Shown here: piece after piece, positions 1-64,000 of the stretch
Numbering within the stretch: position 1 is the first letter of the stretch
Layout: the number at the start of each line of letters is the position of its first letter
DNA from: Bugula neritina
Taxonomy: Eukaryota > Animalia > Bryozoa
Direction: 5' to 3'
Length of the DNA: 64,000 nucleotides
Assembly: GCA_964035545.1 (NCBI GenBank)
Contig: OZ037773.1
Coordinates: 7,531,751-7,595,750, forward strand
Notes under the pieces: model-generated
The model's database searches: none
Told to the model about the DNA's origin: nothing
The model's input: only the letters and a program-made list of their open reading frames with translations
Made by a program: the position numbers and the translations under genes

Positions 1-27
1 TAAACCTAACTTTCATTATCATTTCAC

Positions 28-704
28 CTTTGCAATATTGTGTGTTGCACTTCACGGTTTCCTTTTCACTTCCATAGCAATCATCTCCTCCGTAAGCTGG
101 AGCTGGGTTGGTACAAGTTCTAGTTCTAGATTTATATCCTGTACCACAGCTTTTAGAACAATCTCCGTAATATCCCCACTCACTCCATCCTCCATTTACT
201 GTGAAAATAGTTTTTATATAAAATCCAAATTATTATTGTATTGTTACTTCAAATGCTTGCAACAAGGGCTTGAAATGTTTTTTGATATTGCATGAAGTTG
301 ATGTTAGTAAAGCTCTACCAGACTTACCTTTACTGTAGTGAGAATACTTGTTAACATAACTGCTATAATTGTAGTTAGCAGCCAAAGCCACGCCTGCATA
401 AAACAAAGCACACTTTTAATACAGTTCATGTACAAGGTATATAGTTATAATATAACAAAACTCAAAGGGAACTGAAGTATTTTACTGTTTCAAACTGCTT
501 TCTATCTAACATATTGTTCATATTGGCTACACTGAAAGAGCTACCCTTTTTATTTCCTCAATCAAATAATATTTGCTATTTATGCTCACTTAAGTTGAGC
601 ATTTAATCTAAACTTTATATGGTGCCCTGGCATATTCTATAATAGATTTAATAATTTTTCTACTCACCTATAACAGCGTAAAAGGCAAAAACCTCAGCTT
701 TCAT
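28..704 (-). CDS. Gene A: secreted Tyr-rich TSP1-repeat protein, 3' end beyond window start
   Basis: Exons 704-668 (ATG; MKAEVFAFYAVI), 393-328 (GVALAANYNYSSYVNKYSHYSK) and 198-28 (171 nt; VNGGWSEWGYYGDCSKSCGTGYKSRTRTCTNPAPAYGGDDCYGSEKETVKCNTQYCK). All introns GT-AG, phase 1. Absent from the ORF track, which shows only the antisense ORF 38-295. Confidence 0.9.
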
Positions 705-990
705 GGTAATGACAGTCTATATCTATAAAAATACAAATTGATATAGTTTTAAACAATAATAGATAAGAACTATTTGACGTAATTCACTAAAAGTTTACTT
801 TCAAATCATAGGTAATAACATATGCAGCAGATTGTTCAATAGTTATATAGGACTTCTATTATATAATTATCACAATTTTTATAAACTAAAAAATGCATCA
901 AAGCACAATATTCAAAAAACAGTTTTAGCTAAATGCGTTGTTAGTAAAAAATTATTAGATAATTGAAGAATTAACTGTCTCTCAACTCAC

Positions 991-1064
991 ACTCTGCAGT
1001 ACCAACTCAGTTGAACAGTTTCAATCGTTGTGTGATTAAAACTGATTTCTCGCTTCTTTATATA
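991..1064 (-). promoter_or_regulatory. Gene A TATA box and non-coding exon 1
   Basis: TATATAAA on the minus strand at ~1057-1064 and a GTGAGT donor at 990-985; same layout as genes B-F. Confidence 0.6.
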
Positions 1065-3076
1065 CTAAAGGAATTCCACATTATCATCTATATTCAATTG
1101 CACATTTATTACTCAACTTTAACTGTAACTTGATGGTCTTATAATGACTTGACACTATTACCATATTGTTACCTTCCTACTTCAATTAAATTATTTATAA
1201 CGAGTGACTAATATGCAGTAACGTCTTTCATTCAGGAGTGAAATCACTGGAAAGGAGTTGTGCAAGAATGTTTTTAACAAGGAAGTGTTAAACTGCACGT
1301 ACTTTATTTTGGCTTGAATGCATTTTCAGATCAAAATTATTTAAATTAATAAGTGATAATGTGGAAAGGATGCTCATTATACTGGATTGCATGCTTGAAT
1401 CTGTTATACCAGTGCAATATAGCCATTATAACAGCTATTCATTTATTTTTAGGCATGCAAACACAATTTAATTAACACTAGTGCCAGCAAATTGTTTCTA
1501 ATGCATATGGTGTTAAATCGGGTACAAGAACGAGTTTTGCATGAGCAAATAAGCTCAACACAAAACTAATTCATATTATTCTCTATTTGTGTTTACGAAA
1601 TGTTTGCTGTTTAACCAATGCAACAATTTTAAATCAGAAGCTCAATTGAGATCAAGAAGTTTTAGATGCACTAAAAGCTACTAGCAATTACAGCCTGCGT
1701 CTCTGTTTACCTCGTTCTCTGCACTCAAAAGCAGGTCTATAATTCTATTAAACAGTAATATTATACACTGTCAGCGGGTATATTACACAGTAAAAGTGTA
1801 GTAGGCTACAATAACTGTAAAATAGCAATAAATACCTTCAGCTTACTTTCTAAACTCAGGGATGTATCTTGATGCTCCCCATCACAATTAGAGATTGATT
1901 CAAGTTTAAACAGTATGCAGTTCTACATGAATTTTAGAATATTTTTCTAGAATGTATTTGAACTGAAAAATGCAATCTAATTAGAATCTAAAAGTGCTTT
2001 CAGTGCTTTCATATAGAAAACTAGCTATATAGATGAAGACCGACATGCATTTTATAAGATAATCTACAATCTGTGCATGATGCATATAATGATAGAATTT
2101 AAATAGGTTCTTTCTTTTTGTTAGTAGTACTTACTTCCAAGCAGCAAAATAATTACCCAAAAAAAATTTGGAATACCATATTATTATAATAGTATATATA
2201 TATAACATCATAATATCAAGGCAATATGTCATATAGATATTTATTCTCATATAAAATATAAAAAACTGCACAATTTGTATGTATGTATTTAACAATAATT
2301 GTTGAAACACTTGCAGGTTCTGTTATTACAATATTTTAAATTAAGAAACAAATGTCCTATTACTTCTATATGCATGTTTTGTTCATCATGTGAGTTATGT
2401 ATGTATACAATGCATATCATATGATGATCATCTGTATAATAAGATATCCAGCTGTATAGCTTCAAATATCTGCTAGAGTAGCTGTACTCAATGCTAAAGT
2501 TGTCATTTTGAACTAGAAATAATAAAGTTAATAATATAGTACTAAGCTGCAGATGGGGATAAATTTCCTTTAATCTGTAAAAGGCAAACTGTATGCTTTA
2601 CAAAAACATTTGTACTTGTCTATTCAATTACCACAGATGGTTTCAACTAGAATTTTTTTTTATCCAAGTGCATTACAATCATGTTTTTTCAGCATTTTGT
2701 AGTGAATCCTTATTCATTTCGCCACCAGAAATCAAATTACTTAATGTACAACCGCTGGCGAAGCTAGTGGCACAATGCAAGATCACTCTGACGCCCAAGT
2801 TACGTTCTGCATGTCCAAAAAGTGTGTGAAAACTGATAAAAAGTGACGGTGAGAATTTACAGCACCATTCAGTAATAGATTAGGAATCTCAAAACAAGTG
2901 CAATAATTTACGTTAGTCTATAAAGAAGGAATTAAACTCGTTTGAGGAAATTTCAAATATCTAATCATTGAAACTATTACTTAGTTTCTCCATAGAATAG
3001 ACATTTATAATTTATTAAGGCTTAGTCACCTGACCGTTGAGGTGATCCATGATATCATACGATCTAAATACAGATA

Positions 3077-3150
3077 TGTCAAATGATAAATTACTCTATT
3101 GCTACAGCGAACTGTCAAATGATAAATTACTTAATTGCTACAGCGAGCTG
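3077..3150. repeat. 36-bp tandem duplication (2 copies)
   Basis: tgtcaaatgataaattact(ct/ta)attgctacagcga occurs twice in tandem. Confidence 0.85.
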
Positions 3151-4307
3151 TGGAAAAAAATTTTTCATTAACCAATGGGGAAAACTATGGTTGCATTTTT
3201 ATCACAAATAATTAGTTAGCTTGGCTTTGCTTCAAAGAGATGAAGTCAGAGGTGAGGTCATGTATTAGGTAGATAAGGGCATACCATCAGGTACAGGTAT
3301 ACTCACCTGTAGCAGGATGTACGAGTGTGCACGGTAAAGGAAGTTATGTATAGTAGACAGACGTTCTTGTGTCAGATATGGTGTAAGAGGTGTGGTTTTG
3401 TGATACTTCAGCTGAATCACTTGTAGAAGAAAGAGCTATAGAGATGATGGTAGAACTTAGTTGAAGACAAGAACACTAAATAAAATCTTATGCCAGAAAA
3501 TTAAATTTAAATCCTTAAGATATTTTGGGAAAATGTCCTTATTAGGTAACAACAGATAATTAATATACTGGTAACCTGTACCAATTTACAAAACAATGGT
3601 ATATGTACACTTTTTTGATATATTATATCAAAACAGTGTAGGCCTATACCATTATTAATAATTTTTTTTTACAATACTCCAGATTATTCGTAATATGCAT
3701 TCTGGCTTTTTTCTTCCTTTGAGCGATTGAAGCAATTTTAACCACCAGTGGCTTGCTAGGCCTATCTTGTTGTGCATGGACCATTATATCTTCTTGTTAG
3801 CCAGATTTTCATCAGCCACATGGAGGTCAGAGGTTGGATTTTATATAGGGCCATTATTAATAATAACAACAATAATACATGTAAATGCATTATCAGGTTC
3901 CTAAACATTCTGCTGATCCTGTACTCTACACAAGATGATGATTTACTGCTGCGGGGTATCTTATATATAATATTGGTACAAGTGCAACAAAACTTTGAAC
4001 AGTAAACAGCATGATACACTTGCATATGTGACAAGAAATTCTGAACATTTTATGTTGTAACACTAATAATAATGCAATCTTTAAACATGTGCACTTAGTT
4101 AGAAATTTGGACATTTGTTGCTAGATATTTTAGATAATTTCAAAATTCTTGTTGCTCAATTATATGTCACTCAAACTGATGCTGGAAGATTTTACATAAT
4201 TTATAAGCTAAGAAACACATTTATAAACTAAATTTATTTAATTTTTACTTAATTAACTTTGTTTTGCAAAGAAACACATACTTCAGCAATTTTTTATAGA
4301 AAAACTT

Positions 4308-4379
4308 TGCCTCCGCTGGGATTCGAACCACAGACCTCCAGCTTGCAAGCAAGTGTGCCAACCATTACACCATGGGGGC
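4308..4379 (-). pseudogene. Degenerate tRNA-like sequence (Ala-TGC-like pseudogene or SINE head)
   Basis: Reverse complement GCCCCCATGGTGTAATGGTTGGCACACTTGCTTGCAAGCTGGAGGTCTGTGGTTCGAATCCCAGCGGAGGCA has an A box, a B box (GGTTCGAATCC) and a D stem, but two acceptor-stem mismatches and a defective anticodon arm. Confidence 0.65.
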
Positions 4380-5699
4380 TACTGGGTAAACTCAATACTA
4401 CATCCCACCCAATTCTCAAGAACTCCACTGGCCTCTCCTCTACTCCTTCAGTCTTCAGGCTCCCCTGGCCACTCAACTCCCTCGGAGTACTACTACACTT
4501 TACTAAAGGCTGAAATTTAAAAAAAGATGTTTTTTACTCAAATATTTATATTTATGATTTATAGATATTATATATATACATGTACAATGAACCCCATAAC
4601 AAGGACAAATAATCTATTCTTTTGTAGTTTGTCATGCAGCATTGTTTTATTGCTTTTCAAGTTAAAAATATCATAGTGACTCATCACATAACAACGTCAT
4701 TATGTCGCTGCACAAAATTTATAACTTTCACATAATCTTAAAAACATATTTTTCATTTTCATTTTTTATTGGATGAAACGCCATCACTGATAAGAGTGTT
4801 CTGCATTGGCAAATTACTTAATGCAAAAAATTACAGCATATTTAAAAACTATGCAGTTCAACAAGATGATTATAATAAATGCTGAGTAATACATAAGACT
4901 ATAAGTGGAGTTATTGCCACACTTCTAAAGATAAGATTATTATCCTATTATAAGCTAAAAATAAAAATCTACAGTCTGTTGAAATTTCCTAGTTGCTTCC
5001 ATGTTTTAGATAATCTCATATAAATTTATGCAAATAAATGCATTAGATTAAAAAAAACTAGTTAAAATTCAATTTTGTTGCACCTCATAGAATTTATAAA
5101 ATTCTTATTATATCTCACCAAAATATTTTATGTAACAAGATCAAATAATTAATGACTATGTTTAGCAACATTGACAGCAGTAATAGAGCACCAACAAATG
5201 ACTTTTTTCTAGAAATGAACTGAAAAGCATAATATTAAGTATATATTGATATAAATTTTATAATTTTATGAAATATTTGGAGTTTTCAACACTTGAATTT
5301 CAACTTGATCTTGATAGAAAATGTTGGTCACTGAATTCCGGCACTAAAGTGTTTTACTGGTGTCTTCAAGAAATTTCTGAAACGCACTTATATATTTACT
5401 AATTTCAATACTAAAATAAAAATTCCTTTTGGTTAGCTAAAATTTTTATTATCTAAATAAAAACTTTATTAATATGTATCTTTTTACATTCCTTTTCATC
5501 TTACTTCAAAAATACTTTCCAATTTATCAAAAATTGCTTTTTGTATTATTGGCTAGTTTTTATCAGAAAGCTGAGTGTTATAAGTATTGAACTGTCAACC
5601 GCTGAGATTAAACAATAAATCGAGGTACTGATAGTATAATATTGAAGAGGTCATGTGGCAGGTCATCGGATCTCGTGACACAAAACTGATAAACTTTGC

Positions 5700-5776
5700 T
5701 ATATAAGTAAACTGATTTTTCATTATATTCGGAATAAAATCATATCTACATTGAAAAAAGATTTTTCAAGAAGTAT
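5700..5776 (+). promoter_or_regulatory. Gene B TATA box and non-coding exon 1
   Basis: TATATAA at 5700-5706; donor GTATGT (5773) or GTGAGT (5777). Confidence 0.6.
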
Positions 5777-6142
5777 GTGAGTAAAATACTATATATTATA
5801 ATTTGTCTTTTAAAATATAAGTTAATAATAGTATTATCAACAGCTGGTTAAAATAATGCTTTAAGGCAGAATGAATATATTGCGCACTGACGTTTGACCC
5901 AATACCCGTATTTTAATGAAAAACCTTTAGTTAACTTGTATTATAATAATATAATGTATTTTACTGCTTTTATAGTTCAAAACAAAAATACTGCAATGCA
6001 TGTTTGCATATGTTTAAAGTTTATTTACTCTATGGGTTTATTAAATAATTATAATGTAAATTGTATAAGTTCATATATTTACTATTTATTATACAACCTA
6101 TATGTTTCATTTTTCCTTATTTTGCAGATCAACTGCTACATT

Positions 6143-7903
6143 ATGAGAGGACAATTCCTGTGTCTGTTGGCCCTTTTAGGTACGTAATAATATATCAGAA
6201 CATAAAATATGTTTTGTTTGCTCAATGCTGTAATAGTGTTGATTAGTAAATTCACTCTTAATTATCGGTAAATTTTTTCTTAAAACGTAAATAATGTGTG
6301 TAGCGTTGGCATGGAAACGGAAAATAATATATAATGTAAAATTGACCAATTTCTAAGCAAGCAGAAATTCTTATTTATTATTATTCACACAACAAAAGTT
6401 GTCACCTTAACAGAATTTGTCACAAGTGCTGTTTATAACTTTGTGTATTATATTGTCTATACAGGCTTGGCAGCAGCAACTAACTACCATTATAGTAGTT
6501 ACTATGGCAACAAATATTCTACCCAGAAACCATACGTCAAGAAAGGTATATATGTCTAATGGCTTATTTATAATTTATTCATGAGCAAGTAGTATAACCA
6601 TTAATTATATTATATTACAATATATTATATTACAGTATCTTATATCATATTATATCATATTATATTATTTTATTTTATATTATATTGTATCATATTATAT
6701 TATTTTATATTATATTATATCAATTAACTACCTAACCATTAATTTTTAGTTATATTTATTATAACTAATAAATCGGTTAGCTCTAAATATCAAATGAAGA
6801 TTCAAATTGAGAAATGTTCAATTGAGTGAATAGAGGATGGAGTAGTTGGGAACATTATGGTAAATATATTGCGTTCAACTTTTTATAATTTATGCCAATA
6901 TAAAAGCAGAAACTTGCAAACTAAAACCTTTGTAAATCCTTTGCTTGAAACAATTAGTTTCTATTTCAGTTAATGGAGGATGGAGTGAGTGGAGCCATTA
7001 CTCTGCTTGTTCAGCTAACTGTGGAGGTGGAGATAAATACAGAACCAGAACTTGTACCAACCCAGCTCCATCTTACGGAGGAGATGATTGCTATGGAATT
7101 GCTAAACAGTTAGTCAAGTGTAATGTCCAGAAATGTAAAGGTCTGTTTATCTATTGTTAAGAACTGAAAATTACTTTTTCTGATATCATGTTCGGCTAAA
7201 TTACCTAGACCTTGATCATCAGTACATTGAACAAAAAATGCACCATGGTTTCATGATTGAAATAGAAAATTGGGTTATATAGTTCTAGATTCATTAAACA
7301 TCTTAATATATAACCAGTTCCCAGCTTCAGTTTTTACACTTAAATTAGTGCTTGTTTTGATTAAGCAATATCAACTCTTTTAATACACGTTGTGTAGCAG
7401 CGGCAGTTGAAAACAAAGTCCAAATTAACTACAACAATAAAAAATCTTATTGTTATTAGGATACTCTGTGCATGAAAACTAAGCAAATTCACCAACAATA
7501 AATGTGTGCATTATTTTCCAGTTGATGGAGGTTGGACATACTGGACTCACTGGTCTTCTTGTTCTGGTACATGTGGAACTGGCTCTCAGACCAGAACCAG
7601 AAGCTGTACAAACCCTCCACCAGCTTATGGTGGTAAATACTGCTATGGATCCAAACAGGAATCTAAAGCTTGTTATCACACCAAGAAATGTAAGTGATTA
7701 TATTTATTTTTATAACTGTATTTACTGCAATATTGGCTAACAGTGACTAGCACAAGTACTAATGTTTTCAGTATTTTATAAATCAATGTAAGATTTTAGT
7801 GAAAGTCAGCAGTTTAAACCAGATGATGTCTGAGACACATGTTTGAGTACTTTAGATTCTACAAATTTATATTTCTATAGGCTACAGCTATGGTTTGTAC
7901 TAA
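6143..7903 (+). CDS. Gene B: secreted Tyr-rich protein with 2 TSP1 repeats (~159 aa)
   Basis: Exons 6143-6179 (MRGQFLCLLALL), 6465-6545 (GLAAATNYHYSSYYGNKYSTQKPYVKK), 6970-7140 (TSR1), 7522-7689 (TSR2), 7881-7903 (CYSYGLY*). All introns phase 1. AATAAA at 8061. Confidence 0.9.
6603..6722. repeat. (TATTA)n-type microsatellite
   Basis: Degenerate pentamer tandem repeat in a gene B intron. Confidence 0.8.
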
Positions 7904-10743
7904 ACACAGACTACGAGAATCTGGAAATGTTCAACCCTCTGCCAATAGTGATTGATTTGCTTTGCTTGATACATTGACTATAGTTTATATATAAAATATT
8001 GTTTGAAATAATTGTGAACCCTCCTGTTATGAGTAGCATCCATATATATAGTAGCATTTTAATAAATGATTAAGTTTTGTTACTTTCCTTTCATTGTTTT
8101 TCTGTTTAGCTATAACTATATGCAATAAAACTTTCTGAAGCAATTCTAATTCTTCTTCTAATTAACTTTCTATTTATCCTAATTTAAACTTTCAAAAGTA
8201 AATTGTTTAAAAATAGAAACTTGGTGCAAAACAGTATAAATTAAAGCGCAATTTCAAATTACCATTGATTGGATATTGACTTGATTATGATGCCCAGTTA
8301 CAGTTTTCACCTTCATTATAATATCATTGTTAATTATTGTAGCAAATAATATAAACAATAAGCACATGGCATGGGTATAGATTGTGACCATAGTGGCATG
8401 TAACTATGAAATGTAGTTATGTATAAAATTGTCTTACCTACTTTTCTGATTTTCTATAAGGTCATGTGACACATTTACTAACAAAGAACAAATTTTGCTA
8501 AACTAATCAAAATGCCACAAAGTAACTTTGGTGGTTCTATAAAATTCATTTGAAATATATCAGGTAGAATTAAAAAACAATTCTAGAGCCTAAAATACAG
8601 CATTACATGATGGTGGTTGTTGCGGAACATTACTCAGATTTTATAAATCAGTTTTCTAAAAGAATATTTGCGGCCAAACAAAAGAACTCTGTTTAAATTC
8701 AATTATGCATGAATAGTAAATGCTAATTTAACTTTTTTTTCAGAAGTGAAACATAGAATATTTGTTTTGAATCTTGTTATTAATGGCATACTGATAAAAG
8801 AATAATTTTTGTTTCAATTTATCCTGCAGCACCTGGCATAGAAGGATTATCTGAAATACATGCTAGTTTAATATTAGGAAGTTATGTTCTCTTACTTTTA
8901 CCTCCTTCATAGGGTATGTATGGCGATGCAGAAGCATTATGATAAATACCTTGCAGGTAACATCACTTCTTTAGCTTTGTGGTAAAACATGTTTTGAGAA
9001 GTTGCTTGTTGCAACAATGGCAGCTATAATAACGTTACTGTTTATTAGTAAAATTATATTTTTCTGCTACTTTTTATCTTAAACAAGACTGATGTATGCA
9101 CAGTAGCACAAGGCTAGAAATTTTCCTTAGCAAAAATCAAGCACTACAGGCTATAGAACGTAGAAAACTCCCATACTATAACAACTTTATTGCTACACAA
9201 ACTGAATGGTGAAACTGCAAAATAAAGTTACAGGAATACTTCTATAGTTTAATTATAGAAACCAACTAGTGGTGTAGGTATATATAGAAATTTCACCCGG
9301 ATGGAGCAAACAGACTAGGACTCTAGTCAGAATATTATTTGCTTCTACAAATTCTATTGCGCTGAACCAAACATCTAGGTTTGTATTTGAAATATTATAA
9401 CTAAAAAATAAAAATACCCTCATGTTATTAAAGTGCATTATACTAATGTTATAATATTTATATATACTAAAGGTTTTCTATTGCTAATTATGTCAATTTA
9501 AACTATTGAGAGCACCACATGACGTAAAGTGCAGGTTCTTAATCACTGCTAGTATATTAGTGACTCATAATAATAATTCCAACTTATGGATTAAGCTAGG
9601 TTTATTAGAAGCTCAGCGGATTTTATTTCCTCGTCTTGAACGTTATGAAAGTCAATTGTAACACTTAACTAGCTTATAACCATATGCTATTAAATGAACC
9701 TCTCCATTCTAACTTTAAAACTATATTGCACTATACATGAAGCCAAACTTTTAAGGGTAATAGTTTACTGACTATAATAAAGTTATAGAGATTATTTGAA
9801 AGCATGCCAGAAGGCACTAGCAGTATACATGCATATTCTTAGCTAATTCTAGGCTTCCTTTCTTAATGCCATTTGACCAATAATTAGCATACCGACACAT
9901 TCGTAGGTTAGTGTACCATTAAAAAGTTGGTACCAACTTTGTTTTCAACTTTTGAGAAAGCATAAATTTATTCTTGTTGGCTCATTGCGGAGATCCATGT
10001 AAAACGAACAAAGGGGGGTGCTGTGTTCACTTGGATTAGAATACGAAACAAGTACTATAAAAGGAAGTAACTCGAGGTTTTGTAGGCTAGCTGCAGTTGC
10101 ATGCCTGATGCAGATCTACTGTTGCCGTTGGATCTATGTATATTTGTAGACTATAATGGCTTCTAATTATTATGCTTGGCATGAGGCTTGTGAATCAGTG
10201 GCTCTCATTTAAATATTCAAATACAAGATCCAAAATTACTTCTTAAAGTATAAACACAAAAATAACTTTATATTCAGCTGGCCACAGCCTGGAAGAAGCT
10301 TGGCTGTTAGAGAAATGTTTAAAAATTGTATGGGGCGCAAAGGCCATCACGGTTGCTCTTTTACAGTTGACCGCACTTACTGGAGTTTAAATTTAAGCAT
10401 AAAATAAAATTTGACCAAGCTTCAGAAACTTAGTCAAAGGGGTGCACCAGTATGATGGTAATCAAATTGTAGATGGACATCTTTTAACTCCGCAATAAAC
10501 TAAGCATAAGACCAAGCCTTCAAGATTACAAGTTAGAGTCCAACACCTAATAGGAGTGTTCTAAGAACATTTTATAGTGCATTTATAATAATCTTTATGG
10601 CTAAATAAACCAAAGCTATAATATAGCAGCTTTACCATTATATCTGTAAATCTTACAAATCATTTTCTCTGATATAACGAGCTGTTTTTTCTACTTTAGA
10701 TTACAGTAAGAAAATCAAAGTATGCACATTAAATCCTTTGCGT

Positions 10744-10823
10744 TTGGTCTTGTGACACAGTTGGTCATGTGACACATTTGGTAATGAGACACAGTTGGTC
10801 ATGTGACAAGGTTGGTCATGTGA
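10744..10823. repeat. 17-bp tandem repeat (~4.7 copies) with GTCATGTGA core
   Basis: ttggtcatgtgacacag-type units start at 10744, 10761, 10778, 10795 and 10812. Confidence 0.85.
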
Positions 10824-12254
10824 TGTATGCTTCACCTCTTTTACCAACAAATATTTTATCATAAAAAATTAAATAAAATTATATTAGTACCAATGCAAGG
10901 AGCATTTCATGTACAGCTTAATTATGTTATGCATTCCTTCTGTGAATCACTATAGAAGTTAAAATCTTTGCTGTTCTAATTTTGTAAAATTTTTCGTAAT
11001 AATCTATAACTTTTTATTATTATGGAATAGTTTTTGACTCAGCAATTTATTCCTTAAGCGTTGCCAATGTTTCGAGATATCTCAAAGCTGAAGTACCATC
11101 TCGAGCCTAGCTGTCTCTTCTAATAAACTATTTATAACTCAGCTAATAGCTGGTAGTCATAGATCCTTGGAACCTAGACAATTTAATAATTATATGGTAA
11201 TGATTAATCTTTGTGTAGCACATTATACGGTTTGATTAGTTAAGACGTGCTGAACTGAAGTAAGAAATATATCTGTCTTTCTTTAACTGTTTGAAGTTAT
11301 CATGATTAATTGATAAAGCAAAACTTATTTCTTCTTCTGCCGCAAACATTGTGTGGGTAGTAATTATTTAAATTTCCTCAAATTTAGTAGATAATTAATT
11401 TATTTCTCACAACCTGTGAATAAATAGGATTTTAATAGAGATAATTAACGATGAATCATGCACAATAACCATAAAATCTAGCTAATAGACTTCCTTAGCT
11501 GCTTTTAAAGACTTATGGTGCTAGACTGTGATATACATGTTATTTACGTCTGCATGTTTACTTCCAGGGGATGCAAATGTTCTTCATAATTAATAAACCT
11601 GGTGGTAACTGAATATGTTGAAATTTTCTGTTTATGTGTTTATAGCTGGCGTCTTTCTAGGGTCATCTAAGGTCATCTGTATAGTCAGCAGAGTTGGCAT
11701 TAGTCTACTTAATTATATTAACTTATAGTTTTTTCATCTTACCACGTTTGCCAGAGTGTTATGTTCACATATTTCATACAAATTAGACTAATTCAAGAGA
11801 TTATTGCATATACTATAGTTGTTGCATGCATTTAGCTTGTAGTCAACTTCTTCATATGCGTAGTTCACATAAGTAGATGCAATATTTTGCATAAATACAC
11901 TTTAACAACTTTTCGTTCAAATTTATTTAAAAATATCTGTAACAGTTGGCGATAGTTTTATAAAAATTGGAATGTTTTACAAATCCTGCCTCTACTTTTT
12001 AAATATCTTGCATGTTTATGACTTTGAAGTTCGCCTCTTCATGCAATTTTTTTGTCTACTATATCATGTATTTTCATCTAAGTTGAAAAATACTTTCAAT
12101 GAAAGAACATTCCTTACTTTGAGTAATCATTGAGAAATAATCGTTTAAAAATAGCTGTCATGCTGTCATGCTGTCACCAAACAAAGGGTTTATGATTTGA
12201 TTCCTTATCCAAAAAAACAGAAGTAATTGTTTTATATTGTTAGCTGCACTTATA

Positions 12255-12315
12255 CCAAATAGTGCTTCCAACAGAAGTACTTATATCAAGTACTTCGGTT
12301 GGAAGCACTATTTGG
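12255..12315. repeat. 61-nt near-perfect hairpin/palindrome
   Basis: ccaaatagtgcttccaacagaagtactt-atatc-aagtacttcggttggaagcactatttgg: 28-bp stem, one mismatch, 5-nt loop. Confidence 0.9.
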
Positions 12316-13416
12316 CGTCGCAAGGCATGGAGTAGAATAGTGATATAGGGAAAATAACTTCTTCTTCATAAACTAGGTTCTTCTCTTGTTTAAAGTTGAA
12401 TATAATGTGAACCTGTAAATGCTTAAAAGTTATATAAGATTATGCTATAATTATTGCTAATCAATCATTACACGAATGAGCCAATTGGATTGTCCAGAGG
12501 CCAGTTATATGGGGTAATATAGGGTTGGCAAATTTGAATTGCGTTGCAAATTTTTTTGTGAAAATAAAGATAAATAGTAAAATTTATTCTTGAATAGTAT
12601 ATTTTAAAAGGTAAGGTGATAATTTTCAAATTACCTATTTGAAATTTAGGCAAAAGCGGCTTTTAAAAAATATAATGAAATAGGAACTCTAAAAACTGGT
12701 TGAGTGGTTATATAAATTATATGCAATGTATGTTAAAGTCAGGTTTCTAATCAAAGTGCCTCATGTTGAATAACTTAGAAAATCTACCAGTGGAGTGTTG
12801 CTGTGAATTAGTGCATTTCTCATGGCAACATTTATTATTAATTGTCATTGCAATACATCATTAGGACGGCACCAAGCTAACACCAAGGTACTGAGGTACA
12901 CTCGTGTGTACCTGAGTTGCTATATTTAGAAGCTATATAGCTTTTTATGATATTAACTCACATTTTTAATTAAGATCTTGGCAGATGAAGTCAAATTCCA
13001 CTCACTTATTACCTTGAGGAAGTTTTTTTCTAAGATTCACGTAATTCCACGAGAAAGGTAAGGCTTAGTAGCAAATCATACTAATTTAAGGCTTCCTTGT
13101 ACAGGCTGGTCCAGTTCTTATACATTAGCTTATCAAAGACGGTAATTAACATTAAAATAATCCGTGACTTACAATAAATTATATTCTATTTTCTAAGTTT
13201 ATTGCATTACAGTAATTTATTACTTTCGTAGCCAGTGGTAATCGCAGTCATTGAACCAAAACTGACACGGGGCTATTAGTTATAAACATTACCTGTGTGA
13301 ATATCTTACTAATGATATTAATTCCCTTAACTACAAAGAGTATAATTTTATGCAGCGCAAGTGGTGACTTCTACTGCCACCATTGCTAAGGACATGATTA
13401 ATGAGGTATGGCTGTA

Positions 13417-13485
13417 TATATAAGCCCGCGTCTAGTTTCCAACACTCATTCGACTGCTGGCGCTTAGAACTATACCTTGTTAAAG
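13417..13485 (+). promoter_or_regulatory. Gene C TATA box and non-coding exon 1
   Basis: TATATAA at 13417-13423, Inr-like TCATT about 25 nt downstream, AG|GTAAGT donor at 13486. Confidence 0.65.
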
Positions 13486-13894
13486 GTAAGTTATTCTTGC
13501 CTATATAACTAGGTGTAATCAATAATAGAAACTTTTATTGGTAAATAGAAAAAATAAATTTGTTGTTAATTTATTGATACTTCAATCTATAGTTATCAGT
13601 ATAGTCTTCATATACATATGTAAATTATTAGTATACGTTGAGCTTAATTCAAGTTTTTATACAACTATTTTTTTACTTGGGCAAAGTTTTTCTGTGCATG
13701 AATTATGTTTTAATAAAAAAGTAATAATGTAGTTCTTGAATAGTAAAATTTTTAAAATGCTTACTTACTTATTCATTTGCACTTGTAATTTTAGTTCAGC
13801 TAATAGCAAATTAAATTGACTGCATGGAATTGTACTTTGATGTTATAAAGCAGCTATAGCTTGTTAATTCTATGATTTATCATTACTTTAGAAC

Positions 13895-16800
13895 ATGGCT
13901 AAGCTACATCTACTGTTAGGAATAGCAGCTTTAATAAGTAAGTATTTTATTTATATGTTAGCAATCAGTTGTATTATACAGTAGATCAAATAACTTACGT
14001 AGCCACCAAGGAGATATGTTGTTAAAATGTATATTAATTTCACAGGTTTTTCTTTATCGAGCTGCTTTACATAAAATATCCAATTCTGATGTTTTTGCTA
14101 TTTTACAACTACATTTTTTGAAAGTAATAGTTTTCATAAATAAGTATTTTTATAATTTTTGAGGATTTGCTGCTGAACAGAATAATCATATAAAGTTTAA
14201 AATTTTTTACTACTGTTGGATACAGTTTGACTTGTTTCCATGGTAATGCAGTGCATGTGTTAAAGTTGAACGGAAATACTATGTCATAGTAAATAAATGC
14301 ACTATTATATAGCAAATATGATAACATTGACATTATTTGGCAGGCATTGCAGTTGCCGGGAGTTACGGGTACAATGCATATATCCCAGGATATTTAGGAG
14401 GAGGAGGTAAGATAACTCCTTACTAACTTCAGTCAGTAATAATGATGAATTAATATACTAGATTGTAGCAATGATAGCTCTATAAATTAAAATACTTTAC
14501 ATATTTGGTACAGTGCTGTGTATATTGTAGTATATGCAGTGTAAGGTACATAACGTGTATGGTATATTCAGTGTAGAGTGCGTGATGTTTATAGTATATA
14601 AAATATAGTATATGATGTAAATTTTAAAGTATAAAAGGTGTAAATTTTATAGTGCATTATACAGCATAGAGTACAAAATAATGTTTGTTGTATGCAATTA
14701 ATTATGCAGTTAAGAGCATTCAAAATGTAAATTGTATAGTGTGGTAGAGAGTTTAAAGTATGAGAAGTGTACGTTTTATAGTGTTATAGTATATAGTTTA
14801 TAGAGTGTGTGAGGTCTATGTTGTATAGTGTAACATAGAGTGTAGAGTATATGCAAGGTGTATATTGTACAGTGTGGTACACATAGTAGTTATGTTACAT
14901 CTTGTTGCGTTTAGGTGGATCTTACTCCTATAACTGGGGAAGATGGGGTCACTGGGGATCTTGCAGCAAGCACTGTGGTGGCGGTTACCAGACTAGGACT
15001 AGGGTGTGCACCCCTCCCTCTTACACCAGATACTACCAGCATGCCAGTACGCAGAACAAATGTGCGGGATACAGCTCGGAGACTAGAGTCTGCAACTCTC
15101 ACTACTGTAAAGGTATGATCTACTTTCTACAACTTTCTTCCAAACAAAATCTTTTTATTCGGGTTTTTCCAGGGACAGTGACTTATATAAACTTGCGTGA
15201 GTTTTATCATAACAAGCAGTGAGCTAATTGTTGAGGAATTTTAAATTCAGCTTGTCTGGTCAAACCTTATTGTATAGCAGCATAAATCAAATTGATTTAA
15301 AACACTCTATAGTCTATATTATAATATGAAGTTGAACAATAAGATTTTTTGTGTTTAAGAGGTTGCAAATTACATGTGTTGCTTAGTGTTTTCTGGAATT
15401 GACATTATTTGGATAAGTTAAAACAATATCAGCATAAATCATGTGTATTTATTTTAGTGAATGGCGCATGGAGTGAGTGGGGGTATTATGGAGAATGTTC
15501 TAAGAAATGTGGTACAGGATATAAATCTAGATCTAGAACTTGTACCAACCCAGCTCCATCATATGGTGGTTCAGATTGTTATGGTAGCTCTACTGAAACT
15601 ACAGCTTGCTATGGAACCCACTGTGCAGGTGAGGTTTAATCAATATTGTTAATGGGCTTGCTTGAATGCAACTTAGAGTTTGACAGCTTTTAGTTTCAAC
15701 TTTTAAACAATGCATAAATGTCCAAAACAGTTGCTTCTGTTGAAGGTTTCAAATATGTAATGGTAAATATATTTGACCTGTTTGAACTACGTATTTTTTT
15801 AAAACATTCACTATTTTTTATTTTAGTACATGGCGCATGGAGTGAGTGGGGGTATTATGGAGAATGTTCTAAGAAATGTGGTACAGGATATAAATCTAGA
15901 TCTAGAACTTGCACCAACCCAGCTCCATCATATGGTGGTTCAGATTGTTATGGTAGTTCCACTGAAACTACAGCTTGCTATGGAAATCACTGTGCAGGTG
16001 AGATTGAGTCCATATTTTTTACGATTTTAATTTTATGTTTTGCCATGTTAGGCATTGTATTGATGTTTAGAATGTTGTTTTTTGCAGTTTGGTAACTGTA
16101 ATCAAAGATAAATTTGAGCTATAAACTATGAAAACTTTCTATGATAAAAAATTATTGTCCATTATAGTGAATGAATTTAAAAACAATTACTTTTCATTTT
16201 AGTAAATGGAGGATGGAGTGAGTGGGGATATTACGGAGATTGTTCAAAAAAATGTGGTACAGGATATAAATCTAGATCTAGAACTTGTACCAACCCAGCT
16301 CCATCATATGGTGGTTCAGATTGCTATGGTAGCTCCACTGAAACTACATCGTGCTATGGAAATCATTGTGCAGGTGAGACTGAATCAAAAACTGACAATC
16401 TAAAGGAGTAACTTTTTGAACATTAAAGAAAGACAAACAACATTTTAGATAAATTTATAAGTAGATACATTTGACCTGTAAACTATACATGCAACCTTTT
16501 GCTAAAACAGTTGGTTTTGATTATAGTAAATGGAGGATGGGGTGAATGGGGATATTATGGAGAATGTTCTAAGAAATGTGGTACAGGATATAAATCTAGA
16601 TCTAGAACTTGTACCAACCCAGCTCCATCATATGGTGGTTCAGATTGCTATGGTAGCTCTACTGAAACTACATCTTGCTATGGAACTCACTGTGCAGGTG
16701 AGATTTAGTATATCTTTTTTATGTTTTTAGTTTTAGGTTTTGCCATTTCAAACATTGCATTGATGTCAAAAAGAGTTGCTTCTTTCGAGCTTGGTAACTG

Positions 16801-18818
16801 TAATGAAAGGTAAATTTGAGCTATAAACTATGAAAACATTTTGTGACAACAAATTATTTTTCATTTTAGTAAATGGAGGATGGAGTGAGTGGGGATATTA
16901 TGGAGAATGTTCTAAGAAATGTGGTACAGGATATAAGTCTAGAACTAGAACTTGTACCAACCCAGCTCCATCATATGGTGGTTCAGATTGCTATGGTAGC
17001 TCTACTGAAACTACAGCTTGCTATGGAAATTACTGTGCAGGTGAGATTTAATCAATATTAAATACAATTTAAAAGAATAAATTTTCAGATATTATATAGA
17101 GGCAAGCATGCTGTTTAACTTTCTAAGTTGATGAAAATATAATAACAAAACAACCATACTTTATACTTTTGCTTAAATGATCAGTTTTTTATAGTAAATG
17201 GAGGATGGAGTGAGTGGGGGTATTATGGAGAATGTTCTAAGAAATGTGGTACAGGATATAAATCTAGATCTAGAACTTGTACCAACCCAGCTCCATCATA
17301 TGGTGGTTCAGATTGCTATGGTAGCTCCACTGAAACTACAGCTTGTTATGGAACTCACTGTCCAGGTATGTATGGCACTTAAGTCTATGAACTCCGCATT
17401 TAGTGGTAAAGCCGTATATTGTCGATATTGTCCAACAGAAAACGCAGTGTATGTTTACACTTGGTGCTGCAGTTGATGGAAACTGGAGTAACTGGGGATA
17501 CTATAGCTCATGCTCAGTTACCTGTGGAACAGGCTACAAGACAAAGACGAGACACTGTAACAACCCAGCCCCAAGCTATGGTGGAAACACATGCTATGGA
17601 AGTAACAGCCACACCGTCAGCTGCAATGCTGGTTATTGCAAAGGTACCTGATTTACTCTGTACTCTGCATATTCTATACTCTGTAGTTTGCACTCTATAA
17701 TACTCTATACTTAGTACCCTATATTCTCTATATTCTATACTCTGTACTCTAGCTGTACTCTGTACTCTATAATACTCTACACTTAGCACTCTCTATTCTC
17801 TATATTCTATATTCTGTACTCTGTACTCTGTACTCTGTACTCTGTACTCTGTACTCTGCACTCTGCACTCTGCAACCTGTACTCTGTAATCTGTATTCTA
17901 TACTCTATACTCTGTACTCTGTACTCTGTACTCTGTACTCTGTATTCTATACTCTGTAAGCTGCACTCTATACTCTATTATATATTATTTAATACTCTCT
18001 ATACTCTTTATACTCTTTATACTCTATGATACTCTATATTCAGTACTCTATACTCTATATTCTATACTTGACACTCTATTCTCAGTACTTTATACTCTGT
18101 GTCCTATTCTTTATATTTTACACTATATCTTCCATAATCTTTGGTCTACTTTCTATGATCTATGATCTATGCTCTATACTCGGTAATCTATTCACAAAAA
18201 TCTATACTCTATAATATGTCTTCTATGCTCTATATCTTACACTCTATCCGTCTCAGTCTAATGTTTTATGCTCTTATATACTCTGTATTCTGTAATTGAT
18301 GTGGTATACCCTTTACTCCATGCTTTATACTTTATACTATATGCTCTATAATCTATACTTAATACACTATTTTTATGTTTTACATTCAGCATTCTAGACT
18401 TTCCTATCTTCACACACTTTATCTTATCTTTTTTTATCCTATGCTGTTCTACCCTTGATAATGCATTGGTACGCACCTTACATATTTAGCTTGTATATTC
18501 CTTTATTTCTTGTTGCGAGCCGTACTAATCCACAATCTACAAACTCTTCATACAAACTTTCATACAAAAACTTTGTAACAAATTATATCTAGAAATAACT
18601 AAACGTGGTAGATATTTTTTAAGCATATAGATAAAACTCCCTGTCTATCACCCTTTTTATTTTAATTTTTTATATGTTACTATGCATTATCATCACTGCT
18701 AAACCGATCTGGCAATGAAAACGTGGCTTGACTCCCCGACTTCTTGAAGGTTGCAATGCATGGTAAACCGAAATATGATTACGTTGTGACTTTTGTGCTT
18801 TTAGGTGGTTACTACTAA
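13895..18818 (+). CDS. Gene C: secreted Tyr/Gly-rich protein with 8 TSP1 repeats (~504 aa)
   Basis: Exons 13895-13937 (MAKLHLLLGIAALI), 14344-14406 (SIAVAGSYGYNAYIPGYLGGG), 14915-15112, seven 171-nt exons (15458-15628, 15827-15997, 16203-16373, 16527-16697, 16870-17040, 17195-17365, 17473-17643) and 18805-18818 (GGYY*). All phase 1. AATAAA at 18897. Confidence 0.92.
15142..15205 (+). mobile_element. 3' fragment of the tRNA-derived SINE
   Basis: ...cagggacagtgacttatataaacttgcgtgagtttt matches the tail of the SINE at 22788-23004 (cagggattgcgactataaacttgcgtgagttttt). Confidence 0.55.
17650..18400 (+). repeat. 7-bp satellite (CTCTGTA/CTCTATA)n, decaying toward its 3' end
   Basis: Perfect ctctgta runs at ~17810-17945 with degenerate flanks, in the last intron of gene C. 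Confidence 0.9.
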
Positions 18819-19822
18819 CTGTTGCCTAGAGAAATTGGCTGTTATCTCTAGAGATATGGAATTTGGTGCATCTAATGTTGCATTTTGCTTCAATTAAATA
18901 AATATATCACAACATACATGTACTAACAGTAAATGGAGTTAGTTTAACAGGTTTTCTTAGGGTAAATTTAATTGTTATTGTTTTTAAGTTACTTTGTAAA
19001 ATACACATTTGTTTACTGCAATCTTTGTTATTTTATTTTCTCACTACCTTTTACTGGCTTTTGCAACACACCTATCAAAGCATTTGGTATTTACATAGAT
19101 ATATTCCACCAAAACTATATAGTATGTATCTACTATGCTGTGTGTGTAGTTCAGTGTTGTTAATACATTTATAACTCATATACACACAGGAGTTGCAAGC
19201 TACAAGTTAATTATACATCATATTACATTTGTTGGCCTACAAACATGATTATTGAGTTTGCCAATGCTTACTGGTAACTATAAGCAACTATGGTAATTAT
19301 TTGAATAAATAAGAAATTCAGGAAAAGTAGCTGTTTTTAAATCAACTTCATTCAGCTAAAATACAAAAAAACTTGATAATAATTCACTATTAAATAGCTA
19401 CAGCAGTTTTGTTTTGCAGTTAAGATTTATGCCAGAAGTGTTAATCCTCTTATGAAGAATTTTTAAATTATAAGTACCCTCATTTAAAAATCAAACTTCA
19501 CTTCAATGAAAATAGAACTATATATTGCAAATATGAAGCAAACAATTGCACCCAAGTTTTGCATTTGAAATATAATCATTTATTTTCTATTAATTTAAAA
19601 AAAGTATTTAGTAAAAGTTTTGCATTTTTAATTTAAAACAATGGAAAAAAAATCAACATTTAAAAACTCAAAAGAAATATTAAGAAAAATTTATTGTAAA
19701 GATACCAAAACATTATTATCAAACTTTATCATAATAAAATAAACTTGATAAAATGTTTAGGTATAGCCAGTATCTCCGTAGTAGGTTCTGCATTTTCCAA
19801 AATATTCAGCTATTTGTCTTGT

Positions 19823-21342
19823 TTAATAGTAAGGACCTACAAACATATTCTTAAAGTGCATTTGTAGTTGAAGAAATATTATTAGCAACGCACTAAATAA
19901 ACACAATATGCATTAGGTTATAGTTCAATATAATAATTATATATAATGCACATTACAAAATATATATTATATATCTTGAACTATATAATTATACAATTTA
20001 TATCACACATTAAAAGTATTTATAAAAGTTATTAAACCATACAGTTATATAATTCTATAAATTGTATATAAAAAAAATAATTTAGAAGTACTCATTATAA
20101 CATTTTTAGTGCATGGAGGAGGAAATATAAATAATTTCTAATTTTGATGTTAAAACATCACTAACACACGTGTCTAGCTGTTCATTTAAAAAAGGTATTG
20201 TCACTCTATCATTGTTGAAGTGAAGAACTTTAAACAAAGAAAACCTAATCAATTACCAGCCTCTGTTGTGACAAAGAAAAAATGGTTTACGCGAAAGCTT
20301 TGAGTTTCAAGTTCCAACTAAAAGGGCCACCATCAATTTATATGGAACAACTTCATTAAAGAGACTTCATCAAAACTACTACTTAAAAAGAATCAATTAT
20401 CTTAAACTCAGAAGCAAAATTGCAATGAATCTGTAACCCAAGCTAATAAAAAAATTGCTCTGCAGATTGAGTTTAGATAATTATCAAACAGCTTTTATAG
20501 CCTGTGTTATATAAACACCGCCACCCTTCTATGCTCTAAAGATAGACTTTTAACTATTAGTACTAACCACAGTTGTGCCCCTTGCAAGAGCGACTCTGAT
20601 TGCCTGAACCACGGCAAGATCTCTTCTTGTAGTGACCTTTGACAATACAAGTTCTTTTTCTGTACTGCTTGCCCGATCCACATCTCTTGTTGCAGCTTGA
20701 CCATGAACCCCACTTGCTCCAGTATGCTATACATATGACATATTAGAGAATAAGTTTGACTGACACTGCAGGTGTCTGCAAGTGATCATAATACGTGTAT
20801 GACAAGGTCTATATCCAGTAGAAAAATAGATTACCCAAGAAAGTTTGTTCTAGGAATAGTAAATATAAAACTCTGCCTTGCGTCTGGTGCTCACACTGTA
20901 CAGAAAATATTATAATAATAACTAATCTTTTGTATGAATACTTGCGTGTGATAACAGCGTGGCATTTGTAGCTATGGTAGTATGAGCTTTAAATGTTTGA
21001 TGACAAGTTGTCATGACTCACTCACCTTTTCGAACAGGTGATCGCTCTTCACTACTTTCACTGCTGCTTTTCTTGCCTTTGCCATGATGCTTCTTTCCAG
21101 CCATGACATCGCTTGCCAATACGGCTGCAACAGAAGTTACACAAAAGTGACCCTTTGACATGCTAACAATTAGTAACAATTTGTCAATAACTGCACTCTC
21201 AAAGGAAACTATTGGCGGCACACATTATAGTTGCGGTGCTTTGTGGTAGTTGTCACCACATGCTAAAGTATGTCATTTTGATGCACTTACCAATGACAAG
21301 GGCGATAGCAAGGGCTAGAAAGGTCAGTTTCATGTAATTCAT
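19823..21342 (-). CDS. Gene D: secreted basic protein with 1 TSP1 repeat (~107 aa)
   Basis: Exons 21342-21291 (MNYMKLTFLALAIALVI), 21124-21026 (AVLASDVMAGKKHHGKGKKSSSESSEERSPVRK), 20726-20568 (AYWSKWGSWSSCNKRCGSGKQYRKRTCIVKGHYKKRSCRGSGNQSRSCKGHNC), 19836-19823 (GPYY*). Confidence 0.9.
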
Positions 21343-22064
21343 GCTAAAAAATATAAAACCATTAAAATATATAACTTATATAAATAAAAATAAAAACATA
21401 CATATTTTAAAATTATAAATAAAGACATATTGTATATGTATTATGTAGATGTAAAGAAATGGAAATCACATGTAAAAACATAAGCATATAAGTGCATAAA
21501 TATCAGAAACCATAAGTATCTGTGTGAATTGTTATAGTTGTAACTTTGATTGGAAACCAATAAGGAGTTTCGTTTTGTTTTGGTAACAATATATTTTCTC
21601 CATTGCAACTTTTCTCAATCTGACGCAACTTTTTAGTTATTAGGTCCTTATGAAATACTTTTTTTTAAATATAAAATGAAGCTTATTATTTCAAAATGTG
21701 AAAGAAGTTTTTTCAATTTTATTTATTTAAAATTGTAAAAGCTGGTTATAGAGGTATGTCAAGCTAGGTGTTATGCAATCAATATAATATAATATAATAT
21801 AATGCAATATAAATATTCATTACAAATGCTTCCACAATTTATATATATATTATGCATTTTCTTGATTGGAATACACTGGAATACAGAAATAAGAAGCATA
21901 TGGCTATAATACCCTCACTACAATAATTAGTCTTTATGTTTGCACGCATGAAGTGTCTATCTGCATAATTTACCAACTATTTTGTTAGAAAAAGAATCTG
22001 CAGTTGTGTAAAAAACCATATAAGCTATAGTTCTGTAGAGGCAGTGGAGGTAAAGTATACTTAC

Positions 22065-22240
22065 ATGAAGTAATGAGTTTAGTATTGAGAATCAACCTGT
22101 GTGTATAGTCTGAGAATCTTCAACTAAGTCTGACAAACTTTTCCATACTTCCACTTATATATACTTTTGTACAGGAAGTAGCGTAACGTCAGATGAGTCG
22201 GCAAACACACAGTCGGGACTTTGTATGTGACGTCACCAGC
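22065..22240 (-). promoter_or_regulatory. Gene D promoter and non-coding exon 1 (CRE, ETS, TATA)
   Basis: TGACGTCA at 22228-22235, ACAGGAAGT at 22171-22179, TATATAA at ~22155-22163, GTAAGT donor at 22064. Block conserved in E and F. Confidence 0.75.
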
Positions 22241-22787
22241 CAACATCATATATTCCTAAACAATATAACAGTAAACAGCATTTAATCATAATTTCTTAAA
22301 GGAGGTTTCATATTAATAAGCAATATATGTCTATTTAGTTTAAATAATTGCTTTTTGAGTTTGTTACATAAAATAGAGATATATGTGATGTTGTGAAATA
22401 TTAATGCATGTGACATAACATATATTGATATGATAATGATAATGTTAAAAGACTTTATGCACAAATAATGTATATAACTTTGTATTATAAAAACAATGAG
22501 AGTTTAGAAATGAAGGAGGAGAAAGTGTCAGTCTCTAATAAATGAGCAGTAAATATGTCTACTTAGTTTGAAAAATTGCACTTTAATTTTGTCTTGCTTA
22601 AATGTCGATACATTTGTAAAAGATACTGGATGTGATGCATGTTGTATATTCATATATTGTATTATAACTTTGCTGTTATACAGGCTTTAAGAGGAAAGCT
22701 ATGTAAAGCTTGCAGATAAAAGCTAATGTTTGAAGCACATGTTCTTACTCACTTTTTCTTTATGACTCAACTTAGCAACATGTTAAA

Positions 22788-23004
22788 AAAACTCACGCAA
22801 GTTTATAGTCGCAATCCCTGTGAGAAACCTCTGATAGAAAGGGTTTTTGTTAAAGCAGGCTATAAGGACTTAGTTGAATGAGGCACAGGAGCATTTATGA
22901 CTGGATGCTCTTCCTACCATCACCAATGGCCTTTGTCCGGGCTCGAACCCATGACCTTCGTGTTGACTAGGCAAACGCTCTAACCCCTAGACCACGACTG
23001 CTCC
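22788..23004 (-). mobile_element. Full-length tRNA-derived SINE with target-site duplication
   Basis: Head GGGAGCAGTCGTGGTCTAGGGGTTAGAGCG...GGGTTCGAGCCC (A and B boxes), T-rich tail, 17-bp direct repeat cttagcaacatgttaaa at 22771-22787 and 23005-23021. A related copy lies at 62723-63066. Confidence 0.88.
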
Positions 23005-26000
23005 CTTAGCAACATGTTAAATGCTCAATAAAACATACTAATTCCCTAGTACTACAATATATACTTGTAAAAAAGGAATTTTGTGCACAAAGAATGTTGG
23101 TATTTAATACTAGGGCTAAGATAAGTAAATAGTTTTTAATCTAAGTGTATTTAAGAAGTTGGTGTAGTATCTAACTTCTTTTTGCAATAAAATAATAATT
23201 TATGGATAACTTGCAAATAAAATATTTTTAATAATTGAAAACAAAATCAAATTTGCATATTCACGATTGTAATACATTTGTGATAAGTTGTGTTCAATTA
23301 TCTTGGAAAGAAGACTGGAAAAAAGACGGCAAAAACTGATATATTTTCTACTTTTTAATACTTCCAGTTAACATGATATATAACACTTCATGTGACATAT
23401 AGTCAATGCTTTATATATAGTATATATTCATCTGAAACTGATAGTTTTCAGGATTCTTATTATTTAATGAGCAATATCTATATTATGAGGTAAAATTTCC
23501 TTGTTGATGATATGAAGTGACATTGAATATTTATTCTTGTGTAACATGTCCCACTATAGGGCTGTTAAACAGCACAAATGTAAACTTCAATGCATGTTTA
23601 TTAAATATTCAAATATTTTCTCAAATCTTACTCTATTAAACATTCCATTAGTATGTTTAGGAGCAATTATTGTGCCCACTTCCCTCTACCCCCCCCCCCC
23701 CTCCTTCACACCGGGCTGTATTGTAAAAATGTCTTCCTTTGATAACAGTTTTCATTGTTATTTTATTTCTTACATATACTCATCATCAGTTCAGGCACAT
23801 CATTGCTACAGCAGCAATTTAAAGATGCTAGAGTAGTGCAGGGAATAAATTTTATTTCATAATAAAAACTTTTTTTAACCAATTATAACTATTGATGTAA
23901 TACTTCATATATTCTGTTTAAACCTGTGGCAGACAGTACCTGCAGCATATATTAAACAGATTTTACATTTTTCGCCATGTTCTTTATTCATACTGGTGAA
24001 CCAATGAATAAGTCAATCCTTCAGGTTTTGAAGGCAATCTGTAAGCTGATGTTATTAATGTATATCAAATCGTTTTGACCAAGTATAAACCCACTGTGCT
24101 CTAAACAGCAAATTAGTTTCAAACTGATGGATATATTTAGTTGGATTTGTTCGTTTTACTTTCATACTTTGAGCAGATAAGGTTTATTGGAATCTATTAT
24201 CTTGCCAGTCGGTACATAGTTTATTTAAGTACAGGGAGCTTCTAAGTTTTTTATACTATAATTTTTGTAATTTTGTGTTATTAATAACATACCAAAATAC
24301 TTGTATAATTTTTTTTCAAATAAAAAAAGATGCATTGAAAACTGAGCTACCATGGATACTTTATTAGCCATTGGAGCGTGACAGAGACAATCGTATCTAT
24401 TACTAGATGTTTATTATTATATATCGATCTACTGTATATTAGTTGTCCATAATTGGGTAAGGGATTATTATTTTGTTAAGTAATAACCATAAGGTTAAAT
24501 CTTCCACCTGTTCAACCAGTGGAAAACTACCCATGAATCATCAATATCTATAAAAGGTTAGATAAATCCCCGGCAAGACTAGGTGATGTTGACATAGGAA
24601 ATATAAGATGGACTTAAGCTGAAATAATTTACAAATAATATACCTATTTGAGTAAAGAATTTGAAGATGTATAGAATAACAATTGCTCCCTTGACATATG
24701 CAGTTTTTTACTTTTGAAAAATTATAATTTAAAAAGTTTTTTTTTTTATATGAGCATTAACATCGATCAATGTTTTTGTGCTCTAAAAAATTTAAAATTT
24801 AATTCTTTTAGCTTTTTCTGATTGAACTGGTAGCAAATTTATCCTCATAAACCATAATTTTAAAATTTAATTTTAAAACTGGAAAATGCAGTTTGTAGGC
24901 TGATCAATAAAATATATAAACTAGCATATATAATGTAATATCTCTGAAAAGGATACTCTATATGCTATCAAAGAACGGTGAAAAGTTAAATTGTAAACTT
25001 CAACTCTACCAGAGTGCAGGCTCATTCCCCATAGCTAAAACTATAAGAACAATTTATTAATAATTTTATTCATGCAGTTTAAAAAACAATTAGAGCATGC
25101 ATGAGAAAAAACTCTTGACTTCAATAAATTTTAGTTTAAAAACTTTTAAGCCTCATGATATAACGGAATACCATAAGTAATTAAAAACTATCATGGCACT
25201 ATAATATAAACACAACTAATATTATTATTAGACACAAAATTAAAAAATATAATTTCTAAAAAATATTAGGTATAATAGGTATAATCTTGAGAATTTTGGA
25301 AGTTAAGAATATTTCACAGTGTGTTGCAATATTGAATGTCAATTTTTAAAACTTTTAGCCTATAACTTTTAGCTTTTTAGAAGCATTCGGGTTTAGTGTT
25401 CTCAGACCTACGGGTATTGTTTACGTTGCTAAGATGCCAAATTCAACTCAGGCTGTAACAGAAAAAGTTGGTTTAAAATGTGAAATGAGGAAGTAGGTGC
25501 ACTAAAGGGGAAATTGATAGACGCCTGTGTTTTAGATTAAAAAGTAGCAAAAACTCACATCCACAGGAATTTTATAAAATAAGCATTAAAGAACTTAGGC
25601 TATTAAAATTTCTCTACCACTGCACCTAAATTGATCCGAAGAGCTATACGTGAATGCAGATCTACGTAAATTAATGTTGAACTTTTAAACTAACATATTT
25701 ACCCTTAAAAAGTTGCTATACTAGCTGTTTACTAGTCACAATTTATATGCATTGACTATAGCTGCAGTGCTATTGAACCACGAGGCTATTTATGCACTGT
25801 AGATCAGTTTTGATTTCTATATAATGTGATTTTTTTTGTTAGACCAAATAGCAACTTGACATGTTTATCGGCCTTTCGTAAAATAAAATCAAACAACGAT
25901 TATTCAAACTATATAAGTGTACATAGATTACATATTAATATGAAGGATCCTTTGAGAAATTATGATTGAATGCCTAAAACTGCATTCTTTAATAATATTT

Positions 26001-26009
26001 AAGGTTGGC

Positions 26010-26182
26010 TGGTTGATGTCACATACAAAGTCTCAGTTGTGTGTTTGCTGACTCATCTGACGTTACGCTACTTCCTGTACGAAAGTGTATATAAGTGGAG
26101 GTGTGGAAGAGTTTGTCAGACTCAGTTGAAGATTCTCAGACTACACACAGGTTGATTCTCAATACTAAACTCATTACTTCAT
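26010..26182 (+). promoter_or_regulatory. Gene E promoter and non-coding exon 1 (AP-1, half-CRE, ETS, TATA)
   Basis: TGATGTCA at 26014, TGACTCA at 26049-26055, TGACGT, ACTTCCTGT, TATATAA at 26088-26094, GTAAGT donor at 26183. Inverted copy of the D promoter. Confidence 0.75.
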
Positions 26183-26478
26183 GTAAGTATACTTTATTTG
26201 CTCTGTTTTTACATAACTATAAACTATTTTTCTAACAAAAGATTTAGCAAAGTGTATATAATAGATTTATGCAAAACGTTGCAAGGTGCACAACTCTTTA
26301 TTTGTTAATTGTAATCAAAGTGATAATAAATTTTCTAAAAGAATCTTATTGCCTAAATACTTTCATGTCTTTTTTGTTTTTCAATATTTTTGCACTTTTT
26401 TATATATTTATATTTCTACAGATCGAGCTATCTATAATTTTTTTCTAATCCATTTATAAACCTTTCATATTTTGCAGC

Positions 26479-27691
26479 ATGAATTTTATGAAGCTGACCT
26501 TTCTAGCACTCACTGCCCTCTTTGTCCTTAGTAAGTGTATCATAATTATTATATATCTAAGCATGTGTTGACAACTCCCAAGTAGCTTTCACACATGCAA
26601 CAGTTTGTTATCTGTTGAGTTGCATATTTTTGCAACTAGTTCAACAACAAATTGAATGTATAAAATATATAGGCTAACACTACTGTTTTCTGTAGATCAC
26701 AATTCATGAGCCACAATAAAAAAACAATTGTTCAAACAATAAAATTTAAAATAACTTTATTGTCCCAAACGATTATATATAACATATTTCACATTTAATT
26801 AGGTGTTATCTATCTGATAGCGTATAAAAGGTTCATCACCTGCTTTCCATCAAGTTGTACTAATTTGAGTGTGTCACTTTGTTACCATATGTCAGTGTGA
26901 CACTTTGTTACCATGTCAATGTATGTGACACTTTTGTTGCAGCTGTGTTGACAGAAAATGTCATGGCTGGAAAGAAGCATCGTGGCAAAGGCAGAAAAGG
27001 TAGCAGTGAAAGCAGTGAAGACCGATCACATGTTAGAAAAGGTGAGAAAGTCGTGATCTTTTGAAATGATCCATCTTTATACTAAAATAGTGTTATTTTT
27101 ATGCTGTTGCTAAGTTTGATTATTCATATAAAGAGATAATAATATAAATATATATTATCAGCAATTATTAAACATATTCTGCACAAACTCTGTCAACAAC
27201 ATACAAGGCATAGTACATGGTGCACTATAGCTGCAACAAACCTCTGCAACAAACTATTTCTTTGCTCAAAACATACTTTATATATCATGCACCATATTGT
27301 GATTGCACCTGCAGACACCTGCTTGCAGTGTCATGCAGTCAAACTAACTTTTTAATATGTTGTGTACAGGATACCGCCGTTCATGCAGGGGACGCAGGTG
27401 TGGAAAAGGTCAGTTAATAATTATTAAGACTTCATTTTGCCAGCATATAGATTGCTTATTATGTTTAAAATTATGAGTTATTTAATCATACATAGCTGTT
27501 ATTATATAATAAACGATTCAATATTGTGAATCTGAACTACATGCATGATACATGATACGTATATTTGTTTTGTAATTTATATTATACAAAGATATGCTGG
27601 AAAAATTATTTTTTCACTCAGTAGTGTTAGATTTTTAAATATAAATATAGAAACGTATTTTATCAATATAATTGTAGGTCCTTACTATTAA
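26479..27691 (+). CDS. Gene E: secreted cationic peptide precursor (~67 aa), TSR-deleted paralogue of D/F
   Basis: Exons 26479-26530 (MNFMKLTFLALTALFVL), 26943-27041 (TVLTENVMAGKKHRGKGRKGSSESSEDRSHVRK), 27370-27408 (GYRRSCRGRRCGK), 27678-27691 (GPYY*). Frame and splice sites intact; AATAAA at ~27896. Confidence 0.82.
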
Positions 27692-28754
27692 ACAAGATAA
27701 ACACTTGAACATTCTAGAACGCTGAGAAACTAATATACTGAGATACTGAACACACCTAAAGGTTTTATCAATTTTTATCAATATTCAATATACTTAAATT
27801 TGATTTTGAGATCATGTTGAAATAACATTAGCTTTTCCTAATTTTTTAAATAATGATAATAGAAGTAAATTACAGAATAATTCTTTTTAAATGCAAATAA
27901 ATAAATGATCATGAAAATGCAATACCTTTGGTTTTATTGTAAGTAAATGTTTTATAGACAAGTTATGGAATATTCAATTGAAGCACATTCTTAGAAAAGT
28001 AAGGTTTTACTTTTAGATGTTTCTGTGTTATTCTAACAGCTATAGTACTTCTGGCACAAATATATAAGCTGTAAAAATTTTCTGTTATAATATATGTTGT
28101 CAGCTAGAACGTGTTTGCTAGACATATGATGCTATAACTTTATATTCTGTCATGCATGAACTGTTATATAAAATAACTAACATGAACACTGCTACATATT
28201 TTCCATGCAGAATGCTTCATTGACATCGTTAAAACAACTTCTCTTAAAATGCGAATTTGGGGATTAAGTTATAATTATATGTAGGAAGCAGTTATGCTTT
28301 CATGAATATTGTAGGTACTCTTTGCACTCGCATGTGCAGTTTACCTAATAGTATGCAGTTATAGCATTATTTTAGCATGCGAAGTCTAGCTAATGGCTTA
28401 AAGTTGTAACAGTGTTATTGTTTGTGGAAGTTGTGATAAATTGTAGAATATTTCACAGATGATGCAGATAGCAAGCTTTGTTTTACCAATAATTCTGCTT
28501 CTTGACACGTATAAGATTAGGATAGTTGTGCATTTTAACAATAATTTATTTACTTCTATTCAAAAACAATTATTAAGCAATTCTTTTAATTAGCATTCAA
28601 GAGAGAAAACTTTTAATAAAAATAGCAAAATCTCCATATATTAAATTTAATTATTGTGCATTAAGTTTGATATAGTAATTTTGTTTAGCCAGCGTCCCAG
28701 TAGAATATCCCAGTGTCTCGAAGTTCCAGTTATACGTCATAGCGTTTATGTCAT

Positions 28755-31644
28755 TTAGTAGTATGGGCCTGCAAATATATTAATGAAGTACAATATTGTT
28801 TTTTACAGTTTGAAAATTAGCTGTAGCAATTCACTATGTAAACCAAACAAATAGTTTTGTGTATTTACACACAATATATATCCTGTAATATTTATTTCAT
28901 TTAGTACATCATAATATAATGTACTATATATAATAAATATTACGTAATATATATTCTATAGGTAAATACACAAATCAATATATAGCTTAAAACAAATTCA
29001 GCCAATTTACAAAGAATAATGTTTAGAGCAATTTTATACAGAAAGCACAGTTAAATGAAGATTTCGAATTTGAAGCTAAGAGTCAATGTTTTCATAGCCT
29101 GTGTTATATAAACACAGCCACTCTTTTATAATCTTAATGTACAGTTTTAAGTATTAGTACTAACCACAGTTGTGTCCCTTGCATGAGCGGCTCTGTTTGC
29201 CAAATCCTAGGCAAGAATTGTTCCTGTAGATACCTTTGACAATACAAGTTCTGGTTCTAAACTGTGTGCCAGATCCACATCTGCTAGAGCAGCTTGACCA
29301 TGAGCCCCACTTGCTCCAGTATCCTATAAACAACATATCATAAAGTAAGTTTGACTGACATTGCAGGCAGGTGTCTGCAGGTGATGACAGTGTGACGCCT
29401 AGCACAAGGTTTATTTCAGGTACAGTAAATACCCATGTATGATAATGGTGTAAGAGATGCAGCTATTATAATAATATTATTTAGAAATATTAAATTTGCG
29501 TTAATGAAAACAGGACGGTTGTTTCACCTTTCACAATTATTGGTCCCTCTTCACTGCTTTCACTGCTTCCACTGCTGCGGCTGCTTCTGCTGCTTTTGCT
29601 GCTTCTACTGCTTTTGCTACTTTTGCTACTTTTACTACTTTTACCGCTTCCACTACTTCCGCTACTTCCGCTACTTCCGCTACCTTTCCTGCCTTTGCCA
29701 TGATACTTCTTTCCAGCCATGACGTCATCTGCCAGTACAGCTGAAACAAATGTAAAGACATGATTTTGAAATGTTCAGAAAAGGAACACACTGACCACTG
29801 AAATGCTAACAAAGTGACACATTGACATGCTAACAAAGTGACACATTGACATGCTGACAAAGTGACACATTGACATGCTGACAAAGTGACACGTTGACAT
29901 GCTGACAAAGTGACACATTGACATGCTGACAAAGTGACACGTTGACATGCTCACAAAGTGGCACACTGACATGCTCACAAAGTGACACATTGACGTGTTC
30001 ACAAAGTAGCACATTGACATGCTCACAAAGTGACACATTGACGTGTTCACAAAGTAGCACATTGACATGTTCACAAAGTGACACACTGACATGCTGACAA
30101 AGTGACACATTGACGTGTTCACAAAGTGACACATTGACATGCTGACAAAGTGACACAATGACACATTGGCATGCTGACAAAGTGACACATTGACGTGTTC
30201 ACAAAGTGACACATTGACATGCTGACAAAGTGACACAATGACACATTGGCATGCTGACAAAGTGACACAATGACACATTGACATGCTGACAAAGTGACAC
30301 ATTGACATGCTCACAAAGTGGCACACTGACATGCTCACAAAGTGACACATTGACATGCTGACAAAGTGACACAATGACACATTGGCATGCTGACAAAGTG
30401 ACACATTGACGTGTTCACAAAGTGACACATTGACATGCTGACAAAGTGACACAATGACACATTGGCATGCTGACAAAGTGACACATTGACGTGTTCACAA
30501 AGTGACACATTGACATGCTGACAAAGTGACACAATGACACATTGGCATGCTGACAAAGTGACACATTGACGTGTTCACAAAGTGACACATTGACATGCTG
30601 ACAAAGTGACACAATGACACATTGGCATGCTGACAAAGTGACACAATGACACATTGACATGCTGACAAAGTGACACATTGACATGCTCACAAAGTGGCAC
30701 ACTGACATGTTCACAAAGTGACACATTGACATGCTGACAAAGTGACACAATGACACATTGGCATGCTGACAAAGTGACACATTGACGTGTTCACAAAGTG
30801 ACACATTGACATGCTGACAAAGTGACACAATGACACATTGGCATGCTGACAAAGTGACACAATGACACATTGACATGCTGACAAAGTGGCACATTGACAT
30901 GTTCACAAAGTGACACATTGACATGCTGACAAAGTGACACAATGACATGCTCACTAAGTGACACGTTGATTCTTTTGCAAAGTGAAAAAAATGGCACAGA
31001 ATTGATCAGAGAAATTGTGTATATTGTATATTAATATAGGAAATGTGTTATGAAATGTTTTATGAAATGTATAATTAGCCTCCCCAATAAGCAAATTTCT
31101 CAAATTCATATTAGAAAAAACTTTTTAGGCGGCGTAACTTGCGACAAATCGAGAACATAGATGGGTAGCTCATTTGCATTGCAATTTATGGCTCTAGTGT
31201 GTTATATTTGCTAGAAGGAAATATACAGAAGACCGAAACTCAACATTCAGCAGTATACATTTTCACTACTATCAATTCAAATTTTAATGCACATTTATTT
31301 CAAAAATGTTTAACTGTTTAAACAAATCCTCATTTCAATCAACTATAAATTATAAAGAAACATACATCACACGGCATACCATATAAATTGCTTCAACTTC
31401 AGTTATTAGCTCCTTACTTGCTACTAATAAAAACTGAGAGCTTTTCAAAACCCACCCCAAAAGAAAGTACTAACAACACACATTATAGTTACATTGCTGT
31501 CAGCTTTAACAAATAATAGTGTGTTGTATGTGTGAGAAAGTATGTTAGAGAATGTCATCAGATGCTAAGGTATATAATTATTCTTTACTTACCAATGACA
31601 AGGGCGATAGCAAGTGCTAGAAAAGTCAATTTCATGAAATTCAT
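28755..31644 (-). CDS. Gene F: secreted Ser/Lys-rich protein with 1 TSP1 repeat (~145 aa)
   Basis: Exons 31644-31593 (MNFMKLTFLALAIALVI), 29740-29528 (AVLADDVMAGKKYHGKGRKG, SSG/SSK/SSR repeats, SSESSEEGPIIVK), 29323-29165 (GYWSKWGSWSSCSSRCGSGTQFRTRTC...SCKGHNC), 28768-28755 (GPYY*). Confidence 0.9.
29804..30968. repeat. Intronic minisatellite, 24-bp unit with 32-bp variants
   Basis: Unit gacaaagtgacacattgacatgct; variants carry an extra atgacaca. Accounts for all repetitive ORFs at 29.5-31.0 kb. Confidence 0.95.
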
Positions 31645-32073
31645 GCTACAAAAGATAAAAAGATTTTGAAGAGTGGGTAAGGAAATATGTAGTTAGATAG
31701 ATTGGTATGTGGATATGTAATATAATATAATGATTTAAAAGACATACACTGATAAAATATATGAATAACTCAAGATTTAGATATATTATATATTTAAAAT
31801 TGTATAGACCTTATTTATTTAAGAATTTAAATATATGATTATATAGAAATCTGTACATCTATATATAGATATTATATAGTGATATCAATATATATCGATA
31901 TTTATTGATATATATACAAATATAAATTGCTTCATTTTCAGTAAAACCTTAATGCCCTTTATAAAATGTTAATTTAGTTGCAACTTTTATGCGGAATGTA
32001 GAACTTCAGTTATAAATCCTTAGAAAGAACAACAATCTATAGTTCTGTGTAAGTGTAGGTAAAGTATACTTAC

Positions 32074-32215
32074 ATGAAGTAATGAGTTTAGCAATGAGAA
32101 TGAACCTGTGTGTAGTCTGAGAATCTTCAACTGAGTCTGACAAACTCTTCCATACCTCCACTTATATACACTTTCATACAGGAAGTAGCGTAACGTCAGA
32201 TGAGTTGGCAAACGC
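32074..32215 (-). promoter_or_regulatory. Gene F promoter and non-coding exon 1
   Basis: ACAGGAAGT at 32178-32186, half-CRE, TATATAA at 32162-32168, donor at 32073. Near-identical to the D and E blocks. Confidence 0.75.
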
Positions 32216-32963
32216 AATCAGCAATTTGTCCGTGCCGACACGAACCAACATCAAAGATTCTTAAACAATTACAGCCAACAGCATTCAATCATACTTTCTG
32301 AAAGGAGGTTTCATATTAATATGCGGTATATGTCGACTTAGCTTGAAAAAATTGTTGTTTTATTTTGTTTTTGGTAGCTGATCTCGTGCTAAACTGTAAA
32401 AAACGGATGTGTTGACATAATGCAGATTAATGTTACGAAGGCAAAGAAGTCATACATGGGATATATTGACAAAGGATATTGACATGTATTACATAGGCTA
32501 GGGAAGTGGGAGATGATGGATGAGCTAGTCAAGGTACATACCTGTGACATACCTGTCTGCGACAGGGAGGAAGTTTGTATTGTATCCAACGGTGACTGAG
32601 GGGATGCTATAACTTCTGGCTTTGTCCAATGAAATCACACGCTTATGCAAAGTGGGTTACTTGGTTGTTTTCAATATTTCATATATTCTGTATATATTTT
32701 TCTTATATTTGTAAATGCAGGGCTGTAATAAATCTGTGATTATGCTAGATTACTCTGGGGAAAAGATTAGACAAGGCGTAGGCATTGGTAATGATGTTTT
32801 TAACATTTTAATGCTTCCAGTTATTTCAGCTACAAATACCACTTAAGTTAGAATAGCTCTTGAAAGACTTTAGGCAGAATATTTTATCAAAGATACTGCT
32901 GTTCATGTTCATGGCAAGAGTACATTTAAAGCAGCTTAGCTAGCAATTGCTACATATCATGTA

Positions 32964-34745
32964 CAGTGCTGTGAAAAAGTTTAAGGACGCCTCATTGTTT
33001 TCCATAATAGCAATGTTCCAAGCTAATTTTAAGACATAACAAAAGCATTTCCATAGGCATGATGCCTATCAAAATGATCCTTAAAATCTCCTTATCTCAT
33101 TTATATAAATCATTAGTGTCTCTTTTCACTTCCTTCCAAAATATGGGTAAAATAATGAGATACTATGCATATATGGGAATTATTCAATGTTCTCACAATT
33201 TGTGTATACTGTAGGATATCAGAATATTTTACTTGAAACATAGAAAAATATTGTATGTGATTTGTTCTACACATTATAGCAGCATTGCAACACACAGTGC
33301 TTTAAATTTTAGTATCAATGTTTTGTTGACCAGTCTTTATTCTCAATCACTAGTCGGCAGCGATGAGGCATCGACTCGTACAGCTTCTCCAACTCGTTTT
33401 CAGTCACAACATGATGCTATGCATGAATTACAGGCTCTACGAGTGTCACCTTAGTTGTTGGCTTCTGTGAAGAAACTATTTTAGCCATTCTTGACCATGA
33501 ATTTCTTATTGGGTTCAAGTCCCAGCTTTGGGCTGGCCAGTTAAGCGTTGAGACCCTCTGCTTTTTCATTCACTCTTTAACAGTTTTTGCCCAATGGCAT
33601 GGTGCATTGTCATCTTCAAACATGTTAATTTCATTTAAAAAGAAGTTTTTTTATGATTGGAAGAAGTTTAGCATTGAGATTCTCTATATATTTTTGGGCA
33701 TTAATATCATTCCAGAGCAATTACTGAGTCGACCTACACCTTTTGATGTTATACAACCCCAGAACATAACACCAATAGGGTGCTTAATTTTTGCAAGAAT
33801 ACATCAGGGGTTATATTCCTCATACTGATATCTTCTAACAAGACAGTTTCCAGCATGATTGCTCACATTAAATGTAGATTTATCTGAAATAATTACTTTT
33901 TTCTAATCATTCACTGTCTAACTACCATGCTCCTTGGCCCACCGTAGCCGGTTTTTTCGCTACTTCTCGGTTAGAAGAGGCTTCCTTTTTGCTTTGCAGA
34001 CACATAGACCATGGCTCAGCAGTCTTCGCCTTATCAGGGATGTCGAAGTTGTTGTTCCTGTTGATTCTGATCTTTTTTTGCCAACTCAGGACTTGTTTTA
34101 TTGCAATCTTTCTTGCTGATCCTAATGAAAACCTTGTCATTTCCGAGTGTGCTTATTCTTGGTCGTCCACTTCCAGGTCGATCTGCTACACTGCCAGTCT
34201 CCATGAACTTCTTGATAATTTGATAAACAGTTATCTTTACTTTGCCAACCTTTTTAGATATTTTCCTAATTAAATAACCTTCGTTATGCAAAAAAATTAT
34301 TACAAACCTTGCTTTTGAAGTAAGATTTACAGCCCTCATTTTGTCTATGCGCAGCACCTAAGTGGACACCATGTAAAAGCTTACAACTAAATGACAGATT
34401 TCAAATTATAGAAGAAAGTCATACTTTATGGTATCATGATGCCATGTACAAAGTAAAATTTCATTGTTTAGCCTTTTGTGATTGTCAGAAGCGACGAACT
34501 TTGGAAACATAAAAACACAGGAGTTGCGCTTTCCTAGCTGCTTGTATAGTTAGCCCGAAAATAGGTAGAAAACATCACAGCAGTAGGAATTTATAAGGTG
34601 GAAATTGTAGTACACATTCTAAGGGTCATTTTGATATATAGAACTTGCAGGAAAATACTAAGAACTTCCAAGAAATGCCTATTAAACAATACATAGAAAT
34701 ACATAAAAATTTCTGCAAGCGTCCTCAAACTTTTTCACAGCACTG
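32964..34745 (-). mobile_element. Tc1/mariner DNA transposon, full length (1782 bp), inactive
   Basis: 27-bp TIRs cagtgctgtgaaaaagttt(a/g)aggacgc at 32964-32990 and 34719-34745, flanked by TA on both sides; decayed transposase inside. Confidence 0.93.
33300..34339 (-). pseudogene. Tc1-like transposase pseudogene
   Basis: HTH region with GSGRPR, then RKPLLT/RLRWAKEH, DDNAPCH and WPAQSWDLNPI motifs, broken by frameshifts and stops. The 3' boundary is approximate. Confidence 0.85.
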
Positions 34746-34752
34746 TATATTA

Positions 34753-35002
34753 TGGTGTCTGGTAAAAATGACACAGGTAAAAACGGCACAGGTAATAATG
34801 GCCCAAATAGCAAAGAAGGTAAAAGTGGGGGCATTTTCAATCTTAGGGTTTGGGGTGGTGGTTGGGGGTTTGTAATGTGGGAGTTTAGGGGTTTGAGTTT
34901 GGGGCTGAGGTTTAAGGGTTGGGAGTTTGAGAAAACTTAGTCCCAGAGTGCCATTATTACCTGTGGCAGTTTTACTGGTGCCATTTCTACCTAAAATCAC
35001 CA
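34753..35002. mobile_element. MITE-like element with imperfect ~50-bp TIRs built of 15-bp subrepeats
   Basis: Left end ggtaaaaatgacacaggtaaaaacggcacaggtaataatggc; right end is its reverse-complement equivalent; G/T-rich core. Confidence 0.6.
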
Positions 35003-35960
35003 TATATAATATGTCTGTATTTAAACGGCTATAGTTTTGTAAATTAGAGCTTCAACAAATAATTACACGATCATATATTAGTGAGACTAGAGAACGATGA
35101 ATATTTAGTAAAATTATGCTTATAAAATGTGTTTTTATAATATGCTAGCAAGAAATAGCAGCCTGTGTGATAACTTTAAATAAATTCAGAGTTATTAGTT
35201 ACTATCATAAATACACAAAAAGCTGATGTTTAAAGACCTAATTAAACAATGAGCTGTGTGATGAACGAGACCCAAAACCTTATAAACTGCAAATTTAGAA
35301 ACTAAATTCCAACTAGTCAATAAAATTAAGAAATAGATCTTAGGCTTACAAAGCTTCAAGATTACACTAATATAAACTATTAGAGTCAAGTAGTGAAATA
35401 CTTGAGAAATTAAATAAATGTAGTGGGTCACACTGGTCTTAAAATAGAAGCTGATATCACCTATAATCTCTCATTTTCTGAAGCAATGAAATATTGTTCG
35501 AGAGCTTAATCAAGAAGATAACAGAAAATGTCGTGAGTGACATCTTGTTATTAGTGAAAAATTGTAAGGGAAAATGGTACCAGCGTAGCAAATCTTATGC
35601 AAAATGTGGGTTTGGTATAGGTACTACTTAAACTACTATCAAATCCCTACATTGCGTGTTGTTTGTGGGCCCAGGGGATTAGAAACCATATGAACAAAAG
35701 TAAAGAGCTAAAGAGTATGTCTATATTTTATCAAGTAAATAGTTTGCAGTATTTTACTTTATCTGGTTTATTAATGCTAACTTATATATCAAGTATAAAA
35801 ACTAAAATCATGACTCATAGAAGACAAGTAAAACCGTTTTGGACAGAAAATATGTAATCGTTATCTAATGCACAATATGCTGAACAGGCCAATGAAAGAG
35901 CAGCTCTCAAACAGATAGATAAAGAAGTGGCTATATATGATCACTTGATGAATCAACCAA

Positions 35961-38900
35961 TCAGCAGGATGCAAGAGAGTGTATAAAAGAGTTGCCATGT
36001 TGCAGCATTTCCTGTTTGATTGCCTCAACTCCGGCTAGAATGTCAGAAGGAGTGGATGAAGACAATTCTTTTAATCTATCAGAAAACCCCTGAATGAGAT
36101 CGTAGCTTTCAATACGCTCTTTTCTCCTCGCACACTTTACCTCTAAACAGAATAGGGAACAGTTATAACATTTGAATTGAGCACCCATACTACTTGTAGG
36201 TTACCCAGGCTATGTTTGTTGATAAAGTGACTGTTACATAAACATTAGAACATTGTATAGTAATAAAATAGTTAATTTCTAGATCACAACTTGCAATACA
36301 TTGTTTTTATATGCTTTAATCAATTAAATTCTGAGCCAATTTTACTAACTGATAACACCAAACTATTATATATATAAAAGTGGTATTTTGTGCATCTACC
36401 GTGAAGCTGAAGTGATTTACCATAGCATGTAAGCTTAGTTTATGGCAGTAGGTGGGTATATACACATTTCATTTGGAGCTTTAGTATATACTACACAATA
36501 GAGTAATAAACTACAGAAATAAAAAGCAGTTTCTTTAAAAATTTTACTTTATTCTGATAATCACCCTCGGTTATTTGAGAAGATAGCGAGTCCAGTGTAG
36601 CTTGAGATTCCACATCTTCCAACTGCTGAGACTTATGACGGGCGTACTCGAGGACTCTTTCCGGAAAGTTAACCATTTTGGCTACATGTAATCCAAAACT
36701 TTGGTCACACACGCCTATAAAAATCAATCACCAATATCAATACAATAAAATGCTGTGCCCAGTACAGCAAGTTACGGTTTTTTTGTTTTGCATTGAATGC
36801 TCAATAAAATTCTTATAATCCCCAAACATGCCTGGTAGCGCTTTGTACAGAGGAGTGACAACATGATGTTATGCAACTACCTGGGAGCACCTTGTATAGA
36901 AGTGTCATCTGATTCTTTTCAGCTAATGCTGATACATGCATGTTGGTGACATGAGGCACTTCATCTGCTAAAGCTGTCATCTCATGGAAATGTGTAGCAA
37001 ATAGCGTGAAACATTTCAATTCTGTGGCGATGTAGCTGTTTGAAAAAATATATAAAAATAATCAAGTTACACATTACATAAAATAAAAATATAATCTAGA
37101 AAAAGGAATTTTGAGCATTTGTTCTTGTTCTGTAGTGTCCAACTATGCCATTGCAAAAGTACAAATCTCGTAAAATGTTAAACTAGTTAGATTAACTGAG
37201 AGTAGGAAATCTCAATAAAATTATTTTGTTTAGAAATATTGTATATTTCATCTGCTTAAACGAACTAATAACTGACATGAATATAAGTGAAGCAATACGT
37301 ACTGAGATATCCCCCAGGCTAAACCAAACCCATCATAGGTAGCTGTTCCACGACCCAGCTCGTCAATGACAATAAGGGACGACTCAGATGCTGCCTAATG
37401 AATCAAAAACACAGAATAATTTAAAGCGACAATGAGAGAAAGAGGTGAAAGAGGAGAGACATGGTAGACTGCTAGCTGAGAGAGAGAGGGGAGAGACAGA
37501 GAGAGGGGGAGAGGGCGAAGGAAGGGGGGAGGGGAAGAGAGAAGTGGAGAGATTTGGAGAGAGAGAAGGGGGAGAGAGAGGGGAGGGGAGAGAGAGGAGA
37601 GAGGCAGGGGGATAGAGGGAGGGAGTAGAGGGAGGGAGTAGAGGGAGGGAGGGGGAAGAGAGAGAGGGAGAGAGAGAGGGAGAGAGAAAGGGAGGGAGAG
37701 AGGGAGGGGGAGAGAGGGAGAGAGAAGGGGGGATAAAAGAAGGGGGAGAAAGAGGAAAATAAAAACTGCTGCTAACCTTAAGTATAGCTGACGACTCCAA
37801 CATTTCTGCCATGAAAGTGGAAATTCCTTTGAGTTGACTGTCTCCAGCCCCAACCCTGCACATAATGCTATCCACTACTGTCACAGTGGCAGATTCACAT
37901 GGTACAAATGAACCCATCTGAGCCATGAGAAAAGTCAGAGCAACCTGTAACAGGACATCAGACAAATGTAACCCTCGTTCCGTTTCTAAAGACTTAATTC
38001 TGTGGAATACTGCCACACCCAGTCTTACTCCTTCCCTACTCCTCATAATTACTGTCACTTAAAACCAGAGTAAAACTTTAGTTTTCAAATTCTCAATAAT
38101 CAGAATAGCACTTTCAGGTAACTCCGTGACCCTCTTGGTATCATGTCAACTCAAAGACAAAACTTAAAAGCACATCCTTACACAAATGTATGCATTTACA
38201 GCTACTCATAGAAATCATTCCAGTGTCAATAGAAATATAATGCACTTACAGGTCTAATGTACTAAAGTACATATGCACTTGCATGTCTAATATACTATCA
38301 TATACGCTTACAGATCTAATGTAGGTACTCTTTCCACCCATGTTAGGTCCAGTTATAATGTGGAACATTGAGTTTTCAGCATTGAACACACAATCATTTG
38401 GAATAACGTCCACATCAATGGCCTCTAAACAAGGATGTCTAAGCTCTTTCAGTTCAGCCACACCTGAGCCTGAAACGAGACGTCATTTACAGGTGTATCT
38501 TAAATAGTTTCTCAACAAAAACTAATTCTCACTGACACCTCAAACTGACAGCATGACACCTCAAACTGACAGCATGACACCCCCAGTTGACAGCATGACA
38601 CCTCCAGTTGACAGGATGACACCTTGAGTTGACAAGATGACACCTCAAGTCAGTTGAAAATTCTAACAACCTTATGATGCAAATTTAGGAAAGCAAAACG
38701 ATAACACACAAGAAATTGAGTAACTAAAACGCAGTGAGTAAGCAATGTCTATGTTTGCCTAAACCTCACACAATCAGAAAGCATTACTGTCAAACATAAT
38801 GCATAAAAAGATAATTAAATTGGGAGTCGTATAAAATGCAGAAATATCATTTTCTATAGGCATTCAGATAAATGTGCTTACCTTTAGGTAGTATCTTGGG

Positions 38901-41900
38901 TCGGACGTACGGTAGAGCGGCATTAGTAGATGCGATGGCCAAGCTGATCACCACATCTAGCTGGGAGACGAGATCTCCTAGTCTGTAGAGAGATTCAGCA
39001 TAACCTCCTACAACCATAGTCACCATGTATACAGGTGGAGACAATAATCTAGAACAATCTCAAGATACGCACTTAATACATGCCTTTGAAGTTTATAAAT
39101 TATTCAACAAAATATAATTCAATAATGTGTCATCAAAATAGCTTTTTTAGATCACTCATGTGAACTCCAGGAGGAATCAGAAGTTTAGAGCACTATATGT
39201 GTATATTATTTGGTCGTACTGAACTCGTAGAGAGAAGACAATCGCTAGAATAAGCCTTTGGCAGAGCAGACTGTGAGAAATCTCCATGCAAAACATTAAA
39301 AATATACCTTAATAATACTGTGATGAAGCACAGCTGATCTATACAATGCTGTCTGTACGCCTCACCTGCAACTTTGATGACTTCGGTGACGACATCTACC
39401 TGGAGCTTCTGGTAAGATCGTTTCAGCTCCGAATGTTCAGGGCTCAGTTTGCTCAGCTTCCTGTTTGTAAAACGAACTCCATCTTTCTTTGTGTCAAGAA
39501 TTTGGAAGTTTTTATTGTTTCTAATCAATTTCTCATCCTAAAAGTGCAGGCAAATGCAGCCAGGGTAGGACGGGATATGCGAACACCTTAAATACTAGCT
39601 CTATCAACTTAAGTATTCCCAACTCCATGAAGAAATGTGAACAAAAAGGCTGAAAGAGTGCGGCGCTGGATAAAATAACTCAACAGAGTGTTAGCAAAGA
39701 CACATGAGTAGTCTAAGGAATGATGCTTACCTTTCTAGTTAGTCTGAGAAAATAGCCAAGATGTGAGCTACTCTCCAGCTTTAGGGCTTTACCTGCCTCC
39801 AGTCCCAGCTCACTGGCCACCTGTTGAGCAGGAAACATTAGATTTATGGCAAACTATATTTTATTTATTTGAAAAGTTAGATTTACTTATTTTTCAGAGC
39901 GATTGAATATATATTAAAAATGTTGTATCAACATAGTAGTAACTAAACTAATAGCAACTAAACTATTAGTAACTAGTAGTAACTGAACTAGTAGTAACTG
40001 AACTTGAAGCAACTAAACTATTAGTAAAGAAACTAGTAGTAACTGTACTAGTAGTAACTAAACTAGTAGCAACTGACTCACACGGTACTCACATGCAGAT
40101 GTAGTAAGACAAGACACAGTTACCTTTTGCAACTCCCTATCCATGCCTTTCTCAAGCTCCTTCATCTGCTCCCCAATCTCACCTAAAGCCTCTTCAAAAT
40201 CTGCCCTCACCAAAAACTCCATCGTCTTCACACTATCCATATCCAAAACCTCTTCAATCAGCGCTGAGAATTTGGAGAGGTCAGTTATTAGTTCCTACGA
40301 GCAGAGAACAGGTTGGTTTACCATGTATGGTTCTACGAAGTATTTGTAATAGAGAATATTGAAGATCCTGATGTACAAGACACGGAGGGGACAGACCTTT
40401 AGTTCAGATGAAAGTACGCTGTTCATAAGTACTCTGTGTTCACCTGTGTACTCGTCCAAGGTTGAGTCAAGGTCAGGCAACTTCGAGAGGCCTTGGTAAA
40501 CTCTGTAGCAATCCTGTCAAAAGCATGCTAAACTATGGAGTACCATTTACATGCAGTGAAGCGCTTTTATATTGAAGAGTATATCTAAAGCACAAGCTAA
40601 CAAAGCACAAGCTAACAAAGCACAAGCCAACAAATACTAACAAACTGTGAAAAAAAATATTGAACTTTGTATTGTGAGAATAGCAGTTGAAGGTTATTGG
40701 GCGTGAATAATGTAATGCGATGGAGAGATCTCAATAACATGGCGAACAGTAAGCAAATATGTCTCTGGAAGGGACAGATAACCTAGAAAACAGAGCAGTC
40801 TAATTCTATAAATCGCCTAACAAAGTATATCTAGAGTTGCTTTCTCTACAGAGAAAGTCCTAGAGAATACCTGAAGAGTTGCTTTCCCTAAAGACAACTT
40901 CTTAGCAATTTTATTGAAGTCAGGCAGAGAGGAGAGGTGCTGTTCGTGGATGGTTTGTCGTATCAGAGAGTCGTGTATAAACACTTCCACCAGATCCAGT
41001 CTCTCTTCTGCAATCACACGTTCAGCCTTGAACTACACTCTACTTTGTGATTACTGAAGTGCTTGCATAGTGGTGGATATACCAAAATTATAATATAAAT
41101 ATCTTACATCTATTTGTCTATAGCGCCACTGTAAGAGCACATGTTGGCAAAAATAAAGTGCCATTTACTAATAAATGACAAAGAACAAACTTTTTGGCTT
41201 TTTTTCTTCATTTGGTAAAACCCTTACATAATCCTAGTGAAAAAATATTTCAGGAGAAAAATTTTTGAAATATCAACAGCTGAGAAAAAAAAATCAATTT
41301 TTCCAACTGCAGTTAGCTGCTTGTACAATTTCAATTTTTCAATCAAGTCATCTTATTAGTTGAAATTTAACCTGAGACTGAGGGCTGAATAACTAGCAGG
41401 ACTAGCTGAATGAACTAACATAATGAGTATATCCTCACCTATCTTATTGACATCCACCAGAGGTTGTAGTATCCACTGCTTCAGAAGCCTCTGGCCACTC
41501 ACAGTCTTGCAGTTGTTCAGCAGCTTATAGAGACACATCTCTTTGCTATCTGCAATACCAGGACCTTAGGCTAACCTGTGAACTCAGGGAGAATCAAGGT
41601 AGAGGCTAAAACCGATGAATTGTTCTACAATCAGCTCTGAGCTGGAGGTGAATGAGCGAAGTAGGTTTGGGTTCTTGAGTTTAGAGTTGGGGGTTTAGTG
41701 AAACCCCCAACTCCAAACTTGATAACCCAAGCAACTGCATTCATTCACCCCCGACTCGAAGCTCCTTGTAGAGCAATTCAAAGCATACGGCTGCTGATTG
41801 GCTAGACTGAAATAACCAACATGTAGGTGACATAACTCTGATTAACAGAATTAAAGGCACTGATTGATATATTATGTAAAACGACACCAATAAGCAAAGA

Positions 41901-44900
41901 AAGCAGGTAGTTGATTGGATAAGACGTACCTGAGGTGCTAGGTATGAGATTCAGAGATTTAACCACCGCAGTATCCAGTTTCACGTAACGAGAAATATCA
42001 AACGTCTTCAGGCAGAACTTCTTGAAGTTTGCTTCATCCGACATGAACTACAAAAACCATGGTCTATAGTCATTATGTACAGTCTCACTCCACATAGTCA
42101 CTAGTACAGAGTCACTAGTACACAGTCACTATACAGTCAATAGTATACAGTCACTAGTACACAGTCAGTAGTATACGGTCAATAGTATACAGTCTCACTA
42201 ATATACAGTCACTAGTACAGAGCCACTAGTATACAGTCCCAATAGTATACAGTCCCAATAGTATACAGTCCCAATAGTATACAGTCACTAGTATACAGTC
42301 ACTATTATACAGTCCCAATAGTATACAATCACTAGTATACAGTCACTAGTATACAGTCACTAGTACAGATTCACTAGTATACAGTCACTAGTATACAGTC
42401 ACTAGTATACAGTCCCAATAGTACACAGTCACTAGTACACAGTCACTAGTACACAGTCACTAGTATACAGTCACTAGTATACAGTCACTAGTATACAGTC
42501 ACTTAAACTTATGAGCTCTATATCAAACTACTTCCAGGGCATTTGAATTTCCTATCACATGTACAAATCACCATGACTAAATAATACACCAAAGTACAAA
42601 GAACAGGCGCTGCCTCTTCACTTGATATGCTGCTAAATATTCATACCATGTGCTAGAAACCTGCGCAATCTAATCAGTAAAATGTGTTAAATTTGAACAT
42701 AAGTCGATAGTAAGGTTGCTATGGCAACTCACGTCTAAATAATTAATCAGCCCTGCCAGACACTCCACAGCTAACTTCTTCTCCATTTCAGCTACAAAAC
42801 AGACAAGGTAATGCAAGTAAAATATAAATACAGTATAGCATTATAATACAACACCATGTGAAGCATTGCAGTGTAATATAACACCCTATAATTATATTAT
42901 ATTAATATATGAATCAACTTCTATGTTTATGACATAGGTTCTGTCAGCTATTCAGTATTGGAGTGAAAGGTCACCATACTTTCAGAACCACAAGTGTAAA
43001 TGTGACAAGTAACACCAGTATGTAACAAAAAGCACTAGCAACACAATAAACATTGTGAAGTTGTCTTCCCACTTCAATATTGGCACAAAAAGCACCAATG
43101 AATGCAAGGAGTGTCTAAATGAACTGGGTACTTCAGTAAAAGGAGGTTTATAAAAAGGGGAGGGGAATAACTCTAAATGGTGAATTTGTGAGTTACGGAC
43201 TTAATTTTCACACTGGTTGAACGGTTGCTTTAGCAAAAAATATGAACACCATTTCAGTAAATCTCTTAGTGAGATTGAGCGATTGTCTTGTTTGAGAAAT
43301 GTTGTAAGCATATCCAATATTATTGGCAAATGTTTCTCTCAAGTTAAAAAAAATTAACATTATAAAATATTTTTAGTCATTTTATAAAACTTGCTTCATA
43401 AATAAACTGCTTTGCAGAAAATAGCCTAAACTACCAACTGCAAAGTAGTGGCAATACAAAGTTTTGTATGTAGACATCTGAAACTCGAATCCCAGACAAG
43501 TGTTTGGCCACAGACATCAGCTAAAATAAAACCTTAACTTACGGAGAGCCTCGACTGCAACATCAGACTTCCTTTTCACTAGCCTTTCTAGATCCTGGGT
43601 AATATTTTTAGCAGCAAAATCTCCTACAAAAATGTTTCGGTATATTTTCTATCCAGTAGATCAAAAATATAAGTATATCTTCAATATGGTTTCTTAAATT
43701 AGAGGACATAGTTGGTGGAACTCTGTTCTCGCAAAATATCTAAATGTGGATAGAAGTTGACCATCCTTATGTAATGCTAACAGATACCCCAATCACTGGC
43801 TTTAAGCTACAGAATTGCAGTTACTTTGGTAATACAAGAGACAGCTGAGTTTGGAGTTGCAACATCACGCACACTATGCATCCATAACATAGGAGGAAAC
43901 TACATGATTGCACATTTAACCCTATCAGAAGATACGTGTAAATACTAGGGACTCTCTTTAGAATAGTTTGCGGAGTCATCAAACCAGTAAAGCTGTGACC
44001 CACTGTGCACATGTGAAATGGCCAGAAAAAGAGGTTATACCATGCAGTATGTTGCTGTGAAATAATCCATTTATTTATAAGGTTTTTCCAGCATTATTTT
44101 TGAAGCTTAAATGTGAAATACAGAGATCTAAATTGTGATTAAAATAAAATCAATGCATTCAAATACCGAGGAGGGATATTGTGACAGCATTTGCAATGGC
44201 CAATAGTAGCCGACATATCAAATAACACACACCTGTCTACTTTTAGCAAGTGTAGTTATGAGTTCAGCTTACCTTTTTTACGTTCAGTTAGCAAGCAGTT
44301 GGAATGCTGTAGAATATTCCTCACAGCTTGTGGAGTTGTGTCTCCAGCTCGAATCAGTACTTCTTTGGCATTGAACTGCACCAACACTGACTACAACAGA
44401 CAATCTGACATTTGCTGTGATCTGTCACTATTAGTTGACACTAACCATAGCTTGCATCTATTAGTTGACATTTTATATGGTGCCTGTACTAGCTGACACT
44501 TTTTATATGTCACTACAAGATGACACTTAACTCAGCCTGCTATTACTATCTGACACTTCCTATAACCTGTCACTCCTATCTGACACTTCCCACAGCCCAT
44601 CACTACTAGCTGACACTTGCTCGAGCCTGTGACTACTATCTGACATTTCCTATAGCCCATCACTACTATTTGACACTTTTTATAGCTCGTCACTATTAGC
44701 TGGCACTTGCTGTAGCCTGTCACTACTAGCTCACACTTTCCGTAGTCTGTCACTACTATCTGACACTTGCTGGAGTCTGTCACTACTATCTGACACTTGC
44801 TGGAGTCTGTCACAACTAGCTAGCACTTACCTCAAGGTTAGTAAACCTGTCATTGTCAATGAATTCAGCGATGGTGAACTCCCTGGTGGTCTGATCAGCC

Positions 44901-46784
44901 ATGGCCACGCCCACATGAATGTTGTTGTCAGCATTTGTAACCGATAACGCTGCCACTCCAAACAGCTGGGTGGAGTCAGAAGAAGGTGAGAACAAGATGT
45001 CCTCAAACTGTGATATGTTACCAGGAGATGCCTATTGGGACAGCATACAGTATGCAAAGAGTATATATAAGAAGACACTATGCATGGGCTTTTAGATTTC
45101 ATTTGCAATAAAAATTCATTTGATACGGGTAAATCAATGAGTTGTTTACCAGCTACTGTTTACTGTGAAAAATATTGGAATAACCTTGTACGAGATAGTC
45201 TTGGTTTTTACATCATAAACTTCTACCCGGTACAAGTGAACTAGCAGGAGCTCCCGAACAGCATTTTCGAATTGTGTCTTGTTAGCATGAATATACTCTA
45301 TGGTCTCTACAATAACAGGATGACTTAAAACTTTATTAGTGAAGCTCAGCTAATGGCTACATTCAAGTTTAGACAACATTGCTTACATTTACAATCTGAA
45401 ATAAGCAATATATTTCAACATATTAAACGCATTCACACAGTAAGCATTTAGAAATGCGTTTACTGCCTTTCTGAATAATTTCTGCCATCAATTCCCAGCA
45501 TTCACAGGGGAGCAAACTGACAAACACAAGAACTGATTAAAAGCGAAGAATAAGAGACAAAACAAAGTTACCATCTGGTGACAGGCGTAATTCCTTAGGA
45601 GAGTTGTGTGAGATTTTCTTAGAAACCAATACTGCATCTTGGCCCATAAGAGTGTAAAAATCCTACAAACGAAAATATAACTTCAAAACATGGTCTAGCA
45701 GCTAAAACATCTTGGCAGTGTATAAAATAACAAACAAGTAGCTTTGATATGTTGGCCGTGTATAAACTAATAAGGAAAAAGAATCAGAAAATTTAAAATG
45801 TCAACAATAAAAGCAATATTTTAAACAGAACTATTAACAAGTGGGTCTGTTTGCTTAATATAGCCACCCATTTTACATTGTAAACTAATTTCATATTGCA
45901 TGCTAGCTTCATTAAATACCAAAATTTTCCTGTAAACTTGAAAGTAAAATACTTTTTTGAAAAAGCAGATGGATTAACAATTTCTATAACACAAAATAAA
46001 AAATACCCAGGGCTAAAACAATAAAATAAAATCAGCCGAAAGCATAAATACTGTGAGTTGTTAACTTGGAGCAAGGCTAGAGCATGATTGAGAAGAATGT
46101 AGAGGTAATAACACAGCACAGCAAGGCCACAAGCTGATTCTATTTCATCATACCTACTTGCAGCTGCTAAGTGTTATATACTTACATTACGGTCTAGGAA
46201 TGTAATAGTTGTGGATGGTTTCTAAAAAAAATATGCGAAAAGTTTACCATCATTAAAATTAGTTAAGTTACTGTGTTAGCAGAAAATTGGTAAATGTCAA
46301 AATGGCTCACAAAATAAAGTTTTATTTTTAAAAATTAAATCTATAGACTATTCATAGTCCATTCAGCATTCAACGAAATAATATAAACATCACTACTAAA
46401 GAATGGGCTTACGGGTAGAAGTGTTTTGTAGAACTTTGCAAGCTCTGTGAGAACTCCTAAAACAATATATTTTTTTATTATGAACATGGAGTGAAGGAAG
46501 TCAAGATAATTAGGTTATAGTCTATTAGAGACAATCAAGTTGTTCTGCAGATTAAAACAGATTATTAGGTTACCATAAAGTGAAGTTCCATTATGTTGAT
46601 GTTCATAGGATATACATTTGAACTTTGAACTTAATATTTTAAAATGAAGTCTTGAAGAGTTCACCGAATAGTTTAACAACATATCATAGTTACAGCGGAA
46701 CTGCATCAACTTCTAATGTGAACAGTTAGCATGTATAGCAATATGCTTACCAGGTGTTTGGCAAGCTGGAGGATCTTTTTCCAT
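35961..46784 (-). CDS. MSH2: DNA mismatch repair protein MSH2 (~910 aa, 23 coding exons)
   Basis: Exons 46784-46751, 46456-46413, 46221-46186, 45662-45572, 45306-45185, 45031-44831, 44390-44273, 43623-43543, 42791-42733, 42047-41930, 41549-41439, 41007-40871, 40513-40397, 40294-40124, 39820-39731, 39537-39366, 39007-38882, 38469-38312, 37944-37777, 37394-37303, 37035-36881, 36714-36565, 36142-35961 join in frame. MSH2 motifs: [72 protein letters not shown]. The first exon and the last junction are least certain. Confidence 0.96.
37430..37755. repeat. Polypurine/polypyrimidine (GA-rich) low-complexity tract
   Basis: Almost pure G/A on the plus strand, inside MSH2 intron 37395-37776. Confidence 0.9.
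38533..38650. repeat. 21-bp tandem repeat (~5 copies)
   Basis: tgacacctcaaactgacagca-type units. Confidence 0.85.
39935..40075. repeat. Degenerate actagtagtaactgaa-type tandem repeat
   Basis: Repeated ctagtagtaact(g/a)aa units in an MSH2 intron. Confidence 0.75.
41616..41780. mobile_element. 165-bp imperfect palindrome (MITE-like)
   Basis: tgaattgttctacaa...gagttgggggttt-agtg-aaacccccaactc...ttgtagagcaattca; a related copy lies at 62794-62914. Confidence 0.7.
42095..42502. repeat. 14-bp minisatellite (cagtcactagtata)n
   Basis: Direct tandem units, with 15-bp cagtcccaatagtata variants. Confidence 0.92.
44400..44825. repeat. 30-bp minisatellite filling MSH2 intron 44391-44830
   Basis: tgacacttgctggagtctgtcactactatc-type units; source of ORF 44532-44813. 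Confidence 0.9.
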
Positions 46785-47799
46785 GATTGTGTCTAAAACA
46801 TGTTGCAAAAAATGTTTGTGAGAGCAAAATGAAAATGCCAACAAAAAGAAAATATACGCAGGTATATGGGCTAAGTGCAAACAAACAGATGCAAAAAGCA
46901 ATATTTCACTATTTTAAATACCTGTAAAAAAATTTCATTCAACTTGCGTTAATGATTTTATTAATGCAAACCATTAATCTTAAAACATAAAACAGTAAAT
47001 AACTCCTGTGAACTAATAGTCAGTGATTGTTAAACTGAAATACAATATTTAATGACCAATAGGCAATAACTATAAGTAATAATTAATTTGCAATAGAAAG
47101 TGAAACTTTACGTTTATTCCAATTTTGTGTTACTGCTTCAAGTTTGATACAATCAATTTTATTAAAAATAAAATAAATGTAAACTAATAGTAATATCAAA
47201 ATAAATATAAGTATAACTATAAGTTAACCTATATGGCTTGAGACTAAGTAGAATAAAAAACGAAAATAAATTAATCATAAGTTAGAAGAATGATGTGCAT
47301 TTTGATATTCCTATTAATAACTATAAGGATATCATAATTAAATTATTAATATTATACTTATAGTCCTAAAGTGATGAAGATTGTCAGTATCATAATCATA
47401 AAATCATTAAAGTTAAACTTAATGCTTGAAGTTGATGATTAACTCTAAGGGTGTAAGACTAAGTCTGGTGCAAATGGTAACCGTAATGGTTATCCCAGAC
47501 CAATAGTGATAGTCGATCATAGTGATAGTCGTAAATTTCATTGACATTATCAATGTCATTATTAAATTTAATATAAATCGACATTATCATTATCATTATG
47601 ATTATCATTAATTTTAAATTTAATATTGTGATAATTTGAAAATCAAAATGAACTCAAAGTGAATATGTGGTGTGAAACTATTATGGGTGCTAGCGTCAAA
47701 TAAAGCCATTTACAAAAAAATATGCAGTATTGCTACCACAACCATAACAATAAGTATAGATCAACTTTAATTAAGACGAAGTTGTGTTTATTTTTTCAG

Positions 47800-48060
47800 G
47801 CCGTATTTAGTTGAGTTGAGTGAAATATTACTAACACGTGCGCGTGTTGCTGAAGATGCCCGCGTAATGTCGAGTCTGATTCCTCTTTTACTTGTAATCC
47901 TGGTGTAAATATAGCTTGAGCGATGTTTTCGAGGCAGTGTTTTCTACTACTTTACAAAGCGAAACAGGCCAATTACAAGGGAGAAACATCTACGGTCAAT
48001 AACACGTAAACAAAGACTCACGTTTTCTTGGGACTTTCGCTAACGCTACCTCTCCTGTGC
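47800..48060. promoter_or_regulatory. CpG-enriched patch between head-to-head MSH2 and M6PR; candidate promoter/5' exon
   Basis: Local CpG excess (cacgtgcgcgtg, cccgcg), CACGTG, CCAAT, and a minus-strand GTGAGT donor at 48021-48016. Confidence 0.45.
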
Positions 48061-49199
48061 AATGAAGATTAAAATAAATAATTACCATTTATTAATTATA
48101 GTGAATACTTTATTTCCATGATAATTGCTGTTTTTGTTTATAATAGTGCAAAAATTGTGATGCTACTGCCTTTATGGTCTGGTTATAAGTGCTCACTTTG
48201 ACTAAGAGTGAGAGGTTCAGTTTGAGTTTCACTTTCACTTTAAGTTTAAGTTTAGATTCAGCTTGAATCTAAACTTGAAGTGAAACTTAAACTGAAACTT
48301 GAATTTCAAGTTGAAGTCAGACAATTAAATGTACAGTAGTGTACCTTAATCATGATCTAGAGTGTTGTTTATTTATTTACTGTATTGTAAATCATATTAA
48401 TATTTGTTCTCAATATCAATATCAATATGAATACAACTATCACTCAGTATCAACTATGGCCTACCACAGTATCAGTATGACCATTAGTATAATAGTGATA
48501 CTCACTATGAGTATCACATTCACTGACAGTAACACTCTATGGGCATGGGCTATGAGAATCTGACTGATTTATGAGCATTACTATAACTACGAAAATTGTT
48601 ATCAACATAAATATCATAATTGTTATTAATGATGATATCTATATTGTAGCGTATAACTGTATAATTCTAATACATAGATATAATATTGACTATCAGTATC
48701 ATAATAGTTCTATTATAATTAATATTTCGCATCTAAAACTAATTATAGTTATAATTGATATTAAATATTTACGTTAAAAAGTGATCATTGCATTAACCCC
48801 AACGCTAATCATGGATTATAATTATAATTATTAAAGTTATTACATGCTGAAATAATATCAATTGTATTGATCCAAATATCGTACCCTAACACTGCCAGTA
48901 AAGTTCTTAAGGGTTGTAGTGTTGTAGTCACTATGTCATAGTAACCATCTGTGGTAAATATTTTTAGTAGCTGTCGTTTCGTATGCTGGTTGTAAATGTT
49001 GTACCTGGTTTATAATTTTATCTGTGTAATATATTTGATCTTGAAATAGTTGGAGTAAAAACTAAGGTATAAAAAGAATGTTGAATTATTTAAATGAAAC
49101 TGTATACAACCCTAATTTTAGACTATTTATGGTTTCATGTTTATGGTTTAATGTACAGTTTGATTGGTTTTTGTTTACAATTTTGTAGTTGCTTCCCCC

Positions 49200-52177
49200 A
49201 TGTACATAATAGCCAGTCTTTTGCTGTATGCATTAGTGCCACCAATCATTTCTGATGAATGCAGTGATATCAATAATGACAAATCTAATAGAGGGTGGAA
49301 ATACATAGATAAACTCAAAGGTCAAAAGTAAGTAAGGTCTTTCTGAATTCCTGCCAATCTCAATTTATCTTGTTTTATTTTATTAAGACTATTTATGTGT
49401 CCATTATCAACTTGATTGGTAGTTGTTTTCCCTTATATATAAATATTGCAATTTTCATGTCAAATTATATTTTAGCTGGTGTTATTCATCCGGACTTTGT
49501 CATAAAATCAATTATGCTTAAGTTTTGGTAGTCAGCGAGATCTTTAGAATATACATCTCAACCATCTTGTGGATAAGTTAAACAACTTTACCATTTGAGT
49601 TTATATTCATATTTAATTTTGCAGAATTGATTTAAAGGTTGATGGTTTGAACTCAACGTATACCATAGGTGTGTGCGCTAATGTGCTGCCTGAAAATCAA
49701 ACGGAGTATGCAGGGGCTATTGAAAACACTCAGGACAATCAAACCATAATAATTGGGAGGTACAACAGCAGTGAGCTCATGTCGGGAGGTGTGTGTGACC
49801 ACCCGCCTTTTTCTCAATTAGTCATATCTCAAGTTCAGGGTTTATAGAGCCATTTTACTTTGTGTTTCTTCTAGATTTTTCTAAACTGTAATGTTTGCAC
49901 CTGTCCTTAATTTCCTTTGCTACTATTATTAATGCTTGCTATACTATTTATTACTACTACTACTACTACTACTAAATACTACTACCCTTACCACCACCAC
50001 TACTAAAATATATTATTCTTCAGGTCACTGGATTCTACTGAAGTACTACAATGGTGAGCCATACGACAATATCTGCAGTAACTCCAAGAGACATGCTGCC
50101 ATCATGTTTGTGTGCGACCACAGAGTTCATGAGGTTTGTGTCAATATTTAATGCGCTGCCATGATTTGTGCACAGGATTTTCTCTCAATTCTGGAAGTTA
50201 TTTTCTCTCTTAGTTATAAGCATGAAATCTTAACTTATATGAAATACATTTCTGATACTTGAACATTTTGCAAATATATATATTCTTCTCTTGGCATGAT
50301 TTTCTTTGGATAAAATGAATTATCTGCTAAAACTTTTCGAATGCAAAGGTAATATATTTTTAAACCAAACTTGTCAAATTTGCAATGTCTTTACAAATTT
50401 TACCCTTTATCGGCGGTGAGTAACATTTATTTTAAAAAAAAACAATCTGTTGTTATAGTTCAATTCATAAAGAAATACAAAAATTTTTTGCTAGCTTCTG
50501 ATTTCACATCAAGTTATGGTGCATTTACTTATAAAACATGTGTTTACGAAAATCATAATGTTACGATGTTTCTTTTAATTCACAACTTGAAAAGGGTAAT
50601 TTTGAAAAAAGCAACTCTCGAAAGTTATAGTCATTTTGAAGATAATGTATTTTACTACCAGCCAACCTCATAAGTGTCATGTTGTGACAAAAGCAGTGTA
50701 ACTTTCTCCGCCATATTTGTAGTTTAAGACAGCCATGATAGTTGATGAGAATCTGGGCCGACAGAAAGATTGCTACCATTTGTTTGAAGTTGAACACTGT
50801 GTCGCCTGCATTGATGACGGCTGCAACGCCTTCTTCCATAGATATAGCCCGGGTACCATTATATTAATGGGGTGAGTACATCGCCAGCCTGGAACCCACC
50901 CTATCTTGGTATAAGTTATAGACCTGGCTAAGCTTTGATCCAGTGAACATATCCTCTTGCAATCAGCTGGTTGTTTATGACCGGATCTTTTGAGACTTTA
51001 TAGAAGTCGTTCAGTTTGCTTAGATGATGAAAGTTGAGTGAAAGGGTTACAATGAAATGTCAAGGACATATTATCCTTATTAGCTGTAGCGAATATTTCA
51101 TTTCGTCTGCTGCATCTGCGTACTCCGCGCTATACGACTGTTGAATCCCTTATATATTTCAATGTACATATATATATTGTATATTCAATCTATATTTAAT
51201 GTATATATTTTTATTTTAATATAATATACTACACAATTTTTTTTACTTTGTAAGCCTTGCATTATAATAGTATTGACTTATTTTTAGCATTTCTATAATT
51301 TTTTCCTAGTAGATGTAATTGCGATGCTCTCTGTTTATATTTTAGCCTAGGTTCTTTGATAGTAACCTACTTATTTTTTGGGTGGCTGATTCTGCGCTGC
51401 TTATGTAAAAGAAAAGGCTGGAGACAAATTCCTAATGCTCTGTTTTGGAAAGAGATAGGACATCTTCAGGCTGTAAGTTGGGTCGTTGTATATTGTAGAA
51501 GCTCAGTCTATGTCACTTGAACTCCAATTCTATATTACTAGTGATTTATGTGCAATTGTCTTCCCATGGTAAGATAGTTGTGATGTCATCACTTTGAATC
51601 AGATAAAATCATCTTATTAAATTGTTTTCAGCTGCAGTATTAACTTGGTTACTTTTCAATTTCACTCAGTCACTCTACCATTTCACTCAGTTACTTTTCA
51701 ATTTCACTCAGTCACTCTACCATTTCACTCAGTCACTCTACCATTTCACTTAGTTACTCTACCATTTCACTTAGTTACTCTACCATTTCACTCAGTCACT
51801 CTACCATTTCACTTAGTTACTCTACCATTTCACTCAGTCACTCTACCATTTCACTCAGTCACTCTACCATTTCACTTAGTTACTCTACCATTTCACTCAG
51901 TCACTCTACCATTTCACTCAGTCACTCTACCATTTCACTCAGTCACTTTACCCTTTCACTCAGTTACTCTACCATTTCACTCAGTCACTCTACCATTTCA
52001 CTCAGTCACTCTATTAACACATATTTCATCTACCAGGACGGCTGCAACATGGTGTGCAGATGTGGAAAGAGACCTGAAGATGAATATAATCTGCTATCCG
52101 GGGAATCTAATGTTAGTAACCCTCATTCTTCCACTTCACTCTTTGATGCTGAAGACGACAATATACTTCCTCTGTAG
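49200..52177 (+). CDS. M6PR: Cation-dependent mannose-6-phosphate receptor-like protein (272 aa)
   Basis: Exons 49200-49327 (signal peptide), 49625-49788, 50024-50133 (WILLKYYNGEPYDNICSNSKRHAAIMFVC), 50723-50871 (DCYHLFE), 51346-51472 (TM; KGWRQIPNALFW), 52037-52177 (DGCNMVCR...EDDNILPL*). Colinear with vertebrate CD-MPR, including the acidic-dileucine-type tail. Confidence 0.92.
51645..52012. repeat. 21-bp minisatellite (ttcactcagtcactctaccat)n
   Basis: About 17 tandem units immediately upstream of the last M6PR exon; source of ORF 51645-52286. Confidence 0.92.
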
Positions 52178-53850
52178 TTGCTTTCACAGGAAGTCAGTCG
52201 ACATTGCTGATTATGTGGGACCTGACCAGTGTGTACAACTTTTATCATTAGGCCAGTTAAATTTTGACTTTGCATATTGTAACTAGTTGCTTTTTCCCTG
52301 GTACATCAATTGTAATCTTTTTTTCTGATTATTTGACTATATTTTCAGTGTTATCAACATTTGGTGCCATCATTGTCTTATCCTGTCACTTGCTCTTCAC
52401 GTCACCTGTTATACTTGTCAACATATCCGTATATGTCTTAGTATATTCAATTATATTTTAAATTACTCGCAAATGTTTACTGTTTTTCCTCGTAATTGTT
52501 ATGTTTGTTATACAAACTTTCAAGACTTGTAAGTTTGCATCTGATATTTTTTTATAATTTAGTTTCAATAAATTGGAACTTATATTTTTTAGCAAGTCCA
52601 CTGTTTTTGTAAATTATTCACACATGATTATGAGGGTTTATGCAGCCATAATTGTTCATTTTGTGCACGCACACTCGCTCACACACACTCACGCATATTA
52701 TTTAAGCACACATCCATACTGGCTTAACCCAACGTAGGCTCAGTATCTTGCCTGCAAATAGAACTAGCTTCATCGATACATCATGCAGTAGATTGCAACT
52801 GTATGCCATCATAGGGAGATAAAAGCATGCTTTTACTCAAAATTTGTCAATTCATGTTCATAAACTACTTGCGTGGAATCTAATTAAAAATGCTGCTTAA
52901 TGTGTAATTAGCCCAACAAATTTCCAAAATAAAAATAATCCATGTTGAAAGATAATGTAGGCTATTGCATTTTTCATTGAGTGTGTTATTATAGTAACCA
53001 TAATTATTTCTAATACCGCCACACTTCATCATTTTGATATATAATATTTTATCATAAATATGTAATTGATTAGTATTTAAATATTGCACTATTTCAATAC
53101 CAATCAATCATACTTGCATAGATTACTAACAAGCTACATGTCATTTTTATTTTCCACTCACACCAGACCAGCTTAACACCTTAACCAGAGTAACTGTAGA
53201 GCATTATGATAACTAGCAAATCGCGTACATGACTACCAGTGCTGCATGATAGAGACGCGCCTTTTGTGTATTAGTTTTCCTCTCCTGGTTTTATCTCTGT
53301 TTTCTGGATGCTTCAGAAATGTTGCCACAAAAAGCAGAAATTTCATCATAAAATTTGACAGCCAATAAATGAAGAGCACTTTCTTACATTAACTGTGAAA
53401 CAGCTATAGCTATGACCAGATACTATATATTTTTTGCTGCATGCATTCAGGAAATTGTTTTAAAATCTGTTAATCTAACCAATATATAATACAATAAATT
53501 TATTGACTTTATTGATTGAGCATCAAAGCATATATATGCCAATTAAGTTCAAGGCGAGCCATATCTAGAATTACATATATAATACTATTGTAAATTTCTT
53601 GATTAAATTTATTCCTAAGGCTTTGGATTAGTCAAAACTTTCTCACAATAATTGCGATATATGATAGTTACTTTGTAAAATCAAAACATCAAAGTATACT
53701 ATGTATACGGAATGTTTTTAAAAATATTAGATATACTTTTTGCAAAACTAATGAAGCTAAGCAAAATCTGACAAGCAAAAAAGGATAGATAATTACTGCT
53801 ATCTATGTAGCTCGGATATAACTTGAAGATGTTTTTTAATTTTTGTCAAG

Positions 53851-53987
53851 TATAAAAGCCAAACTAACTACTCTGCTATCCAGGTTTGAGCTCATTTTAG
53901 CAGCAAACAGAGTATCAAACATGGGCTCGATGTGACCCACCCTTATATCAGACAAGCACAGTCAAAATTTACAAACATATAGCTACG
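53851..53987 (+). promoter_or_regulatory. Candidate TATA box and non-coding first exon of the CTHRC1-domain gene
   Basis: TATAAAAG at 53851-53858; G|GTATGT donor at 53988; next acceptor at 54857 just before the ATG. Confidence 0.45.
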
Positions 53988-53994
53988 GTATGTG

Positions 53995-54493
53995 CCAAGG
54001 TTGGGGTAATTGTGATTTGTAGCTGTAATTGGTTGTAATTAATTACACTTTTCAAGTAATTGAATGTAATTTGTAATTGATGTATAAAAATGTAATTGTA
54101 ATTGTAATTAATTACATTGCTAATGTAATTGAATTGTACAATTGCTTTATAATTACATAACAAAAATATTTCTTTTTAAATTTTAAAAAATTCACATTTT
54201 TCCTGCCTCGCCTACTGTTTAATAAAAAGTTCTGATTAATTCAATCTCGTATTTATCACCCTATTCATTACTGTTGAGAACAAGGGAGGTTTTCGGTTGT
54301 CAAAACTGCCCTGGGTAGTTGGACCCCAGAAGTGAGATTATATAACTTTTATTTGTCTCTTGTGAGAACAAAAGTAATTGTAATTGTAATTAATTACATT
54401 TATTTCAACTGTAACTATAATTGTAATTGACAAATTCTCATTCAATTGTAAGTGTAATTAATTACATTCATATGTAATTGACCCCAACCATGG
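53995..54493. mobile_element. Non-autonomous DNA element (MITE-like) with GTAATTAATTAC subterminal repeats
   Basis: Ends ccaaggttggggtaatt / aattgaccccaaccatgg are imperfect inverted repeats; many gtaatt motifs near both ends; no clear TSD. Confidence 0.7.
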
Positions 54494-54872
54494 TAACAGT
54501 GCATTATGTATTGTAGTAGCTGCCCACGCACAGCTACAGACTTCCAAGAATGGTGTTTGAATTAAGTTCGTTTCTGCCTAGCATCATTATATATTTATCT
54601 GTGGTTGTAATATAAAACTAGCAATTGTATAAAACACAGGAAATTAAAGGAATTAAAATTATGAGTCTATACATATAACTTAATTATTCTTCTTTATGGA
54701 CTGAGTTATGAATGAAGTTTATAAACAAAACAGCTATAAATTTTAATCAATAATCTTTATTGCACCTACACTAGACTATTCCTGTTACTCTCATACTTAT
54801 TGTTTGACTTGAGTGTCTGTTTAAAGCTGCCTGCACTGCTTTTAAATTTTGTCATAGGTTAAGAGTTCAGCC

Positions 54873-63287
<8,415 letters not shown>

Positions 63288-64000
63288 GTACGTCAAACAA
63301 CTATTTCATAATTTGCAGTAGTATTCCTAAGTCAGTGGGCTGGAAGCTAATGATGATCGCATCAAATCTTAATGAACTAGATAGTCCTGACAAAATCTGG
63401 TTGCTTACATACTGAATAAAGTAGTTAATTTAACCTATAACCTAAAATAATTGGAAAGGTGGGAGAGACTAATATTAATTTAATGAGGATTGAGAGTCAC
63501 AAACTATTCTGTTTTCATAATTTATAGCCTTGATTATTAATACTAAACATACCATTCTAAGATATTAGATGCCTATAGAGTCGCCTTCATCTTAGTATGG
63601 CAAAGCATTGAGCATAAAACACTAATTGAGATCATGCTTTAAAACTTTTAAAATTCCAATTAAATTTCACTAGCACTGGAAATATTAATATTTGTAGTAA
63701 AAAAGTCGTCATAGGAATACCGCGGTTATATAGGAAAGCTGTTGAAAAGTTGCCATAAGATCACTATTAAAGTACACTATGTATATATTTCTATATAACA
63801 GAAAATGCTATATTACAGCTACCAAGAATATTGTTTATTGCACAAATCTTATTTTAAATTGATTATAAGGCTGGCCTAGTAACATATGAGGTCAGTAGTT
63901 AAGCCAAAAACCGGCGGTTATGTTAGTCATAATATTGTTCCTATGTAGCTCAATTGCATAAAAATGTTTGCCATGGATGGAGACTGTAAAAACACCAGCA

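Follow-up and report, generated by a model that had tools for sequence, protein, structure and literature searches.

Does a gene whose TSP1-repeat exon has been reduced to 39 nt still encode a working product, and if so, of what kind? The question is raised by gene E, which spans positions 26479-27691 (+) of the window, i.e., the whole stretch of 64,000 nucleotides of Bugula neritina DNA analyzed here, which occupies 7,531,751-7,595,750 of contig 9, is ~31% GC and carries spliced genes. Gene E shares its five-exon plan with two paralogs, gene D (19823-22140, -) and gene F (28755-32150, -), and the initial annotation proposed that internal loss within exon 4 of gene E had given rise to a short cationic peptide with two cysteines.

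Exon boundaries recovered by script for gene E are identical to those proposed in the initial annotation, including an exon 4 of 39 nt where D and F carry a full TSP1 exon of 159 nt (20568-20726 in D and 29165-29323 in F, both -). In all three genes, a 5′UTR exon precedes a 53-nt exon bearing the start codon; next come exon 3, which is 99 nt long in D and E and 213 nt long in F, then exon 4, and finally a 14-nt exon for the protein end and the stop codon. The internal exon boundaries are AG...GT without exception. Homology searches were run exon by exon, with joined translations scripted locally for frame and composition only; the spliced frames are open, giving 107 aa for D, 67 aa for E and 145 aa for F. 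The core promoter of gene E (26052-26095, +) contains a 28-nt element (26052-26079) that is invariant in D, E and F, and a TATA box (26088-26095). Exon 1 (26120-26182, +; donor GT at 26183), the presumed start of which we placed ~30 nt downstream of the TATA box, is near-identical in the three genes and, as read directly from the sequence, contains no upstream ATG. Exon 2 (26478-26530, +), with the start codon ATG at 26479, encodes most of the signal peptide, the hydrophobic core of which is kept. Exon 3 (26943-27041, +) encodes the end of the signal peptide, VMA/G, followed by a polybasic block, a conserved acidic Ser-x-Glu cluster and a basic linker; the cleavage site is that given by the -3/-1 rule applied by eye, with Val at -3 and Ala at -1. 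A conserved intron 3 end (27306-27369, +), containing two CACCTG motifs and the acceptor, precedes exon 4 (27370-27408, +), i.e., the TSP1 remnant, which encodes an Arg-rich C-x4-C tail. Exon 5 (27678-27691, +; stop codon at 27689-27691) encodes a GPYY C-terminus, as it does in D, F and the published protein EB796_024482 described below, and overlapping AATAAA poly(A) signals are present at 27896-27905 (+), in a region that aligns to the 3′ end of F. The boundary check and the alignments of D, E and F agree with the initial annotation in that the promoter, splice sites, stop codon and AATAAA of gene E are all intact.

Several features of the introns are common to the paralogs. The E-box-like CACCTG element, with two copies of the motif, lies at the end of intron 3 in E (27306-27369), D (~20727-20793) and F (~29324-29383), where it may act as an enhancer within the intron or have a part in splicing. 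In intron 2 of F (29792-30969), a 24-nt unit is present in ~47.5 copies; intron 2 of E has ~2.2 copies of a closely related unit of 26 nt immediately before the exon 3 acceptor (26868-26922), and D carries roughly one copy. On this comparison of repeat units, we class the array as a minisatellite that has grown from sequence adjacent to a splice acceptor.

In blastn searches with gene E against its paralogs, the promoter and exon 1 together aligned at an expect value of 1e-79, exon 3 at 2e-36, and the end of the intron before exon 4 at 3e-15; judged by these alignments, the paralogy of D, E and F is far beyond chance. Traits held in common are the promoter, the 5′UTR exon, the exon phases, the signal peptide, a module with a polybasic block and S-x-E sites, and the GPYY end. 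A search of the 216-Mb, 321-contig genome showed that the family has exactly three members, with exon 1 likewise present in three copies only. In D and F, exon 4 encodes a complete group-1 TSP1 repeat with a W-x-x-W motif and six Cys: Pfam TSP_1 scores are 38.5 bits for D and 40.6 bits for F (cut-off 21.6), and both align end to end with the human thrombospondin-1 chains 7yyk and 1lsl, with six of six Cys aligned. Compared with other TSP1-repeat proteins, the family proteins are unusually small (81-119 mature residues) and have one repeat only. Three S-x-E/D sites are retained in the acidic Ser cluster of every family member, and S-x-E/D is the motif of secretory-pathway casein kinases.

Exon 3 of F is Ser-rich and expanded, with Ser-Lys and Ser-Arg repeats that have multiplied. 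Within it, at 29553-29683, coding repeats of 9 nt and 18 nt produce a long Gly/Lys/Arg-Ser-Ser tract; the tract is length-variable, since it differs in both length and order in the published F ortholog, EB796_024484. The D/E/F cluster is adjoined by TSP1-only genes, which are 36-42% identical to exon 4 of D and F: at least nine consecutive, near-identical TSP1-repeat exons are located at 14935-17639 (+), with further TSP1 exons upstream at 6981-7673 (+) and 32-187 (-). Elsewhere in the window, exons of a MutS-family gene are present at 37384-39528 (-; MutS_V 74 bits, MutS_IV weak) within a GC-richer block at 36-46 kb, and a 213-aa open frame at 51645-52283 (+) matches a herpesvirus glycoprotein C-terminal profile at 21 bits, which is below the cut-off of 26.4; this frame is probably low-complexity sequence.

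The initial annotation described exon 4 of gene E as the product of a net in-frame loss of 120 nt. The net change is indeed -120 nt and in frame, and the event resolves into a 126-nt deletion with a 6-nt insertion: in pairwise alignment with F, it is made up of 5 nt from the beginning of the TSP1 exon, 28 nt from the end, and 6 inserted nt. We reject one single deletion of 120 nt in favor of this -126/+6 alignment, and the intermediate length of the exon in EB796_024482 likewise speaks against a single deletion. The retained end of the TSP1 exon is identical to F at 23 of 29 positions around the Cys codons. The inserted nucleotides, GAAAAG, encode Gly-Lys and lie directly before the donor, where they turn its exon side from GTG/GT into AAG/GT, i.e., nearer to the usual consensus, which may aid recognition of so short an exon. 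The deletion was placed by pairwise alignment against F with cheap long gaps, the path against D being ambiguous; this placement was used instead of a three-way MAFFT alignment of the exon 4 flanks, which misplaced the deletion. A tblastn search of 26000-28000 found no further TSP1 remnant in gene E.

What this leaves of the repeat is residue 1 and the last nine residues, including Cys5 and Cys6. Compared with the TSR domain (PF00090) of human thrombospondin-1 and properdin, E keeps these last nine residues with their two Cys and has lost four of the six Cys together with the Trp and Arg ladders, so that it falls outside TSP1 domain membership. It is a homolog of TSP1-repeat proteins by descent, and not a domain member. 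Disulfides in group-1 repeats are C1-C5, C2-C6 and C3-C4 (PMC11990869), and since Cys5 and Cys6 each pair with a different cysteine in this scheme, the two Cys remaining in E were never native partners. They can close a six-residue ring (C-x4-C) or bridge to other molecules.

A second version of gene E is present in the published EB796 assembly of B. neritina (Rayko et al. 2020; PMC7576161), the gene models of which were made by AUGUSTUS with transcriptome hints. Searching with exon 3 of E returned one protein, EB796_024482 (P0001, KAF6017207.1), at 82% identity, and exon translations match published B. neritina proteins at 82-83% identity. This divergence is large for one species; the two assemblies may come from separate members of the B. 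neritina species complex, or from haplotypes that have diverged strongly. EB796_024482 shares with E the type of signal peptide, its E-specific end, the N-terminal module and the GPYY end, and both copies carry the inserted Gly-Lys along with two Arg replacements, H>R and N>R. Searching with exon 4 of F returned EB796_024484 (P0004), the F ortholog, on the same 68,206-bp contig as EB796_024482, and since both orthologs are on one contig, E and F are neighbors in EB796 too. EB796_024482 is an ortholog of E by position as well as by sequence, with a two-Cys, Arg-rich tail in both; it differs in that its exon 4 remnant is nine residues longer (21 codons, compared with 12 in E) and in its lineage-specific Arg gains. 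Its exon 4, back-calculated from the protein, is 66 nt, and in the remnant a degenerate version of the repeat start, which matches Y-W-S-K-W-G-S at 5 of 7 residues, precedes the tail S-R-P-C-K-R-R-R-C.

The deletion of gene E in our window encloses that inferred in EB796_024482. The simplest history that this comparison points to is a loss of 99 nt and a gain of 6 nt before the lineages split, followed by a further loss of 27 nt in the lineage sequenced here. Independent deletions in the two lineages are less likely, and we favor nested ones, given that both copies have the Gly-Lys insertion as well as H>R and N>R. All three exon 4 indels (-99, +6 and -27), two of them inferred from the EB796_024482 protein, are multiples of three.

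That the ortholog is annotated as KAF6017207.1 runs against the expectation that annotation pipelines would probably miss this gene, since at least one pipeline caught it. The EB796_024482 model begins with a spurious 34-residue N-terminal extension, i.e., translated 5′UTR, and the EB796_024484 model retains, and translates, the intron 3 end element and has its last exon read in a different frame, which hides the GPYY end. An all-library HMMER search with EB796_024482 matched only the protein itself and the JGI/IMG ORF P0002, and a word search of proteins matched only itself; JGI metagenome contigs, scanned with the exon-3 protein alignment and an invariant 24-nt promoter word, gave no usable match. 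The JGI/IMG metagenome ORFs P0002 and P0003 cover a D-type exon 3 (compare 21021-21224, -) and come from other Bugula DNA. Position 5 of the mature D peptide is hypervariable, with His, Arg or Gly in the three versions.

Having lost the TSP1 fold, gene E could be a non-functional or near-neutral relic, i.e., a gene deprived of its sole folded domain in which disabling mutations have still to occur, and the evidence from each part of the gene bears on this. Both of the diverged lineages have an open frame, which adds strength to the argument of the initial annotation that gene E is not a pseudogene. With its 67 codons the frame is short, and openness by chance is not rare over such a length. 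If the gene were neutral and the three exon 4 indels independent, the chance of all being multiples of three would be ~1/27. Over 137 aligned columns of the core promoter and exon 1, we counted lineage-specific changes, and E has the fewest (2, compared with 5 in D and 5 in F); set against synonymous distances (dS) of 0.3-0.6 between the paralogs, these few changes indicate that the 5′ region of E has been held still on its own branch. This conservation of the core promoter and 5′UTR, as aligned here, argues against a dead gene; it could in principle reflect gene conversion instead of selection. The 64-nt end of intron 3 in E is 84% identical to F and 74% identical to D, with the remaining intron not alignable, and the retention of this intronic element, the splice sites and the poly(A) signal speaks against a relic. 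Whole-intron global identities were not used as a neutral standard, being inflated by AT-richness and gaps.

In the signal peptide, nonsynonymous changes number ~10.9 on the E branch, compared with 2.9 on the D branch and 0.1 on the F branch, with synonymous branch lengths being similar; the E-branch figure stands against 3.6 synonymous changes, i.e., omega is near 1. This near-neutral rate could mean relaxed constraint, and the rise in nonsynonymous change on the E branch, in both signal peptide and tail, is what a relic would show. So too is the different length of exon 4 in the two assemblies. For exon 3, omega between D and E is 0.33 over 25 codons. Protein libraries searched with HMMER and by words yielded no transcript-derived E protein, which also favors a relic, and the 39-nt exon 4 may be skipped, the skipped form being in frame as well. 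On balance we consider gene E likely to be functional, and a relic unlikely.

Codon comparison bears out that the TSP1 remnant has gained Arg at four sites (S>R, K>R, H>R and N>R). Over the nine tail codons, the counts between D and F are 0 nonsynonymous and 3 synonymous, compared with 5 nonsynonymous and 1 synonymous for E relative to the state that D and F share, where four of four of the replaced residues became Arg; Fisher's test, one-tailed and calculated by hand on these small counts (5:1 compared with 0:3), gives ~0.05. The Arg replacements are A>G or A>C substitutions in a genome that is AT-rich (31% GC), a direction that speaks against a relic. EB796_024482 shares two of the E replacements, does not have the other two, and has a G>R of its own. 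As far as these codons can tell, the pattern fits directional selection for Arg once the tail was freed from the fold; relaxed constraint accounts for part of it.

Such a gain of Arg in both lineages would be expected of an antimicrobial host-defence peptide shaped by an arms race, in which the polybasic N-terminus, together with the Arg-rich C-x4-C tail, would bind microbial envelopes and damage them. The mature peptide has the composition given in the initial annotation (41 aa, 15 K/R, 3 D/E and 2 Cys), and its net charge of +12 in 41 residues would suit this role, as would the fast change of the coding sequence next to a conserved promoter and 5′UTR, which is a pattern known from defence peptide families. 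The cationic character is nevertheless not the novelty of gene E that it had been taken for: D and F already have net charges of +19 and +20, with pI >10, and E has therefore inherited its positive charge, carrying it at a higher density than either. With a GRAVY of -2.08 and hydrophobic residues making up 7%, E would have no amphipathic surface, and on this composition it does not fit a classical membrane-active amphipathic peptide. Set against what defines cationic antimicrobial peptides, E has the positive charge and the short secreted precursor, and lacks the hydrophobic or amphipathic character. Purely electrostatic action is strongly screened at the salinity of seawater, and the conserved S-x-E cluster, if phosphorylated, would reduce the charge. 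We regard host defence as a doubtful primary role.

A further reading is that E, having their putative N-terminal binding module and no TSP1 domain, modulates D and F or acts as their decoy, or is a precursor cut at its many dibasic and tribasic sites into smaller peptides. E has its N-terminal module and GPYY end in common with D and F, and the near-identical promoters, which suggest that the three genes are co-expressed, are consistent with this reading, as are the R-x-R-R and K-R-R-R motifs in the tails of E and EB796_024482. The positions of these basic motifs differ between E and EB796_024482, and binding of D or F to anything through the N-terminal module is hypothetical, both of which weigh against this reading; we consider it very improbable.

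We conclude that gene E is real, that it is probably functional, and that it belongs to a family of three genes, restricted to Bugula, for small, secreted and highly cationic proteins, and, with reasonable if not high confidence, we prefer a role as a polyelectrolyte of the matrix, the cuticle or an adhesive secretion. The family plan runs from a signal peptide through a polybasic block and an acidic Ser-x-Glu cluster to one group-1 TSP1 repeat and the GPYY end. In E, nested in-frame indels would have worn down the TSP1 exon until Cys5 and Cys6 came to flank an Arg-rich C-x4-C segment, and the predicted product would be an intrinsically disordered polycation of 41 residues without the TSP1 fold, with the N-terminal family module kept. 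Such a peptide would bind polyanions electrostatically and via Arg and Tyr, with no insertion into membranes, and its Arg residues and terminal Tyr would serve as salt-tolerant contacts. Working alongside D and F as a matrix, cuticle or adhesive-secretion polyelectrolyte would then be the first role to consider, with host defence next. The present analysis establishes the structure of the gene, its homology, its ortholog and the conservation of its regulatory sequence, whereas secretion, cleavage of the signal peptide, any disulfide, phosphorylation and the role itself are all predictions from the gene. The Atlas model of EB796_024482 has a pLDDT of 0.48, at which structure matches are meaningless, and the protein atlas gave no usable feature match for this protein.

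If gene E is expressed, it presents a case of a folded extracellular domain that has been whittled down within a single exon while the apparatus for secretion and regulation stayed in place. With 66-nt and 39-nt stages in two assemblies and full-length paralogs adjoining, the order of events can be tested directly, as can the selective regime. More speculatively, positive selection for Arg on the last strand of a TSP1 repeat eroded step by step, with its two cysteines that had not been partners, may have produced a new class of animal effector peptide, in which a salt-tolerant Arg/Tyr “sticker” loop would serve in defence or underwater adhesion and two Bugula lineages would have been caught at different stages. 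Gene E is also an added candidate in the almost unexplored repertoire of secreted peptides in bryozoans, which are fouling organisms with an adhesion and a control of symbionts that matter in practice.

The E ortholog is already known in that it sits in GenBank as a hypothetical protein. In the literature that we searched, we found nothing specific on Bugula antimicrobial peptides or on peptides derived from TSP1, and no description of erosion within one exon that turned a TSP1 repeat into a peptide. Elsewhere, short disintegrins derive from snake venom metalloproteinases, and beta-defensins from big defensins, by domain loss. Gene E resembles these in the stepwise reduction of a disulfide-rich ancestor after duplication, with the signal peptide and regulatory regions kept; it differs in that the loss took place inside one exon, and not by removal of whole exons or domains, and in that the remnant has no folded core. 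In composition, the closer likeness is to the histatin and statherin peptides of saliva, which are short, secreted, disordered and rich in His, Lys, Arg and Tyr, with an acidic Ser-x-Glu phosphorylation cluster. These peptides are not homologous to E, which has a Cys pair and in which phosphorylation is putative, and the likeness is by analogy only; it would extend to a mode of action by binding to surfaces with no amphipathic helix.
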